From: an uncultured Gemmatimonadaceae bacterium
Lineage (GTDB): Bacteria > Gemmatimonadota > Gemmatimonadetes > Gemmatimonadales > Gemmatimonadaceae
Assembly (NCBI GenBank): GCA_963790305.1
Contig: CAWBOC010000006.1
Span: 256,001 to 320,000, forward strand
Length of the DNA stretch: 64,000 nucleotides
Reading direction: 5' to 3'
Shown: positions 1 through 64,000 of the stretch, one piece after another
Layout: each line of letters begins with the position of its first letter
Position numbering within the stretch: position 1 is the first letter of the stretch
The notes under the pieces: model-generated
Database searches by the model: none
The model's input: the letters and a program-made list of their open reading frames with translations, nothing else
Told to the model about the DNA's origin: nothing
Made by a program: the position numbers and the translations under genes

Positions 1-179
1 ATGTCAGGGCGGTCCTTGATTGCCGTGACCACCGCCGGGAGGGTCACGGCGGGCGGGAACATGATGACCGAGCGGTCGGACCGTCGCGCATAACGGGTGA
101 GGAACGTGCGCATGAAGGCTCGTGCATCGCTCGGCCCATGGTTCATCTTCCAGTTGGCGGCGAGCACCGGCTTGCGCAT
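1..179 (-). CDS. tpiA: Triosephosphate isomerase, 5' part only (runs off the window edge)
   Basis: Manual translation MRKPVLAANWKMNHG... contains the TIM NWKM motif; directly follows the pgk stop. Confidence 0.93.
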   Translation of the reverse strand, partial: MRKPVLAANWKMNHGPSDARAFMRTFLTRYARRSDRSVIMFPPAVTLPAVVTAIKDRPD

Positions 180-1394
180 TCATCCCCTCGCGTCGTCGAG
201 CACCGCCACGCCTGGCAGCGTTTTCCCTTCGAGAAACTCCAGCGATGCGCCCCCGCCGGTCGAGACGTGGCTCATCCGATTCTCCAGCCCCAGGTCGGCC
301 ACCGCTGCGGCTGAATCGCCGCCGCCGACGATGGTCGTGGCGCCGGCATCGGTGGCGGCCGCGATCGCCTCAGCCAGACGGCGCGTTCCCTCGTCGAATG
401 GCTTCGTCTCGAAGACGCCCATCGGACCGTTCCAGATCACCGTCCGGGCGCCCGCGATGTCCGCGGCGAAGGTTTGCACGGAGCGTGGCCCGATGTCGAG
501 CATGGCTTGATCGGCAGGAATGGCGTCTCGCGAAACGACGCGTGCCTGCGAGCCCTGCTCGATCGACGGAGCGACAACCGCGTCCTCAGGAAGAACGAGC
601 TTGTCACTCCCGCGATCGAGCAGGTCCTTTGCCATCGACACGCGGTCTTCCTCCACCAGGGATTTTCCGGTCTGCAATCCCATCGCGCGGAAAAACGTGC
701 ACGCCATGGCGCCGCCGATCAGCAGCCGGTCGACCTTCGGAAGAAGCTGCTCGATGACATCGATCTTTCCCGAGATCTTCGCCCCACCCAGCACCGCCAC
801 GAACGGACGCTCGGGATCCGTGAGCGCCCGGCCCAGGTAGCGCAGCTCCTTCTCCATGAGGAAACCGGCGACGGCTGGCTTCAGGTGGTGCGCGACACCT
901 TCCGTTGACGCATGCGCACGATGAGCCGCACCGAAGGCGTCGTTGACGTAGAAGTCACCGAGACGCGCCAGCGCACGGGCCAGTCGCTCGTCGTTGGTCT
1001 CCTCACCGCCAAGGAAGCGCGTGTTCTCGAGCAGCAGGATCTCCCCTTCCGGAAGGGCGTTGGTCGCCTTCAGCGCCTCGTCGGTGTCGGTCGTCTCCAC
1101 GAATCGAACGCGGCACTTCGTGAGCTTCGCGAGATGGCGTGACACCGGCTCGAGGGAATACTTGAGCTCGGGCTTGCCCTTGGGCCGCCCGAGATGCGAG
1201 AGCACGATCACGCGCGCGCCCCGCTCCGCGAGGTACTCGAGGGTGGGGAGCGCAGCGCGAATGCGCGTGTCATCGGAGACATGGGCGTGCTCATCGAGCG
1301 GCACGTTGAAATCGACGCGAACGAGCGCACGCCGGCCGCGAATCGCGGAGTCGGGGAGATCGGCGACCGTCTGTTTGTTGAGTACGGCGAGCAC
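180..1394 (-). CDS. pgk: Phosphoglycerate kinase
   Basis: RVDFNVP, SHLGRPKG, NDAFGAAHRAHAS, STGGGASLEFLEG motifs; likely GTG start at 1394 overlapping the gap stop (the 589-aa ORF is an upstream extension). Confidence 0.97.
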   Translation of the reverse strand: MLAVLNKQTVADLPDSAIRGRRALVRVDFNVPLDEHAHVSDDTRIRAALPTLEYLAERGARVIVLSHLGRPKGKPELKYSLEPVSRHLAKLTKCRVRFVETTDTDEALKATNALPEGEILLLENTRFLGGEETNDERLARALARLGDFYVNDAFGAAHRAHASTEGVAHHLKPAVAGFLMEKELRYLGRALTDPERPFVAVLGGAKISGKIDVIEQLLPKVDRLLIGGAMACTFFRAMGLQTGKSLVEEDRVSMAKDLLDRGSDKLVLPEDAVVAPSIEQGSQARVVSRDAIPADQAMLDIGPRSVQTFAADIAGARTVIWNGPMGVFETKPFDEGTRRLAEAIAAATDAGATTIVGGGDSAAAVADLGLENRMSHVSTGGGASLEFLEGKTLPGVAVLDDARG

Positions 1395-2404
1395 TACTTC
1401 TTCGCCCCCACCATCGCCAGCACGTCGACGCATCTCGACGCGTACCCCCACTCGTTGTCGTACCAGCCGCACACTTTCACGAGGGTTCCATCGATGACGT
1501 TGGTGCTCTTCGCATCGAGCACGCAGGAGAACGGATTGCCGATGAAATCCACCGAGACCAGCTCCACCTCGGTGTAGTCGACGATTCCCTTGAGCGGGCC
1601 GCTCGCCGCCGCGCTCTTGAAGGCGGCGTTGACCTCGTCGATGGTCGTCTGACGCTCCACCTCCACCACGAGATCGACGAACGAGACGTCCGGCGTCGGG
1701 ACACGAATCGCGATGCCGTCGATCTTTCCCTTGACCTCGGGAATGACGAGCGACGTCGCCTTTGCGGCCCCCGTGGTGGTGGGGATCATCGACACGGCAG
1801 CCGCGCGCGCGCGCCGAAGATCCTTGTGCGGAAGATCGAGGATCTGCTGGTCGTTGGTGTAGCTGTGCACGGTAGTCATCGACCCGTGACGAAATCCAAA
1901 GCGATCCCGCACGACCTTCACCATGGGCACGAGGCAGTTCGTCGTGCACGAGGCGTTCGAGATGATGTGATGCTTGGCGGCGTCGTATTTGTCGTGATTC
2001 ACGCCCATGCAGAGGGTGATGTCCTCACCCTTCGCCGGAGCGGAGATGATGACCTTCCTCGCTCCGCCAGCGATATGCGCCTTCGCTTGGTCAGCGTTGG
2101 TGAACCGTCCCGTCGACTCCAGCACGATGTCGACGCCAAGGTCTTTCCACGGGAGCTTGGCCGGATCCTTCTCCGAGAGCACGGCAATCTCGTCACCATC
2201 GATGATCACCGACTTCTCGGTGGCGCGTACGTCGCCGTCGTAGGTGCGATGCACCGAATCGTACTTGAAGAGATGCGCGAGCGTCTTCGTATCGGTCAGG
2301 TCGTTGACGGCGATGAAGTCGAGATCAGCGCCCGTTTCCTTTGCGGCGCGAACAACCTGTCGGCCGATGCGGCCGAATCCATTGATGCCTACACGAATTG
2401 CCAT
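1394..2404 (-). CDS. gap: Type I glyceraldehyde-3-phosphate dehydrogenase
   Basis: [26 protein letters not shown]. Confidence 0.98.
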
Positions 2405-2425
2405 GACGGTGAAACTCCAGTCGAA

Positions 2426-3178
2426 TTAGCGGTCGCCACTCGCGGGCGCCCTGCCGAAGGTTACGAAGCTCACGATGCGCGCGCCGCCCTCGAGCAGCGC
2501 GGAAGCACACTCCACCAGCGTCGCGGCGGTGGTGACTACATCGTCGACGAGCATCACGTGTGCGCCGCGAAGGCGCGCGCGTGTGCCGGCCACCGCACGA
2601 AATGCGCCGGAAACGTTGCGGCGCCTCGCCTCGGGTGTCAACCGCGTTTGCGTTTCAGTTGCTCGCGCCCGTACGAGTACATCTCCCCACACCGGAGTGT
2701 GCCAGTAATGTGAGAGCTCGTGAGCCAGGCGCGCGCTCTGATTGAAACCGCGCTCGCGCTCGCGCGCCCCTGCTAATGGAACGGCTACCAGCGCAGTCCG
2801 TTCCCGCACGACGTCCTCCGGCCACGGCATGCGTGCCATCCGCGCGGCCATCGGTCCAGCGAGGCCATGCCATCCTCCGTACTTGAGCTCGTGCACGAGC
2901 GCCGATCCGCTGCCACGATCGACCCAGCATAGCGAGCGCCCACTGCGCACGAACGCGGGGAGCAGGTCGCACCACGTGCATCGGCGCGGAGCAACCGGGT
3001 GACCGCAGCGATCGCACCGGGGCGCGGGAAGCAGCACGATGCGGTTCCAGCACCGGGCGCAGGCGAGACCGCGGTCCGCTCGATCGTTGAGTCGACCGCA
3101 TACGACGCATGTACAGGGAAGCAGGAGATCCAGCGCAGCCTGCGCCCATCCGCGCCACGCGCCGACCGTGGCAGTCAC
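2426..3178 (-). CDS. comF: ComF family protein (zinc ribbon plus phosphoribosyltransferase domain)
   Basis: CxxC pairs, RGFNQS, LVDDVVTTAAT; GTG start overlaps the aroE stop. Confidence 0.88.
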   Translation of the reverse strand: MTATVGAWRGWAQAALDLLLPCTCVVCGRLNDRADRGLACARCWNRIVLLPAPRCDRCGHPVAPRRCTWCDLLPAFVRSGRSLCWVDRGSGSALVHELKYGGWHGLAGPMAARMARMPWPEDVVRERTALVAVPLAGARERERGFNQSARLAHELSHYWHTPVWGDVLVRARATETQTRLTPEARRRNVSGAFRAVAGTRARLRGAHVMLVDDVVTTAATLVECASALLEGGARIVSFVTFGRAPASGDR

Positions 3179-3999
3179 GGACGCTCCGCCGTCGAGAGTG
3201 CCTCCCGCATGACGTCGCGCGGAGCAGCAATGCCAAACCACCACTCGAAGGCGAGCGCTCCCTGCTCGAGCAGCATGCACAGGCCATCGACGGCGGGGTG
3301 CTTGCGCGCGCGTGCCGCTCTCACCCACGCCGTCTCGCGCGGCCGATAGACGAGATCGAGCACCGTCGCCTGCGGACGAAGGCTCTCGATCGGGACCGGC
3401 AGCGGATCATCATCCCGTAGGCCGAGCGAGGTGGCGTTCACCACAACGGTGGCATCGCGGACGGCGTCGTGGGCCGTTGTCGTCACCGCCTCGACGATAG
3501 GGAAGCGCGCCTGGAGCGCCAAGGCACGCGCCCTCGTTCGGTTGAACAGCGACACAGTCGCCGCACTCCACCGCTCCAGGGCCGCGATCACCGCGGCCGC
3601 GGACCCGCCTGCACCGAGAACCGCGACGCGCGCTCCCGGGCGAAGTGCGCCCACCTCTCTGGCGAGGGCATCGAATCCACCCACGTCGGTGTTCGTCCCT
3701 TCGAGCAGGCCATCGCTGCCGACGCGGAACGTGTTCACGGCGTTGACGCGTTGTGCGATGACGTCGAGGCGCGCGCAGTAACGCACCATCGCTTCCTTGT
3801 GCGGGATCGTGACGTTGCCGGCAGCGCGGACCGCCACGAGGCGTTGGATCACGCCGTCGAGCGCGTCCGGGCGCACGTCGATCGCTGCGTAGGTGATTGG
3901 CAGTCCGGCGTACCGCAGCGCGGCGTTGTGCAACGCGGGGGACAACGAATGCGCTACCGGGTGTCCGACGAGCACGAGACGACCCGGCGCGCGGCTCAC
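3175..3999 (-). CDS. aroE: Shikimate dehydrogenase
   Basis: GHPVAHSLSP, NVTIPHK, NTDVGG, GAGGSA, DLVY motifs. Confidence 0.95.
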   Translation of the reverse strand: MSRAPGRLVLVGHPVAHSLSPALHNAALRYAGLPITYAAIDVRPDALDGVIQRLVAVRAAGNVTIPHKEAMVRYCARLDVIAQRVNAVNTFRVGSDGLLEGTNTDVGGFDALAREVGALRPGARVAVLGAGGSAAAVIAALERWSAATVSLFNRTRARALALQARFPIVEAVTTTAHDAVRDATVVVNATSLGLRDDDPLPVPIESLRPQATVLDLVYRPRETAWVRAARARKHPAVDGLCMLLEQGALAFEWWFGIAAPRDVMREALSTAERP

Positions 4000-4484
4000 G
4001 ATCGTCCCGGTGTGCGCTCCGTCGCGATCCGCTCGATGGCGTGCTGCACTTCGCGATCGAGCTCATCGAACGCGGACCGGTAGTCGTCGAGATCGCCGCC
4101 GAACGGGTCGGTAATGGAGCGATCACTCCGCCCTCTCGACGCGTACGCCGAAAGCAGGTGTGTCTTGCCGGTGCCCCCGAGGGCCTCGATGCGCTCCACG
4201 TGGTGCGGGCCCATGGCGAGTATGAGGTCGCTGCCGCTCACGAGCTCGCGAGTGAGTAACCGGGCGCGGTGGGCTGAAAGATCGACCGACCGCTCCATGG
4301 CGACGAGTAATGCGCCGTCCGACGCGGGAGCGCCATCCCAGGCGGCGGTGCCCGCGCTTCCCACCGAGATCTCGGACAGATGGCGTTCCGCCGCGAATCG
4401 GCGCGCGAGCGCTTCCGCAATCGGGCTGCGGCAGGTGTTGCCGGTGCACACGAACAGCACGCGCATCGCCTCAGGCATCTCCAA
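3996..4484 (-). CDS. Low-molecular-weight protein phosphatase, probably protein-arginine phosphatase (YwlE-like)
   Basis: P-loop VCTGNTCRS and DPFGG motif. Confidence 0.9.
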   Translation of the reverse strand: MEMPEAMRVLFVCTGNTCRSPIAEALARRFAAERHLSEISVGSAGTAAWDGAPASDGALLVAMERSVDLSAHRARLLTRELVSGSDLILAMGPHHVERIEALGGTGKTHLLSAYASRGRSDRSITDPFGGDLDDYRSAFDELDREVQHAIERIATERTPGRS

Positions 4485-5139
4485 TCAGGTCGGGCACGCT
4501 CTCGCGCAATGTAGGTGCGGTGATAGCTCCGGGGCGGATCACTCGCGGGCGCGCGCCGGTGCAATCTACCACCGTGGACGGTGGTGAGGAGGAGAGGCGA
4601 CCACCGTCGAGCACGCGAAGCGTCCCGCGCGCCATGGCCTCTCCCCATTGCGCAACGATCTCGGACGCCGCCATGGCCGCCGGAGAGCCGGGCCGATTCG
4701 CGCTCGTCGATGTCACGGGGCGTCCATATCGCTGGATGAGGTGGGCCATGCCCGAGTGCGAGGTCCAGCGGACGGCCACGCCCCCCTCCGGCCCGCGCAG
4801 CCGGTCCGGCACGCGCCGCTCACCTCCGGGCAGCACCAGAGTCAGCGGCCCAGGCCAGTGTCGCGCGGCGAGGCGCGCCGCGTCACCGGTAAGGCGGAGG
4901 TCGAGCCGCGTCACCATGTCACTGGATGAGATGAGGATGAGAAATGGCTTGCCAGCGGGACGCCCCTTGAGCCTCACGAGGACGTCGACGGCATCATGGT
5001 CGACGGCGCCGCCGAACCCATACACCGTCTCCGTGGGGTATCCGAGGACGCCGCGGTTCTCGAGATGCGCGATCGTGTCGGACACGGCCGCGTCGATCTC
5101 CGCCTGCGACCAGAAGGGGGTCGCGCGCGGACCGGTCAC
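4471..5139 (-). CDS. tsaC: L-threonylcarbamoyladenylate synthase (TsaC/Sua5 YrdC domain)
   Basis: PTETVYG, KGR, WPGPLT, STSAN motifs. Confidence 0.93.
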   Translation of the reverse strand: MTGPRATPFWSQAEIDAAVSDTIAHLENRGVLGYPTETVYGFGGAVDHDAVDVLVRLKGRPAGKPFLILISSSDMVTRLDLRLTGDAARLAARHWPGPLTLVLPGGERRVPDRLRGPEGGVAVRWTSHSGMAHLIQRYGRPVTSTSANRPGSPAAMAASEIVAQWGEAMARGTLRVLDGGRLSSSPPSTVVDCTGARPRVIRPGAITAPTLRESVPDLIGDA

Positions 5140-5831
5140 TTTCCCACTCGGGCCATGGCCTCGACGAGCGCAAAATCGGCCTCCTCGGTCACTTTCACGG
5201 CGCGCTCGCTCCCTTGCACGACGACGACCTCGAACCCATGCACTTCACATAGCGCGGCGCAGTCCGTCGCAAACCGCCCGTTCCGCTGCGCGTGCGCGTA
5301 GGCCTCCTCGATCATCGCGCGGGGAAAGCCCTGTGGTGTTTGCGCGCGCCAGAGCGTTTCGCGCGGAACCGTTCGCACGATGCGTCCGTGCGCGTCGGCC
5401 TCTTTCAGCGTATCCGTCACCGGCAGAGCCGCCACCGCACCGCGGCCCGCGCGCGCCTCGGCGATTACACGGTCGACGACCTCCATCCCCACCATCGGGC
5501 GCGCCGCATCGTGAACGACGACGATGCGCACCTCATCCGGCAGGTCCTCGAGCCCGCGCAACACCGACTCCCCACGCTCGCGTCCGCCCACCGAGACCAG
5601 CAGGCGTTCGATGTCGCTTTGAAAGATCCACGGCGGCGGGTCGGCGGCATACTGCCGCGGCAGTACGCACACCACCATCGCGACATCGCTCCGCTCGTGA
5701 AAGAGCTGGAGCGAATGCAAGAGCATCGGCTTCCCCGCGATCCATCGAAACTGCTTCAACTCGGTGCCGCCCAGCCGCGAGGACGTCCCCGCCGCAACGA
5801 GGACGACCCCGACGTCGGCAGTGGAGGTCAT
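5136..5831 (-). CDS. ispD: 2-C-methyl-D-erythritol 4-phosphate cytidylyltransferase
   Basis: AAGxSSRLG..KQF, VHDAARP, AQTPQGF. Confidence 0.95.
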   Translation of the reverse strand: MTSTADVGVVLVAAGTSSRLGGTELKQFRWIAGKPMLLHSLQLFHERSDVAMVVCVLPRQYAADPPPWIFQSDIERLLVSVGGRERGESVLRGLEDLPDEVRIVVVHDAARPMVGMEVVDRVIAEARAGRGAVAALPVTDTLKEADAHGRIVRTVPRETLWRAQTPQGFPRAMIEEAYAHAQRNGRFATDCAALCEVHGFEVVVVQGSERAVKVTEEADFALVEAMARVGK

Positions 5832-7225
5832 CGCTCGAAAAGATGACGAAAGACATCGCTGATCGTGCGCACGCCGATCGCGTTCACATCCCGCAACCGC
5901 TTCGGCACGCCACGCTCGGCGAGGTACACCGTCGTCAAGCCCATTTTCGCCCCTTCGGCGAGGCGTCGCTCGGACTGTGAGACGGGGCGGATCTCCCCTC
6001 CCAATCCGACTTCGCCCAGAAACAGCGCGTGTGCGGGAAGCGCGCGATCGTACACGCTCGACGCCAGCGCCGCGGCGACGGCGAGGTCGCCAGCCGGCTC
6101 GTGCAGCCTAACGCCGCCGACGACGTTGACGAACACGTCGAGCTGCGCGAAGGGCAGCCCGGCGCGCTTGTCGAGCACGGCCAGCAGCAGCGCGAGGCGC
6201 CGGCTGTCGAATCCGGTCGATACCCGCTGCGGCGTTCCGAATCCCGCCTTCGCGGCGAGCGCCTGGATTTCGACGAGGAGTGGGCGCGTCCCTTCCATGA
6301 GCGCGGTCACCGCGCTTCCGGACGCAACGTGGTCCCGGTCCCCAAGAAACAGCTCGGAGGGATTCTCGATCGGGATGAGACCGGCTTCCGTCATGCGGAA
6401 GACGCCGATCTCGTCCACGCCGCCGAAGCGGTTCTTTGTTGCCCGCAACACGCGATGGTCGAGCGAGCCTTCTCCCTCGAAGTAGAGCACCGTGTCGACG
6501 ATGTGCTCGAGAGTCTTCGGTCCGGCGATGCCGCCGCCCTTGGTCACGTGGCCGACGACGAAGACGGCGGTCCCGCTCTCTTTTGCGAAGCGCATGAGCC
6601 GCGCGGCGCACTCGCGCACCTGGCCTACATTTCCCGGCGCGCCCTCGAGGTCGGCGGTGAAGATGGTCTGGATCGAGTCGACGATCATCACCGCCGGCTC
6701 CATTCCGGCGGCAGTCGCGAGCACCGTCTCGAGCAACGTCTCGGTGAGCAGCTCGACGTCCGCTGCCAGGTGGCCAAGGCGATCGGCGCGGAGCTTCACC
6801 TGGAGCGGCGATTCCTCGCCGGAGACATAGAGCACGCGCTGCCCGCTGGCCTGCACGGCGCCCGCGACCTGCAGCAGCAGCGTCGACTTTCCGATTCCCG
6901 GCTCGCCCCCGATGAGAATCATCGATCCGGGAACGATGCCGCCGCCGAGGACGAAATCGAACTCGTTGATGGCGGTGCGGAGACGGCGTTCCTCGGAGCC
7001 TCGCACGTCGCGGAGCCTGGCCGTCGCGACCACGCTCCCCCCGACGCCTAACGCCGCCGCTCCCGCCTGCCGTCGCGCAGCCCCAGCCTTCCCCGCCGGA
7101 AGTCGCGCCGCCGCTTCCTCGACGAGGGTGTTCCACTCACCGCACACGTCACACCGCCCGGCCCATTTCGGGTGCTCGGCGCCGCATTCCGTGCAGCGGT
7201 AGACCGTTTTGACCTTCGCACTCAC
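5828..7225 (-). CDS. radA: DNA repair protein RadA/Sms
   Basis: N-terminal C4 zinc finger, GEPGIGKSTL, KNRFG. Confidence 0.97.
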   Translation of the reverse strand: MSAKVKTVYRCTECGAEHPKWAGRCDVCGEWNTLVEEAAARLPAGKAGAARRQAGAAALGVGGSVVATARLRDVRGSEERRLRTAINEFDFVLGGGIVPGSMILIGGEPGIGKSTLLLQVAGAVQASGQRVLYVSGEESPLQVKLRADRLGHLAADVELLTETLLETVLATAAGMEPAVMIVDSIQTIFTADLEGAPGNVGQVRECAARLMRFAKESGTAVFVVGHVTKGGGIAGPKTLEHIVDTVLYFEGEGSLDHRVLRATKNRFGGVDEIGVFRMTEAGLIPIENPSELFLGDRDHVASGSAVTALMEGTRPLLVEIQALAAKAGFGTPQRVSTGFDSRRLALLLAVLDKRAGLPFAQLDVFVNVVGGVRLHEPAGDLAVAAALASSVYDRALPAHALFLGEVGLGGEIRPVSQSERRLAEGAKMGLTTVYLAERGVPKRLRDVNAIGVRTISDVFRHLFER

Positions 7226-8616
7226 TGGGCTTGTGCGCGCGCGCTGTAGTTCTCGAAGCGAGTGTACGCCTTATGAAAGAACAGGTTCACGATCCCGGTG
7301 GGCCCGTTGCGCTGCTTGCCGACGATCACCTCGGCGCGTCCCTCGAGCGAGTTGCCGTCCTTGTCGGTGGGGCCCTCGTACATCTCCTGCCGGTAGATGA
7401 ACATCACGAGATCGGCGTCCTGCTCGATGGCGCCCGATTCGCGCAGGTCCGAGAGCTGCGGGCGCTTGTCCGTGCGCTGTTCCGTCGCACGCGAGAGCTG
7501 CGACAGCGCGACAACGGGCACGGCCAGCTCCTTGGCCAGTGCCTTGAGCGATCGAGAGATCTGGCTGATCTCCTGCGTGCGATTCTCGGCGTCTGACGTG
7601 CTCTGAATGAGCTGCAGATAGTCGACGACGACGAGCCCGATGTTCGCATCGGCGCGAAGCCTGCGCGCCGCAGACCGCATCTCGAGCAGCGTGATGCCGG
7701 GGCTGTCGTCGATGAAGATGGGCGCCTGCGCGAGAATGCCGGCCGCGCGGGCAAGGCGCGGGAAATCATCGTCGCGGAGCATTCCCTTGCGAAGCTTCTG
7801 CGCGTCGACGCGCGCCTCCCCCGTGAGCATGCGCTGCACGAGAGACTCCTTACTCATCTCCAGCGAGAAGAGCGCAACCGGAACGTTGTGCTCGATAGCC
7901 GCGTGTTGCGCGATGTTCAGGATGAAGGCGGTCTTCCCCATCGAGGGACGGGCGGCGACGACAATCAGGTCGGACGGCTGGAACCCCGACGTCAGCTCAT
8001 CGAGATCGTTGAACCCGCTCGGCACGCCGGTGATCGATTTGCCACCGCGCTGGAGGGCCTCGATGCGCTCCATCGTCGGCCACAGGAGCTCCTTGATGCG
8101 CGTGAATCCTTCGCGCCCACGCTGCTGGCTGATCTCGAAGATTCGCGATTCGGCATGATCGAGCAGCTCGCCCGCCGTCTGTCGAGCATCGAAGGCCTCG
8201 GCGACGATCTCCGTGGAGGCCTCGATGAGGCGACGCAGCAGTGCCTTTTCGCGAACGATCTTGGCGTGATACTCGACGTTCGCCGCCGTCGGAACCGCGT
8301 CGACGAGGAATCCGACGTAGTCCTTTCCGCCGCTCGCGTCGAGCTCCCCGCGCCGTTGCAACTCATCGGACAGCGTGAGCGGATCGACGACGTCGCCACG
8401 CTCGGAGATCGCGACCATCGCGCGAAAGATGCGCCGGTGCCCCTCGCGATAGAACATCGTGTCGTCCACGTGCTCGGTCGCGCGCAGGATGGCATCCTGA
8501 TCGATGAGCATGGCCGCGAGCACCGCTTGCTCGGCATCCTCCGACCAGGGAGGACGCCGATCGCGGTACGCGTCACGCGGCGATTGAATCGAGTATTCGA
8601 CGGACGAGCTTGACAT
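7222..8616 (-). CDS. dnaB: Replicative DNA helicase
   Basis: AARPSMGKT, VDYLQL, SDLRESGAIEQDAD, KQRNGPTG; no intein. Confidence 0.98.
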   Translation of the reverse strand: MSSSSVEYSIQSPRDAYRDRRPPWSEDAEQAVLAAMLIDQDAILRATEHVDDTMFYREGHRRIFRAMVAISERGDVVDPLTLSDELQRRGELDASGGKDYVGFLVDAVPTAANVEYHAKIVREKALLRRLIEASTEIVAEAFDARQTAGELLDHAESRIFEISQQRGREGFTRIKELLWPTMERIEALQRGGKSITGVPSGFNDLDELTSGFQPSDLIVVAARPSMGKTAFILNIAQHAAIEHNVPVALFSLEMSKESLVQRMLTGEARVDAQKLRKGMLRDDDFPRLARAAGILAQAPIFIDDSPGITLLEMRSAARRLRADANIGLVVVDYLQLIQSTSDAENRTQEISQISRSLKALAKELAVPVVALSQLSRATEQRTDKRPQLSDLRESGAIEQDADLVMFIYRQEMYEGPTDKDGNSLEGRAEVIVGKQRNGPTGIVNLFFHKAYTRFENYSARAQAQ

Positions 8617-9551
8617 CTTCCCAGGTGGGCTTCTTCCAGCCAGGGTTGCGTAAGAGGGCCGCCGGATGGTAGGTGGCGATGAGGGGCGTGCCGTGAAACC
8701 AGTGCAACGCGCCGCGCAGCTTGCCGATCGCGACTTTCGTGTCGAGCAGCGTCTGTGCGGCGAACGTCCCGAGGGCGAGGATGACCTTGGGACGGATCAG
8801 CTCCACCTGCCGCAACAGGTAGGGACTGCACGCGGTGATCTCGTCGGGGGTCGGGTTTCGATTCCCCGGCGGGCGGTGCTTCATCACGTTCGCGATGAAG
8901 ACCTCCTCCCGGCTCAAGTTAATGGCCCGGAGGATATCCGTCAGGAGTTTGCCGGCTTGACCGACGAAGGGACGTCCCGTCTCGTCCTCGGTGGCTCCTG
9001 GCGCTTCACCGATGCACATGAGCTCGGCCGTCGGACTTCCCTCTCCGGGCACCGGATTGATTGCCGTCGCGTACAGCGGGCAACGCGTACATGTCCGGAC
9101 CATCCCGGCGATATCGTCGAGGGTTGACGCACGTCCAATCGGTCCGCCAAAGAGCTCGGCCTCTCCACCGCCGACGACGAGACCCGCCGGGGCGAGGGTC
9201 GAGAGTTTTCTCGAGGGCGCTAGAGGCGCTAGAGGCGCTAGAGGCGCTAGAGGCGCTGGAGGCGCTGGAGGCGCTGGAGGCGCTGGACGCTGGCGGTCGA
9301 CGGGGCGCATCCGCTGGCGGCACGCGCCCAAGTGGAGCCGCGACGCCCGCGTCGACATCGAGGAGAGCTCTTCGCCAATCGCCCGGCGGTGACGACGGCG
9401 GCTCCCGGGGCACCCGCGCCGGCCCGCGCTTGCCCTGTGCGCCGACGATCCTCAGCACCTCGTCCACGGTGAGCTTGTCGAGCACCAGCTCGGACTCACC
9501 CATTTCCCGACGCTGCTCGAGATAGCGCCGAAACAGCTCCTCAACGTTCAC
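8573..9551 (-). CDS. Family 4 uracil-DNA glycosylase with low-complexity N-terminal extension; one frameshift (~9190-9360), probably a sequencing error
   Basis: C-terminal frame has CTRC, GEAPG, GRPFVG, YHPAALLRNP; N-terminal frame (GTG 9551, VNVEELFRRYLEQRREMGESE) couples to coaBC. Confidence 0.85.
9216..9287. repeat. 9-bp tandem repeat, (GGCGCTAGA)4(GGCGCTGGA)4, inside the UDG linker
   Basis: Read directly from the sequence. Confidence 0.95.
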
Positions 9552-10746
9552 GCAGCAGCGCCTCCACACGGTCGAGTATTGCGTCCGCGACGTCCGTCTT
9601 CGGCATGAGACCCAGTGGCTCGGTTCGGCCGTCGCGATGCACGATCGTCACGCGGTTCGTATCGACCGCGAACCCGGCGCCCGCCTCGGTGGAATCGTTC
9701 ACGACCACCAGATCGAGATCCTTTGCCGCCAGCTTCTCGCGACCGCCGGAGAGCGCATCTCCCGTTTCGAGCGCAAACCCGACGACCACGGCGCGGGACG
9801 GCCGCGCATCGCGAGTGGTCTTTAGAATGTCGGGGGTGGGCGTGAGCGCGATCGCGTCGGGCTTGTCCTTCTTCTTGATCTTCTTCGCCGCCGGCTCAGC
9901 CGCCGCAAAGTCCGCTGGGGCGGCCGCCATGACGAGTGCGTCCGCCTGCGGGAGCGCCGCCCGCACCGCGGTCGCCATCTCCTGCGTCGTTTCCACTGTC
10001 GTCACATCGATTCCAGCGGGAACAGGAACCTCGAGCGGGCCGGCCACGAGCGCCACATCGGCCCCGCGGCGCCACGCCGCCGCCGCGATGGCGACGCCCA
10101 TCTTTCCCGTGCTGCGATTGGAAAGAAAGCGCACCGGATCCACGGGCTCGCGCGTTGGACCAGCGGTGACGAGCACTCGCCGTCCCCGAAATGCGCCATT
10201 CGTCTCGAGCAGACGTCCCACGTAGGCGAGAATCGTCTCGGGCTCAGGCATTCGACCGGGACCGCTTCCCTCCCCCGCTGCGAGCGGCCCCTCGTCAGGC
10301 TCGATGACGCTGTGACCGAGTTCGCGCAGGTGACGCACGTTTTGCTGCGTCTGCCGGTTGGCCCACATGCGATCGTTCATGGCCGGCACGAGAAGCACGG
10401 GTGCCTCGGTCGCGAGCAGACATGCGGTGAGGAGGTCGTCGGCGAAGCCATGAGCGACGCGGGCGAGAAAGTCGGCCGTCGCCGGCGCCACGACGATCGC
10501 GTGGGCCGCCTTGGCGAGCGCGATGTGATCCAGCGCCCGTCCCGCCTCGAAGAGGTCGGTGTGTACCGGCCGACCCGTCAACGCCTCGAACGTCACCGGG
10601 CCGACGAACTCCGTCGCGGCGCGCGTCATCACCACATCGACCTCCGCGCCGGCCGCCGTCAACAAACGCGCGAGCCACCCCGTCTTGTAGCTCGCGATTC
10701 CCCCCGTGACGCCGAGGACGATTCGACGGCCGGCGTAGGGGCGCAT
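9541..10746 (-). CDS. coaBC: Bifunctional phosphopantothenoylcysteine decarboxylase/ligase
   Basis: GVTGGIASYK, APATAD, PAMN, TAGPTREPVDPVRFLSNRSTGKMG, GFALET. Confidence 0.96.
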   Translation of the reverse strand: MRPYAGRRIVLGVTGGIASYKTGWLARLLTAAGAEVDVVMTRAATEFVGPVTFEALTGRPVHTDLFEAGRALDHIALAKAAHAIVVAPATADFLARVAHGFADDLLTACLLATEAPVLLVPAMNDRMWANRQTQQNVRHLRELGHSVIEPDEGPLAAGEGSGPGRMPEPETILAYVGRLLETNGAFRGRRVLVTAGPTREPVDPVRFLSNRSTGKMGVAIAAAAWRRGADVALVAGPLEVPVPAGIDVTTVETTQEMATAVRAALPQADALVMAAAPADFAAAEPAAKKIKKKDKPDAIALTPTPDILKTTRDARPSRAVVVGFALETGDALSGGREKLAAKDLDLVVVNDSTEAGAGFAVDTNRVTIVHRDGRTEPLGLMPKTDVADAILDRVEALLRER

Positions 10747-10753
10747 GCGCTGA

Positions 10754-10963
10754 TTACTGGCCGCGACGCCGCGGAAGCACGCGATACTCGATGGCGCCGT
10801 CGGTGAGCTCCTCGAGAGAGCGCGTCGTCAGCTTCTTCTCCCCCGGCCGCGAACGATCCCGCGGAAACTCGTTGATGATGCGTGCATACTTCGCGGCCAC
10901 GAGCACGCCGAGGTACTTGTTGGCCGCGTGCTGCGCGACTTCTACTGGTGTAAAAACCTGCAT
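10754..10963 (-). CDS. rpoZ: RNA polymerase omega subunit
   Basis: NKYLGVLVAAKYAR motif; conserved gmk-rpoZ-coaBC order. Confidence 0.85.
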   Translation of the reverse strand: MQVFTPVEVAQHAANKYLGVLVAAKYARIINEFPRDRSRPGEKKLTTRSLEELTDGAIEYRVLPRRRGQ

Positions 10964-10967
10964 GGGA

Positions 10968-11612
10968 TCACCCGGTTGAATTGTTGTCGACTTCCCGCTG
11001 CAATCGCTCCGTCAGAGACCGAACCTGCTCCTCCAGATTGTGCACCCGTTCGCGGCGGCTCGTCTCGGCGTCGATCACTGCCGATACCCGCGCCACCGCG
11101 CGGTCCAGATCATCGTTCACGACCACGTAATGATAGTCTCCCGCGTGCCGCAGCTCGTCCAGCGCGCTCATCATGCGCCGCGCCAGCGACGCCCGATCCT
11201 CGGTCTTTCTCGCCTTGAGCCGCTCGAGCAGTACGTCCGCTGACGGCGGAAGAACGAACACGAGGACCGCGTGCGGATACGTCCGCGCCAACTGCGCCGC
11301 CCCCTGCACGTCGATGTCCATGATGACGTGCTTCCCGCCCGCGAGCACCCGCCCAATCTCGCTTCGCAACGTTCCGTACCAGTGTCCGTGCACCTCCGCG
11401 GACTCGGCGAACTCCCCTCGCTTCCGTCGCTCCCGAAATTCCTCCGCCGTGAGAAAGAAGTAGTCGCGCCCAGGCACTTCTCCGTCACGCGGCTGCCGCG
11501 TCGTGCATGAGATCGAGTATCCGACATCCGACCGTCGCTCCAGCAGCCGGCGCGCGATCGTGGTCTTTCCGCCTCCTGATGGCGCCGACAGGATGAGCGG
11601 AAACGGATTCAC
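10968..11612 (-). CDS. gmk: Guanylate kinase
   Basis: SAPSGGGKTT, TTRQPRDGE, YGT, DIDVQGA. Confidence 0.97.
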   Translation of the reverse strand: MNPFPLILSAPSGGGKTTIARRLLERRSDVGYSISCTTRQPRDGEVPGRDYFFLTAEEFRERRKRGEFAESAEVHGHWYGTLRSEIGRVLAGGKHVIMDIDVQGAAQLARTYPHAVLVFVLPPSADVLLERLKARKTEDRASLARRMMSALDELRHAGDYHYVVVNDDLDRAVARVSAVIDAETSRRERVHNLEEQVRSLTERLQREVDNNSTG

Positions 11613-12484
11613 TCGAGATTCTCGACCTGCTCGGCGATTCGCTCCAGCTCCTCCTTCACGGCGACGACGTCGTGCGTCATGGCGACATCGCGCGCCTTGC
11701 TCCCGGTCGTGTTCGCTTCCCGAACCATCTCCTGCAGCAAGAATGCGAGCCGCTTCCCGACCGGATCCGCACCACCGCGGTGCAGGGTATCGCGAAAGGC
11801 CGTGATGTGCGAGCGAAAACGATCGATCTCCTCCGCCACATCGAGCCGATCGGCGAGCAAGGCAATCTCCTGCGCCAGGCGCTGCTCGTCGATCGTGGTG
11901 CTTCCCGTGAGCTCGGTAACCGCCGCACGCAACCGCTCCCGCTCAGCGACGATCCGCTCTGGCGCGCGCGCCGCGATCCGTTCGAGCGCCTGCTCCACCA
12001 CCGCGATGCGCTCGGCGAGCACTGTCCCCATCCGCTGCCCCTCCGACTCGCGCATCGCCATCAATGCTGCAATGGCCTGCCTAACCAGCTCAACGAGCTC
12101 CTCCGCGGTGCCACCAATCTCGGCCGAGCGCTCGCTGGCGATGACGCTCGGCATCCGCAGCACCGTCGAGAGGCTCACCGGATCCTCCAATCCATGCTCG
12201 CGCTTCAGTCGACGCAGGGTCTCCAGCGCGTCCGCGAATCGACGCTCGTCCACCGCGCTGTCCCCAGCTGCCTCACGCTCGATCCGGGCAATGAGGGTGA
12301 CGTGTCCTCTGGCGATCGCGCGCCGGAGTGCTTCACGCACCTCTCCTTCCCACCGCGATAGCTCGGAGGGGAGCTTCAGGCTTGGATTGAAAAAGCGATG
12401 GTTGACGGTTCGAAGCTCGACACTCACTCGTGCAGCTCCCACCAGTCCCGCGGCGGCGCCGAACCCCGTCATGCTTCGGATCAT
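11609..12484 (-). CDS. yicC: YicC/YloC family endoribonuclease
   Basis: MIRSMTGFG, VNHRF, GKRLAFLLQEMVREANTTGSK, EQVENLE. Confidence 0.93.
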   Translation of the reverse strand: MIRSMTGFGAAAGLVGAARVSVELRTVNHRFFNPSLKLPSELSRWEGEVREALRRAIARGHVTLIARIEREAAGDSAVDERRFADALETLRRLKREHGLEDPVSLSTVLRMPSVIASERSAEIGGTAEELVELVRQAIAALMAMRESEGQRMGTVLAERIAVVEQALERIAARAPERIVAERERLRAAVTELTGSTTIDEQRLAQEIALLADRLDVAEEIDRFRSHITAFRDTLHRGGADPVGKRLAFLLQEMVREANTTGSKARDVAMTHDVVAVKEELERIAEQVENLE

Positions 12485-12496
12485 GGCAAGTCGTGC

Positions 12497-12525
12497 AAGT
12501 TACGGTGCTGCAACGACCTTGTCAA
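12497..12525 (-). promoter_or_regulatory. Sigma70-type promoter for the yicC-gmk-rpoZ-coaBC run
   Basis: TTGACA-N17-TAACTT on the minus strand, 12 nt upstream of the yicC ATG. Confidence 0.7.
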
Positions 12526-14321
12526 TTCCAGAAGTCCCATCGCACGCCGTACAACGTCGTCTGGCGCGGCAAGCTGTACCCGGGCACGAGCTCGGTTGCC
12601 CGCTGCCCGATGGTGTAGCGCTGTCTCCAGAAGATCACCGCGTCCACAATTCGGATCTCCACGAGCGAGCTCAGCTCATGGCTGCTGAGGGCGACGAGGG
12701 GACCTATCGAGCGCGGGAAGGAGACGCCGTCCCGGTAATCATGTCGCGCTGAGATCAACGCGCCGAACTGGCCGCTCGGAAACTTCTTCAGCCAGCGCGT
12801 GCGGACGTACACCTCCGAGCGCACTTGCATTTGTGGCCGGTAGAACCCCTGCCGCTCCCAGCGAAAGGCGAAGACATCGGCGTGTATCGCCCGCCAAACG
12901 CGTCCCTGAACCCCACCGAACAGCGCCCTCGTCGGCCCCTCGTCGTTGCTCACGAGTGTCGAATCGAAGATGATCGGCGGCGTGACGTGGATCGAATCCA
13001 CGGTGAGTGCGCCGCCAGTCAACCAAAGACTTCGGATCCGCAACGCGACTTCGCCCCGGGCACTCATGACATCCTCAGCATCGACCCCGCTCGGGGGACG
13101 GCGAAGCGAGGCTACCGCGGCGAACGAAAGGAATGACAGTGGGGAAAAGCGCGCCGAGAGCTCCCCAAGCGAGGTCGAATCGCCGCCGCGCCACTCGGCG
13201 AGGGCGGCAACACCCGCAATGCGGTGATTGAGGGCCAGACGGCCGGCAATCGACTGAAATCCGTCGTCCCCCGCGTACGTACGACTCGTGAGGCTCGCTC
13301 GCAGGGCGCTCGATGACCAGCCTAACGCGCCGACGACCTGGTTCCGCGAGCGTTTGTCCTCAACGCTATCTATAGGGAGTCGCGCTGGGTCGATCCGCTC
13401 GCGCGTGAACGCCTGCGAGGCAAGCAGGAGCTGCGCCCATCCTCCGCTGTCGGGGTCGCCGACGCCAATTCGCCCATATGCATCTCGGCGGATCGAGTTC
13501 ACGCGCGGAATCTCGTAGGCGTCTCCACGTCGTTGAACGTTGCGTTGGCGTCGCGCGCGAATGCCGAACCCGTCGACGCTCACAGTGCGTCCCGCCCAGC
13601 CGAGGCGCGCGATGAGCGCCAGCTCATCGCCTCCACCCGACGGAATGCCGCTCGTGCCGTATTGCTGGAATCCGCCCTGGATCGCCTCACCGTGGCCGAA
13701 GCGCCGCCCCAGCATTCCCCGATACAGATTCGTGTCTTCGTCTCCGGTGAAGACATCGGTGCGCGATGCCGTACTCGTTCGCTCGACGCGCCACGACCGG
13801 AGGTGCACGCGAAGCTCGTCCACGCCTCGCTCGACGAGCACCTCCTCGAGTGTCCATAGCTGGACCTCGGCGAGGTCGAGCAACAAGCCCGTCCGATCGT
13901 CGAATGGCTCGAGCTCGATGCCGTCGTAGAAGACGCGCACGCGGCCCCCACCGCCTAACCATGTCACCTGCGCAGGGGCAGCGAGCCATCCCGAACGGAA
14001 CGCCGTCGCGCCGGGAATCCGCTCGAGTAGCTCCAGCAGCGTGAGTCCGCCGCCGGTGAAGAGCTCCTCGCGAGTCCAGTGGTACCGGCCCGCGGCGTCC
14101 ATGGTCATTGGCAACTCGGCACGCGCGAGCGGGGCCTTGACGGTGTCTCGACGGATCACCGTGTCTGGTCGGGTGCGAATCGTATCGGCTGTCGGGGGCG
14201 TGGTATCGGCGGGAACCGCTACGGTATCCCGCGGCGGCTCCTGGCTGCCGGCGCCGGAGTAAAAAACGGCCCCGGCCACGAGGCCGAGGCCGGCGCAGCG
14301 AAGCCAGGTCAGCGCGCTCAG
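12522..14321 (-). CDS. Exported outer-membrane beta-barrel protein with plug-like N-terminal domain
   Basis: Signal peptide if started at CTG 14321; plug-like segment LLELLERIPG...VFYDG; alternating beta strands; C-terminal YGVRWDFWN. Confidence 0.6.
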   Translation of the reverse strand: MSALTWLRCAGLGLVAGAVFYSGAGSQEPPRDTVAVPADTTPPTADTIRTRPDTVIRRDTVKAPLARAELPMTMDAAGRYHWTREELFTGGGLTLLELLERIPGATAFRSGWLAAPAQVTWLGGGGRVRVFYDGIELEPFDDRTGLLLDLAEVQLWTLEEVLVERGVDELRVHLRSWRVERTSTASRTDVFTGDEDTNLYRGMLGRRFGHGEAIQGGFQQYGTSGIPSGGGDELALIARLGWAGRTVSVDGFGIRARRQRNVQRRGDAYEIPRVNSIRRDAYGRIGVGDPDSGGWAQLLLASQAFTRERIDPARLPIDSVEDKRSRNQVVGALGWSSSALRASLTSRTYAGDDGFQSIAGRLALNHRIAGVAALAEWRGGDSTSLGELSARFSPLSFLSFAAVASLRRPPSGVDAEDVMSARGEVALRIRSLWLTGGALTVDSIHVTPPIIFDSTLVSNDEGPTRALFGGVQGRVWRAIHADVFAFRWERQGFYRPQMQVRSEVYVRTRWLKKFPSGQFGALISARHDYRDGVSFPRSIGPLVALSSHELSSLVEIRIVDAVIFWRQRYTIGQRATELVPGYSLPRQTTLYGVRWDFWN

Positions 14322-15790
14322 CTCACCCGCCCGCGTACGAACTCGACGAATGTCCCAACCGGTACGCCCGTGGGCCCCTTCGGAAGCGCGACGAGATCCG
14401 TCTCCGAGTACGCCGTTCCGGCAATGTCGAGATGGACCCAGGGATAGCTGTCAGTGAATTCCTTGAGGAACATGGCTGCCGCGATAGCGCCAGCAGCACG
14501 CCCTCCGGAATTCTTGATGTCGGCGACGTCCGACTTGTTGAGCTCCTTGTAGTCCTCCCACGTCGGGAGGTGCCACCCCGGTTCGCTCGCGCGCTTTCCA
14601 GCGCCTAACACCTCCTGCACGAGCGCCTCGTCGTTTCCGAAGACCCCCGAGGCAGTGTGTCCCAGCGCGATGACGCACGCACCCGTGAGCGTGGCCGCGT
14701 CGAGCACCGCGGCGGGCTCGTAGCGACGCGCCCACGACAACACGTCGCACAACACGAGTCGCCCCTCGGCGTCGGTGTTGACGATCTCAATGTACTTCCC
14801 GAGATGGCTCTTGAGAACGTCACCGGGCTTGAAGGCGGTCCCGCTCGGCATGTTCGTGGTGCTGCCGACGAGCCCGATGACGTTGGCCTTGAGCTCCAGG
14901 CGGCCAATCGCGTCCATCGCGCCAAGCACCGCCGCGGCGCCGCACATGTCGAACTTCATCAGCTCCATGCTCTGCGCCGGCTTGATCGAGATGCCACCGG
15001 AATCGAAGCACAGGCCTTTCCCCACCAACACCACCGGACGCCCGGAGCCGCGCCGATGCTCGAGCGCGATGAGCTTGGGATCCTGCGGCGTCCCCTGGGC
15101 GACGCCGAGAAAGGAGCCCATTCCCTCCTCTTCGAGCTCCTTGCGGCCGAGCACGGTGACCTTCATGCCGTGGCGCTTGGCGATCTCGCGACCCGTATCG
15201 GCGAGGTAGTCGGGCGTGCACAGATTGCCCGGCATCATCGCGAGCCGTCGCGCCAGCGTCATCCCCTCGGCGATCGCGACGCCCGTCTCGACCTCCGCCT
15301 TCGCCCGCTTCTCATCCTGCACGACGACGACCGCCTCGTCAGGCGAGGGACGCTGCTCATCGTCTGGTGGCGGCGTTTTGGTCTCCGTGTATTCCCACAC
15401 GCCCATGGAAAGGCCGACCACCGCGCCCTCGACGCTTCCCGCCGCGCCGTCCTGATACCACGCGATCTCCCGGGCCCCGGTCCGCCGAGCGAAGCGAGCA
15501 GCGATCATCGCGGCGCGCCGGAGCGCACCGCCGGACTCGGTCACGGTCCCCATGCCGACGAGCAGAATCCGTTGCGGACCCTTCGTGCCACCGACGAGAT
15601 GCATCGTCTCATCCCGGCCGAAACGAAAATCCCGCCGATCGATGACCCGGGAGATCGCTCCGCCGAGTGCGTCGTCGAGTCCCTTGATGGCGTCGTCGAG
15701 CTTGGCGCCCTTGGCCAGCGGAAGAACGAGAAGCGGAACGTCGAGCGAGCGGAGCTGTCCGCCGCGAACGGAGAAGCGCAACGGGCTCAC
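14318..15790 (-). CDS. pepA: Leucyl aminopeptidase (M17)
   Basis: [38 protein letters not shown]. Confidence 0.96.
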
Positions 15791-17031
15791 GCCATGCCCT
15801 CGATGATGGCATCGGCGAATGCCGACGTGCTGACTTCGGTGGACCCGGGCATCTGGCGGGCGAGATCGTACGTCACGCGCCGCGACTTGATGGCATGCTC
15901 GATCCCTTTGACGATGAGTCGCCCGACCTCATCCCACTCGAGATACTCGAACATCATGACGCCCGAGAGGATGACGCTGCAGGGATTGACCTTGTCCTGA
16001 CCGGCGTATTTCGGCGCGGTGCCGTGCGTCGCCTCGAAGCACGCGAGACCATCGCCGACGTTGCCCCCTGGCGCCATACCCAGCCCGCCAACCTGGGCCG
16101 CGGCCGCGTCACTCAGGTAGTCGCCATTCAGGTTGGGCGTCGCGATCACGGAATACTCCGACGGGCGCAGCAGCAGCTGCTGGAACATGGCGTCGGCAAT
16201 GCGGTCCTTGATGACGAGACAATCGACCTTCGCGCTGCCGCTGATCTTCGCGAGATCGGCTTCGCTGATCACGTGCTCGCCGTAGCGTTCCTTCGCGACT
16301 TCGTAGCCCCAGTCACGAAAGGCGCCCTCGGTGAACTTCATGATGTTGCCCTTGTGGACGAGGGTCACCGACTGGCGGCCGGTTCTCAAGGCATAGCGGA
16401 TCGCCATGTCGACGAGGCGCTTCGAGCCGAACTCGGACATCGGCTTGATCCCAATGGCCGAACCTTCGCGGATGTCCTTGCCCATCGTGTCGACAATGAA
16501 GTCGCGAACGCGCTTCGCTTCCTCGCTGCCCGCCTTCCACTCGATGCCGGCGTAGACGTCCTCGATGTTCTCGCGGAAGATCACGACGTCGACCTTTCCC
16601 GGCTCCTTGACCGGCGCTCCGACGCCCTCGAAGTAACGCACTGGGCGAATGCAGGCGTAGAGGTCCAGCACCTGTCGCAGCGTCACGTTGAGCGACCGAA
16701 TGCCACCGCCCACGGGCGTGGTGAGAGGACCCTTGATCGAGACGCGAAACTCCTGCATCGCGTCGATGGTCTCCTGAGGCAGCCAATCGTTGTGCGCCTT
16801 GAACGCCTTCTCGCCAGCGAACACCTCCATCCAGGCAACACGGCGCTTCCCGCCGAACGCGCGCTCCACCGCGGCGTCGAAGACGCGTCGTGAGGCGCGC
16901 CAGATATCGGGTCCCGTCCCATCGCCTTCAATGAACGGGATGATCGGTGCGTCGGGAACGTTCAGCTTTCCATGGGAGAAGCCGATGCGCTCGCCATTCC
17001 GCGGCACTGTGGCGAATCGGTAGCTGGTCAT
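15787..17031 (-). CDS. icd: NADP-dependent isocitrate dehydrogenase
   Basis: [56 protein letters not shown]; own ATG at 17031. Confidence 0.96.
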
Positions 17032-17096
17032 GACTCGATCAGGGAGAGATGGCGCGCGAGCGCGGTCTACGGCCCGCCCGCGCGCGGAATGCGTGC

Positions 17097-18249
17097 CTAA
17101 CGTCGCTGATCGAGCGGCGACACCCGCAACCCACGCGGTCCGACATACTCGGCGCGCGGCCGAATCAGCCGGTTGTTCGCATACTGCTCCAGCAGGTGGG
17201 CCGCCCATCCCGACAGCCGGCTGACCGCGAACAACGGTGTGTACAGGTCGGTCGGAATCCCCATCACGTAGTACGTGGACGCCGAGTAGAAGTCGACGTT
17301 CGGGAGCAGGTTCTTCTCGGCTTTCATCGTTTCCTCGATGCGCCGCGACATCTCGAACCATTGCGGCGTCTTGTACTTGCTGCCGAGCTCCTCCGACATC
17401 CGGCGCAAATGCGTCGCGCGCGGATCTTCGGTTTTGTACACGCGGTGGCCAAAGCCCATGATCTTGCGCTTGCTCGCGAGGGCTTTCTTGATGAAGGGCA
17501 CCGGCTCCTCGCCTTCCTTCTTCATCTCGAGGAGCATTTCCATCACGGCGGTGTTGGCGCCGCCGTGCAGCGGACCCGAGAGCGTTCCGATCGCCGAGAC
17601 GATAGCGGCGTACATGTCGGCGAGCGTCGCGGCGGTCACGCGCGCGGCGAACGTCGAGGCGTTGAGCTCGTGATCGGCGTGGAGAATGAGCGCCGCATCG
17701 ATCGCCCGCTCTTCGAGCTTCTCCGGACGTCTGCCGAGCAGCCGGTAGTACACGTTGCCGGCAAAGGAAAGCGAGCGGATCGGCCTTGATCGGTTCCTTA
17801 CCCTGACGAATCTGCGCCCACGCTCCAAGAAGCGCCGCGATTTGTCCCTGAAGTCTCGCGGCGCGCCGCAGGTTCGCGGTGCGATCATCGACGGGAGACT
17901 GCTTGTCGGGATCGTAGAACGAGAGCTCGGACACGCTTGTCCGCAGGACGTCCATGGGGTCGGCGTCCCTCGGGTAGCGTTTGAGCGATTCGATGAGCGC
18001 CTGCGGGAGGAGGTAGCAGGAGCGAATCGTCTCCGCGAATCCGTCGAGCTCGGCTCGCGACGGGAGCTTGCCGTACCAGAGCAGGTAGACGACTTCCTCG
18101 AACGTCGTGTTCTCGACGAGATCGTGGATGTCGTACCCGCGATAGATGAGCTGGCCCGTCTGGCCGTTGACGTCGGTGATTTCGGACGGGCCGGTGACCA
18201 CATCTTCGAGGCCGGCCGCGGCCGCCTTTACGGTTGCCGAAGTTGCCAT
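17097..18249 (-). CDS. gltA: Citrate synthase (GltA/PrpC family); one extra base near 17776, probably a sequencing error
   Basis: N-terminal frame [20 protein letters not shown]-terminal frame [33 protein letters not shown]; removing one C restores DPSLSFAGN. Confidence 0.9.
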
Positions 18250-18285
18250 CTATGACTCACGGTGATGCGTGAACGGTCGTGGGTA

Positions 18286-18322
18286 GCCGGTAAAAGTTAC
18301 CGGCGCGAGAAAGGCGCTGCAA
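18286..18322 (-). promoter_or_regulatory. Promoter for gltA-icd with a palindrome over the -10 element
   Basis: TTGCAG-N17-TAACTT; GCCGGTAA-AAG-TTACCGGC inverted repeat at 18286-18304. Confidence 0.6.
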
Positions 18323-18395
18323 GTTGAACGCCGCCCGAGGTTTTCGGATGCACGAACGGCCGCGATGCGTCGCGGCCGTTCGCGCTGATGGTGAG

Positions 18396-18479
18396 TACCC
18401 GGGGCGGGACTCGAACCCGCAAGAGCCGAAGCTCGGGGGCTTTTGAGGCCCCTGCGTCTACCGATTCCGCCACCCGGGC
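18396..18479 (-). tRNA. tRNA-Leu(CAA)
   Basis: Cloverleaf: GCCCGGG acceptor stem, GGGGC-CTCAAAA-GCCCC anticodon arm, long variable arm, GGTTCGAGTCC T-arm; CCA not directly encoded. Confidence 0.96.
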
Positions 18480-18523
18480 GCGTGAGGAAATCTAGCGTCC
18501 CGAATGCCCTCGGTACACTGGCG

Positions 18524-19051
18524 TCAGGGGCGACGTCCCACCGTATCTCCCCGCCGTGCTGGCCCGCCGCCACGGCGCCGCCCGCGCATGTCCTCCATCC
18601 GGCGTCGCACCTGGTCCTGAATCGCCAGATACCGCGCGCGCTGCGTGGGGGTCATGAATGACGAGAGCGCACGCTGCTCGCGTGAGAGAAGGTCGATGCG
18701 CCGACGTTGCACGTCGATGAGCTGGTCGACGTACCGCGCGACCCGTTCCTGATTCGCGCTGTCGCCACGCATGACCTCCGCACGCAGGCTGACCCGCACG
18801 TCGCGCTCTTGCTGGTTCAGCACGCGGCGCTCCGCTTCCATGTCACGATTCACTTCCCCGAGCCGGCGCATTTGATCGGCGGTGAGACCGAGCTGCTGCT
18901 GCACGACCGTCGCCGTGCGCTGGCGAAGGCGCTGCTCGAGCGCCTGTCGGCGCGCGGGTGCCGAATCCGGTTTGGCCCGTTGCGCGTCGACCGTGGACGA
19001 TGCGCCGATGGCCGAGATCGCGAGGAACAGGAGCATTCGCTGGAAGCGCAT
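18524..19051 (-). CDS. Periplasmic helical protein, Spy/CpxP-like
   Basis: Signal peptide; LGLTADQ and MTPTQ (LTxxQ-type) motifs; downstream of ECF sigma and anti-sigma. Confidence 0.7.
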   Translation of the reverse strand: MRFQRMLLFLAISAIGASSTVDAQRAKPDSAPARRQALEQRLRQRTATVVQQQLGLTADQMRRLGEVNRDMEAERRVLNQQERDVRVSLRAEVMRGDSANQERVARYVDQLIDVQRRRIDLLSREQRALSSFMTPTQRARYLAIQDQVRRRMEDMRGRRRGGGPARRGDTVGRRP

Positions 19052-19671
19052 CAGACGTCTCCCTCGAGAACGGGCAAGAGAACCGCGGGCTCGACATCGA
19101 GCTCGGTGTCGACGTCATCGAGGACCTCGAGCAGCGACTCGAGATCGGCGTCCGCAAGATCGCTGACGCCCCCGCCCATCACGAGCTCGATCCGCGGCGC
19201 TGGCTGCCCTGTGGTCGATGGCGTCGGCGCCGACCCAACAGGTGCAGGGCGCGTCGGCTCTTCGATATGCACTACGACGGGCGGCAGATCGGACGATCCG
19301 GGGGTGCGGTCAAGATTCGAGGCGAGGAGTGCCGCGACGGCAATCGCACCGACTGATGCCGCGGCCAGCCAGACGCGACGCGCCGGCGCGGCGACGCTCG
19401 ACGCTCGACGTCGGCGCGTCTGCGCCACGGCGGTGGTCGCGTCGCGGCGCAGCGCACTCGATCGCGCTACCGCGGCCACGATGCGCGCCGTATCGATCGA
19501 GGGCGTCGCGCTCAGGACACCATGCGCCTTGCGCACGAGCTCGAGCTCCGCGCGACATGCCGCGCACGTCGCGAGGTGGGCGTCGAGCGCGACGAGCGAC
19601 GGACCGCTCAGCGCACCGCGCGCGAGGTCCGGAAGCAAGTCACGCATTTCCATGTTCGTGCATTCACTCAT
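19051..19671 (-). CDS. Zinc-binding (zf-HC2) membrane anti-sigma factor
   Basis: HLATCAAC motif and one transmembrane helix. Confidence 0.85.
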   Translation of the reverse strand: MSECTNMEMRDLLPDLARGALSGPSLVALDAHLATCAACRAELELVRKAHGVLSATPSIDTARIVAAVARSSALRRDATTAVAQTRRRRASSVAAPARRVWLAAASVGAIAVAALLASNLDRTPGSSDLPPVVVHIEEPTRPAPVGSAPTPSTTGQPAPRIELVMGGGVSDLADADLESLLEVLDDVDTELDVEPAVLLPVLEGDV

Positions 19672-20215
19672 TGAGATACTCCTTCACCATGCGTACGGCA
19701 TTGTGATAGTGCACGCGCGCCGCTCCTTCGGTGGTCTCCACGACGTCCGCGATCTCCCGGTAGCTCAATCCTTCCGTCACGCGCAGCGTGAACACCGCCC
19801 GCTGCGTCTCCGTCAGTCCTTCCATCGCCGCCCGGACACGACCCTCTGTCTCCGTCGCGACGGCCGCACTCAATGGATCGTCGGCCGCCAGCGCATGCGT
19901 CTCGTCGATCGCCACCACCAGCGGCGCACGGCGGCTCGCGCGGGCCCGATCCCGACAGAGGTTGCGCGCGATCGAGAACAGCCACGTTCGCAGCGAGCTC
20001 GCCTCGCGAAACCGATCGATCGAGCCAAACGCGCGCACGAACGTGTCCTGCACCACTTCGTCGACCTCCGCGCGCTCGCCCATGCTCGCGACGAATCGCG
20101 ACACGGCGGGCGCGTGCCGCTCGACCAGGATGGTCGCCGCCCGCTCGTCCCCGCCGCGCCACCGCGCGATCAGCGCGACATCGCTCGGTTCCCCGTCCCG
20201 CCTCGGCTCGCTCAT
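19664..20215 (-). CDS. ECF RNA polymerase sigma factor
   Basis: VVQDTFVRA, TWLFSIARN, GLSYREIA (regions 2 and 4). Confidence 0.93.
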   Translation of the reverse strand: MSEPRRDGEPSDVALIARWRGGDERAATILVERHAPAVSRFVASMGERAEVDEVVQDTFVRAFGSIDRFREASSLRTWLFSIARNLCRDRARASRRAPLVVAIDETHALAADDPLSAAVATETEGRVRAAMEGLTETQRAVFTLRVTEGLSYREIADVVETTEGAARVHYHNAVRMVKEYLNE

Positions 20216-20227
20216 CCCGGCATGTGG

Positions 20228-20255
20228 TTGGACGCTTCCGCCCCACCGGTGTTAA
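20228..20255 (-). promoter_or_regulatory. Candidate autoregulatory ECF promoter
   Basis: TAAC-N16-CGTC just upstream of the ECF start, matching the typical ECF AAC/CGT layout. Confidence 0.5.
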
Positions 20256-20274
20256 GTGCGGATTCCAGGCGTCC

Positions 20275-20323
20275 TTGACTTCGCCCCCGCGCCCTGGGTA
20301 CGTTCACACCGAACGCTCGTTCG
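20275..20323 (+). promoter_or_regulatory. Sigma70 promoter plus TetR/PaaR-type operator
   Basis: TTGACT-N18-TACGTT (20275-20304), then palindrome CGAACG-CT-CGTTCG (20310-20323) at the expected transcription start. Confidence 0.7.
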
Positions 20324-20345
20324 ACACCCGGTTCCAGGGGGGCGG

Positions 20346-20972
20346 ATGGCTCACCAGCAGGCGCACGACGAGAAGCTCGACGCACTCCTGGCGGCCGCCG
20401 CCCGCGTCTTCGCCAAGCGCGGCTACCACGAAACGAGCATGCGCGACCTCGCCCGCGAATCGGGGGTCTCGCTCTCCGGCCTCTACTACTACGTCAAGAG
20501 CAAGGACGAGCTGCTCTTCCTGATCCAGGACCGCAGCTTCGCGGCTGTCCTCGCGAGCATGGAAGAGGCCACGGCCGGGATCGAGAACCCGGTCGAGCGC
20601 CTGGCCCGCTTCGTCGACAACCACCTCGACTATTTCGCGTCGCACATGGCAGAGATGAAGGTGCTGTCGCACGAGTCGGGTGCGCTTTCGGGAGAGATGC
20701 TCTCGCAGGTGAACGCCAAGAAGCGGGAGTATACGCGAGTCCTGATGGATATTCTCGCCGACGTCGAGCGGACCTGCGGCGCGGCGCACGTGAATCGCCG
20801 AATTGCGACCTACACGCTCTTCGGCATGATGAACTGGATCTACAACTGGTACGATCCTCTCGGCGATCTCAGTGTCGAGGTGTTGAGCCAGAGCATCTGC
20901 CGGCTCTTCCTCGGCGGGTATGTCGGGATGCCGGTGTCGGAGTCGGTTATGCCACACATGACGGCGGGATAG
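20346..20972 (+). CDS. TetR family regulator (PaaR/KstR2-like)
   Basis: AARVFAKRGYHETSMRDLA..SGLYYYVKSKDELL HTH; GMMNWIYNWYDP C-terminal motif. Confidence 0.9.
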   Translation: MAHQQAHDEKLDALLAAAARVFAKRGYHETSMRDLARESGVSLSGLYYYVKSKDELLFLIQDRSFAAVLASMEEATAGIENPVERLARFVDNHLDYFASHMAEMKVLSHESGALSGEMLSQVNAKKREYTRVLMDILADVERTCGAAHVNRRIATYTLFGMMNWIYNWYDPLGDLSVEVLSQSICRLFLGGYVGMPVSESVMPHMTAG

Positions 20973-21021
20973 CACTCAGCTCGTTCCCGCGCACGCAGCA
21001 GCTTTTCACCAGAGGAATCCC

Positions 21022-21837
21022 ATGGCCACAGCCACCATGACCGAGCGCGAAGCGACCACCCTCGTTCGGTACCGCAAGGAGGGGCACGTCGCGATCTTCG
21101 AGCTCGATGATCCGCCGGCCAACACGTACACGCACGAGATGATGCGCCAGCTCGACGACTGCATCCTCCGCGCGCGTTTCGATGGCGACATTCACGTGAT
21201 CATCCTGCGGGGTGCGGGCGAGAAGTTCTTCAGCGCCGGCGCCAACATCAAGATGCTCAACGAGGCCGATCCGACCTGGAAGTACTACTTCTGCCTCCAC
21301 GCCAACGAGACGTTGAGCCGCCTCGAGCAGACCCCCAAGCTGGTGATCGCGGCGCTCAACGGCCACTGCGTCGGCGGCGGGCTCGAGATCGCCATGGCGG
21401 CGGACATTCGCATCGCCCGCCAGGACGCGGGGAAGATCGGTTTGCCCGAAGTCAACCTTGGCGTGCTGCCGGGCACGGGCGGGACACAGCGTCTCGCGCG
21501 GCTCATTGGCAAGGCGAAGGCGATCGAGCTCATGGTGACAGGGCGCACCTTCTCCTTCGAGGAAGCCGAGAAGATGGGGCTGGTCAACGCCGTGCTGCCG
21601 AAGGAGGACTGGTGGGACAACGTCCTCCTCTACGCCCAGCAGTTCACGCTGCCGAACAAGGCGGCGATGGCGGTGGGTCACATCAAGCGGTCGGTGCAAT
21701 CGGGGCTCGAGATGGCGTTCGAGTATGGGCTGTCGCTCGAGCGTGAGCTGCAGAGCCAGCTCTTCAAGAGCAGCGACGCCAAGGAAGGCATCGGAGCCTA
21801 CGTCGAAAAGCGGCAGCCACGCTTTCAGGGCCGCTGA
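21022..21837 (+). CDS. Crotonase-family protein resembling the N-terminal catalytic domain of BoxC (epoxybenzoyl-CoA dihydrolase)
   Basis: FSAGANIKML...WKYYFCLHANET, GGGLE, LPEVNLGVLPGTGG; the GANI-x-ML/WK-xx-FC-xxx-NET pattern is BoxC-like (recalled). Confidence 0.75.
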   Translation: MATATMTEREATTLVRYRKEGHVAIFELDDPPANTYTHEMMRQLDDCILRARFDGDIHVIILRGAGEKFFSAGANIKMLNEADPTWKYYFCLHANETLSRLEQTPKLVIAALNGHCVGGGLEIAMAADIRIARQDAGKIGLPEVNLGVLPGTGGTQRLARLIGKAKAIELMVTGRTFSFEEAEKMGLVNAVLPKEDWWDNVLLYAQQFTLPNKAAMAVGHIKRSVQSGLEMAFEYGLSLERELQSQLFKSSDAKEGIGAYVEKRQPRFQGR

Positions 21838-21839
21838 CC

Positions 21840-23306
21840 ATGGGCGCCGGCGTCGCGACCGAGACGCTTCCCACGCGGCTGTTCATCAACGGTGAGCAGC
21901 TGGAAGCCGCGGAGGGTCGAACCCATGACGTGATCAATCCGGCGACGGAGGAAGTGATCGCCTCGGTCGCGGCCGCCGGCGAGGGGGACGTCGATCGTGC
22001 GGTTCGCAGCGCACGCGCCACGTTCGAGTCGGACAAATGGCGAAAGACGAGCGCGCGTCAACGAGGCGAAGCGGTCTACCGCCTCGGCGAGCTGATTCTC
22101 AAGAACAAGGACGAGCTTGCCCGCCTCGAGACGCTGAACAACGGCAAGCCCGTCTTCGAGTCGATGATCGACGTGCGTCTCGCTGCCGCCACATACAAAT
22201 ACTATGGCGGCTGGGCGGACAAGATCCACGGGGAGACGATCCCCGTGGACGGACCGTTCCTGAACTACACGTTGCGGGAGCCGTTAGGCGTCGTCGGAGC
22301 GATCGTTCCCTGGAACTTTCCGATTTCGCTGGCCGCGTGGAAGGTGGCACCGGCGCTCGCCTGCGGTAACACCGTCGTGTTGAAGCCCGCCGAGCTCACG
22401 CCGTTCACGGCGATTCGAATGGCGGAGCTCGCCATCGAGGCAGGATTGCCGCCGGGCGCCTTCAACTGCATTCCCGGTCCAGGCTCGGTCGCCGGTAACG
22501 CGCTCGTCACGCATTCCGACGTCGACAAGATCGCCTTCACGGGCAGTACCGAGGTCGGGAAGCAGATCATGCGGGACGCGGCGGGAACGGTAAAGAAGAT
22601 TTCGCTCGAGCTGGGCGGGAAATCGCCGAACATCGTTTACGCGGACGCCGATCTCGACGCCGCGGCTCGCGGCGCCCTGACGGGAATTTTCTACGGCAAG
22701 GGTGAGGTCTGCGCGGCGGGATCGCGACTGCTCGTCGAGGACAGCGCTGCCGAGGAGATGCGCACGCGCATTCTCGAGCGGGCGAAGAAGATGGTAGCAG
22801 GCGATCCCCTTGACCCGAAGACCCGCCTCGGCGCGCTCGTCTCGAAGAAGCAGATGGACCGCGTGCTCGGCTATATCGAAAGCGGCAAGTCCGAGGGCGC
22901 GACGCTGCTGAGCGGTGGCGCCCGCACACCCGTGAATGGCAAAGGGTACTTCGTGCAGCCGACGGTGTTCGAGGGCGTCGAGCGCGAGATGACGATCGCG
23001 CGCGAAGAAATCTTCGGTCCCGTGCTGGCGATGATGACGTTCAGCGACGGCATGACGGGCGCCACGGAGCTGGCGAACGCGACGATCTACGGGCTCGCCG
23101 CGGGAATCTGGACGCGCGACATCAAGAAGGCCCTGCGCACCGCGCGGGAAATCCGCGCAGGCACGGTGTGGATCAACACGTACAACATGTACGACGCGGC
23201 CTCCCCGTTCGGCGGGTTCAAGCAGTCGGGTTTCGGCCGCGACCTCGGCGTGCACGCGCTCGAGGGGTACATGCAGGTCAAGTCGGTGTGGGTAGATCTT
23301 TCATGA
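21840..23306 (+). CDS. NAD(P)-dependent aldehyde dehydrogenase
   Basis: PWNFP, KPAE, FTGSTEVG, LELGGKSP, catalytic Cys in GEVCAAG, EEIFGPV. Confidence 0.95.
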   Translation: MGAGVATETLPTRLFINGEQLEAAEGRTHDVINPATEEVIASVAAAGEGDVDRAVRSARATFESDKWRKTSARQRGEAVYRLGELILKNKDELARLETLNNGKPVFESMIDVRLAAATYKYYGGWADKIHGETIPVDGPFLNYTLREPLGVVGAIVPWNFPISLAAWKVAPALACGNTVVLKPAELTPFTAIRMAELAIEAGLPPGAFNCIPGPGSVAGNALVTHSDVDKIAFTGSTEVGKQIMRDAAGTVKKISLELGGKSPNIVYADADLDAAARGALTGIFYGKGEVCAAGSRLLVEDSAAEEMRTRILERAKKMVAGDPLDPKTRLGALVSKKQMDRVLGYIESGKSEGATLLSGGARTPVNGKGYFVQPTVFEGVEREMTIAREEIFGPVLAMMTFSDGMTGATELANATIYGLAAGIWTRDIKKALRTAREIRAGTVWINTYNMYDAASPFGGFKQSGFGRDLGVHALEGYMQVKSVWVDLS

Positions 23307-23394
23307 GAATGCGGAATGCGGAATGCGGAACACGAGTAAGACCCTCGCTGGTTCGACGGTCTTACGAGAATTCCGCATTCCGCATTCCGCATTC
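23307..23394. repeat. Heptamer-arm hairpin element, (GAATGCG)3 ... (CGCATTC)3
   Basis: Perfect 24-bp inverted arms at 23307-23330 and 23371-23394, enclosing an inner GTAAGACC/GGTCTTAC stem. Confidence 0.9.
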
Positions 23395-23401
23395 GTAAGC
23401 A

Positions 23402-24613
23402 ATGTCCGTTATGCGCGAAGACGTCTTCCTCATCGACGCCGTTCGCACGCCCATCGGTCGTCACGGTGGCGTGCTGGCGCGGATGCGGCCCGATGATCTT
23501 GCGGCGACGGCGATCGCTGAGCTCGTCAAGCGCAGCGGCGTGGAGCCGTCGAGCATCGACGACGTCATTCTTGGGTGCGCCAATCAGGCCGGCGAGGATA
23601 CGCGCAACGTGGCCCGCATGGCGCTGCTCCTCGCCGGGCTCCCGGTCGAAGTGCCGGGCCAAACGGTGAATCGACTGTGTGGCTCGGGGCTTCAGGCTCT
23701 CGCCAGCGCCTCCCAGGCGATTCGTGCGGGAGAAGGCGACGTCTTCATCGCCGGCGGCGTGGAGAGCATGTCGCGCGCGCCCTGGGTGATGCTCAAGCCC
23801 GAGGATGGGTTTTCGCGCACGCTGCCCGCCATGGCGGACACGACGATCGGGTGGCGTTTCGTCAATCCGAGAATGCCGCGCGAGTGGACGATCTCCCTGG
23901 GCGAAACAGCCGAGGAGGTCGCGCGCTGCTACGGGGTCACGCGCGAGGAGCAGGATGCCTTCGCCCACGAGAGCCAGCAGCGCACCAAGCGGGCGCTCGA
24001 GGAGGATCGCTTCCGGGATGAGCTCGTTCCCGTGGAGGTCGTCACCAGGAGCGGAAAGACGGTGGTCGAGCGCGATGAGCATCCGCGACCCGAGACGACA
24101 CTCGAGACGTTGCGTGGGATGCGACCGGCGTTCGTAAAAGAGGGTGGAACCGTCACCGCCGGCTCGTCGAGTGGAATCAACGACGGGGCCAGCGCCGCCC
24201 TCGTGATGTCCGCTGACGCCGCGAAGCAGCTTGGGCATAAGCCCCTCGCGCGGATTGTCGCCACCGCGGTGGCCGGCGTCGCACCGAACGTGATGGGCAT
24301 TGGACCCGTACCCGCCACACGTCGCGTCCTCGAACGCGCCGGTCTCACCATCGACGACATTGATCTCATCGAGCTCAACGAGGCCTTCGCATCGCAGGCG
24401 ATCGCGTGTATCCGTCAGCTCGGCGCCGACCCGGACCGTGTCAACGTCAACGGCGGGGCGATCGCGCTCGGGCATCCGTTAGGCGCCTCGGGGGCACGCA
24501 TCGTCACGACGCTCGCGCACGAGCTGCGGCGCCGGGAAAAGCGGTACGGCCTGGCGACGATGTGCATCGGGGTCGGTCAAGGCATTGCGACGGTGCTGGA
24601 GCGCGTCACGTGA
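23402..24613 (+). CDS. pcaF: 3-oxoadipyl-CoA thiolase-like acetyl-CoA C-acyltransferase (PcaF/PaaJ type)
   Basis: [53 protein letters not shown]. Confidence 0.88.
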
Positions 24614-25404
24614 CGTACGAACAGATCCTGCTCAATCGCTCGGAAGGCATCGGGACGCTCACGCTCAACCGGCCCGACAAGCTCAACGCGTTTGCCGGGC
24701 GGATGCGCCAGGAGATTGCCGACGGCCTCGATGAGCTGGAGAAGGATGATTCCGTTCGGGTGATCGTCATTACCGGCGCCGGCCGCGGATTTTGCGCCGG
24801 GGGCGACGTCACGTACATGGGCGAGCTCGTCGAGCGCCGCGATGTGGAGTCGATGGCCGCGCTCGTCGATGCTGGACGTCACGTCGTCATGACGATCCGA
24901 AACTCTCGCAAGCCAGTGATCGCGAGTGTCAACGGAGTCGCCGCGGGGGGCGGCGCAAATCTCGCCCTTGCCTGTGACCTCCGAATCGCCAGCGAGCTCG
25001 CGAGCCTCGGGCAAACGTTCAACCGCATCGGCCTGCATCCCGATTGGGGAGGCACCTACTTCCTGCCCCGACTCGTCGGGCCGGCGAAGGCACTCGAGCT
25101 GTTCTGGTTCGCCGACATGATCGATGCGCGGGAGTGCGAGCGCCTCGGCCTGTTCAACAAGGTGGTCCCACACGCATTGCTCGTCGATGCGACACGCGCA
25201 TGGGCGCGCACGCTCGCGAGCAAGCCGGGTCTCGCGATCGCCTTGGCGAAGCGTGCCGTGTATGACTCGCCCGATCGCACGCTGCCGCAGATGCTGGACT
25301 ACGAGCTCGACGCACAGCTTCGGTGCTTCGAGAGCGGAGACGCAGGCGAAGGAATCCGCGCCTTCAGCGAGAAGCGCGCGGCACAGTTCGGAGCAGCCCG
25401 TTAG
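24610..25404 (+). CDS. Enoyl-CoA isomerase, PaaG-like crotonase
   Basis: [17 protein letters not shown] (no catalytic Glu), GLHPDWGG (Asp). Confidence 0.8.
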
Positions 25405-25425
25405 GACTTCAGGAGGATGTAACTC

Positions 25426-26592
25426 ATGGCAATGGCGAAGATTGGCAACTTTGACGACTGGATCGACCTGTTCAAGTTCTGGCAGGACGACATTGGTCTC
25501 CAGGTATCCGAGCTCAAGAACTACAAGTTCGACGTGAAGCTCGGCGAGCTCGAGGTGCCGGAGATCGAATTCGGCCACTACAAGGGGCAGCGGAAATGGC
25601 CGACGATCATGCACATCCCCGATCAGCGAATTCGAGATGCGCTGCAGAACCTGATCATCTTCCAGGGCGACACGGAGTTCGCCTCGGTGGAGCAGCAGCG
25701 TAGCCTGCTGCAGAATGCGCCGTCGGACTACGACCTGCTCTCGATCTATCGCGTGATGGCGGAGGAGATGCGCCACGGATGGCAGATGTCGTATCTCCTG
25801 GTGGCGCATTTCGGCGACGAGGGAAAGCGCGAGGCCGAGAAGCTGCTGGAGCGCCGCGCCGATGAGCACGAGCGGTTACTGGGCTCGTTCAACGAAGCGG
25901 TGGAGAACTGGCTCGACTTCTTCGCCTACACTCAGTTCATCGACCGCGACGGCAAGTATCAGCTGCAGATGCTCTCGACGTCGGCGTTCGCGCCGCTGTC
26001 CCGCTCGATGAAGCCGATGCTGAAGGAGGAGTCATTCCACCTCGGCACCGGGAACAACGGGTTGCTCCGCATCATCAAGGCGCGGCGGATCCCGACCGAT
26101 ATCATCCAGCGGTACCTGAACAAATGGGTGTCGACCGCGTTCGATCTCTTTGGCACCGACCAGTCATCGTCCGCCCAGTGGGCGTACGTCTGGGGACTGA
26201 AGGGACGGTTCGACGAGCGTACCAACGCGCAGCCTGCGGACGAGCGCAAGCTCAACGAGCACGCGCGCGAGCTGTATCGCCAGGAAGTGTCGGGACTGAT
26301 CGAGCGCCTGAACCAGCATATCCCCGCCGATCAGGTAAAGCTCAAGATCCCGAGCGAGAAGTTCAACCGGCGCATTGGCATCTGGAAAGGACAGACCTTC
26401 ACCGTCGATGGTGAGCCGATCGAGCGCGAGAAGTACAAGGAGTACGTCGCCTCGGTCACGCCGACGGCACAGGACCGCGCGTTCCTGGCCGACGTGTTCA
26501 AGGAGCGCGACTGGATCCTCGAGAAGAAGGTGGATGAGAAGGAGCGGGAGTGGCTCGCCGGGCCCTCCTCCGGAGGCGGCGCGGTGAATTGA
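25426..26592 (+). CDS. boxB: BoxB-like diiron aromatic-CoA epoxidase (ferritin-like, PaaA/BoxB family)
   Basis: QGDTEFASVEQQ, EEMRH, LLERR, DRDGKYQL, EESFH, GLKGRF; strong AGGAGG ribosome-binding site at 25411-25416. Confidence 0.85.
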   Translation: MAMAKIGNFDDWIDLFKFWQDDIGLQVSELKNYKFDVKLGELEVPEIEFGHYKGQRKWPTIMHIPDQRIRDALQNLIIFQGDTEFASVEQQRSLLQNAPSDYDLLSIYRVMAEEMRHGWQMSYLLVAHFGDEGKREAEKLLERRADEHERLLGSFNEAVENWLDFFAYTQFIDRDGKYQLQMLSTSAFAPLSRSMKPMLKEESFHLGTGNNGLLRIIKARRIPTDIIQRYLNKWVSTAFDLFGTDQSSSAQWAYVWGLKGRFDERTNAQPADERKLNEHARELYRQEVSGLIERLNQHIPADQVKLKIPSEKFNRRIGIWKGQTFTVDGEPIEREKYKEYVASVTPTAQDRAFLADVFKERDWILEKKVDEKEREWLAGPSSGGGAVN

Positions 26593-27297
26593 GCCGCTCC
26601 CCGGAGCTGATCGGCCATCGCGGCGCGCCGCGCGAGCGCCCGGAGAACACGCTTGCCTCGTTTCTCCGGGCGCTCGATTTGGGTGCGGACGCCGTCGAGC
26701 TCGATGTCCATGCGACGCGCGATGGCGTCGTCGTCGTGCATCACGATTTCGTTCCGCGAGCGGAGTCGAGCGTGGCCGCACTCGGCGGACGCCCAATAGC
26801 GGAGCTCACCGCGGCCGACCTCGGCACGTTTCAAGTGGCCGGGGAGCCGATCCCGACGCTTGCCAGCGTGCTCGAAGCGATTGGTGGGCGAGCAACGGTG
26901 TACGTCGAGATCAAGGGGCGGGACATTGAAGAGGCAGTCATTGCGACCATCGAGAGCGCTCCCTCCGCCGAGGCGGGTCGCGGTGCACTCATTCGATCAC
27001 CGCGCTGTGGTGCGCACCCGCACGATGCGGCCGGACCTTCCCTCGGGAATTCTGTCGGCGTCATATCTCATCGACCCACAGGGCGCGCTGCGCGCGGCGA
27101 AGGCGCGCGACTATTGGCAGGAAGGATCGATGGTCGATGAGGCGCTCGTCGACGCGATCCACGATGCCAAGGGGCGCGTGATCGCCTGGACCGTGAACGA
27201 CCCCGAGCGCGCGCGTCGCCTCGCATCGATTGGCGTCGACGGCATCTGCACCGATGTGCTGCAGGTCATAGGGCCCGCGCTCGCGAGCACATCGTGA
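26589..27297 (+). CDS. Glycerophosphodiester phosphodiesterase family protein; one frameshift near 26973
   Basis: GHRGA..PENT, VELDVHATRDG..HHD, VEIK, then second frame HSFD...AWTVND..GVDGICTD. Confidence 0.85.
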
Positions 27298-28158
27298 CCA
27301 TTCGTCGCATTGCCGTGATTGGGGCAGGCACGATGGGGCATGGTATCGCGTACGTCGCCTCGGCCGCGGGCTACGAGGTTCGCCTGGCCGACGCGGATGC
27401 GGCGACGCTCGCCACCGGGATGCGAGAGGATTCGCGAAGCGTTCGACAAGGCGATCGAGCGCGGAAAGGCGACGGCGGCCTCGCGAGACGAAGGGCTGAG
27501 ACGCCTCACGAGCGCCGGCAGCGCCGGCGAGGCTGCGCGGGACGCGGATCTCGTCATCGAGGCGGTGCCGGAGCGGCTCGAGCTCAAACAGTCGATCTTC
27601 CGGGAGCTCGAACGGTCGGTTTCCACCGAGGCGATCCTGGGCAGCAACACGTCGTCGCTCTCGATCACGCGGATTGCTGACGGTCTGGCGCACCCGGGGC
27701 GCGTGGTTGGCCTGCACTTCTTCAATCCCGTCCCGGTGATGAAGCTGCTCGAGATCGTCCGTGGGGAGCGCACGAGTGAGGGCGTCGTCGACAGCGCGCG
27801 GACCTTCGCGACCTCGCTTGGCAAGACAGCGATCCTCGTGCGCGATACTCCCGGATTCGCGACGAGCCGGCTCGGCGTCGTGCTGGGGCTCGAGGCCATT
27901 CGCATGCTCGAGCAGGGCGTCGCGTCGGCGGAGGACATTGACCGCGCGATGGAGCTGGGATACAATCATCCGATGGGACCGCTACGGCTGACCGACGTGG
28001 TCGGGCTCGATGTCCGTCTCGCGATCGCCGAGCATCTGTACGCGACACTGAAGGACGACACGTACAACCCCCCTGCCCTGCTTCGTCGCCTGGTGAGTGA
28101 AGGGAAGTTAGGCAAGAAGACGGGACGAGGATTCTACTCCTGGGAGAATGACCGATGA
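27294..28158 (+). CDS. 3-hydroxyacyl-CoA dehydrogenase; one frameshift near 27423
   Basis: VIGAGTMGHGIA, then IEAVPE, SNTSSLS, GLHFFNP, HPMGPL, GKLGKKTGRGFY. Confidence 0.9.
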
Positions 28159-28937
28159 CCGAACCGGAAGTCGTTCTTCTCGAGCAGCGTGGCCGCGTAG
28201 CGCTGGTAACGATGAATCGGCCGGAGAAGCGTAACGCGCTCGACGGTCAAATGCGGTGCGCGTTTCTCGGCGTCATGGATCGCGTTCGGCGCGACACGAA
28301 CACTCGGGCCGTCGTGGTCACCGGCGCCGGTGACAAGGCGTTCATCGCGGGCGCCGACATCAGCGAGTTCGAGGGGCGGTCACCCGTCGATCAATACCGC
28401 GTCATGCGCCTTCCCACCGTGTTCGACGCGATCGAGCGATTCCCGAAGCCGGTGATCGCCGCCGTGAACGGGTTCTGCCTTGGCGGCGGAATGGAGCTCG
28501 CACTCGCGTGCGACATTCGCCTCGCCTCGGCCAACGCCAAGTTCGGGCAACCGGAGGTCAACCTCGGCATCATCCCCGGCGGTGGTGGCACGCAGCGATT
28601 GCCCCGCATCATCGGGCTCGGTCACGCACTGCGACTGATCCTCACCGGCGACATGATCACGGCCGACGAGGCGCTGCGACTTGGGCTCGTGTCGGAGGCA
28701 GTTCCGGGCGACGTGCTACTCGACCGCGCGATCGCGATCGGCGAGCTGATCGCGTCGAAGAGTCCCGTGGCCGTTGCCGCCGCGAAGGAGGCGACGCGCG
28801 CGTCAATGAGCCTGCCGCTCGACGAAGGGCTGCGTCTCGAGACGGCGCTCTTCCAGCTCTGCTTCTCGAGTGAGGACAAGGCGGAAGGGGTGCGAGCGTT
28901 TCTGGAGAAGAGGGCGGCGAACTTCACGGGGCGATGA
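28155..28937 (+). CDS. Enoyl-CoA hydratase (PaaF/Crt type)
   Basis: AGADI, GGGMELA and QPEVNLG (both catalytic Glu present). Confidence 0.9.
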   Translation: MTEPEVVLLEQRGRVALVTMNRPEKRNALDGQMRCAFLGVMDRVRRDTNTRAVVVTGAGDKAFIAGADISEFEGRSPVDQYRVMRLPTVFDAIERFPKPVIAAVNGFCLGGGMELALACDIRLASANAKFGQPEVNLGIIPGGGGTQRLPRIIGLGHALRLILTGDMITADEALRLGLVSEAVPGDVLLDRAIAIGELIASKSPVAVAAAKEATRASMSLPLDEGLRLETALFQLCFSSEDKAEGVRAFLEKRAANFTGR

Positions 28938-29857
28938 GGAAGATCGAAGGCGGAATTCGGAATGCGGATTCGGAATCGGCAGGCATCCTTCCGCATTCCG
29001 CATTCCGTATTACGGACTGCCACATCCACATCCAGCCCTGGCGGCAGCTCAAGCCCGCCGTGATGGAGACCATGCGGCGCGGCAAGGAGGATCGCTTCGA
29101 GTTCCTGCTCGCGCTGATGGACGATCCCAAGCTCCTGCTTCGGATCATGGATGAGGAGGGCATCGACCGCGTCGGCATGGTGAACTATCCGAGCCCTGAT
29201 CTCATGGGGTTCACCAACGACACCAACGACTTCGCCGCTCGTTATGCGGAAGCGGACCCACGCCGGTTGATTCCCTACGGTGGCGTACACCCGCGTTTCG
29301 CCAAGGATGCAGCCGGTGAGGTGCGGCGACTCGTCGAGCTGGGCGTTCGGATGCTCAAGATTCATCCAAACCACCAATGCTTCCCCGCCAACGCGTACAC
29401 CGAAGGGCTCGATGCACTCGGCGTGTTGTACAAGGCGTGCGAGGATCACGGGCTGCCGGTCATGATTCACACCGGGACGAGCATCTTTCCGGGGGCGCGA
29501 AGCAAATGGGGAAATCCGATGGAGATGGATGACGTCGCCATCGACTTCCCGGACCTGCCCCTGGTGATGGCGCACGGCGGACGCCCGCTGTACATGGCCG
29601 AAGCGTTCTTCATCCTCCGGCGGCATAAACGCGTCTGGCTCGATCTCTCGGGAATTCCGCCGAAGGGCCTCCTCGGATACTTCCCGCGCATCGCCGAGCT
29701 CGAGGCGCAGCTGCTGTGGGGGACGGACTGGCCAAGTCCGGGTGTCGAGAGCATGCGCCGCAACGTCGATGACTTCCTCGGGCTGGCGCTGCCCGAGAGC
29801 ATCAAGCGCGCGGCGCTGGAGACAAATCCCGAGCGGCTACTACCCACGACAGTCTGA
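28934..29857 (+). CDS. Amidohydrolase_2 family metal-dependent hydrolase or decarboxylase
   Basis: DCHIH, LKIHP, IHTG, AHGG, WGTDWP. Confidence 0.85.
   Translation: MRKIEGGIRNADSESAGILPHSAFRITDCHIHIQPWRQLKPAVMETMRRGKEDRFEFLLALMDDPKLLLRIMDEEGIDRVGMVNYPSPDLMGFTNDTNDFAARYAEADPRRLIPYGGVHPRFAKDAAGEVRRLVELGVRMLKIHPNHQCFPANAYTEGLDALGVLYKACEDHGLPVMIHTGTSIFPGARSKWGNPMEMDDVAIDFPDLPLVMAHGGRPLYMAEAFFILRRHKRVWLDLSGIPPKGLLGYFPRIAELEAQLLWGTDWPSPGVESMRRNVDDFLGLALPESIKRAALETNPERLLPTTV
28946..29011. repeat. Degenerate heptamer inverted repeat inside the 5' coding region of the amidohydrolase
   Basis: GAAGGCG-GAATTCG-GAATGCG-GATTCG... paired with TTCCGCA-TTCCGCA-TTCCGTA. Confidence 0.8.
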
Positions 29858-29946
29858 TTGCCGCTTCTGGCCGCTGAGTGCCTTCGGAAGTAGGTTCTGC
29901 TCGCAACGAGCCGACACGAAGAACTCTCAAGACGGAGGCCCCCGAC

Positions 29947-31377
29947 GTGACGCGGTTCGCCATCCTCGCAGTCGCCGCTACCACTGCCTGCGCTTCCGGA
30001 AGCACGACAGCGCGTACGCCGACGACATCGAGTACTCCTGCAACGGAGACGAGCGCTCAAGGTGCCGCGGGATCGGGCGCCCTCTCGTCCCCGCTCGCCG
30101 ATCCATTCCCGAGTACCTACGCACCATTTCCGTCGCGGCCGACGGTCATCCGCAACGTCACGATCTTCACCGCCGCGGGACCGCGCATCGCGAACGGCGC
30201 GATTCTCCTTCGAGATGGCAAGATCGCCGCCGTCGGCGCGACCGTGGATGCGCCGGCTGATGCCGTCGTGATCGACGGCTCGGGAAAGTTCGTCACGCCG
30301 GGCCTGGTCGATAACCATTCGCACATGGGCGTGTACGCCGCACCGGGCGTGCAGGCCAACAGCGACGGGAACGAAGCGACCAACCCGGTTACCGCGAACG
30401 TGTGGGCAGAGCACTCGGTGTGGCCGCAGGATCCGCAGTTTCCGCGGGCATTGGCGGGGGGTATTACCACCGCGCAGATCCTCCCCGGCTCGGCGAACCT
30501 CATCGGCGGGCGGTCGGTCGTGCTCAAGGTCGTTCCCGCCCGCACCGTGCAGGCGATGAAGTTCCCCGGGGCAAAGTACGGTCTGAAAATGGCCTGCGGC
30601 GAGAATCCAAAGCGCGTCTATGCGAGCCGCGGTCCGTCCACACGCATGGGAAATGTCGCCGGCTATCGCAACGCATGGATTCAGGCGGAGCAATACCGCC
30701 GTCGCTGGGACAAGTGGCTGGCCGACAAGAAAGGTGAGCCGCCCGGTCGGGATCTCGGCAACGAGACGCTGGCCGAGGTGCTGCGCGGCAACATTCTCAT
30801 CCACAACCATTGCTATCGTGCCGATGAGATGGCGCAGATGATCGACATCGCGAAGGAATTCGGCTACCGGATTCGCGCGTTCCACCACGGCGTCGAGGCA
30901 TACAAGATCGCCGACTTGCTGGCCCGGGATTCGATTGCGGCGTCGATCTGGGCCGACTGGGGCGCCTTCAAGATGGAAGCGCTGGATGGCGTAAAGGGGA
31001 ACATGGCTCTCGTGCACCAGGCCGGAGGGCGCACGGTCGTCCACTCCGACGATCCGTCGGGCATTCAGCGACTCAATCAGGAAGCCGCCAAGGGGATCGC
31101 CGCTGGCGCGGCGTTAGGCGTCACGGTCAGCGAGGACGACGCGATCAAGTGGTTGACGCTGAATCCGGCATGGTCACTCGGCCTGGACGACCGCATCGGC
31201 TCGATCGAGGTCGGCAAGAACGCCGACATCGTACTGTGGAGCGGCAATCCGTTCAGCGTGTACTCGCGCGCCGAGCGTGTGTGGATCGACGGGGCGCAGA
31301 TGTTCGACCGCTCCGACGCCACGGAAGCCTGGCGCACGGATTTCGAGCTTGGCTTCGTGCGGCGGAGCGGACAATGA
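29947..31377 (+). CDS. Exported amidohydrolase (Amidohydro_1), possibly a lipoprotein
   Basis: GGAGG then GTG start, signal peptide ending in Cys, TPGLVDNHSH, GLKMACGENPK, HNHC, HHG, HSDD. Confidence 0.85.
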   Translation: MTRFAILAVAATTACASGSTTARTPTTSSTPATETSAQGAAGSGALSSPLADPFPSTYAPFPSRPTVIRNVTIFTAAGPRIANGAILLRDGKIAAVGATVDAPADAVVIDGSGKFVTPGLVDNHSHMGVYAAPGVQANSDGNEATNPVTANVWAEHSVWPQDPQFPRALAGGITTAQILPGSANLIGGRSVVLKVVPARTVQAMKFPGAKYGLKMACGENPKRVYASRGPSTRMGNVAGYRNAWIQAEQYRRRWDKWLADKKGEPPGRDLGNETLAEVLRGNILIHNHCYRADEMAQMIDIAKEFGYRIRAFHHGVEAYKIADLLARDSIAASIWADWGAFKMEALDGVKGNMALVHQAGGRTVVHSDDPSGIQRLNQEAAKGIAAGAALGVTVSEDDAIKWLTLNPAWSLGLDDRIGSIEVGKNADIVLWSGNPFSVYSRAERVWIDGAQMFDRSDATEAWRTDFELGFVRRSGQ

Positions 31378-32654
31378 GAATGACAACGGCGTTAGGGGTG
31401 CTGGTGGCGCTGGGGCTCGTCGTCACCGCACAGGCGCAGACGATCGCCATCGTCGGTGGTCGCGTGCTCCCGGTGAGCGGCCCGCCTATCGACGGCGGCA
31501 CGGTCATTATTCGTGACGGCAGGATTACGGCGGTGGGACGTGACGTCGCCATTCCCGAGGGCGCTCAGCGCATTGACGCGGCCGGAAAATGGGTGACCCC
31601 CGGCATCATCAACCCGGCGACGCAGCTCGGCCTGGTCGAGGTCGGACAGGTGCGTGAAACGCGAAACGCCACCGCCAGGGGAGATGAAGCGAGCGCTGTC
31701 CGCGCCGCGTTTACCGTGTGGGATGGCTTGAACCCGCTCTCCGTGCTGTTCGCCCCTGCGCGCAACGAAGGGGTGACGACCGTCGCGGTCCTCCCCACCG
31801 GTGGGCTCGTGTCGGGACAGGGCGCGCTGGTCGACATCGTGGATGGCGGCGTCAGCGACATGATGGTGAGATCGCCTATCGCGATGGTTGCGCAGGTAGG
31901 CGACCCCGAGTCGGCGAACGCAGACTCGCGCGGCGAGCTCCTGCTTCGTCTGCGCGAGCTGCTCGAGGATTCGCGCGCGTATGCTCGCCGCCGGGCGGAC
32001 TTCGAGCGAGCGCAGACGCGCGCGTTCGCGGCCAGCCGACTCGATCTCGAGGCGATGCAGCCCGTGCTCGCCGGGCGCCTTCCGCTGCTCGTCGTCGCCG
32101 ACAAGGCGAGTGACATCGAGGCGGCGCTCCGTCTGGCGCGCGACTACAGCCTGCGACTCATCATTGGCAGCGGCGCCGAGGCGTGGATGGTTGCCGACAA
32201 GCTGGCGGCAGCGAAGGTGCCGGTGCTGGTCGGGTCGATGGTCAACATCCCCGGAAGCTTTGCCACGTTAGGCGCACGGCAGGAGAATCCCGGCTTGCTG
32301 CGGCGGGCGGGAGTCGACGTCGCCCTCATCGGGACGGGCAGCGACCCCGACGCGTTCAACGTGCGCAACATCAAGCAGGAGGCTGGGAACGCGGTCGCTT
32401 ACGGGATGACCTGGGACGACGCGCTGCGGGCGATCACGTTGACGCCGGCCGAGCTGTTCGGAGTAGCGGACCGGTACGGCTCGCTACAGCCAGGCCGTGT
32501 CGCCAACGTCGTCGTCTGGAGTGGTGATCCCTTCGAGTTCTCCACGCGGGTCGAGCACGTGTTCGTGCGCGGAGTGAGATCGATGGCGCCCTCTCGTCAG
32601 GACGAGCTCATGACGCGGTACAAGACGCTCCCACCGTCATACAGGAGGCCGTAA
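31374..32654 (+). CDS. Exported amidohydrolase-fold protein lacking the metal-binding residues
   Basis: Signal peptide and same fold ends, but NPATQ replaces the HxH motif. Confidence 0.8.
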   Translation: MRMTTALGVLVALGLVVTAQAQTIAIVGGRVLPVSGPPIDGGTVIIRDGRITAVGRDVAIPEGAQRIDAAGKWVTPGIINPATQLGLVEVGQVRETRNATARGDEASAVRAAFTVWDGLNPLSVLFAPARNEGVTTVAVLPTGGLVSGQGALVDIVDGGVSDMMVRSPIAMVAQVGDPESANADSRGELLLRLRELLEDSRAYARRRADFERAQTRAFAASRLDLEAMQPVLAGRLPLLVVADKASDIEAALRLARDYSLRLIIGSGAEAWMVADKLAAAKVPVLVGSMVNIPGSFATLGARQENPGLLRRAGVDVALIGTGSDPDAFNVRNIKQEAGNAVAYGMTWDDALRAITLTPAELFGVADRYGSLQPGRVANVVVWSGDPFEFSTRVEHVFVRGVRSMAPSRQDELMTRYKTLPPSYRRP

Positions 32655-32657
32655 GGC

Positions 32658-32697
32658 GAATGCGGAAAAGCGGATCATGCATCCGCGTTCCGCGTTC
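32658..32697. repeat. Short heptamer-type hairpin between convergent genes (possible bidirectional terminator)
   Basis: GAATGCG-GAAAAGCG-GAT-CATGC-ATCCGCG-TTCCGCG-TTC. Confidence 0.7.
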
Positions 32698-32965
32698 CCC
32701 CCTGCTCGGTCAACTTTGCGTCCAGCGACGCCACCTCGGCTTCATGCGCCGCGAGCGTCGCGGTCAGGCTGGCGTAGAGGTCGGGGTCGATCTCGCGCCC
32801 TTCGACTTTGGCGCGATACACCGCGTATCCAAGCGCCTGCGCCGCGCGATCAGCGAGCTGTCGCGCGCGCAACGCCTCGAGGCGAAGCCGCCCTTCGTCG
32901 AACGCGCTCTGCGCGACCCGACCGGCGCGGTCGAGCTCGGTGCGGAGTTTTGTCCATAGTGCCAT
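32675..32965 (-). CDS. Small helical hypothetical protein
   Basis: 96-aa ORF with GGGAGG ribosome-binding site and coiled-coil character. Confidence 0.7.
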   Translation of the reverse strand: MALWTKLRTELDRAGRVAQSAFDEGRLRLEALRARQLADRAAQALGYAVYRAKVEGREIDPDLYASLTATLAAHEAEVASLDAKLTEQGGTRNADA

Positions 32966-33043
32966 GCGTGCCTCCCGACGAGTGCTGTTTCCTACGGCCG
33001 GCGCGCGGACCCCGTTTCATGACCGCAGCCGTGCAGAATGCGA

Positions 33044-33068
33044 AACGCCCTCACACCGTGAGGGCGTT
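33044..33068 (-). terminator. Probable intrinsic terminator of rplU-rpmA
   Basis: AACGCCCTCAC-ACC-GTGAGGGCGTT 11-bp stem just downstream of rpmA. Confidence 0.75.
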
Positions 33069-33094
33069 GCATGTCTGCCGCGCGACCGGTCCGG

Positions 33095-33367
33095 TCAGGC
33101 TGCGGTCGTCGACGCCTCGGGATAGACGCTGACCTTATAGCGCGTCTTGTTCTTGTGCTCGAACTTCACGACGCCGTCGATGAGCGAAAAGATCGTGAAG
33201 TCGGAGCCGAGGCCCACGTTGCGTCCGGGGTGGTACTTCGTGCCGCACTGCCGGATGATGATGTTCCCGGCGCGAACGCGCTCCCCCCCGTACTTCTTGA
33301 CGCCGCGATACTTCGGATTGCTATCGCGACCGTTGCGGCTGGAGCCGACACCCTTTTTATGAGCCAT
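33095..33367 (-). CDS. rpmA: 50S ribosomal protein L27
   Basis: [26 protein letters not shown]. Confidence 0.98.
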
Positions 33368-33376
33368 ACTCGCCTC

Positions 33377-33694
33377 TCAGCCGAGCGTAATGTCGTTGAT
33401 GCGGACCTCGGTGAACCCCTGCCGATGGCCCTGCTTTTTCGAGTAGTTCTTCCGGCGCTTGAACTTGAAGACGACGATCTTGTCGCCCTTGCCGTGCTTG
33501 ACGACTTCGGCGGTCACCTTGGCGCCCGACACGAGCGGCGCGCCGGCGAAGACTTTCGTCCCATCAGAGCCGAGGAGCACTTCGTCGAACGTGATGCTAT
33601 CGCCCGCGTCGGCCTGAAGGCTTGGGATACGGAGCGTCTTCCCCGGTTCGGCACGAAACTGCTTGCCGCCGGTGCGAATGATTGCGTAAGTCAT
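33377..33694 (-). CDS. rplU: 50S ribosomal protein L21
   Basis: YAIIRTGGKQ, KRRKNYSKKQGHRQ. Confidence 0.98.
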   Translation of the reverse strand: MTYAIIRTGGKQFRAEPGKTLRIPSLQADAGDSITFDEVLLGSDGTKVFAGAPLVSGAKVTAEVVKHGKGDKIVVFKFKRRKNYSKKQGHRQGFTEVRINDITLG

Positions 33695-33734
33695 TTGTCT
33701 GCGGGAAGAACCGAGTAACTGATATAGTCGTAAT

Positions 33735-33763
33735 AACTTAGACGGACGGTCAACGCCTGTCAA
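33735..33763 (-). promoter_or_regulatory. Sigma70 promoter of rplU-rpmA
   Basis: TTGACA-N17-TAAGTT. Confidence 0.75.
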
Positions 33764-33766
33764 CTG

Positions 33767-33876
33767 GGGATCAGGAGTCAGGAGTCAGGGATCAGGGGGT
33801 TTCAGGGGAGTGGGTGAAAGGAGAGTGGCTTACGCGCTCCCTGCCGCCCATTCCCTCAAGCCGCCTGATCCCTGAC
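33767..33876. repeat. Heptamer array (GGRRTCA)4 with a 13-bp inverted copy
   Basis: GGGATCA-GGAGTCA-GGAGTCA-GGGATCA at 33767-33794; GTCAGGGATCAGG (33784-33796) pairs with CCTGATCCCTGAC (33864-33876). Confidence 0.8.
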
Positions 33877-35436
33877 TACGCGACGGCGTACTGCTGCGTT
33901 ACGTCCCGTTCCGCTCCCTTCACGACGAGTTTGAACTCATCAGGCTTGAGTAAGGGATCATCGCGCAGCTCGAGGCCAAATCCCGCCTGCTTCTCGAGCT
34001 TTTTCACCAGATCGTGCTCCCGCTCCAGCACGTACATCGCGACGTCTGGATGCAGCTTCACGATCAGGTTGTCGCGACGACCCTCCACCGCCATGCGCTT
34101 CACCGAGCGCTCCATGCGGCGGATGATCGTCTCCGGGGTGAATACGCGGCCGGTTCCCTGACAGGTGGGACACGGCTCCGTCATGTTCTGCAGGTGGCTC
34201 TGTCGCACCCGCTGCCGCGTCATTCTCGATCAAGCCCAGGTCACTGACGCCGAACGCCTTCGTTCGCGCGCGGTCGCGGCCCAGGTGGGTGCGCAGCTCC
34301 TGGAGCACCTTGTCGCGGTTGGCTCGCGTCTCCATGTCGATGAAGTCGCAGACGATGATGCCGCCGATGTCGCGCAACCGAATCTGACGTGCGACTTCGC
34401 GCGCGGCCTCGGTGTTCGTCTTCAGAATCGTTTTCTCGGGATCCTTCTTTCCGGTGTATCGACCCGAGTTGATGTCGATCGACACCAGCGCCTCGGTTTG
34501 CTCGATGATGATGTAGCCGCCCGACGGCAGGTCGCATCGCCGCTTGAACAGGTCGCGGATCTCCGTCTCGATGTCCGCCTTGTCGAAGAGCGGGTTGGGC
34601 GCGTCGTAGAGATCCACGCGCTCGGAGAGCTCCGGCGCGATGCCCTTGAGATACTCACTGATCTCGTTGTAGAGCTGCTTCGAGTCGACCGTGAGCTTGT
34701 CGACCTTCGTGCTGAACAGATCGCGGATGATGCCGCGTGTGAGGCTCGTCTCGCGATGGACGAGCGCCGGCGCGCGCGTGAAGTGGGTCTTCTTCTTCAC
34801 CCGCTTCCAGTTGCTGATGAGGGTGTTGAGCTCGCGCTTGAAGGTTTCCTGCGTGGCATCCTCACCCACCGTGCGGACGATGACGCCGCCGGAATCCTTC
34901 GGGAGCACCTCCTGCACCATCTCGCGCAGTCGCTGACGCTCGGCGCGGTCGCCGATCTTGCGGCTGACCCCGACTCGTGACGCGAATGGCATGTAGACGA
35001 GAAACCGGCCGGCGAGGGAGATCTGGGCCGTGACGCGAGGCCCTTTCGTGGAAATTGGCTCCTTGGAGATCTGAACGATGATCTCCTGCCCTCGCTTCAG
35101 CTGGTCCTGGATGGGCGGCGCCTTGGCGCGGCGCGCGTTCTTCTCGTCGTCGTCGTCGCCGTTGGCGTCGTCTTCGTCGCCATTGTCGTCGTCCTTCTCC
35201 TCATCATCCGCGACGACGAGGTCCGACGCATGGAGAAAGGCGCTCTTCTCGGTGCCGATGTTGACGAACGCGGCCTGAATACCTGGAAGAACCGCCTCTA
35301 CCTTGCCCAGATAAATGTCGCCGACCATCCGCCGCGCATCCGGGCGGTCGACGAGGAGCTCGACAAGCTGGTCATCCTCCAGGATCGCGACTCGGGTTTC
35401 CCGCGGATTCGCATTGATGAGGATCTCTCGCTTCAT
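33876..35436 (-). CDS. Ribonuclease E/G family (RNase G-like length); one extra base near 34224
   Basis: GDIYLGKV..PGIQAAFV S1 domain, KGPRVT, DINSG, LRDIGGIIVCDFIDM, then MTRQR..CPTCQG in the next frame. Confidence 0.92.
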
Positions 35437-35835
35437 ACACACGCATGGCCCGACCCGGTCGTGGCGACTCGACGCACGAGGCGGAGGGGCGCATTCCAAT
35501 GGTGGCGACGATCGCGGGACGTCGACTCGAGGTCGTGCGGCGCGCAATCGCGAATGGGATGGGGGTCTCAGGGAACGTCTGAATCGTCCACGCTCTCCTC
35601 GCCTCGATCAGACACGGCGTAGTCGCGCGCGCTCTCGGGAGCGCTGCGCGGGCCATGTGGTCGAGTGTGGAGCGGGAGATCGTGCGATTCATCGCTTTCG
35701 TGAGCGACAGCGCGCCCGGAGAGTAGACGTTGGCGCGGGATTGAACCGATCCGCACCAACCGGATAGCTCACCGATGGCCTCGAGTCGCCCGGCCAGCGG
35801 TGCACGTGACAGTCGTGAGCGGCTCCTGCGCCGCT
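35437..35835 (-). ncRNA. Candidate structured 5' leader of the RNase E/G gene
   Basis: ~400 nt with no convincing ORF between promoter and ATG; several nested inverted repeats. Confidence 0.45.
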
Positions 35836-35840
35836 GCTCA

Positions 35841-35870
35841 AGTATAGACGCGACCTGTCGGGTTTTGCAA
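35841..35870 (-). promoter_or_regulatory. Sigma70 promoter upstream of the RNase E/G leader
   Basis: TTGCAA-N18-TATACT. Confidence 0.65.
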
Positions 35871-35883
35871 CGCCGCCAACGAC

Positions 35884-36438
35884 TTACGCTCCGCGCCGCA
35901 TGCGGAAGATGAGGTAGGCAAGCACTGCGGCGAATCCGAGGGCGGCGCGCCACTCACCGTGCCGCATGTAGAGGTTGAAGTCGAACCCTTCGCGGTCGCC
36001 CGTCCTCGCGGTGGCGGCACGCCAGGGTGTCGGGCGCGGAACGAAGGAGGGAACGTTGCGCTCCCACTCGTCATAGGCCTCGGGAAAGCGCGCGCGAATT
36101 CCCACCCGCTCATCCCGGATCGTGGGCCCGTAGATCAGCACGAAGAACGCAATGACGAGCAGAAGCAGGCTCCAATGGGCAGCGATGGCGAAGCCCGCCG
36201 CGATGAGAAAGGAGCCGAAGTACAACGGGTTCCGTGTGTGGGCGTATGGGCCCGTCGTGGCGAGGCGGTCGTTCTTCACGATGTGGCCCGCCGCCCATGC
36301 TCGAACGAACAGTCCGGCGAACGCGATTGCCGTCCCTACGACGAGGGTGACCAGCGTGGGGCGAGCGACGACGAGGTAGCCGGCAGCGAGCAGGAATCCG
36401 AGCGGGACCCGAATGCGGCGCGCCAGCTCGCGATTCAA
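35884..36438 (-). CDS. Isoprenylcysteine carboxylmethyltransferase / PEMT family membrane protein
   Basis: [17 protein letters not shown], transmembrane helices, VPSFVP; TTG start overlaps the upstream stop. Confidence 0.85.
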
Positions 36439-37652
36439 TCCGCGAGCTCCCGCAGGAGATGTCGGGCGATCACGATCCGCTGAATCTCGGACGTGCCTTC
36501 CCCGATCTCGCAGATCTTCGCGTCTCGCATCATGCGCTCGACCGGATACTCCTTCGTGTAGCCATAGCCGCCGTGCACTTGAATCGCCTTGATCGTCGTT
36601 CGCATCGCGAGCTCGGATGCGAACAGCTTCGCGATGGCAGCCTCCTTCGCGAACGGCCGGCCGTTCTGCGCCAGCCACGCCGCGTGATAGACGAGGTGAG
36701 TGGCCGCGGCAATCTCGGTCGCCATGTCGGAAAGCTGAAACTGCACGCCCTGGAAGTCGAAGATGCGCTTCCCGAATTGCCGGCGAATGCTCGCATAGCG
36801 GAGTGCCTGCTCGAAGGCGCCCTCGGCGATTCCTAACGAGAGGGCGGCGATCCCGATGCGTCCGGAATCGAGCGTCCGCATGAAGTTCGTGAACCCCTCC
36901 CCTTCCTCGCCGAGGAGGTTCTCGGCGGGGACCTCGACGTCCTGAAAAAAGAGCGCTCGCGTGTCCGACGCGCGCCAGCCGAGCTTGTCCTCTTTCTTGC
37001 CGGCGTTGAATCCCTTCATGACGGGCAAGGAGGCCTCGTGCCCGATTCCAAGCTCGCGGGTCTTGTCGAGGTCGCAGGTCTCCTTCGTGAGGATGAAGGA
37101 GCTGATGCCCTTGGTGCCTTTCGAGGGATCGGTAACGGCAGTGGCGACAAAAATCTCACCCACGCCGGCGTGGGTGATGAAGATCTTCGACCCGTTCAGG
37201 ACGTAGTGTCCGTTCCGACGCTCTGCGGTAGTCCGCGTTCCCGCGGCGTCGCTTCCCGCCGAGGGCTCCGTGAGCCCAAAGCCACCGAGGACGCGGCCGC
37301 TGGCCAATAGCGGCACATAGCGCTTCTTCTGCGCCTCGGTCCCGAAATGGACGATCGGTGACGTCCCGAGCGTGGTGTGCGCGGAGATGGTGATCGCGTG
37401 AGACGCATCGACTTTCGCCATCTCGTGGATGGTCAGGATGTAGGCGATGTAGTCGAAGCCGGCGCCGCCCAGCGCTTCAGACCACGGAACGCCGAGGAGG
37501 CCGAGCTCTCCCATACGCTTCACATTCTCCCAGGGAAACTCGGACCGCTCGTCCAGCGCCGCTGCCACGGGGGCGACGTGCTCGAGCGCGAACTCGCGTA
37601 CCATGTCGCGGACGGCGTAGTGTTGTTCAGTGAAATACAAGGATTCGGTCAT
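36435..37652 (-). CDS. Acyl-CoA dehydrogenase (short/branched-chain type)
   Basis: [43 protein letters not shown]. Confidence 0.93.
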
Positions 37653-37662
37653 ACCGGTCTCG

Positions 37663-39756
37663 TCAGGCAGCCTCGGTTCCATCTGCCTCGCGGATAATCG
37701 TCAGAAAACGTTCGCCATATTTGTCGCGACGCGCTGGTCCTACCCCGTGAACCTCCTCGAGGGCGGTGAGCGACGCCGGACGCCTGAGCGCCATCTCGGC
37801 CAACGTGCGATCGGGAAACACGACGTACGCTGGCACCTTTTCTTCGCGAGCGATGCGGCCTCGCAGAGCCTTCAATTCGCCGAGGAGCGCGGCATCGCCC
37901 GAGCCCAGCTCGACATCGTCCACGACCGCTCGCCGCCCTGATCGCGGGGTGGCCGCCGCCACCTGAACGCCCCGCTTTCTGGTCTTTCGTGGCGCGGCCT
38001 CGAGCGTCACGTGCGTGCCCATGCAGTTGTCGCACGAGTCGCATCGGGCCCGCGCCGCGGGGTCGCCAAAATATCGGAGCACGAAGCCGCGGCGGCAACC
38101 GGGGGTGTACGCGTATTTCTGCATCGCCTCGAGCTTCGCCAGGTCGGCAGTGCGTCGCCGATCGCTTGCGCGCCAATCGATACTCCGATCGTCGAGTCGC
38201 GCGCCTGGCCGCGCGAGACGCAGTCCGCTTCCCGGCCGCTCCCACAGCACGAATTGGCGTGATTGCAGCCGGTCGAGGATCGTCCGCACGCCCTGCGGAC
38301 CACCGAATCCGGGTGGGAGCCCCTTGGGCTCGATCAGCACCCCATCGTAGAGACGATCCCCCACCACACGCCACAGTGCCCGGAGAAGGTCGCGGTCGAC
38401 GCGATCGTCGTCACCGAGCTCCCGGCGAATGCGGTCGGCGGACGCGAGCAGCCTCACGAGGATGCGCGAGCTGCTCTCGCCAGCGCTGATGATCCCGTGC
38501 TGCTCCAGCATTCGCAGCGCCGACTCGACCTCTCGTTCACGCGCGCGCCCTCCGACCAGCGCCGGCAACGCACTCGGGTCGAGCTGTACGACGCCCTTGT
38601 CATCAGCGTGGCGTCGCAGCGTTTCGTGCACCGTTTCCACGAGCTTTCGATCCGGGTAGGCCGCGTTGATGAAGAACTCGTGAGTGAACCGGTCCTGAAA
38701 CGCATGCAGAAGTACGCAGGTGGACGGCTTTCCGTCTCGACCGGCGCGCCCAGCTTCCTGATAATACGCCTCGAGTGTCCCGGGCATCGCGTGGTGAACC
38801 ACCACACGGACGTTGGGCTTGTCGATGCCCATGCCGAACGCGTTCGTCGCCACGATCGCTCGCACGCGCTCGTTCATGAATGCGTCCTGCACGTCGCGGC
38901 GATGGGAGTCATCGAGCCCCGCGTGATACCCAACCGCCCGGATCCTCGCGGACTCCAGCACGCTCGTAATGCGGTCGACGGCTCGGCGCGTGGCCGCATA
39001 GACTACCGCAAGGCCCTCGTGCTCCCGAAGCGTCTGCACGAGCGCGACATCCTTGTCGTCGTCGGTACGGGTGCGCACGACATGGTAGCTCAGGTTCGTG
39101 CGGTCGAACCCGGTGATGATCGTTTCCGGCGTGCGCAGCGCGAGCTGGGTCGCAATGTCGCGCCGAACTTCGGGCGTAGCGGTCGCGGTCAGCGCGATGG
39201 TCGGCGGGCCGCCGAGTCGGCTACGCACCTCGCGTATGCGAAGGTAGCTGGGCCGAAAATCATGTCCCCATTCGCTGATGCAATGAGACTCGTCTACGGC
39301 AAGCAGGGAGATTCCGATTGCCTTCAGCCGGTCGGCGAATCCCGGGACATCGAAGCGTTCCGGAGCGACGTACAGCATCCGCAGCTCCCCCCGCTGGGCG
39401 CGTCCCATGCGATCGGCAACCTCGCTGGAGGTGAGACTCGAGTTGATGAACGCCGCGGGAAGGCCGCGAGCCAGCAGGGCGTCCACCTGGTCCTTCATGA
39501 GGGAGATCAGCGGTGAGACGACAACGGTGAGCCCTGGAAGAACCAGCGCGGGCACCTGGTAGCACAGCGACTTTCCACCCCCCGTAGGCAGGATGACGAG
39601 CGTGTCCTTGCCCGCCAGCACCGAGCTCACCGCACGCTCCTGCCCCGGTCGGAAATCCGGGTAGCCAAAGCGCTCGCGGAGAATGGCGCGGGCGTCGTCG
39701 AGAGAGGGGGCGACTGATGTGCTCAACGTGCTCGAGGTGCTCGAGGGGAAAGACAA
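37663..39756 (-). CDS. recQ: RecQ family ATP-dependent DNA helicase with HRDC domain
   Basis: [56 protein letters not shown]. Confidence 0.93.
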
Positions 39757-39813
39757 CGTGCGACGTTATATGATGGCGCGAGCGCCGTGGCATCGCGATA
39801 GCGCGCCGAGGGC

Positions 39814-42325
39814 CTAGACGGCGCGGGCGAAATGGCCTCGCGTGAATGCATCGCCAACGAGGGATCGGACGGGCTCGAACCGCGGCTGGCGAGCCGCGAG
39901 GAGATCGTCGAGCATCTCGACGGTAGCCCGCGATGACCTGAGCGACCGGCTCGTTGGGGACGTTGAACACCGCGTGGAACCCTCGAATCCCAGCGTTCCA
40001 CAATCTCGACAGATACTCGCTTCCCTCGAGCGGACGTGAATGCAGCAGCCGGTTGCGGCATGCCGTGTCCGTCGCAACGGCGAAGGTGTAGCCGGCCGGG
40101 TCGGTGATCTGCACGACGGCGTGCTTCTGGACGCAGAGGTCGCGGCACGTGGTCGCAACGCGCTCGTAGGCGGCAGACAAGACACAGTGCTCGATCGTCA
40201 TCCCCTCCGGCCTGCCATACACCATCACATCGAATCCTTCCCCGTGCCACGGGGCGACGAGCATTTCCAGCTCGGCCGCCGTCAGCTCGATCGACGCAAC
40301 GACCCGTGAGGCTCCGAGCCGGAAGTACTCCGCCGCGGTGTGACTGTTGAAGCAGTTCACGGCGTAATCCGCAACCACATCGCGTCCCGCAGCGGAGAGC
40401 TCGGCGACGAGCCCAAGATGTCCAGAGAGAATGGGCACATCGAGCGCAAGCCATTTGTCGATGCCCCGGCGCTCTTCTGGACGCACAATGGTCGGCGTAC
40501 GCATCCGGAATCCGACGCCTTGTGACCGCAGCTCGTCGGCGAGCGCAAGGACGCGCGAGCGCGATGGCACGGGATGCCGCAGGAACGGGTCGAACGCGAC
40601 CTCGGTGGCGCCGGCGCGCGCTGCCTGACGAGCGTCCTCCACGCCATAGACGGTCGCGACGAGTCGGGGGGGCGAAGACCCGTTGGCCGCGGTCCGCGCA
40701 GCGACGTCGACCGTTCGGACGGCGGCCTCGATGACAGCGCGTCTCTCGGCGAGTTTCGAGGCACTCCCCCATTGACGCCGCTCGAGCAGCGACTCGACCG
40801 CGGATTGCCGCAGACGGTTGAGCTCGCTCACCGGGAGGAAGAGGCCCGGCTCGAGACCGCTGCTATCGACCGCCCCGAGAGCGAACGGGGTGGTGCCCAG
40901 GCGCCCCAGCTGGTCGCGCAGCTGCCGCTCGTCGAGAGCGCGTTGACGTGCCGGCGAGAGCTGCGTCTCGCTGCGGACCGTCACCGACTCTCCATCAGCG
41001 GTGAACACGGCGCGAAGGTGGGCGCCCGGCGATCCGAAGAGACGCACGTCCAGGCGGGAGGTGCGAGTCCCGTCTGTCTCCGCCACGGCCGTGTAGCTCG
41101 ATCGTGCACGCTCCATGAGCGCGGCGTGGGCGGTGCGCATCACTGTCCATCCCGCTGGAACGAGGGTGGAGGTTCGCATCGCCTGCCTGACGAGCCCGCC
41201 GCGCTCCCACACCGTGCGCACGTCATGCACGGCGAAGCCGACGCTGGTGCCGCGATCGGACGGCGGCGGCTCGAAGCCGAGCCCATCGCCCACGGCGACG
41301 GGCGTGGTCACGTCAACGAGCAGCTCGCCGCGCTCGCGACCCACGACGACGCCGATGCGCAGTCCGCGATTGTCGGGTTGATCGCGCGTGATGTACTCTC
41401 GGCCCGCTCGGCCGCCCAGCATTCCGCCGGTAAAGCCGCGTGAATAGATCTGCACCAGCGGCTCCATGTCCGGCTCGGATGGCGTAACCCGTTCACCGCG
41501 CGCGATGCGCGCCAGGAAATCCCGATACGTCCGGGTCACGGTCGCGACGTATTCCGGCTTCTTCTTTCGTCCTTCGATCTTGAGACAGGAAACACCGAGC
41601 TCGGCCAGCTCATCGAGATGCTCCGCGGCCGCGAGATCCTTCGCCGAGATCAGGTATCCGGTGTCGATGGTCTCGCCTGTGGTCGCGTCGGTCAGCACGT
41701 AGTCCTTTCGGCACGACTGCGCACACGATCCGCGGTTGGCGCTCCGCTCCGAGATCATCCCCGACATGAAGCACTGCCCCGAGTAGGCTATGCAGAGGGC
41801 GCCGTGGATGAACGATTCCAGCTCCAGGTCCGGAACGGCCTCGCGAATGGCGCGAATGTCATCGACGGTATTCTCTCGCGCGAGAACGACGCGGGGAACG
41901 CCCAGGGCTCGCAGGACGCGCGCGCCGCTGGCGTCGTGCACCGTCATTTGGGTCGACCCATGGAGCTCGAACCCGGGATACACACGCTGAACGAGGTGAA
42001 CCAGCCCGATGTCCTGGACGATCGCTGCGTCTACACCGCGATCGATGGCCTCGCCCAGCAGGAGGAGCGCGTCGACGAGCTCGTCCGGTTTGAGGAGCGT
42101 ATTGAGCGTGAGATAGACACGCGCGCCCCGACCGTGTGCGATGCGGCAGGCGCTCGCAAGCTCATCGAGGGTGAGCTGCGCCCCTTCATCCCGAGCATTG
42201 AACCGTTCTGCCCCGAGATAGACGGCGTCCGCGCCATTCGCGACGGCGGCGCGAACGGCCTCGAGAGAGCCGGCGGGGGCGAGAAGCTCTGGGATGCGGG
42301 GCACGGAACCCAAATCTAACGGCAT
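39814..42325 (-). CDS. U32 peptidase family protein with C-terminal extension (RlhA-like RNA hydroxylase); one frameshift near 39920
   Basis: PELLAPAG, GADAVYLG, HGSTQM, HGALCIAYSGQC..RSANRGSCAQSCR, LKIEGR; true C-terminus ...TRGHFARAV lies in the neighbouring frame. Confidence 0.85.
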
Positions 42326-42333
42326 AATGCGGA

Positions 42334-42433
42334 TGCGGATTGCGGATTGCGGATACAACAACAAAGCCCTCGGGAGGCTTCGGCTTGGCGCCGGGAGCCT
42401 CCCGAGGGTTCTATCCGCATTCCGCAATCCGCA
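42334..42433. repeat. Heptamer-arm hairpin element with inner GC-rich stem
   Basis: 22-nt arms TGCGGATTGCGGATTGCGGATA / TATCCGCATTCCGCAATCCGCA (one mismatch); inner CCCTCGGGAGGCT/AGCCTCCCGAGGG. Confidence 0.9.
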
Positions 42434-42444
42434 GTCTTAGCTCT

Positions 42445-43332
42445 TCAGGCTGCTAGATCCTTAAGTGCATCCCCCACATCCCCCTCACGCAAGCGTTTCA
42501 GCGCGCGGTCGCGCAGCTGACGAACGCGCTCACGCGTGACGCCGAGCATCTTGCCGATCTCGTCGAGCGTATGCTCGCGACCCGCTTCGAGGCCGAAATA
42601 CAACCGCAGGATCTTCGCGTCGCGGGCCGGAAGGGTGGACAGCGCGCGCGCGAGCTCCTGCGACCGGAACTGATTGAGCACCATCTCTTCCGTGTTCGGC
42701 ATTTCCTCGACGGAAAAGCGCTCGATGAGCGAGCGATCTCCATCAGCACCCAGCGGAGCGTCGAGGCGGATGTCGGCGGCGTTGAGGGAGAGCAATGCCG
42801 AAACGATCTCCTGCGAGATGCCCGTGAGCTGAGCCACTTCGTCAGGCGTAGGCTCGCGGCCCAGCTTGTCGCGCAGCAGCGCACCTGCGCGCATGACACG
42901 CGACAGATCGGCGGTGCGGTTGAGTGGCACGCGCACGGTGCGCCCCTGCCGCGCGAGCGACGACAGGATGGCCTGACGAATCCACCACACCGCGTACGAG
43001 ATGAACTTCACCCCCTGGTCGGGGTCGAACTTTCGGGCCGCGGTGAGCAGCCCGACGTTCCCCTCCCCGATCAGGTCGATGAGTGGCAGCCCGCGATTCT
43101 GATACTTCTTGGCAACGGAAACGACGAAGCGAAGGTTCCGCTTCACCAGCTCGTGCATGGCGTCCTGATCCCCTTTCCGGATGCGCCTCGCCAACTCCTT
43201 CTCTTCGGCGGCATTCAGCAGAGGGTACTTACTTGCCTCGGCAAAGTACTGGTCGAGGATGTCGCGGTCGGCCTCGCCCGGACCAATCTCAACCGGAGCG
43301 GTGCGGCGGCGACGACGTTTTGCTTCAGCCAT
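42445..43332 (-). CDS. Sigma70 family factor (RpoD/RpoS-like, lacking region 1.1)
   Basis: NLRFVVSVAKKY, DLIGEGNVGL, KFISYAVWWIRQ, TLDEIG..VTRERVRQ. Confidence 0.93.
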   Translation of the reverse strand: MAEAKRRRRRTAPVEIGPGEADRDILDQYFAEASKYPLLNAAEEKELARRIRKGDQDAMHELVKRNLRFVVSVAKKYQNRGLPLIDLIGEGNVGLLTAARKFDPDQGVKFISYAVWWIRQAILSSLARQGRTVRVPLNRTADLSRVMRAGALLRDKLGREPTPDEVAQLTGISQEIVSALLSLNAADIRLDAPLGADGDRSLIERFSVEEMPNTEEMVLNQFRSQELARALSTLPARDAKILRLYFGLEAGREHTLDEIGKMLGVTRERVRQLRDRALKRLREGDVGDALKDLAA

Positions 43333-43416
43333 GATATTGAGCCTCCCGGGTTGCGCCTCATCCCCCGCAACAAGCGAACCGCGGCGCCGAGCAACCGACG
43401 GCCGGTTAACCGCTTC

Positions 43417-43611
43417 CTATGGGCTCGAAGCGTCGTCCTTTCGGGTCTCGGTCGCGGGTGGCCGCCGGCGGACGAAGCGCAGTAGAAACGCGACCAGGAG
43501 GACGACAATACCCGCGATGCGGAAATACGAATCGTCGGTGCGATAGCCCCACGTCCACAAGATCAATCCGATTACGAACAGCGCGAGCTTGAGGCGAACC
43601 GTTGGATTCAT
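43417..43611 (-). CDS. Small two-helix membrane protein
   Basis: Two hydrophobic segments; ATGA overlap with the upstream gene. Confidence 0.65.
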   Translation of the reverse strand: MNPTVRLKLALFVIGLILWTWGYRTDDSYFRIAGIVVLLVAFLLRFVRRRPPATETRKDDASSP

Positions 43612-44378
43612 GACCCACCGCGCTTTCGCTGAAGGAAGCGCTGAACGCCCTCGCGGAACTCATCCGTCATGCGGGCGTCCGCATTTGCCTGCGCGCCATG
43701 TGCGATGCCGCTTTCGAAAGGCCTGCCCTCGAGCTCGTAGAAGAGTTTTTTCGTTCGCCGCACCGCCTCTGGCGGCGACTTGGCGATGCTCTGACAGATC
43801 TCGTCGACTCGCGCTCCGAACGTGTCGCCCGGAAGCACACGGCTGACGAGGCCGAGCTTCTCCGCTTCGCTGGCCGACACCGACCGGCCGGTGATGGAGA
43901 GATCGAACGCCTGACGTTCGCGCACGATGCGCCGCAGAATCGTCATCACCATTGCCGGCACGAATCCGATTCGCACCTCAGGGTACGCGAAGGTTGCGTC
44001 GGGGTGCGCCAGCACGAGGTCGCACGCGGTCGCGAGTCCGGCGCCGCCGGCGAGCGCGCGTCCGCGAACGGCAGCCACCACAGGAATCGGGAGCTGCCGA
44101 ATGGAGGTGAAGACGCGACCGAGCGCGCGCGCATCATCCAGTTGTGCCTCACGATCAGCGCCGATGAGCGACTCGAGGGCATCGAGATCGGCACCGGCGC
44201 AGAAGTCCTCACCATCTGCGTCAATCACGACCACGCGCGTCTGGGGCTGGGAGGCGAGTGATTCGAGAGCCTGAACGATCTCGTCGGCCATTTGCCGATC
44301 GAGAGCGTTCTTTTTCTCAGGTCGCGCCAGGGTGATGCGGCCCACGCCTTCGGAGCGCGATACCCGAACACGAGTCAC
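43608..44378 (-). CDS. Enoyl-CoA hydratase (methylglutaconyl-CoA hydratase-like)
   Basis: FCAGADL, GGAGLATACD, YPEVRIGFVPA. Confidence 0.85.
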   Translation of the reverse strand: MTRVRVSRSEGVGRITLARPEKKNALDRQMADEIVQALESLASQPQTRVVVIDADGEDFCAGADLDALESLIGADREAQLDDARALGRVFTSIRQLPIPVVAAVRGRALAGGAGLATACDLVLAHPDATFAYPEVRIGFVPAMVMTILRRIVRERQAFDLSITGRSVSASEAEKLGLVSRVLPGDTFGARVDEICQSIAKSPPEAVRRTKKLFYELEGRPFESGIAHGAQANADARMTDEFREGVQRFLQRKRGGS

Positions 44379-44731
44379 CGGCCGCTCCGCGGCAGACCGA
44401 GTCGTCGGACTTCCTCGTCGGGCACGTCGAGCACCATGCGAAGCAATGCGGTGCTGAACACCTTGCCCTGCGCATCGGTCTTGAGCGAGAGCGTACCGCC
44501 TCCGCCGAGAGCGCCGTGAAGCAGGAAATTGAGCGCATCGAGATTCGGAAGCTCGAAGCGCTCCACGCGGCCGGTGATCATGCCTCGAAAGTGCGTCGCG
44601 ACGCGCTCCGTCGTGAGCTCCCGCTCCAGAATCGGATACCACTCGCTACGCATTGCGATCACCCCGACGTTGGCGGTGTCGCCTTTGTCGCCGGAGCGGG
44701 CGTGCGCGATGTCGACGAGCTGGACCTTCAT
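44375..44731 (-). CDS. AtuA-like C-terminal small domain protein
   Basis: [27 protein letters not shown]. Confidence 0.85.
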
Positions 44732-46093
44732 GGCGAAAACATCTCGACGTGCGTGCTGATCTCCCGCTTGTCGACCAAGGCCGGCCAATATGCAACGACC
44801 TCCTCAGTCTTCGGCCGCCCGCCGGCGAATCCGGTCACGCTTGGAGGGCCGTTGAGCACGAGCGGGGCGATCTCACGCGTGAACCGCTCGACGGTCGCAC
44901 GGTCGGAGGATCGCACGCCGACGCGAAGCTGCACCTCCGGTGCATCGCGGCCGTCTCCGGCGAGCGCACCGTGTGTCGCATTGGCACCGAGGAACTCAGT
45001 ATGGATTTCGTCGAAGCGGAGGCCCAGGCGATCCAGACGCTGACGAAGTACGCGATCGGCGACGCGAGCCTTGTCGATGGCGTCGGGCCAGACATAGACG
45101 AGAGTTCCTACGGCCTTGAACCCGGCGCGATAGGCGATCGACACTTTGAGCTTGTCGGTCGGGGCCTTACCCGAGATCCCGAACACCCTCACACGATCTG
45201 GCCCCACGTCCTCGACCTTGATGCTGGTGAAGTCCGCGATCACGTCGGGAGTGATGTACTCGTGCGGATTCCCCATTCTCGTACACGAGCTGCTCGATCA
45301 CGGTGTGCCGTGAGATACGGCCACCGGTGCCGGGGTGCTTGGTGATGTAGAACGTGCCATCGGCCTGTGCCTCGACGATCGGATATCCGACGTCCGCGAG
45401 ATCGGGAATGTTCCGCCAATCGAACAGACAGTTTCCCCCCGAGCATTGCGCACCACATTCGATGATGTGGCCGGCGATGATCCCTGCCGCCAGCCGATTC
45501 CAATCGTCGCGCTTCCAGCCGAATTCGTGCAGGAGCGGCGCCATGGTCAGCGCGGTATCGGTGGAGCGGCCCGTGATCACGACGTTGGCCTCCTGACGCA
45601 GCGCCTCCACGATGGGCCCCGCTCCGATGTACGCGTTCGCCGACAGCACGCGATCGCGAATGGTCGTGAGCGGCGCGCCCGTGTCCATGTTCGCGAGCGT
45701 CTGCCCCTTGGCGAGCAACTCATCGAGTCGAGGGAGCACATCGTCGCCGGTCACCACGCCAATGCGAATCCGGTCCGCCACGCCGTGCTTTCGAGCGGCC
45801 TCGTGAACCGCGGCGGCACTGGCGGGCGGGTTCACTCCACCGGCATTCGCGATCACCCGCACTCCACGTTCGGCAACCGCGGGAAAGACGCTTTCCATCG
45901 CGCCGACGAAGTCGCGCGCGTATCCCATCGACGGGTCGCGCTCCTTCTGCTTCTGAAGGATCGACATCGTGACTTCGGCGAGGTAGTCGAGCATGAGGTA
46001 GTCGATCGGACCACCCTCTACCTGACGGCGCGGCGCCTCGAGCCAATCCCCCCAAAACCCTTGCCCTGCCGCAACGCGCACGATTCGACTCAT
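44728..46093 (-). CDS. Acyclic terpene utilization AtuA (DUF1446) family protein; one extra base near 45277
   Basis: [46 protein letters not shown] then [12 protein letters not shown] in the next frame. Confidence 0.88.
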
Positions 46094-47706
46094 TCGTACT
46101 CACCCAGGTGCGGCGGAAGGACAAAGGGGCCGAGGTGTGGGCCAGGATTCTGGAGCCCGGCGCGCAACGCGAGCGATAGCGTGTGGCGCGTGTCTTCCGG
46201 GTAGATGATCGCATCGACGTAGCCTCGTGCCGCCGCGAATCGGGCGTCGAGCTGGTGCTCGTAGTCGGCCCGCATCTCCTCGACCGCGCTCTCGAGCTCA
46301 GGTGGCGCTTGTCCCTTTTTCTTGGCCTTTTCCAGCGCCGGCCCGTGGACCGCCTGCACCGCCGACTCACCTTCCATCACGCCCATACGTCCGGTCGGCC
46401 AGCTGAAGATGAAGTCGGGATCGAACCCCTGACCAGCCATCGCGTAGTAGCCGGCGCCCGACGCGTGATTGACGGTGAGCACCAGCTTGGGGACGCGCGC
46501 CGTGGCCATGGCTTCGACGAACCGCGCCCCCGCACGGATGATCCCTTCGTGCTCAGCCTCGGTGCCTACCATGAAGCCCGAGACATCCTGTACGAAGAGC
46601 AGCGGAATCCGCTGTCGATCACAGCGATCGATGTAATACGCGACCTTCTCGGCGCTCTCCGCGTAAATGATTCCGCCGAAGCGCGGTCGCTCGCCGGACC
46701 GTCCCTTCACCAGTCCGCGCTGATTGGCAATGATGCCGATCGCGTGTCCATCGATACGCGCATCCGCACAGATCATCTCCTTCGCGAGCGACTCCTGGAA
46801 CTCGTCGAGCGTCCCGTCGTCGGCGATCGCACGCAGCACGGCGTGCATATCGTAAGACATGCGGTGATCGCCCGGCAGAAGATCGTAGAGAGCGGACAGC
46901 TCCGATTCGCGGACCGCGGACTGCGAGCTGCGAGCTGCGAGCTGCGAACCGCGCGGGAGCCGGTCGATGAGATCCCGGATCTTTGCGCAGCACGCGGCGT
47001 CGTCAGGCACCCTGTAGTGCGCGACGGCGCTGATCTCGGTGTGGGTGCGTGCACCCCCAAGCGACTCGCCGTCCACGACCTGTCCGGTGGCGCCCTTCAC
47101 CAGGTTGGGTCCGCCGAGTCCCATGAACGAGGTGTTCTCGACCATGAGGATGACGTCGGAGAGCGCAGGGAGGTAGGCGCCGCCGGCGATGCAGGGCCCC
47201 ATCACCGCCGCGATCTGCGGCACGTGCAGATAGCGCCGCATGATCGAGTTGTAGTAGAAAATTCGACTTGCGCCGTACTGGCCGGGAAAGACACCGCCCT
47301 GATACGGCAGGTTCACACCAGCGGAGTCCACCAGGTAGATGATCGGAATGCGGCAGCGCATGGCGATCTCCTGCGCGCGCAGAATCTTCCGAATCGTTTC
47401 GGGCCACCACGATCCCGCCTTGACGGTCGCGTCGTTGGCGACGATGACCACTTCGCGACCGCTCACGGTCCCCAGCATGATGACCACGCCCGCACCAGGC
47501 GCCTGCCCGTCGTACTGGTCGTAGGCGACGAGTAATCCGATCTCAACCGAATGGGCCCCCGGATCACACAGCGCCTCGATCCGCTCGCGCGCGGTGAGCT
47601 TCCCCTGCGAATGCTGCCGCTCGATCTTGTCAGCCCCACCGCCGAGCCGCAGCCGCCCCTCGAGCTCGCGCGTCTCCTCGCTCAGCGCACGAAGCCGTGA
47701 CCTCAC
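46090..47706 (-). CDS. Acyl-CoA carboxylase carboxyltransferase (beta) subunit, MCC/GCC-like
   Basis: [48 protein letters not shown]. Confidence 0.92.
46909..46950. repeat. Six in-frame heptamer units in the carboxyltransferase linker
   Basis: GCGGACC-GCGGACT-(GCGAGCT)3-GCGAACC, 42 nt. Confidence 0.85.
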
Positions 47707-48131
47707 GCGCGCGTGGGCCCCGAGGAGGCTCCTTCCTTCGACGCGAACCACTCCTTGATGTAGTCGATCAAATCGGTGGTCGGTGTGCCAGGGCCGAAGA
47801 GCTTTCCCACGCCCCGTCGCTGCAGCTCCTCGATGTCCTCGCGCGGAATGATGCCTCCGCCAGTGAGCAGCACGTCCTCGCGCCCCATTTCCTCGAGGAG
47901 CTCGCGCACGCGGGGAAAGAGCGTCATGTGTGCGCCACTCAGAATCGACAGGCCAACGACATCGACATCCTCCTGCACCGCCGCCGTGGCGATCATCTCG
48001 GGCGTCTGATGCAGGCCGGTGTAGATGACCTCCATGCCCGCGTCTCGCAGCGCGGCCGCAACGACCTTCGCGCCCCGGTCGTGGCCGTCGAGGCCGGGTT
48101 TGGCGATGAGCACGCGGATCGGTCGATGCAT
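47703..48131 (-). CDS. Cobalamin-binding small subunit of an acyl-CoA mutase (IcmB-like)
   Basis: [10 protein letters not shown] (DxHxxG), [20 protein letters not shown]. Confidence 0.95.
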
Positions 48132-48185
48132 GAAGAAGCCGTCAGAGTTCGAGGACGTGCGCGCGAGGTGGCGCACGCCGCCAAG

Positions 48186-48215
48186 AAGTTAGCGGCAGTC
48201 TCAGGAGGGCGGCAA
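48186..48215 (-). promoter_or_regulatory. Candidate internal promoter before the mutase small subunit
   Basis: TTGCCG-N18-TAACTT. Confidence 0.45.
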
Positions 48216-48229
48216 CCACACTGGCGGAG

Positions 48230-49018
48230 TTAGCCGTCCTTGCGTGCGACGAGGAGCATCTCCGAGGAACGCCGCGACAGGGGTCGATCACGCCACCCGT
48301 CGTATGCCTCGGCAACGATCAGTCCGGCATCTCGACATAGCTCGGCCAGTCGCGTCGCGGTGTAGAGCCGAATGCGGTGCTCGCGCTCCCCGGAGTCTTT
48401 CGGGCCGCGCCACGTCGATCGCACGGTCATCACGCCCGAGAGCGGGTCGAAGGAGCGCTCGTGACCGATCACCGTTCCGTTGCGGGTGGTCCACCAGTCC
48501 CGCTCGAGAAACCTGGCCATGATTCCATCGCGGCTGCCACCATGCCACACCAGCACGCCGTTCGGACGGAGCACGCGCGCGAACTCGCCGATGACGCGCG
48601 CGTCGTCGGCAGGATCGAGAAAGAATCCAAAGGATGTGAAGAGATTGATCACGGCGTCGAAGCGTCCCGTCCAGGCCACGGCCAATTGACGCATGTCCGC
48701 ACGCGTGTACTTCAGACCTGGACCAGTCCCCCGCTCGGTCGCCAGCGCGAGCAGGTCGCGCGAGAGGTCCACCCCGTGCACGTCATATCCGGCTTCCGCC
48801 AGCAGGTGCGCGTGTCGGCCCTGACCGCAGGGCACATCGAGGATTCGCGCGCCCAGCGGTAACCCCAAGACCTCAATGAGTCGCGCGATCTCGCGTCGGT
48901 CCTTCTCGAGCGAAAAGAGAGGCTCGTACTCGAGGAGGTACTGCTGATCGAAGTACGTCGCCCACCACGCCAGCCTGTCTTTCTCCGCGCTCTGACGTCC
49001 TTGCCGTTTACGAATCAG
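48230..49018 (-). CDS. Class I SAM-dependent methyltransferase (start uncertain)
   Basis: [34 protein letters not shown]. Confidence 0.88.
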
Positions 49019-50709
49019 AAGAACACCGGTTCCCTGTAGGCGCCGAAGACATCCTCCATCGCCCGCCGAATCTCGTACAGGGTGCAGTAGCACCGCGCGC
49101 AATCGAGGATGTATGGCATGAGGTTCTCGGTTCCCCGGGCGGCGGTGCGGAGCGCGTCGAGCCGGCGCGCCACGAGATCGTTGTCACGCGCGGCTCGCAT
49201 CCGCTGCATGCGCGCACGCTGCTCGCGATCGGCCTCTTCGCCGACGCGCAGCAACGGAATCGTAAGCTCCGATTCCTCGGTGACGAACTCGTTGACGCCG
49301 ACGATGATCCGGCGCCGCTGCTCGATCTCCCACTGCTGACGGGCGGCGGACTCAGCAATGCGCCGCTGGAGCCATCCGGTTTCGAGAGCGCGAACGACAC
49401 CCCCGGCGCGCTCGATCTCCTCGAATAGCGTCTCAGCCTCCCGCTCCATCTGATCGGTCAGCGATTCGACGTAGTACGAGCCGCCGAGGGGGTCGAGCAC
49501 GTTGGGAATCCCCGTCTCGTAGCCGAGCACCTGCTGGGTTCGAAGCGCGACCTGAACCGCGCTTTCGGTCGGCAGCGCGAGCGTCTCGTCCATTGAGTTG
49601 GTGTGCAGCGACTGCGTTCCGCCAAGGACCGCCGCCAGCGCCTGATACGCGACGCGAACGACGTTGTTCATCGGCTGCTGCGCGGTGAGCGTGACACCCG
49701 CGGTCTGTGAGTGAAACCGCATGATCCACGAGCGCGGACTCGTCGCGCCGTACCGATCCTTCATGTGGCGCGCCCAGATGCGGCGCGCCGCGCGAAGCTT
49801 GGCGATCTCCTCGAAGAAGTCGTTATGAATGTCCCAGAAGAACGAGAGGCGCGGGGCGAACTCATCGACGTCGAGACCGCGAGCGATGCCCCGCTCGACG
49901 TACGTGAACCCATCGGCGAGCGTGAAGGCAAGCTCCTGCACGGCGGTCGACCCCGCCTCGCGGATGTGGTAGCCGGAGATCGAGATCGTGTTCCAGAGTG
50001 GCGCGTGCTCCGCGCCCCAATCGAAGCAGTCGACGATGAGACGCAACGCGGGCTCAATGGGAAAGCACCAGGCGTGCTGCGCCATGTACTCTTTGAGAAT
50101 GTCGTTCTGAATCGTTCCGCGGAGGGCGGTCGATGGGACGCCCTGCTTCTCCGCGGCGGCGATGTAGAACGCCCAGAGAATGATCGCCGGTCCATTGATG
50201 GTCATCGACGTCGAGACCTTGTCGAGGGGAATGCCCTCGAAGAGCGTCTCCATGTCGGCCAGGCTCGAGATCGCGACGCCGCACTTGCCGACTTCACCTT
50301 CCGACCGGGGATGGTCGGAGTCGTACCCCATCAAGGTCGGGAAATCGAAGGCGACCGAGAGCCCGGTCTGTCCGTGCTCGAGCAGGAACTTGTAGCGGGC
50401 GTTCGTCTCCGTGGCCGTGCCGAAGCCGGCGAACTGCCGCATCGTCCACAGCTTGCCGCGATAGCCGGTGGGGTGGATCCCGCGCGTGAACGGGAACTCG
50501 CCGGGAACGCCGACTGTGGTGGGATCCTGCGCCAAGGTATCGAGCGCGGTATACAACGGCGCCACTTCGTGCGTGGAGTTCATGAACCCAATGTCGCGCT
50601 TGTCGCCGCGCGCGTATCGCTCGCGCCACGCCTCGACCTGCTTGCGCAGCTGCTCGATCTCCTCGCGCTGCTCGCGCACCGTCTCCGAAAGATCACGCAG
50701 ACTGGTCAT
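49015..50709 (-). CDS. Acyl-CoA mutase large subunit with isobutyryl-CoA mutase signature (IcmA-like)
   Basis: [52 protein letters not shown]. Confidence 0.9.
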
Positions 50710-51770
50710 GTCCGTCCTCGCGTCAACAGGTCGCCACTTCGTTTCAACAGCGCATCCGCCGCCGCGAACGGCGTGAGGGCGCCACTCTCCAGCTCGGGAA
50801 GCTTCTCCTCGATCCATGCATTGGTCGCGTCGTCGCGCCAGAGCCGGGCTCGCACACGGTCTTCCACGACCTCTACCACTCTCTCCCGAAGACGTTGGCG
50901 ACGCCGCGCGCGCAACGCACCACTGCGTTCAAGATAAGCGAAATGCCGGTCAATCGCCCCGATGAGATCGTGAATCCCCTCGCCCTTCGTCCCCACCGTC
51001 GACAGCACGGGGGGTGTCCAATGGTCGGCCTCGGTCTCCGCCGCCTTACGCGCCATGCGTGCCGGGTTGGCGCTTCGCATTTCAACGCCGTGGTGCGCCG
51101 GAATGCTTCGGAATGCATGTCCCATGCGCAGCCCAAGCATGAGCTCCACTTCGTGCTTGAGTCGGTCCGCACCCGGCCGATCGGCCTTGTTGATGACGAA
51201 GACGTCGGCGATCTCCATCAGCCCCGCCTTGAGGGTCTGGATGGAATCACCCGACTCGGGGACGAGCGCGACCACGCTGGTATCGGCCATGCGCGCAATG
51301 TCGAGCTCGCTCTGTCCCACGCCGACCGTCTCGATGATTATGCGATCAAACCCGAATCCATCGAGGACATCGGCAACTTCACGGGTCGTGGCAGCCAGGC
51401 CACCAAGGGAGCCCCGCGTGGCCATCGATCGGATGAAGACACCCGGGTCGAGCGCAACGCTCTCCATGCGAATGCGGTCGCCGAGGAGGGCGCCTCCCGT
51501 GAATGGCGACGTCGGATCTACGGCGACGACGCCCACCGTGAGGCCGGCTGCTCGATAGGCAGCGGTGAGCCCCGTCGACAAGGTGCTCTTCCCCGCGCCA
51601 GGCGGTCCAGTGAGGCCGATGCGTCGCGAGCGACCCAGGCGGGGGTGCAGGGCCGCCAGCAGCTCGTCGAAGCCAGCGCGATGATTCTCCACGATGCTCA
51701 CCGCGCGCGCGAGCGCTGCCGGCTGTCGGACCTCGAACGAGGCGAGCAGTTTGCGCACGGCCTCGCTCAT
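50706..51770 (-). CDS. meaB: Mutase-associated GTPase chaperone
   Basis: [41 protein letters not shown]. Confidence 0.95.
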
Positions 51771-53398
51771 CGCCACCGGCGCACTCCGCGGAAGGGATTC
51801 GACAGGAGATGCGGAGGAAGGAAGAAGATCACGAGAAAGAAAAACAGGGACGCCGCGAGCGAAGCGCCGAGGATGAGCAGGTTGCGATGGACGATGAAGG
51901 TGACCGCCCCCACGAGTGCTACCACGCACGCGAACGCGGCCAACAGGACGCGGCGGGTTTGCCGCATGACGAACTGCTGCATCTCGATCACGTCGCGCGG
52001 GTGCGCGCGAACGCGAAGCTCGTCACGGCCGGCTCGACGCAGCACATCTCGCATCTCCCGAGCTGCCCCGGCGAGCTCGTTGACCCAGTTCTGCACCGCC
52101 TCGCGGCCATCGGCGCCGAATACCGTGCGCATCAGCACCGGCCGCAGCTTGCGCACGATAGGCGTCGCGAACTGCACGCCGTTGAACTCCGGGTCGTAAC
52201 GGAACCCAATGCCCTCCACCAGCGCCGCCGCACGCCCGAAATACACCAGCTCGCTCGGCAGCATGATCGGCCACCGGTAGAAGGTGTCGAGCACCTCGTT
52301 GACGATGCGCTGGATCTGCCGAGGCTTGGCGTCGGGAGTGAACGCGACCTTCATGATCGCTCGCGCAGCATCGCGCACCGTTCCGCGATCGACTTCGGGA
52401 TCCAGGAGTCCGAGCTCGTAGAATCCCGCGATCACGCCGTCGACATCCTGCCGCACTGCGGACATCACCGTGGCAATGAGCCGAGCCCGCGTTTCCTGCT
52501 CGACGCGAATCACCATGCCGAAGTCGAGCAGGACGAGGCGTCCTTCCGGATCGACCAGGAGATTGCCGGGATGCGGGTCGGCGTGAAAGACGCCATCGAC
52601 CAGCATCATCTGCACGTACACTTCGATGATCGTCTCGATCAGCGCATCGAGCGACACATTGCCGGCGACGATACGCTCCTGGAGCCGGTCGATCTTCGTC
52701 CCCTCCATGAACTCCAGCACGAGCACGCGGCGCCGTGTGTACGGCTCGATGATCTCCGGCACGCGCACCCGCGGATCAGCGGCGAAGTTCGCGCGGATCA
52801 TTCCCGCATTGCGCGCTTCCTCGCGGAAGTCCATCTCCTCCTCAATGCGCTTCGCGAATTCGCGAACGATCGTGGTGATCGCTCGGACGTGGTGGTTGGG
52901 AAAGAGGACGTTGACAAAGAAGAGGACCCGGAACGCCGCCTCGAGGTCGGTCGCCACGAGCTCCTCGACGCCGGGCCGCAGCACTTTCACGACCACATCC
53001 CGTTCATCGAGTCGCGCTCGGTGCACCTGCCCGAGCGAGGCGGCCGCCAGCGGTTCCGGCTCGAGCGCCGCGAAAATTTCCTGTGCGGGACGGCCATACT
53101 CTCGTTCAATGACGGCCTCGACCTCCTCGAGCGAAATGGGAGGCACCCGGTCGGTGAGCGCGCCAATCTCGGACAGGTAGGGTTCAGGCAGAATGTCGGC
53201 GCGGGAGGCGAACACCTGCGCGAGCTTGATGAACGTCGGGCCGAGCTCCGCGAGCGTCACCGTCAACCGCCTCGCACGCTTGCGGTGGACCTCGGCCGCG
53301 ACGCGCCGTGGCCGGCCGATTAGCAGAAAGCGCTTGCGATCGCGAAGGAAGGCGATGACGAACGGGAAGAGGCGCGTGAAGACGGCGAACGCACGCAC
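51767..53398 (-). CDS. ABC1/UbiB/AarF atypical kinase family protein
   Basis: LGPTFIKLAQ, AAASLGQVH, VKV, HADPHPGN, DFGM; C-terminal transmembrane helices. Confidence 0.93.
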   Translation of the reverse strand: MRAFAVFTRLFPFVIAFLRDRKRFLLIGRPRRVAAEVHRKRARRLTVTLAELGPTFIKLAQVFASRADILPEPYLSEIGALTDRVPPISLEEVEAVIEREYGRPAQEIFAALEPEPLAAASLGQVHRARLDERDVVVKVLRPGVEELVATDLEAAFRVLFFVNVLFPNHHVRAITTIVREFAKRIEEEMDFREEARNAGMIRANFAADPRVRVPEIIEPYTRRRVLVLEFMEGTKIDRLQERIVAGNVSLDALIETIIEVYVQMMLVDGVFHADPHPGNLLVDPEGRLVLLDFGMVIRVEQETRARLIATVMSAVRQDVDGVIAGFYELGLLDPEVDRGTVRDAARAIMKVAFTPDAKPRQIQRIVNEVLDTFYRWPIMLPSELVYFGRAAALVEGIGFRYDPEFNGVQFATPIVRKLRPVLMRTVFGADGREAVQNWVNELAGAAREMRDVLRRAGRDELRVRAHPRDVIEMQQFVMRQTRRVLLAAFACVVALVGAVTFIVHRNLLILGASLAASLFFFLVIFFLPPHLLSNPFRGVRRWR

Positions 53399-53399
53399 G

Positions 53400-54644
53400 T
53401 CAGCGCGGCAGCTCGAGCGCGACCGGTGCGCTCGCTCCCGCCGGCGTGACCAGCACGCGGTTCACCCGCGCCGGCTCGGCATCGATGATGGTGATCTCGA
53501 GTCCCGCCAGATGAAACCGCTCGCCCACGACGGGCACTCGACCCAGCGCGCGTGCGAGGACCCCGGCGAGCGGCCGATCGGGCGCCACCCCGCCCGGGAT
53601 GGGGAGGCCAAGCCGCGAAAGGACATCGCCGATTTGCGTGCTCGCTTCGGCGATCGTTGCGCGCTCCGGCTGGCCGGAGCTCGCCGGCACCGGCTCATCG
53701 TGCTCATCACGAATGTCGCCCACCAGCTCCTCGAGGAGATCCTCGAGCGTCACCAGTCCGGCCGTCCCGCCGTACTCGTCAAGCACGATGCCCAGGTGCT
53801 GCCGCTCCCGCAGCATCTCGAACAGCAGCTCGTTGCATCGCTTGGTCAATGGCGCGTGCATCACGGGCCGCAGCTCCGGGGCTTCCTCTCCACGCGTCTT
53901 GAGGACGTCGAAGACGTGCACCATACCGACGATCTCGTCGATGGCGCCACGGTACACCGGAACGCGGCTATATCCCGCCTGTGCGATGAGCCGTGCCATC
54001 TCGCGCGGATGCGTGGCCTCGTCAACGGCAAAGATGGCCGTGCGCGGGGTCATCGCCTCAGCGACGGGCTTTTCCCCGAAACGCACCACGCCAGCGATGA
54101 TCTCCGTCTCGGTATGCTCGCCGATCCCTTCGAGCTCGCCCTCGCGGAGCAGATCCTCGATTTCTTCCTCGCGTGATTCCTCCGCGACGTCTCCGCCCGC
54201 CTGGCGCGCGAAGGGGCGCGCCAGGGCGTGCGCGGCACGCACGAACGGCCACAGAACACCCGACACGGTGCGCAGCACCGGCATGAGGACAGGCAGCAGG
54301 CGCGATGCGCGGCGCCTCGCGATCGCGCGCGGAATGAGCTGTCCCACCACGAGCAGCGCCAACACGAATACGATCGCTTCGATCGCGAGTCGCCCCGGCC
54401 GAGCCTCGCTCGACAGCGCGAGCGCCACCCCCGCCAGCGCGACGACACAGGCGGTCGCCGCCGTGCCTGCCTCGAGCAGGCGCTGCTGGCGATCGAGCGC
54501 TTCCTCATCACCGCCGGCGCCGGCGAGACGCTGGTCGATCCACCGCCGCAGCCAGATGCGCCCAACGGACCGGAGCGATGTCGAGCCCGCGGTGATCGTC
54601 GCCACCGCGAGAAGTGCCAGAATGAGCGCGAGCTCGGCGATCAT
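53400..54644 (-). CDS. Hemolysin/CorC-CNNM family protein (membrane domain, CBS pair, CorC-HlyC domain)
   Basis: MTPR, YSRVPVY, DEYGGTAGLVTLEDLLEELVGDI. Confidence 0.9.
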   Translation of the reverse strand: MIAELALILALLAVATITAGSTSLRSVGRIWLRRWIDQRLAGAGGDEEALDRQQRLLEAGTAATACVVALAGVALALSSEARPGRLAIEAIVFVLALLVVGQLIPRAIARRRASRLLPVLMPVLRTVSGVLWPFVRAAHALARPFARQAGGDVAEESREEEIEDLLREGELEGIGEHTETEIIAGVVRFGEKPVAEAMTPRTAIFAVDEATHPREMARLIAQAGYSRVPVYRGAIDEIVGMVHVFDVLKTRGEEAPELRPVMHAPLTKRCNELLFEMLRERQHLGIVLDEYGGTAGLVTLEDLLEELVGDIRDEHDEPVPASSGQPERATIAEASTQIGDVLSRLGLPIPGGVAPDRPLAGVLARALGRVPVVGERFHLAGLEITIIDAEPARVNRVLVTPAGASAPVALELPR

Positions 54645-55879
54645 CCCTCGCGCCCCGCCAGCGCCTCGAGGCGCTCGAAGTACACACGCTCAATGCGTCG
54701 CCGGGTGACGCGCTCGACCACGATCCGGAAGCCGTCGAGCGTCAGCTCCTCACCCGCTCGCGGGACCCGGCCGAGCGCCTGGAAGATGAGGCCGCCGACG
54801 GTCGCGACATCCTCGCGCTCGAATCGATGACCGAGCGCCGCCGAGAGGTCGTCGAGCGACACGCGGCCCGACACCCAGAAGCGTCGTCCCTCCTGCTCCT
54901 CGATAGGCGCTTCCTCGACGTCGTACTCGTCACGAATGTCGCCTACGATCTGCTCGAGGATGTCCTCGATGGTGACGAGCCCGGCGGTGCCACCGTACTC
55001 GTCGACGACGATGGCGATGTGCGTGCCCGTGGCGCGGAAATCACGAAGCTGCTGATCGATGATCTTCGACGCGGGGACGAATGTCGCCGGGCGAATGAGC
55101 GCCGGCCATCCCTCGTCGGGGGCGCGCTTCGTCAGCACAATGGGAAGCAGGTCCTTCGCGTAGAGGATGCCGACAATGTGGTCGATCGTCTCGTCGTACA
55201 CGGGGAGACGTGCGTGCTCGGAGCTGAGCACACGGTCCATGACCTCGGACCAGGGCGCCCCACGCTCGACCGCCATGATATCGACGCGAGGGACCATGAC
55301 TTCCTGCACCTCGGTGTCACCGAGGGAGAAGACGCCCCGGAGAATCCCGGGCTCGTCTCGCGGAAGCGGCGTGGCGCGATCCCGCTCGCGCTCGCCCAAT
55401 TGCTCCCGAGAGTCGCCCCCTTCGTCCACCTCCTCAGGCGGGAAGGCGCGGTGGAGTCGCGCCTCGGCACGCATGCCAAGCATGACGATCGGCGCAAAGA
55501 TCACCTCGGCGAGACGAACCATGGGACGGAGGGCCGCGAGCATCCGCGCGCCGGCCGCCTCACCCACCGCGCGCGGAGCGGTCTCGAGCAGCATCATCGT
55601 CGCGAACCCAATGAGCAGTCCACCCACCAGCGCGACGGGAAAGAGCGCGCGATGGATCTCGAGGGCGTAGGTGACCGCAATGGCAGCGGTGAGCTGCGCG
55701 GCGATGCGAGCGAACGAAAGGGCGCGGTGCGCACGGCTCCGCGCTCCCATGCCGGCCACCGTGGGACCCTCACCGCGCTCGCGTGGCGGCTCGAGCGCGA
55801 GCAACGCTCCATCGGCCGCGGCCCAAAGCATCCCGAACAGCGCCGCGACGATGGCGATGGTGAGCGCCTCTGGTCTCAC
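54641..55879 (-). CDS. Hemolysin/CorC-CNNM family protein, second paralog
   Basis: VMVPRVD, HARLPVY, DEYGGTAGLVTIEDILEQIVGDI. Confidence 0.9.
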   Translation of the reverse strand: MRPEALTIAIVAALFGMLWAAADGALLALEPPRERGEGPTVAGMGARSRAHRALSFARIAAQLTAAIAVTYALEIHRALFPVALVGGLLIGFATMMLLETAPRAVGEAAGARMLAALRPMVRLAEVIFAPIVMLGMRAEARLHRAFPPEEVDEGGDSREQLGERERDRATPLPRDEPGILRGVFSLGDTEVQEVMVPRVDIMAVERGAPWSEVMDRVLSSEHARLPVYDETIDHIVGILYAKDLLPIVLTKRAPDEGWPALIRPATFVPASKIIDQQLRDFRATGTHIAIVVDEYGGTAGLVTIEDILEQIVGDIRDEYDVEEAPIEEQEGRRFWVSGRVSLDDLSAALGHRFEREDVATVGGLIFQALGRVPRAGEELTLDGFRIVVERVTRRRIERVYFERLEALAGREG

Positions 55880-56324
55880 GCGAGCGCCTCGTCGACGACA
55901 CGCGCCAGGATGCGTTCCTGCCTCTCCCACATCGGCGAGGTCACACGAGATTCATCGTCCGCATGGTCATACCCGAGCACATGCAGGAGCCCGTGCACCA
56001 GGAGGCGTGCGAGCTCCTCGCGAACCCCTGCGCCGTGGCGGCGCGCGTTCGCGCGGGCAACATCGGGAGCGATGTAATGTCAGCGATCACCGGGCCCCGC
56101 CGCGTCGGTTCGCTGAAGGCGAACGAGATCACGTCCGTCGCGCCGCGGTGCCCGAGGTGCTTGCGATTGAGCGCGGCCATCGTACGGGTGCCGAGGAAGG
56201 TGATCGACACCATCGCCTCGCGCACACCCTCCGAGGTGAGAACGCGCCGCGCGATCTCGGTGATTCGCACACGCGAGAGGGGGAGCCGTACTCCGTCAGC
56301 TGACACGTGCACCGCTATGCTCAT
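55876..56324 (-). CDS. ybeY: rRNA maturation endoribonuclease YbeY; two single-base deletions (~56077 and ~55990)
   Basis: LNRKH..TDVISF; frame-corrected ..DIYIAPDV..VHGLLHVLGYDH.. ending at the TGA at 55876. Confidence 0.9.
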
Positions 56325-58531
56325 GCCGAGGCGAACTCGGATGTCACGCCACCACTGCGCACGGGATAGTCGATTCTCGAGTGATACTTCCCTGTGAGCA
56401 CCCGGGCAAAGGCATCCTTCACCACCTCGATCTGCCGCTGCGTCAGCGGAGCGTCACGGAGCTGCCCCTGATCGATGCGCATGCGCACAATGTGATCGAT
56501 GACTTCCCGAATCTTCTCGGGGGTTGGATCCGACAGCACGCGCGCGGACGCTTCCACTCCGTCAGCCAGCATGCAGACCGCCGTCTCGGCGCTCTGTGGA
56601 ATCGGGCCGGGATACGTGAACTCCATGGTATTCGGCGCGGTGTCGCGCTCCCGCGCTTTCTCGAGGAAGTACGAGATCGAGAGGGTGCCGTGATGCTCCG
56701 GAATAAACGAGGAGATCGCGCGCGGAATGCGATGTTCGGCCGCGAGCTCGAGACCCTCGCGGATGTGCGCGCGAATGATCTGTGCGCTCGCCGCGGGCTT
56801 GAGCTTGTCGTGCGGGTTGCGTCCCTTGGGCTGATTCTCCACAAAGAATTGCGGACGACCCAGCTTGCCAATGTCGTGGAAGTAGGTGCCGACGCGACCC
56901 AGCAGACCGTTGGCGCCAATCGCGTTGCAGGCGGCTTCGACCAGATTCGCCATGCGCATCGTGTGGTCGAACGTGCCTGGCGCTTCCATCATCAGCCGGC
57001 GGAGGAGCTGGTGATTGAAGTTCGAGTACTCGAGGAGCGTCAAGTCGGTCGTGATCCCCGTGAGGCGCTCGGCGACCGGCAGCAGGAACATGGCGAGGGC
57101 CACCGAGCCGAGCGCATTGGCGCCGCCCCACATGATGCTGACGAGGATGTCCCGAGGGGGCCAGTCGAGGATCAGACCTAACGCGATGTCGGCCAGCACG
57201 AACGCGCCAAAGATCGTGAGCACGGCGTACACGATCTGCTCTCGACGCCTCAATACCTGAACGCTGATCGCCGCCGCTGCCCCACCGACCAGCCCCAGGA
57301 AGAGGGCATTCGTCCCACGGAAGACGCCTTGACCCCCGACGAGAACGGCGAGAATCATGGCCGCAATGAGGCTGATGCGCGCGTCGAACAGGATGGTCAG
57401 CATCACCGCTGCCAGGGCGATCGGGACCAGCTCGGGACGCGGCGGACGCAGGTGTCCAAAGACCAATGCCGCCACGAGGACTACCGCAAAGAGCAGCGCC
57501 AGCAGGGTGAGCGCTCGGTACGAGCGATAGAGCTGCGCCCGGAAGAGGACGATCGTTATGCCGAAGATGGTGAGAACGAGGGCATTGTAGAGCACGGAGC
57601 CAAGGACGCGGCCGACTGCGCGCTCACCGCCTGTTCGCCGTTCCATTTCCGCCTGAAGAGCGCGAAGCTTGTCGTGCTCCTCTCGCCCCACGACCTCGTG
57701 CTCGCCGACGATCTTCTCCCCTTCACGGACCTCGTACCGCCACTCACTGACGGAGGTACGCAGCTCCTGCCTGCGGCGATCCGTCGCAGCGCGGTCGAGC
57801 ACGATGGTCGGGCGGAAGAGACTGCTGAGCAGCTTGTAGTACAGGCCGTCGCCGATCGAGGAGCTGGGATCGGGATGGAGCTGTCGGGCACGGGCGATCA
57901 GGGTGGTGAACGTCGAGATGCTGTCGGCGAGAACGCTGCGCTCTTCGTCGTTACGGCGCACGATCGCCTCGCCGCGAACGTCGTCGGTGGCACCGCTCGA
58001 CGCGATTCCCTGCGCCAGCCAGCGGCGCAGCACGCGCTCGAGCGCATCCCGCATCGCAAGCCGTCGACCCCGGAATGTCAGGTACTCGGCCTCTGCCTCC
58101 GTGAGCGTAATGCCGTGCCGCGCCGCCGCCTGGAGAACGCGCGCGGCTCCGGTGCGAGGGTCGCCATCGTCGACCGCACGAGAGATGTCGCGGAAGATCG
58201 CTTCCGCCGACCGAACAGCGGAATCGAGCGCCACCGCAGAGTAGACGAAGATGGGCTTCCCCGTCGCCGCGAGCTCATCGCGTTCCTTCTGAAGCTCCGC
58301 GGGTGTCTTTCGAACGCGAAACGCGAATGGCGCAATGACATTGTCGGTGGCGACGGCACCGACCTCGAACAACGGCGACTCGACGGCGGGCAATGACGGG
58401 AAGAGCGCGTACGTCGCGATGGCGAGGGCGATGATGAGTCCGATCCGGGCAGCGTGATACAGCGCGCGGTCCCCGCGTCTCGCGGGAACCTCGGGCAATG
58501 TCATCCGCCGCCACTGATCGCGTAGCGCCAC
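56321..58531 (-). CDS. 7TM-HD phosphohydrolase (PgpH-like)
   Basis: Extracellular domain, multiple transmembrane helices, APGTFDH, HDIGK, EHHGT, MLADGVEA. Confidence 0.9.
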   Translation of the reverse strand: MALRDQWRRMTLPEVPARRGDRALYHAARIGLIIALAIATYALFPSLPAVESPLFEVGAVATDNVIAPFAFRVRKTPAELQKERDELAATGKPIFVYSAVALDSAVRSAEAIFRDISRAVDDGDPRTGAARVLQAAARHGITLTEAEAEYLTFRGRRLAMRDALERVLRRWLAQGIASSGATDDVRGEAIVRRNDEERSVLADSISTFTTLIARARQLHPDPSSSIGDGLYYKLLSSLFRPTIVLDRAATDRRRQELRTSVSEWRYEVREGEKIVGEHEVVGREEHDKLRALQAEMERRTGGERAVGRVLGSVLYNALVLTIFGITIVLFRAQLYRSYRALTLLALLFAVVLVAALVFGHLRPPRPELVPIALAAVMLTILFDARISLIAAMILAVLVGGQGVFRGTNALFLGLVGGAAAAISVQVLRRREQIVYAVLTIFGAFVLADIALGLILDWPPRDILVSIMWGGANALGSVALAMFLLPVAERLTGITTDLTLLEYSNFNHQLLRRLMMEAPGTFDHTMRMANLVEAACNAIGANGLLGRVGTYFHDIGKLGRPQFFVENQPKGRNPHDKLKPAASAQIIRAHIREGLELAAEHRIPRAISSFIPEHHGTLSISYFLEKARERDTAPNTMEFTYPGPIPQSAETAVCMLADGVEASARVLSDPTPEKIREVIDHIVRMRIDQGQLRDAPLTQRQIEVVKDAFARVLTGKYHSRIDYPVRSGGVTSEFASA

Positions 58532-58533
58532 GC

Positions 58534-59505
58534 TTACTCCGTTCCCGAGTCCTTCGCGTACGCCTTGATGATCTCACGCACCAGGCGGTGGCGAATGACG
58601 TCGGATTCGTTGAAGTAGTGAAACCCTATCCCCTCGATGCCATGAAGAATGCGCTCTACCTGCAAGAGTCCCGACTGTTCGCGCGACGGCAGGTCGATCT
58701 GCGTCTTGTCGCCCGTAATCACCGCCTTGGAATTCACCCCCAGGCGCGTAAGGAACATCTTCATCTGCGCTGATGTGGCGTTTTGCGCCTCATCCAGGAT
58801 CACAAATGCATCGGACAGCGTGCGCCCCCGCATATACGCCAACGGGGCGATCTCGATCACGCGCGTCTCCAGAGAGCGCTGCACACGCTCCGCGGGCATC
58901 ATGTCATCGAGGGCGTCGTAGAGAGGACGCAGGTACGGGTCCACTTTCGCCTGCATGTCACCCGGCAAGAACCCGAGGCTCTCCCCGGCCTCGACGGCGG
59001 GACGAGCGAGGACGATGCGCCGCACGCGTTTGCGCGTGAGCGCGTCGACCGCCATCGCGACGGCGAGATAGGTCTTGCCGGTCCCGGCGGGCCCGATGCC
59101 AATGACGATGTCGTGGTCGTTGATGAGCTGGAGATAGCGCGCCTGTCCGGGGGTCTTCGGCTGCACGATGCGCCGCACACCCGGCAGCACGATGCGCATT
59201 TCCCCGGGCGCTCCAGCGCCATCGTCCCGCGGGAGACCGGCGCCGCCGTCCTCGCTCATTCGGAGGACGTCATCGGCGCTCAGCGTGTTCTGCTGCTTGG
59301 CCTGATCGATCATGCGCTGGGCGAGCGTCGCGGCGCGCTCGACGATCTCCACCGGCCCGTTCATCGTGAGGGTGTCACCGCGCAGCGAGATCTTCGCCCC
59401 GGTGAGACGCGACAGCTCGATGAGATTGGCGTCATTGACGCCGGCGAGCGTGAGGAGATCCACTCCCTCGGTCGAGAGTCGGTGCGTGACCGTTTCGTCG
59501 CTCAA
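58534..59505 (-). CDS. phoH: PhoH family ATPase
   Basis: GPAGTGKT, RPAVEAGESLGFLPG, YMRGRT, DEAQN. Confidence 0.95.
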   Translation of the reverse strand: MSDETVTHRLSTEGVDLLTLAGVNDANLIELSRLTGAKISLRGDTLTMNGPVEIVERAATLAQRMIDQAKQQNTLSADDVLRMSEDGGAGLPRDDGAGAPGEMRIVLPGVRRIVQPKTPGQARYLQLINDHDIVIGIGPAGTGKTYLAVAMAVDALTRKRVRRIVLARPAVEAGESLGFLPGDMQAKVDPYLRPLYDALDDMMPAERVQRSLETRVIEIAPLAYMRGRTLSDAFVILDEAQNATSAQMKMFLTRLGVNSKAVITGDKTQIDLPSREQSGLLQVERILHGIEGIGFHYFNESDVIRHRLVREIIKAYAKDSGTE

Positions 59506-61292
59506 CCAGCTCCTCCGTCCAGGGAAATGTGCAGCTCCCGGAGGTCTTCCGGCCGCACGGCGACGGGCGCGCCCTCGAAGAGCGCGGCCGCTTTCGTCGT
59601 CTTCGGAAACGCGATCACGTCGCGCAGCGACTCCGCGCCCGCAAGCAGCATTGTGATGCGGTCGAACCCGAACGCGATCCCTCCGTGCGGGGGAGCGCCC
59701 GCGCGCAGCGCCTCGAGCAGAAAGCCGAACCGCATTTCCGCGGTTGCCTCATCGAGGCCGAGCAGTCCGAACACACGACTCTGCAACCGCGGATCACCAA
59801 TGCGGATGCTCCCGCCACCGAGCTCCGTCCCATTGAGAATCACGTCGTATGCGAGCGAGCGCACGCGCTCCGGATCCTTCTCGAGGAGATGCTCGTCGTC
59901 GGGATGCGGTGCGGTAAACGGGTGATTGACCGACTGAAGCTCCCCGCTTTTCGGGTCGCGCACGAACAAGGGAAAGTCCACCACCCACAGGAATGCGTTG
60001 GTGTTAGGCGGCACCAGCGCCATCCGTGTGGCGATCTCATGCCGCACCCGATCGAGCGCGGGACTCGAGACGTGTTCGGGCCCCGCGACGGCGAGCAGAA
60101 GCTCACCGTCTTTCACCGCGAGACGCTCGATCGCGCCGGCGGACAGAAACTTCGCTGGCCCGCCCTCGAGCGATCCCCCCTGCCCTTTGAGACGGAGCAG
60201 TCCGGCTGCCCCGAGCGTCTTCGCGGCCGCCTCGATCTCATCGACTTGCTTGCGTGACAACGCGGATCCGCCGGGAACCCGAATCCCTCGGACTCGACCC
60301 CCCTTGGCGATCGCATCGCGCGTAATCGTGAACTCGGCGCCACGAAACGCCTCGGTGAGATCCTCGATCTCGAGACCAAAGCGAAGATCGGGCTTGTCGG
60401 ATCCAAACCGCTCCATCGCGTCGGAGTACTTCATACGAGGAAAGGGGACGTCGACCTCCTGACCGCCCTCGCGCCACAGCGCCTGCACGAGACCCTCGGC
60501 GGCGTTCATGACGTCCTCCGATCCTACGAAGGCGGCCTCGACGTCGATCTGCGTGAACTCCGGCTGGCGATCGGCTCGGAGATCCTCGTCGCGAAAGCAC
60601 CGAGCGATCTGAAAGTACCGATCGAACCCGGAGATCATGAGCAGCTGCTTGTAGAGCTGCGGCGATTGGGGCAGCGCGTAGAACTCGCCCGGGTGCACTC
60701 GACTGGGAACCAGGTAGTCGCGAGCCCCTTCGGGGGTCGGTTTCGTGAGGATCGGGGTCTCGACCTCGAGGAAACCGAGCGCGTCGAAGTAGCGGCGCGT
60801 CGCCTGCATGAGGCGGTGACGCAGAATGATGTTCCGCTGCAGCTCGGGGCGGCGCAGGTCGAGGTGGCGATGGCGCAGACGCAGCTCCTCCGCGGGCAGG
60901 ATCTCACCCTTGCCCCGCGCCACCGGGATCGCCGGTGTCATCGCGGGACCGACGACACGGAGAGTCGCCGCGCGCACCTCGACGTCGCCGGTGGGGAGCT
61001 CGGGGTTCCGCATGCTCTCGGGACGAGCAACGACATCACCTTCGATGAGCACGACCGTCTCCGCCCCCAGCCCCGCGGCGGCGTCGATTATCGGCGGAGC
61101 GGCCGAGCGGGGGTCGAAGGAGATTTGGACCAGCCCTGCGCGGTCTCGAAGATCAATGAAGACGATTCCGCCGAGCGCGCGGCGGCGGTGCACCCATCCT
61201 CCAAGACGCACGCGTGTGCCCGCGTGCTCCGACCGCAGCGAGCCGGCCAGATGCGTCCGGTGCCGCACGGCGTAGGGGTGTTCCGCCCTCAT
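59502..61292 (-). CDS. aspS: Aspartate--tRNA ligase
   Basis: FIDLRD, PEGARDY, ALPQSPQ, FRDEDLRADRQPEFTQ, GAPPHGGIAFGFDR. Confidence 0.97.
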   Translation of the reverse strand: MRAEHPYAVRHRTHLAGSLRSEHAGTRVRLGGWVHRRRALGGIVFIDLRDRAGLVQISFDPRSAAPPIIDAAAGLGAETVVLIEGDVVARPESMRNPELPTGDVEVRAATLRVVGPAMTPAIPVARGKGEILPAEELRLRHRHLDLRRPELQRNIILRHRLMQATRRYFDALGFLEVETPILTKPTPEGARDYLVPSRVHPGEFYALPQSPQLYKQLLMISGFDRYFQIARCFRDEDLRADRQPEFTQIDVEAAFVGSEDVMNAAEGLVQALWREGGQEVDVPFPRMKYSDAMERFGSDKPDLRFGLEIEDLTEAFRGAEFTITRDAIAKGGRVRGIRVPGGSALSRKQVDEIEAAAKTLGAAGLLRLKGQGGSLEGGPAKFLSAGAIERLAVKDGELLLAVAGPEHVSSPALDRVRHEIATRMALVPPNTNAFLWVVDFPLFVRDPKSGELQSVNHPFTAPHPDDEHLLEKDPERVRSLAYDVILNGTELGGGSIRIGDPRLQSRVFGLLGLDEATAEMRFGFLLEALRAGAPPHGGIAFGFDRITMLLAGAESLRDVIAFPKTTKAAALFEGAPVAVRPEDLRELHISLDGGAG

Positions 61293-61642
61293 TGCGCGGG
61301 CTCCACGCGGCGCACTCGTAAGGCGAGGAGCATGCCTGCCGAAGCGCCGAGCACGTCAGCGATCCAGTCGGCCGCTCCGGGATCCCGCGCGAAGAACCGC
61401 TGGTGCCACTCGTCCACGGCTGCGAAAATGGCGATCGCCAGCACGACCAGTGCGAGCGTCCTTGCCGTGCGAGTGCGAACGGCTCGAGTCACGAGCCAAC
61501 CGAGGCCTGCGTAGAGCACGAAGTGCACGACTTTGTCCAAATGCGGGATACCGCCCGGGGCCTCGGGCGGCGAAGGGATCGACGTCAACACGAGGATAAG
61601 AGCCGCCCACAGCGCGGGCGGCAGCCATCGTCCCGCGCTCAC
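61289..61642 (-). CDS. VanZ family membrane protein
   Basis: DKVVHFVLY, DEWHQ..R, DWIADVLG. Confidence 0.88.
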   Translation of the reverse strand: MSAGRWLPPALWAALILVLTSIPSPPEAPGGIPHLDKVVHFVLYAGLGWLVTRAVRTRTARTLALVVLAIAIFAAVDEWHQRFFARDPGAADWIADVLGASAGMLLALRVRRVEPAQ

Positions 61643-62097
61643 GCGGCCTCCGACCGCCGGATGACGTCGAGGAAGGCCTCAGCCGTGGGCGCGGCAAGCA
61701 GGTCGGTACGAAGCCGATCTCGTCGAAGGAGTCGCGAGATGCGGCTCAGAGCTTTGACGTGAGCGCCGGATGCGCTTTCGGGACCGACCAATAGGAAAAA
61801 AAGGTGAACGGGCTGGCCGTCGAGTGCGTCGAAGTCGATCGCGTCTCGCGCAACGCCCGCCGCGAGCATGAGCTGCTCGACGTGCGGCGTCTTCCCGTGT
61901 GGTATTGCCACGCCTCCACCGATGCCCGTGCTCAGCACCTGCTCCCGCTCGCGCACTGCTGCGAGCATCGATTCCACCGAGTCAGCGTTACGACGCGTCG
62001 CCGCGAGCTCGACCAGCTCGCGGAGCACGTCGTTCTTCGTTCCGCTGCCGAGTGGGACCCTGACCCGGTCCACGGTGAGCAGCTCAGTCAGCAGCAC
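61639..62097 (-). CDS. PTS EIIA component (Ntr/fructose type)
   Basis: REQVLSTGIGGGVAIPHGK, FDALDGQPV, HVKALSRISR. Confidence 0.92.
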   Translation of the reverse strand: MLLTELLTVDRVRVPLGSGTKNDVLRELVELAATRRNADSVESMLAAVREREQVLSTGIGGGVAIPHGKTPHVEQLMLAAGVARDAIDFDALDGQPVHLFFLLVGPESASGAHVKALSRISRLLRRDRLRTDLLAAPTAEAFLDVIRRSEAA

Positions 62098-62166
62098 GGA
62101 CGCTCCACGAACCTGGACTGAAAGAAGTGAATCTACACCCCCCGCGGGCGAGCGGGAAGCGTTTTC

Positions 62167-62195
62167 TTGACGTTGGGGCGCCTCGCGGGTATTGT
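62167..62195 (+). promoter_or_regulatory. Sigma70 promoter, probably giving a leaderless transcript
   Basis: TTGACG-N17-TATTGT with the ATG 8 nt after the -10 element. Confidence 0.6.
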
Positions 62196-62203
62196 CGAAG
62201 TGC

Positions 62204-63100
62204 ATGCGCCACTTGGTTTTCGCGCTCGCGATCGCGGCGCTCGTCCCCGCGGTCGCGGCCGCGCAGCGCGTGCCTGGACGGGACCTCGTGCAGTTCCCGC
62301 TGGCGGCGCTCGATCGCCCGGCAGCCCTGCCGACCGACCTCGCCGACGGGCTAGGGAACGCGGCGACGCTCGTCGCGCTGAACGGGGCGAAGCTCCGTGT
62401 CGGGGCCGCCGCGCTCCAGACGCCTGAGACCCAGGGGGTGAGCGCGCAGCTGCTGTCGGCCGCGCATTCGCTCTCGGAGCGCATCGTCGTCGGCCTCTCC
62501 GCCGCTCGGTGGAGTGTCGATGACATCGCGTCGACGACCACGAGTCCGGACGTCTCCGACGGGGACGTAGGCTACAGCACAGCGATGCTTTCGATGTCGG
62601 CAGCGCGACGGAACACGCGAAACGTTTCGGTAGGATTGTCACTTCGCGCGCGAACAGGGTCGATCGGTGGCACACGCCGCACGGCGGTGGCGGTGGACGG
62701 TGGCGTGCTTCTCGACAGCTTGTGGCGGGACGCGCGCGTCGGCGTTGCCTCTTTTCTATGGCGGCCGGCGCAGACGGGAGATGAGCGCACCACGCTCCAC
62801 GTGGCCGGCGACTTGCGCGTCTGGGGGACGTCGGCCGTGCGTGAAGCGCGGGCCGGGGTGTCGGCGGACTTTACCGAGCCTGACGAGCGCCTCGAGTTCC
62901 TGTACGCGTCGGGGCGGTATGGCCCGCTCGCGGTACGCCTGGGACTGGCGCGCACTGTTCAGTGGGAGACCGGACCGTGGCGCGCCCGCCTGGGTGTGGG
63001 GTTTCATTACGACAAGTACGTCGTCGCCGTGGCACGCGAAGAAGGCGCCAACGGCCTCGGCGCCATCTATCAATTCACGATGAACGCGACCTATCCGTGA
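62204..63100 (+). CDS. Exported probable outer-membrane beta-barrel protein
   Basis: Signal peptide ending AAA-Q; amphipathic beta-strand pattern. Confidence 0.6.
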   Translation: MRHLVFALAIAALVPAVAAAQRVPGRDLVQFPLAALDRPAALPTDLADGLGNAATLVALNGAKLRVGAAALQTPETQGVSAQLLSAAHSLSERIVVGLSAARWSVDDIASTTTSPDVSDGDVGYSTAMLSMSAARRNTRNVSVGLSLRARTGSIGGTRRTAVAVDGGVLLDSLWRDARVGVASFLWRPAQTGDERTTLHVAGDLRVWGTSAVREARAGVSADFTEPDERLEFLYASGRYGPLAVRLGLARTVQWETGPWRARLGVGFHYDKYVVAVAREEGANGLGAIYQFTMNATYP

Positions 63101-64000
63101 GCGAGAAGATCAACCTGCTCGATCTGGTGCCTGACGAGGCGGAGCGCATGCTGCGCGAGTTCGCGGTCGCGCACGGCGAGGCCGCGTACCGGGGGGCGCA
63201 GGTCGCGCGCCGTCTCTGGACGAACCCGGCGCCGACGTTCGACGCAATGTCGGAGCTTCCGCGGGCCGTTCGCGAGCTTCTCGCGCAGAACTTCTCCCTG
63301 CCCCGCCTCGAGATCGTCGCGCGCCAACGGTCGGTAGATGGGACGGAGAAGTTTCTCTTTCGCCTTCCGGATGGCGAAGCGATCGAGAGCGTGTCGATTC
63401 CCGAAGGGAGCCGCACGACGCTGTGCATCTCCTCGCAGGCCGGTTGCGCGCTCCAGTGCGCCTTCTGCGCCACCGGACGGATGGGGTTCGCTCGCAATCT
63501 CGCCGTGTGGGAGATTGCCGGGCAGGTACGCGAGATGCGGCTGCTCGATCCGCCCATCGCCATCACCAACATCGTGTTCATGGGCATGGGCGAGCCGATG
63601 ATGAACTGGAAGGCGGTCGACCCCGTGCTCACCATTCTCAACGCGCCGACTGGGATGGGCATCGGCGCGCGCCACATCACGGTATCGACGGTCGGAGTCC
63701 TCCCGGGTATCGAAGCGCTCGCGACACGACCGGAGCAATTCCGGCTCGCCATCTCGATCCACGCGCCGTCCGACGCGCTGCGGCGCGAGCTCATGCCGAT
63801 CAACGTGAAGTACCCGTTGGCGCAGGTGATCGACGCAGCCCGTGCGTTCGATCGCCGTGTCACCTTCGAGTACGTTCTGCTCGGCGGCGTGAATGACGCT
63901 GTCGAGCATGCCTTGCAGCTTGGCAGGCTCGCGAAGGACTGTGGCGCGTTCGTGAACCTCATCCCGCTGCACCCAGGCGGTGCGCTGGAATTCCGCCCGT
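63097..64000 (+). CDS. rlmN: 23S rRNA (A2503-C2)/tRNA methyltransferase RlmN, 5' part only (runs off the window edge)
   Basis: Manual translation: DGTEKFLF, CISSQAGCALQCAFCATG, NIVFMGMGEP, TFEYVLL; missing from the ORF track because there is no stop in the window. Confidence 0.95.
   Translation, partial: MSEKINLLDLVPDEAERMLREFAVAHGEAAYRGAQVARRLWTNPAPTFDAMSELPRAVRELLAQNFSLPRLEIVARQRSVDGTEKFLFRLPDGEAIESVSIPEGSRTTLCISSQAGCALQCAFCATGRMGFARNLAVWEIAGQVREMRLLDPPIAITNIVFMGMGEPMMNWKAVDPVLTILNAPTGMGIGARHITVSTVGVLPGIEALATRPEQFRLAISIHAPSDALRRELMPINVKYPLAQVIDAARAFDRRVTFEYVLLGGVNDAVEHALQLGRLAKDCGAFVNLIPLHPGGALEFRP

Follow-up and report, generated by a model that had tools for sequence, protein, structure and literature searches.

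The closest described counterparts of the operon analyzed here are the BoxABC(D) pathway for benzoyl-CoA of Azoarcus evansii and Burkholderia xenovorans, in which formate is released in the ring-opening reaction of BoxC, and the Paa pathway for phenylacetyl-CoA (PaaABCDE/PaaG/PaaZ/PaaFHJ). A canonical Box cluster was seen also on the Mycetohabitans plasmid pBRH01. The operon, which is located in a window of 64,000 nucleotides (the whole stretch of DNA that was analyzed) from a soil Gemmatimonadota genome, has in common with BoxABC(D) a diiron enzyme of the BoxB fold whose iron ligands and Gln116 are the same, a crotonase that carries the motif and the Glu pair of the BoxC N-domain, an aldehyde dehydrogenase, and the expected end products, which would be formed via 3-oxoadipyl-CoA. 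By contrast, its putative epoxidase is smaller by about 90–100 residues, owing to the loss of four to five BoxB insertions, and is placed outside the canonical BoxB clade in the tree; its candidate ring-opening enzyme, of 271 aa, is built from a single crotonase domain, whereas BoxC has two (about 555 aa); BoxA is missing; the aldehyde dehydrogenase stems from another subfamily; the regulator is a TetR protein instead of BoxR; and the whole lower pathway is encoded in the operon itself.

With the Paa pathway, the operon shares the epoxide strategy and enzymes resembling PaaG, PaaF, PaaH, and PaaJ, and with its PaaR-regulated forms a TetR regulator and an operator that fits CNAACGNNCGTTNG. However, it encodes a BoxB-type, presumably monomeric oxygenase and lacks a fusion of hotdog and aldehyde dehydrogenase domains (PaaZ), and the source genome contains neither PaaA nor PaaK, the two Paa proteins covered by the search. 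The short PaaA/BoxB-like protein SSO1313 of Sulfolobus (PDB 4MUD) belongs to the same superfamily as the diiron protein and is likewise compact, but it is uncharacterized, much shorter (235 aa), and much more distant (67.5 bits, TMq 0.48).

We infer that the operon represents a self-contained catabolic unit that would degrade an aromatic acyl-CoA by an epoxide (Box-type) strategy; the most likely substrate is benzoyl-CoA or a close analogue with a substituted ring. That it is an uncharacterized, BoxA-independent variant of the Box pathway has a somewhat better than even probability. Sequence, fold, and genomic context establish the parts list, its order, its conservation, and the absence of BoxA, whereas the activity is predicted; the computable parts of this reading, already proposed in the first-pass annotation, were each supported when tested.

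Gene content and reading frames

The ten genes are co-oriented on the plus strand (20346–29857) and mostly overlap. All were found in the order originally described, but the start then assigned to the operon (20275) lies outside the frame of the TetR gene. The longest open reading frame of this gene extends from a GTG at 20256 to 20972; its likely start is the ATG at 20346, which would yield a protein of 208 aa with the TetR_N domain at residue 14 instead of 44. Start and stop codons overlap by 4 nt at five junctions (thiolase/ECH2, BoxB-like/GDPD, GDPD/dehydrogenase, dehydrogenase/ECH3, and ECH3/Amidohydrolase_2), and the intergenic gaps measure 2 nt (ECH1–ALDH), 21 nt (ECH2–BoxB-like), 49 nt (TetR–ECH1), and 95 nt (ALDH–thiolase).

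The genes of the GDPD-family protein (26589–27297, plus strand; TTG start at 26589; two GDPD Pfam halves) and of the 3-hydroxyacyl-CoA dehydrogenase (27294–28158, plus strand; GTG start at 27294; likewise matched as Pfam halves) each occupy two frames in the assembly as given; in the dehydrogenase, the frame of the GxGxxG N-terminus differs from that of the remainder. That both genes are split could indicate that the frameshifts are genuine and that the operon is decaying in the source organism. However, near-identical contigs from public soil runs have one base fewer at position 26970 of the GDPD gene (four of four runs) and at position 27425 of the dehydrogenase gene (both covering runs), although these contigs represent two samples from two studies and are not fully independent, because the best one may stem from the source sample. 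Moreover, both genes are in a single frame in the closest relative (locus L094), removal of one base restores normal lengths (235 codons for GDPD and 287 for the dehydrogenase), and the genes of citrate synthase, a housekeeping enzyme, and AtuA are split likewise elsewhere in the window. Consensus errors, probably single extra bases in the assembly, are thus the most likely cause of the breaks, and genuine decay is scarcely credible.

The putative epoxidase and ring-opening enzyme

Judged by its sequence and structural model, the diiron protein (388 aa; 25426–26592, plus strand) is BoxB-like and not PaaA-like. In profile searches, it scores 246 bits with BoxB (TIGR03225), which is half of the cut-off, but 44 bits with PaaA; among PDB sequences, the values are 201 bits (E 3e-58) for BoxB and 25 bits for PaaA. 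The top Foldseek matches of its AF2 model (pLDDT 92, pTM 0.90) are all BoxB (TMq 0.84–0.87), whereas PaaA reaches about 0.5. The six iron ligands of BoxB, as named in PMC5489048, map to E84, E114, H117, D173, E202, and H205 in all 24 sequences of the short family. Q116 and F193 are also invariant (24/24), and T119 and S123 are present in 23 of the 24. Of the seven second-shell residues by which BoxB holds the benzoyl group, the family retains five. The pocket differs in that F206 is replaced by Tyr (23/24) and T210 by Ile or Val (22/24); PMC5489048 attributes a role in regioselectivity to T210-D211. The initial description as a short BoxB is thus upheld, with a position outside the canonical clade, and a grouping with PaaA/PaaC, which had been named as a possible refutation, was not found.

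The first crotonase (ECH1; 21022–21837, plus strand) shares 41% identity over 132 residues with the BoxC N-domain, including the WKxxFCxxxNET motif and both Glu residues. It is the top match of the BoxC profile among the crotonases of the genome (83 bits; next 57), and a small tree separates it, together with the BoxC domains, from 12 other crotonases (support 95/96). Overall, however, ECH1 is closer to ordinary hydratases than to BoxC, which ranks 41st among its PDB matches (103 bits). The closest solved relative, a GK-type enoyl-CoA hydratase of Geobacillus kaustophilus (2PPY; 237 bits), has the FKxxFCLxxNET stretch and the two Glu residues in common with ECH1, and the title of the entry assigns no function. 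The evidence for a “half BoxC” is suggestive only, and we propose that ECH1, whose mean column identity across three phyla is 78%, acts as the enzyme that hydrolyzes the epoxide or oxepin ring.

According to a review (PMC4498308), product inhibition of BoxB is relieved by BoxC, with which it co-purifies. A predicted complex of the BoxB-like protein and ECH1 scores 0.38 (best of three controls, 0.00). Of 157 solved complexes used for calibration, 116 attain this mark, as do 2 of 215 mismatches; just 18 of the 157, plus both mismatches, do so at ≤0.60. The contacts agree to 100% between runs, and the pLDDT of the partner is at least 90; together, the models weakly suggest an interaction.

Predicted lower pathway and regulation

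The NAD(P)-dependent aldehyde dehydrogenase (ALDH; 21840–23306, plus strand; Aldedh, 600 bits) is of the generic class-1/2 type, as annotated at first: its top NCBIfam matches (BADH and StyD) are all below the cut-off, its top PDB matches are betaine-aldehyde and retinal dehydrogenases, and the BoxD/PaaZ type was not found among the best 25 profile matches. We propose that it fills the role of BoxD as a semialdehyde dehydrogenase. The thiolase (23402–24613, plus strand) is of the 3-oxoadipyl-CoA (PcaF/PaaJ) type (TIGR02430, 577 bits; cut-off 597). ECH2 (24610–25404, plus strand) is a PaaG-like crotonase (best match TIGR02280, 228 bits; cut-off 345) that lacks the two catalytic Glu residues in the alignment and has an Asp in an HPDWGG motif; it is a proposed isomerase of 3,4- to 2,3-dehydroadipyl-CoA. 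The PaaH/Hbd-like dehydrogenase is matched best by generic 3-hydroxyacyl-CoA dehydrogenase models (PaaH, 210 bits). ECH3 (28155–28937, plus strand), an enoyl-CoA hydratase of the PaaF/short-chain type (PRK05809, 290 bits; PaaF PRK09674, 259 bits, cut-off 371), has both catalytic Glu residues. The last gene (28934–29857, plus strand; PF04909, 131.7 bits) encodes a member of Amidohydrolase_2 (AH2), a family of metal-dependent hydrolases, lactonases, and decarboxylases; it has no NCBIfam match, and its sole PDB match is the uncharacterized BB4693 (63.7 bits).

In the proposed pathway, the BoxB-like enzyme would use O2 to epoxidize the ring of its CoA-thioester substrate, receiving two electrons from a reductant other than BoxA that is encoded outside the operon. 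ECH1 would open the epoxide or oxepin by hydrolysis, and ALDH would convert the resulting acyl-CoA semialdehyde to 3,4-dehydroadipyl-CoA. Migration of the double bond by ECH2, hydration by ECH3, oxidation by the dehydrogenase, and cleavage by the PcaF-type thiolase would then yield succinyl-CoA and acetyl-CoA.

The TetR-family regulator (20346–20972, plus strand; TetR_N, 57 bits; TetR_C_24, 94 bits) is by its sequence of the acyl-CoA-sensing type; its best NCBIfam match is FadR (67.7 bits; cut-off 200), and its PDB matches include FadR and KstR2. A 14-bp palindrome, CGAACGCTCGTTCG (20310–20323, plus strand), located upstream of the TetR gene at a distance of 23 nt from the ATG, is its probable operator. 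The palindrome has a single exact match across the window, and 38 loci of Gemmatimonadota and 4 of Acidobacteriota contain exactly one copy each; in the loci checked (L141, L144, L147, L148, and L020), this copy adjoins the TetR gene at its 5' end. The palindrome is present with at most one substitution in 52 of 63 assessable loci. Conserved in both phyla, it fits the PaaR operator consensus of T. thermophilus, CNAACGNNCGTTNG (quoted in PMC6651687). Bound to this site upstream of its own gene, the regulator would repress the whole operon until released by an acyl-CoA ligand, in the manner of Thermus PaaR.

Distribution, absent partners, and alternative substrates

The gene order is retained in 77 Gemmatimonadota loci. 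Among the assessable loci, TetR (55/55), ECH1 (57/57), ALDH (59/59), and thiolase (68/68) are always present, and ECH2 (70/71), the dehydrogenase (68/71), GDPD (70/73), and AH2 (59/61) almost always, but ECH3 is missing from 33 of 68 and present in 35. Vertical descent alone may explain conservation inside a single phylum. The core TetR–ECH1–(ALDH)–BoxB-like was found again in Acidobacteriota, and the co-occurrence of the genes stood up to the neighborhood survey. The ten Acidobacteriota loci include seven with ECH1 (67–69% identity), six with TetR, three with ALDH, none with GDPD, and four with AH2 within 8 kb (38–48% identity; one partial, at the locus edge); in three, the BoxB-like gene stands alone. 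ECH1 is near the BoxB-like gene also in a locus of Rokubacteria (L097) and one of Terriglobia (L099).

BoxA, BoxC, PaaA, and PaaK were not found in the source genome. The absence of BoxA from the initial gene list extends to this genome (best match, 34 bits), and no match exceeded the cut-off in 151 sampled Gemmatimonadota genomes or three genomes of other phyla. The sole match to PaaA in the source genome is weak and is the BoxB-like gene itself; because there is no PaaA elsewhere, the lower-pathway genes do not serve a Paa system. There is no aryl-CoA ligase in or near the operon. The only match to the benzoate-CoA ligase family in the genome (389 bits vs. 375) is located on another contig, within a cluster of the 2-aminobenzoyl-CoA oxygenase type, and has close orthologues in 2 of 15 genomes that carry the BoxB-like gene.

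One guess is that the same chemistry acts on an aroyl-CoA with a substituted ring, such as amino-, hydroxy-, or carboxy-benzoyl-CoA, and that AH2 removes or processes the substituent or a lactone by-product. The conservation of AH2 with the operon in Gemmatimonadota, its proximity in four of the ten Acidobacteriota loci, and the position of the short family outside the canonical BoxB clade would be compatible with such a substrate, and the family-specific exchanges at Phe206 and Thr210 are the sole hint of it. This alternative is nevertheless unlikely, given the second-shell residues retained around the benzoyl group, the resemblance of the lower-pathway enzymes to those for unsubstituted C6 dicarboxyl-CoA, and a gene set in which no substituent-specific enzyme can be named, AH2 included.

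Two further readings depart from the Box pathway. If the substrate were phenylacetyl-CoA, the monomeric BoxB-like protein would replace PaaABCE, ECH2 would act like PaaG in isomerizing the epoxide to the oxepin, and ECH1 and ALDH would substitute for PaaZ, following the example of the alternative ECH-type oxepin-CoA hydrolase. The operator fits a consensus from a phenylacetate regulon, PaaG is the best match of ECH2, the genome is devoid of PaaA, and the model “oxepin-CoA hydrolase, alternative type” recognizes ECH1 (129 bits) and ECH2 (191 bits). However, these scores are well below the cut-off of 300, the diiron protein is far nearer to BoxB than to PaaA, phenylacetate-CoA ligase was not found in the 94%-complete genome, and BoxB does not accept phenylacetyl-CoA according to the review PMC4498308, which makes this reading very improbable. 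An improbable role is also the β-oxidation of alicyclic or aliphatic acyl-CoAs, with a diiron protein that desaturates or hydroxylates the chain and a FadR-like TetR regulator. The top match of the regulator, the altered pocket, the generic ALDH, the proximity of ECH1 to ordinary hydratases, and the lack of both a ligase and a reductase in the operon would fit a non-aromatic substrate, but the iron ligands and substrate-binding residues of BoxB are conserved, ECH1 carries the BoxC motif, the operon combines a 3-oxoadipyl-CoA-type thiolase with a PaaG-like isomerase, and the operator is a PaaR-type site rather than a FadR-type one.

Layout of the operon and interrupted reading frames

The source genome (4.3 Mb, 13 contigs, 94% complete) carries ten genes in the 20.3–29.9 kb region, all on the + strand (20346–29857), which encode a TetR-type regulator, a single-domain crotonase (ECH1), an aldehyde dehydrogenase (ALDH), a thiolase, a PaaG-like crotonase (ECH2), a BoxB-like diiron protein, a GDPD-family protein, a 3-hydroxyacyl-CoA dehydrogenase, a PaaF-like hydratase (ECH3), and an Amidohydrolase_2 protein (AH2). 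The co-oriented and coupled run proposed in the first-pass annotation is confirmed by the shared strand, 4-nt start/stop overlaps at five junctions, and remaining gaps of only 2, 21, 49, and 95 nt. The operon is flanked on one side by a divergent pair of ECF sigma (19664–20215, −) and anti-sigma (19051–19671, −) genes and on the other side by two Amidohydro_1 genes and then RNase G. G+C content in the window ranges from 64 to 69%, and close relatives of its proteins are from Gemmatimonadaceae MAGs. The sigma gene of the divergent ECF sigma/zf-HC2 anti-sigma pair (19051–20215, −) keeps its position in most of the listed Gemmatimonadota loci. Many Gemmatimonadota loci also share a 215-aa ORF without a Pfam match (33071–33718, +; 36–59% identity), placed between RNase G and the amidohydrolase genes.

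Two members of the operon are interrupted in the assembly. GDPD is split over two frames (Pfam profile positions 1–111 and 138–241), and the GxGxxG N-terminus of the dehydrogenase lies in a different frame from the remainder. Compared with the closest relative (locus L094; 96% protein identity), in which each gene occupies a single frame, the window has one surplus base in GDPD and one in the dehydrogenase. Four public soil runs (two samples from two studies, one run possibly from the source sample) yielded contigs with pieces nearly identical to the stretch, e.g., 251 bases with one differing letter; these contigs give no cover at 26058–26433 and 28032–28200. The base at 26970 (GDPD) is absent from all four runs, and that at 27425 (dehydrogenase) from both runs that cover the site.

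Two further genes of the window are split in the same manner: citrate synthase (15787–18249 and 17097–18203, −; Pfam profile positions 1–145 in one frame and 142–357 in another), whose first frame continues into isocitrate dehydrogenase, and AtuA (45167–46093 and 44728–45276, −; positions 1–265 and 266–437). Four split genes in 64 kb suggest indel errors of the assembly. The breaks in GDPD and the dehydrogenase are most likely consensus errors and not signs of decay, with the proviso that the run holding the matching pieces may stem from the source sample; that the operon is really decaying through true frameshifts is considered extremely improbable.

Relationship of the BoxB-like protein and ECH1 to BoxB and BoxC

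The BoxB-like protein (P0001, 388 aa; 25426–26592, +) scores 246 bits on the BoxB profile TIGR03225, half of the cut-off of 499 bits; on the genome contigs, the same profile matches the gene with 204 + 32 bits. Its score on the PaaA profile (TIGR02156) is 44 bits against a threshold of 280. Among solved structures, BoxB of A. evansii (201 bits) precedes SSO1313 (67 bits) and PaaA (25 bits), and identity to the annotated BoxB of Mycetohabitans is 37% across 91% of the length. The AlphaFold model (pLDDT 92, pTM 0.90) has the fold of BoxB: the top Foldseek matches are all BoxB (3Q1G/3PM5; TMq 0.84–0.87, E about 1e-24), whereas PaaA reaches a value near 0.5.

The diiron ligands of BoxB, as listed in an excerpt of PMC5489048 (Glu120, Glu150, His153, Asp211, Glu240, and His243, with Gln116 contacting the substrate), map via the PDB alignment to E84, E114, H117, D173, E202, and H205 and to Q80 of the BoxB-like protein. 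All six iron ligands and the substrate-binding Gln are invariant among 24 sequences of the short family. Also kept are F193 (24/24), T119 and S123 (23/24 each), and F203 (21/24), whereas F206 is replaced by Tyr in 23 and T210 by Ile or Val in 22 of the 24 sequences. The same excerpt of PMC5489048 links the T210–D211 peptide to regioselectivity in BoxB.

The short form lacks an extension at the N-terminus and four insertions, internal or C-terminal, that long BoxB proteins carry (alignment A1). A tree of 23 sequences with haloarchaeal PaaA/PaaC as the outgroup unites the long proteins in a single clade (100/99); every short form branches outside it, in unresolved order at the base. The BoxB-like protein clusters with sequences from Gemmatimonadota and Rokubacteria (94/94), outside the clade of characterized BoxB proteins of approximately 470 aa. 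Because the outgroup branch is long, an ancestral state of the short form is only suggested by this topology. The "short BoxB" of the first-pass annotation is therefore BoxB-like by profile, fold, and ligands but placed outside the canonical long-BoxB clade. Other types of the superfamily were encountered among the genome matches, namely open frames of about 420–450 aa in Acidobacteriota (32–37% identity), and both a 495-aa form from Planctomycetota and a 421-aa form (P0156 and P0263) branch outside the canonical clade.

ECH1 (271 aa; 21022–21837, +) has one crotonase domain, whereas assignment to BoxC calls for two in approximately 550 aa and a profile score of at least 712 bits. ECH1 reaches 83 bits over profile positions 43–174, which is the best match in the genome (next best 57 bits), and the genome-wide search with the profile returned no BoxC besides ECH1. 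Its best solved relative is a Geobacillus hydratase (2PPY, 237 bits); BoxC ranks 41st with 103 bits. Nevertheless, ECH1 and the N-domain of BoxC are 41% identical over 132 residues and share the stretches FSAGANI..ML....WKxxFCxxxNET and GLPEVxLGVLPGTGG, including both hydratase-type Glu residues: GGGLE and LPE of ECH1 align with GGGYE and LPE of BoxC. The same motif stretch is carried by 2PPY.

A tree of 21 crotonase sequences, a small sample comprising the source genome and the fetched loci, separates five ECH1 sequences and both domains (N and C) of two BoxC proteins from 12 other crotonases (95/96). A clade of ECH1 and the BoxC N-domain is neither rejected nor supported by the AU test (p = 0.263). 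The description of ECH1 as half a BoxC is suggested by the N-domain motif, the Glu pair, and the split in the tree; against it, generic crotonases outrank BoxC among the PDB matches.

According to an excerpt of the review PMC4498308, catalysis in BoxC is confined to the N-domain, with a role for its Glu pair, and BoxC co-purifies with BoxB and relieves the product inhibition of the latter. Predicted as a complex, the BoxB-like protein and ECH1 scored 0.38 (best control 0.00), with all runs agreeing in 100% of the contacts and a partner pLDDT of at least 90. Of 157 solved complexes, 116 attain this score, as do 2 of 215 mismatches; values no higher than 0.60 within that range belong to just 18 of the 157 complexes and to both mismatches. 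The prediction lends weak support to a pairing of the two proteins. Because several defining features tested are absent, the BoxB-like protein and ECH1 are not filed as BoxB and BoxC; they most likely work like these enzymes.

The remaining enzymes would, by their assignments, cover all steps that lead from a C6 semialdehyde-CoA to succinyl-CoA and acetyl-CoA. The ALDH belongs to the generic class-1/2 type by its model matches, as initially proposed. ECH2 matches PaaG best (228 bits; cut-off 345), lacks both catalytic Glu residues, and has an HPDWGG motif, the Asp of which we take to be the catalytic residue of PaaG. ECH3 is a hydratase with both Glu residues (259 bits on the PaaF model; cut-off 371), and the top models of the dehydrogenase are 3-hydroxybutyryl-/3-hydroxyacyl-CoA dehydrogenases (274 bits; PaaH, 210 bits). 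The thiolase scores 577 bits on TIGR02430 (PcaF/PaaJ), 20 bits under the cut-off of 597, the best result among 46 thiolase models.

Distribution of the operon and its putative operator

The BoxB-like family is large: a word-index search scored 5398 of 7999 candidates as matches at E ≤ 0.001, and an exhaustive search of representatives at 50% identity yielded 964 at the same E limit and 141 at E ≤ 1e-30. Source annotations are inconsistent (BoxB, PaaI, PaaA, or hypothetical). Among 151 sampled Gemmatimonadota genomes, 34 carry the gene: besides the source genome, 3/31 in its own family, 28/71 in family f2, 2/2 in family f3, and 0/46 in the others.

A survey of gene neighborhoods covered the best 80 of 573 confirmed loci in species genomes, 77 of them from Gemmatimonadota. 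Counting only loci long enough to be judged, the genes of the operon recur throughout the Gemmatimonadota set: TetR (55/55), ECH1 (57/57), ALDH (59/59), thiolase (68/68), ECH2 (70/71), the dehydrogenase (68/71), ECH3 (35/68), and AH2 (59/61). GDPD (26589–27297 in the window) is present and translationally coupled on both sides in 70/73 loci. Among 201 sampled Acidobacteriota genomes, 57 have a BoxB-type match and 11 the short type (55/199 and 10 without the unpublished genomes G027 and G155). In ten short-type loci of this phylum, ECH1 (67–69% identity) adjoins in seven, TetR in six, and ALDH in three; AH2 occurs within 8 kb in four, GDPD in none, and the BoxB-like gene stands alone in three. 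ECH1 is also found near the BoxB-like gene in loci of Rokubacteria and Terriglobia, and BoxA was not found in those genomes. TetR–ECH1–(ALDH)–BoxB-like is therefore the core across phyla, and the full ten-gene form is the arrangement of Gemmatimonadota.

Neither AH2 nor GDPD has an obvious role in the operon. The NCBIfam search with AH2 gave no match, and its sole PDB relative is uncharacterized; GDPD carries the usual GHRG...PENT...ELD motifs and has no apparent role in acyl-CoA metabolism.

A palindrome, CGAACGCTCGTTCG, at 20310–20323 precedes the likely start codon of TetR (ATG 20346) by 23 bases and is the probable operator of the regulator. It was spotted by eye; the inverted-repeat finder did not return it at the settings used. 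Within the window alone, it is not significant (two matches with at most one mismatch; 1.15 expected), and its weight lies in its conserved position. A single copy of the exact pattern CGAACGNNCGTTCG is present in each of 38 Gemmatimonadota and 4 Acidobacteriota loci, and the only other fetched locus to contain it is the copy of this region itself; in the five loci whose coordinates were checked (L141, L144, L147, L148, and L020), it was located at the TetR 5' end. With at most one substitution, it is present within 290 bases around the TetR start in 52 of 63 assessable loci, an undercount because the TetR query had a 5' extension of 30 codons.

The palindrome matches all ten specified positions of CNAACGNNCGTTNG, the consensus of PaaR, a TetR repressor of phenylacetate genes in T. 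thermophilus, as quoted from Sakamoto et al. in an excerpt of PMC6651687. By its domains and putative operator, the regulator fits the PaaR type, with TetR_N, an acyl-CoA-type C-domain (TetR_C_24), and a palindrome that agrees with the consensus beside the regulated genes. Its solved relatives include FadR, KstR2, and DarR. Promoter and terminator scans returned nothing above chance; TTGACT at 20275–20280 with TACGTT 18 nt downstream is a weak guess at −35/−10 elements that falls short of the scan thresholds. The only Rfam match in the window is a tRNA gene (18396–18479, −).

Reductant, CoA ligase, and substrate

The absence of BoxA, first noted for the operon, extends to the entire genome (best profile match 34 bits against a cut-off of 459; no tblastn match) and to all 151 sampled Gemmatimonadota genomes (none over the cut-off). 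A reductase gene was also not found in the operon, among the downstream genes in Gemmatimonadales, which encode M16 peptidases, a transporter, and an aminotransferase, or in loci L097–L099, which include Rokubacteria and Terriglobia.

The search for an aryl-CoA ligase uncovered a single gene of the benzoate-CoA ligase family (C9:772984-774603; 389 bits, cut-off 375). It is on another contig than the operon and adjoins a FAD_binding_3–Oxidored_FMN fusion, an ACAD, an ECH, and a RidA, the layout of a 2-aminobenzoyl-CoA pathway, and only 2 of the 15 other Gemmatimonadota genomes with close orthologs (at least 56% identity) carry the BoxB-like gene (G301 and G330). It was therefore rejected as the dedicated ligase of the operon. 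Two further ligase matches on contig C7 were set aside: one is an acetyl-CoA synthetase, the other an isolated AMP-binding gene whose neighbors are uninformative. More distant ligase matches (34–42% identity) occur in 23/33 carriers versus 35/117 non-carriers of the BoxB-like gene, a tally that is given no weight because the genomes are kin and not independent.

The simplest account, and a fairly probable one, is that the operon encodes a compact, BoxA-independent Box pathway variant that is controlled in the manner of PaaR. Other substrates have to be weighed against it. A substituted aroyl-CoA would be degraded by the same chemistry; the replacements of F206 and T210 speak for it, and this option is given a minor share. 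A non-aromatic acyl-CoA appears unlikely: the diiron protein retains the substrate-binding Gln of BoxB. Slightly less likely still is phenylacetyl-CoA, which reportedly releases PaaR from its operator; PaaK was not found in the 94%-complete genome. The sole genome-wide match to PaaA is the BoxB-like gene itself.

Beyond the compact Box variant as such, it is conceivable, with some reservation, that the short BoxB, together with the BoxC-like crotonase of one domain, makes up a minimal module that needs no BoxA, uses a non-dedicated reductant, and is common in soil Gemmatimonadota and Acidobacteriota. Such a module may be ancestral to the textbook enzymes, with BoxB arising by insertions and BoxC by duplication of a domain, and may have its own substrate range. 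The biochemistry of the Box pathway is known from a few Proteobacteria, and the pathway is annotated elsewhere by similarity alone. The short-BoxB family combines a conserved set of partners with the lack of the sole known electron donor. If the family is active, soil phyla that are abundant and mostly uncultured would carry out aerobic, CoA-dependent ring cleavage with a different and simpler set of enzymes, metagenomic counts of "boxB" would mix at least two functional types, and the reduction of BoxB-type enzymes would become testable in a two-protein system. The conserved putative operator offers a ready test of the effector and hence of the substrate. The variant is not described in the literature searched on BoxB or the Box pathway in Gemmatimonadota or Acidobacteriota, but it may already be in print because subscription journals were mostly uncovered; the words BoxB, Gemmatimon, and Acidobacter are absent from a 2026 survey of phenylacetate (PAA) degradation (PMC13186573).

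The source genome probably harbors a second CoA-dependent aromatic route, judging by the gene content of locus L103 (G000:C9:764001-783900). This cluster is typical of the 2-aminobenzoyl-CoA route and comprises a 778-aa FAD_binding_3–Oxidored_FMN fusion, an ECH, an acyl-CoA dehydrogenase, the benzoate-CoA ligase family gene, and a RidA, followed by GCV_T, two amine oxidases, and a Rieske oxygenase. In the window itself, a run of acyl-CoA genes at 43608–51929 (−) encodes ECH, AtuA, a carboxyl transferase, methylmalonyl-CoA mutase, and MeaB; counted together with an acyl-CoA dehydrogenase at 36435–37682, it looks like a catabolic neighborhood of the branched-chain or acyclic-terpene type.

Follow-up and report, generated by a model that had tools for sequence, protein, structure and literature searches.

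We find that a gene in a 64,000-nucleotide stretch of DNA from an uncultured Gemmatimonadaceae bacterium (the window, meaning the whole stretch analysed) encodes a complete, half-size relative of BoxC that likely opens the oxygen-activated ring of benzoyl-CoA. This predicted activity is based on conserved residues, on the fold, on relatedness to BoxC and on a ring epoxidase being present wherever the gene occurs, and on these grounds we propose with moderate confidence that the 271-aa crotonase is a stand-alone 2,3-epoxybenzoyl-CoA dihydrolase. No assayed member of its family was found in the literature, and among the entries listed by full-text literature searches none described a single-domain BoxC; short homologues may be mentioned in the primary papers on BoxC and BoxB.

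A complete single-domain gene with BoxC active-site residues

The reading frame at 21022-21837 on the forward strand encodes 271 aa followed by a stop codon. It is preceded by a ribosome-binding-like AGAGGA at 21011-21016, and an aldehyde dehydrogenase (ALDH) gene starts 2 nt past its stop; a scan for promoters and terminators gave results at chance level. The translation contains GANIKML, WKYYFCLHANET, GGGLE and LPEVNLGVLPGTGG, confirming the motifs and the two Glu read in the original prediction. Compared with its closest relative (locus L015) the frame has zero indels, and in 80/80 GTDB loci the stop falls at the equivalent of residue 271. The half size is therefore real: a truncation or frameshift artefact is ruled out, and the claim of a stand-alone single domain stands. 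The gene and its key residues are as follows.

21022..21837, forward strand: single-domain BoxC-type crotonase, 271 aa (reading frame, profile, alignment, model, comparison of loci)
21238..21249, forward strand: GANI segment G73-I76, at the oxyanion-hole position as in BoxC (N75 in 93/100 loci)
21289..21312, forward strand: FCLHANET helix, in which Glu96 corresponds to BoxC Glu116 (alignment)
21292-21294, forward strand: Cys91, corresponding to BoxC Cys111 (alignment; 100/100 loci)
21385..21387, forward strand: Glu122, corresponding to BoxC Glu146 (alignment; 100/100 loci)
21448..21450, forward strand: Glu143, corresponding to BoxC Glu168 (alignment; 100/100 loci)

Bains et al. 2009 are said to have proposed Cys111, Glu146 and Glu168 as the catalytic residues of BoxC. 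In our alignment, with residue numbering fixed via one full-length BoxC-type protein aligned to the BoxC structure 2W3P, these three residues of the N-domain are matched by Cys91, Glu122 and Glu143. The BoxC motif cited in the original prediction is correct: 2W3P has GANIFML...WKVNFCKFTNET, its Cys being residue 111, and in the same alignment its E146 and E168 fall on the two Glu motifs. GANI, FCxxxNET, GGGxE and LPE...LPGTGG fall in register with nine full-length BoxC-type proteins, and F90, C91, E96, E122, E143 and PGTGG are invariant in 100/100 family loci. FCxxxNE occurs in 13/13 BoxC N-domains and 17/19 rows of the 271-aa crotonase family versus 0/53 generic crotonases; these counts and the invariant residues argue that the match is not due to chance. 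Two other parts of the predicted signature did not hold up as diagnostic marks and were dropped: the W of WK, as W86 occurs in only 8/100 family loci and F takes its place in 91/100, and GANI, which only 25/119 Bacillota-type relatives carry although 118/119 keep FCxxxNE. A review (PMC4498308) describes BoxC as having an active centre with two Glu in its N-domain only, these two Glu as the same pair found in any ordinary hydratase, and BoxC as a partner of BoxB in a complex.

The best homologues of the 271-aa crotonase (best 120 of 8000 scored) are from Gemmatimonadaceae and annotated as enoyl-CoA hydratase, the label that had been anticipated. Some longer homologues appear to combine the 271-aa-type domain with a TetR, ALDH or epoxidase domain from the neighbourhood, or are extended in other ways. 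Family members P0143-P0161, of 478-542 aa, have a C-terminal PF05157 domain attached via a low-complexity linker.

Family profiles and predicted fold

The protein is a member of the crotonase superfamily (PF00378, ECH_1; 196.9 bits versus a cut-off of 27), and the NCBIfam profile search placed it over the cut-off of no family. For instance, it scores 83.1 bits on the BoxC family TIGR03222 (cut-off 712.3), matching model positions 43-174 only, and lacks the two tandem domains of about 550 aa by which BoxC is defined. Scores also fall under the cut-off for the alternative oxepin-CoA hydrolase NF046063 (128.9 bits versus 300), for PaaF NF007239 (172.7 versus 371) and for PaaG TIGR02280 (135.1 versus 345), and the two Glu are kept, with no Asp replacement. 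We conclude that the 271-aa crotonase is not a TIGR03222 BoxC member and probably works like BoxC.

The predicted model (pLDDT 96) has the full crotonase fold including the C-terminal helices. Its best match in a fold search is 2PPY (TM 0.93, 46% identity, rmsd 1.2 across 259 residues; Z 37.5 against 35.5 for the runner-up), which is also the best match in a PDB sequence search at 237 bits; 2W3P ranks 41st there, behind 2PPY and generic hydratases. Single-domain crotonases rank first in the fold searches, and 2W3P is not among the matches listed for either the full model or its 198-residue core. By analogy with other crotonases, the protein is probably a homotrimer or hexamer.

The 2PPY entry, with six chains, is GK1992 of Geobacillus kaustophilus, deposited as 'enoyl-CoA hydratase'; no function for it was found in the literature searched. 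It is the closest solved relative of the 271-aa crotonase and has the sequence FCLFCNET, whereas it carries GADI in place of GANI and belongs to a separate Bacillota branch that is closer to BoxC. A Geobacillus strain reportedly degrades benzoate via benzoyl-CoA (Zaar et al. 2001).

Kinship to the BoxC N-domain

We compared the 271-aa crotonase to profiles of the BoxC N- and C-domains built from 19 full-length BoxC proteins. On the N-domain profile it scores 109.9 bits and two Geobacillus relatives 128-131, versus a median of 56.6 and a maximum of 88.2 for 53 generic crotonases, in a comparison where the BoxC set and most generic crotonases had been collected as matches of the 271-aa crotonase or its relative P0271. 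On the C-domain profile it is top of 92 targets at 71.8 bits (generic maximum 39.8). Profile-profile alignment with hhalign gives the same order for the N-domain (271-aa family 228, PaaF-like 161, PaaG-like 119) and the C-domain (103, 90 and 30, respectively), and the preference on the C-domain is modest given 103 versus 90 for the PaaF-like family. When full-length BoxC is the query, 2PPY scores 101 bits, against 68 for the crotonase ranked next. The original prediction had set generic best matches without affinity to the BoxC N-domain as the outcome that would speak against it. Forward searches do return generic best matches, and TIGR03222 gives 83/712 bits; reverse searches, in contrast, put the family first, and the specific affinity to the N-domain is upheld.

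A 105-row quick tree unites BoxC-N with the 271-aa family, with proteins of the Geobacillus and Thermus types and with one unassigned row (SH-aLRT 98). BoxC sits on a long branch in this tree, and this explains why generic crotonases come above BoxC in forward searches. We then grafted BoxC-N on all 101 backbone branches of a tree of 59 of the 105 rows. Using all core columns, a weight of 0.99 falls inside the family and every placement among generic crotonases is rejected; with the signature columns removed, the weight inside the family is 0.95 and 15/54 generic placements are not rejected. BoxC-N attaches most favourably next to Geobacillus-type rows. A tree constrained to a family clade excluding BoxC is not rejected and is 8.9 log units better (p-AU 0.78).

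Based on these sequence comparisons, kinship of the 271-aa crotonase to BoxC is likely, and the placement test favours BoxC being nested inside the family. We read the protein as a cousin of BoxC, not its ancestor. Of the suggestion that it is ancestral, at most the single-domain architecture survives, as BoxC attaches best beside the Geobacillus-type branch and not beside the branch of the 271-aa crotonase. A gene of the wider family was probably duplicated in tandem, with loss of the C-terminal active site, to yield canonical BoxC. A second related two-domain crotonase family (P0257, P0285, P0287, P0290, P0329 and P0376; 430-473 aa) has GGVNI, no Cys and a degenerate C-domain whose end resembles that of the 271-aa crotonase, and is apparently an independent duplication.

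Overall, BoxC and the 271-aa crotonase share GANI, FCxxxNET with its Cys, both Glu, LPGTGG and a BoxB-type epoxidase partner, with 36% profile identity to the N-domain. They differ in length (556 aa for BoxC versus 271) and architecture, the 271-aa crotonase being one domain with canonical C-terminal helices. Additionally, no BoxA was found in the genome of the latter, and its family also partners a PaaABCD-like epoxidase.

A putative gene cluster for oxidative ring cleavage

In the window, the cluster reads TetR, 271-aa crotonase, ALDH, PcaF-like thiolase, PaaG-like crotonase, short BoxB, phosphodiesterase, 3-hydroxyacyl-CoA dehydrogenase, PaaF-like hydratase and Amidohydro_2. Linkage counts refer to the 80 best of 452 GTDB loci, some of them on short contigs.

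20256..20972, forward strand: TetR-family regulator at the cluster head, read from the first possible start (linked in 58/80 loci)
21840..23306, forward strand: aldehyde dehydrogenase of the general ALDH type, no recognisable BoxD (linked in 42/80 loci)
23402..24613, forward strand: PcaF/PaaJ-like 3-oxoadipyl-CoA thiolase (577 of 597 bits)
24610..25404, forward strand: PaaG-like crotonase with the Asp of PDWGG (linked in 13/80 loci)
25426..26592, forward strand: short BoxB-like di-iron epoxidase, 388 aa (TIGR03225, 246 of 499 bits; best PDB match 3PER; linked in 66/80 loci)
27294..28158, forward strand: 3-hydroxyacyl-CoA dehydrogenase, split between two frames by a net extra base near 27425 (versus L015)
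28155..28937, forward strand: PaaF-like two-Glu enoyl-CoA hydratase (profile, alignment)
28934..29857, forward strand: Amidohydro_2 protein (linked in 35/80 loci)

The short BoxB, 3.6 kb downstream of the 271-aa crotonase, is under the TIGR03225 cut-off and retains the BoxB segments QGDTExxS, ExxH, DRDG and EExxH. Its second PDB match is 4MUD, a 235-aa 'ring oxidation complex' protein, and the control genome of Sulfolobus acidocaldarius also matches TIGR03225. The ALDH resembles general and phenylacetaldehyde dehydrogenases and may oxidise the ring-opened semialdehyde; the PaaG-like crotonase may act as a dehydroadipyl-CoA isomerase. The Amidohydro_2 gene stays near the cluster in both Gemmatimonadota and Acidobacteriota. 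The phosphodiesterase gene (26550-27297) is also read in two frames, with a net extra base near 26960 versus L015, and both two-frame readings are probably assembly errors. Elsewhere in the window, at 15787-18249 on the reverse strand, citrate synthase-like and isocitrate dehydrogenase-like frames (named from their translations) merge across frames, which suggests an indel.

In the mechanism that we propose, the short BoxB would epoxidise benzoyl-CoA using O2 and an electron donor, and the 271-aa crotonase would bind the CoA ester so that the GANI oxyanion hole holds its carbonyl. The epoxide, or the corresponding oxepin, would be hydrated by Glu122 and Glu143, and a second water molecule would split off formate with the participation of Cys91, giving 3,4-dehydroadipyl-CoA semialdehyde. 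This would be BoxC chemistry acting on 2,3-epoxybenzoyl-CoA. The benzoyl-CoA would probably be supplied from 4-hydroxybenzoyl-CoA by an unlinked Hcr-like enzyme.

This Hcr-like enzyme is found elsewhere in the source genome, which is 94% complete:

G000:C10:354168-358166, reverse strand: Hcr-like trimer, stand-alone Mo/FAD/FeS, unlinked (852 of 995 bits; also locus L214)

The best match of this copy is 1RM6 at 625 bits, with the next at 263. The trimer could be the substrate source and, speculatively, the missing electron donor. At this completeness, searches of the genome for a full BoxC, BoxA, PaaE, a second epoxidase and a clear benzoate ligase were all negative, with only short ferredoxin-like matches (best 34 bits) for BoxA. 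The sole TIGR02262 match over its cut-off (389 bits) sits in an anthranilate-type cluster. An anthraniloyl-CoA-type cluster at G000:C9:767800-774995 comprises monooxygenase-like, crotonase, acyl-CoA dehydrogenase, ligase and RidA-like genes, with labels read partly from translations.

Strict co-occurrence with one of two ring epoxidases

The gene for the 271-aa crotonase is present in 70 of a sample of 151 Gemmatimonadota genomes (the G040 copy is a contig-edge fragment). These 70 divide, with no overlap and no exception, into 34 genomes with a short BoxB and 36 with a divergent PaaA-like epoxidase, counted at >=63% (that is, at least 63%) identity to the protein of locus L106. The predicted tie to a ring epoxidase is thus borne out both by linkage (short BoxB in 66/80 loci) and by the presence of one epoxidase type in each of the 70 genomes. 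None of the 70 carries canonical BoxC, and the sole genome with canonical BoxB and BoxC among the 151 is without the 271-aa crotonase gene. HcrB-like genes occur in 66/151 genomes, all of them among the 70 and mostly unlinked; HcrA-like genes are found in 31/80 loci, one over the curated cut-off, and 21 regions around Hcr-like genes showed no conserved neighbours. PaaZ is found in 30 of the 151 genomes, canonical PaaA in 30 and HppD in 61, in each case with none among the 70. Related genomes are not independent, so the nominal p-value is an overstatement; both states occur within families f1 and f2. The strict pairing with one of two ring-oxidising enzymes points to a widespread putative aromatic degradation route.

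In Acidobacteriota (121 genomes; the phylum of locus L037), the gene is present in 34/121, including the unpublished genome G174, and HppD in 28/121. The exclusion of HppD is not reproduced there, as five genomes carry both genes versus 7.9 expected (p = 0.23), and is therefore not general. An HmgA profile at E 1e-30 matched 0/151 Gemmatimonadota genomes and was uninformative. PaaK-like matches occur in only 3/70 genomes with the gene (G007, G051 and, weakly, G058). Among PaaZ genomes they occur in only 7/30, which suggests that phenylacetyl-CoA is made without the ligase there. Families of aromatic lyases, 2-oxoacid oxidoreductases and CoA-transferases failed to distinguish three genomes carrying the gene from two lacking it, and the common benzoate-ligase-family matches of 440-500 bits that were inspected lie in anthranilate-type clusters.

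The epoxidase that replaces the short BoxB in 36 genomes is represented by:

L106:10495-12804, reverse strand: PaaA/D/B/C-like epoxidase (G037; also loci L107, L115 and L120-L124)

The L106-type PaaA-like protein reaches 129 of 280 bits, under the PaaA cut-off, and no reductase is linked in the loci read. Its first helix reads QGDTELMS or QADTELMS, as in BoxB, versus QHAHSEIVG in canonical PaaA. In three inspected loci the PaaA-like genes lie inside the operon that elsewhere holds the short BoxB; otherwise they are mostly elsewhere in the genome.

More distant relatives occur in comparable settings. A Thermus plasmid carries a 45%-identical crotonase without the Cys, next to a gene of the benzoate-CoA ligase family (588 bits) and a second PaaA/C set. 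A similar crotonase without the Cys is found on plasmid pHTUR01 of Haloterrigena turkmenica (locus L258, 429303-452085) beside a PaaA-like set (57% to that of L106), with two UbiD decarboxylases, a CoA-transferase, a ligase, a ferredoxin and a formate dehydrogenase as neighbours; this cluster is a candidate archaeal aromatic dicarboxylate route. Both contexts, single loci of a different branch, fit benzoyl-CoA and formate, and they transfer only loosely because their crotonases are without the Cys. No Bacillota copy was found on the plasmids searched, and a metagenome scan with P0271 returned mostly generic crotonases.

Alternative explanations

The main rival, to which we give a modest chance, is that the protein is an oxepin-CoA hydrolase which, with the adjacent ALDH, replaces PaaZ in the phenylacetyl-CoA route (epoxidase, PaaG-like isomerase, hydrolase, ALDH, PaaJ, PaaF, PaaH). 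PaaZ and the 271-aa crotonase are mutually exclusive in the Gemmatimonadota sample: the 30 genomes with PaaZ and canonical PaaA include 0 of the 70, which fits a functional replacement. Additionally, the window operon holds every Paa-type activity, including the Asp-bearing PaaG-like protein, and 36 genomes pair the gene with a PaaA/D/B/C-like enzyme. However, linkage to the PaaG-like gene is limited to 13/80 loci, and no Asp-type PaaG appears among the 10 best of 34 crotonase matches in five genomes of family f7. The pocket helices of the epoxidase are BoxB-like, and the rival leaves the invariant BoxC Cys and the link to Hcr unexplained; the product of Hcr is benzoyl-CoA, not phenylacetyl-CoA. 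PMC9007349 describes a crotonase-type alternative oxepin-CoA hydrolase, proposed from genetic data, and PaaZ as using a different hydratase family. PaaZ, NF046063 and, as proposed here, the 271-aa crotonase all open an epoxide-derived CoA ester by hydrolysis, with an ALDH acting next; the 271-aa crotonase differs from both in its BoxC motif and scores 129 of 300 bits on NF046063.

A second alternative, which we regard as rather unlikely, keeps the BoxC-like ring opening and assigns it to a substituted benzoyl-CoA epoxide (hydroxy-, amino- or methyl-), or has the C1 unit released other than as formate. In the alignment, the short BoxB differs from BoxB at F206 (to Y) and T210 (to I), positions that we take to line the pocket. 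The conserved Amidohydro_2 gene has no explained role, no entry ligase is linked, and the source genome carries the anthranilate-type CoA cluster. Against a substituted substrate, the near-perfect tracking with the Hcr-like enzyme points to unsubstituted benzoyl-CoA, and the downstream genes fit the oxidation of a C6 dicarboxylyl-CoA.

It is improbable that the 271-aa crotonase is an ordinary enoyl-CoA hydratase for a downstream step, for example the hydration of dehydroadipyl-CoA, and that another protein opens the ring. Like PaaF and the classical two-Glu hydratases, it has a canonical fold with C-terminal helices, a single-domain size and both canonical Glu, and its best matches are generic. 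However, the operon already holds a PaaF-like hydratase, and both epoxidase types have the 271-aa crotonase, not this hydratase, as their constant partner. None of the 53 generic crotonases contains FCxxxNE, the classical hydratases lie outside the supported group of the 271-aa family and BoxC-N, and searches of the 70 genomes gave no further candidate for ring opening (BoxC, PaaZ). Finally, although both crotonases lie in one operon, we reject as exceedingly improbable a split BoxC in which the 271-aa protein is the N-half and needs the 24610-25404 crotonase as the C-half (the original prediction had proposed modelling a complex of the two): the 24610-25404 crotonase scores -0.7 bits on the BoxC C-domain profile, its family has a 12% hhalign probability to this domain, it is linked in 13/80 loci, and the 271-aa crotonase has full C-terminal helices of its own.

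Implications

Beyond the dihydrolase activity itself, we tentatively offer a broader reading, which is possible and rather less than probable. The 271-aa crotonase may be the ring-opening hub of an unrecognised, BoxA-free benzoyl-CoA epoxide pathway, fed by an Hcr-type dehydroxylase and served by two interchangeable di-iron epoxidases. One would be the short BoxB, the other a PaaABCD-like enzyme that carries a phenylacetate oxygenase annotation and would epoxidise benzoyl-CoA. In Gemmatimonadota this pathway would stand in for both HppD and Paa in processing the carbon of tyrosine and phenylalanine. Geobacillus 2PPY would supply the ring-cleavage enzyme so far missing from benzoate degradation by thermophiles, and canonical BoxC would be a tandem duplicate of the family.

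If the proposed function is correct, BoxC-type ring cleavage would be far commoner than annotation shows, with the gene, labelled enoyl-CoA hydratase, in 70/151 Gemmatimonadota and 34/121 Acidobacteriota genomes, both abundant soil groups. A class of 'PaaA' annotations would be probable benzoyl-CoA epoxidases, and the orphan structure 2PPY would gain a testable function in culturable Geobacillus, Brevibacillus and Paenibacillus. The 271-aa crotonase would also provide a minimal enzyme with which to ask what the cysteine of BoxC does and whether the second domain of BoxC serves only as a scaffold.
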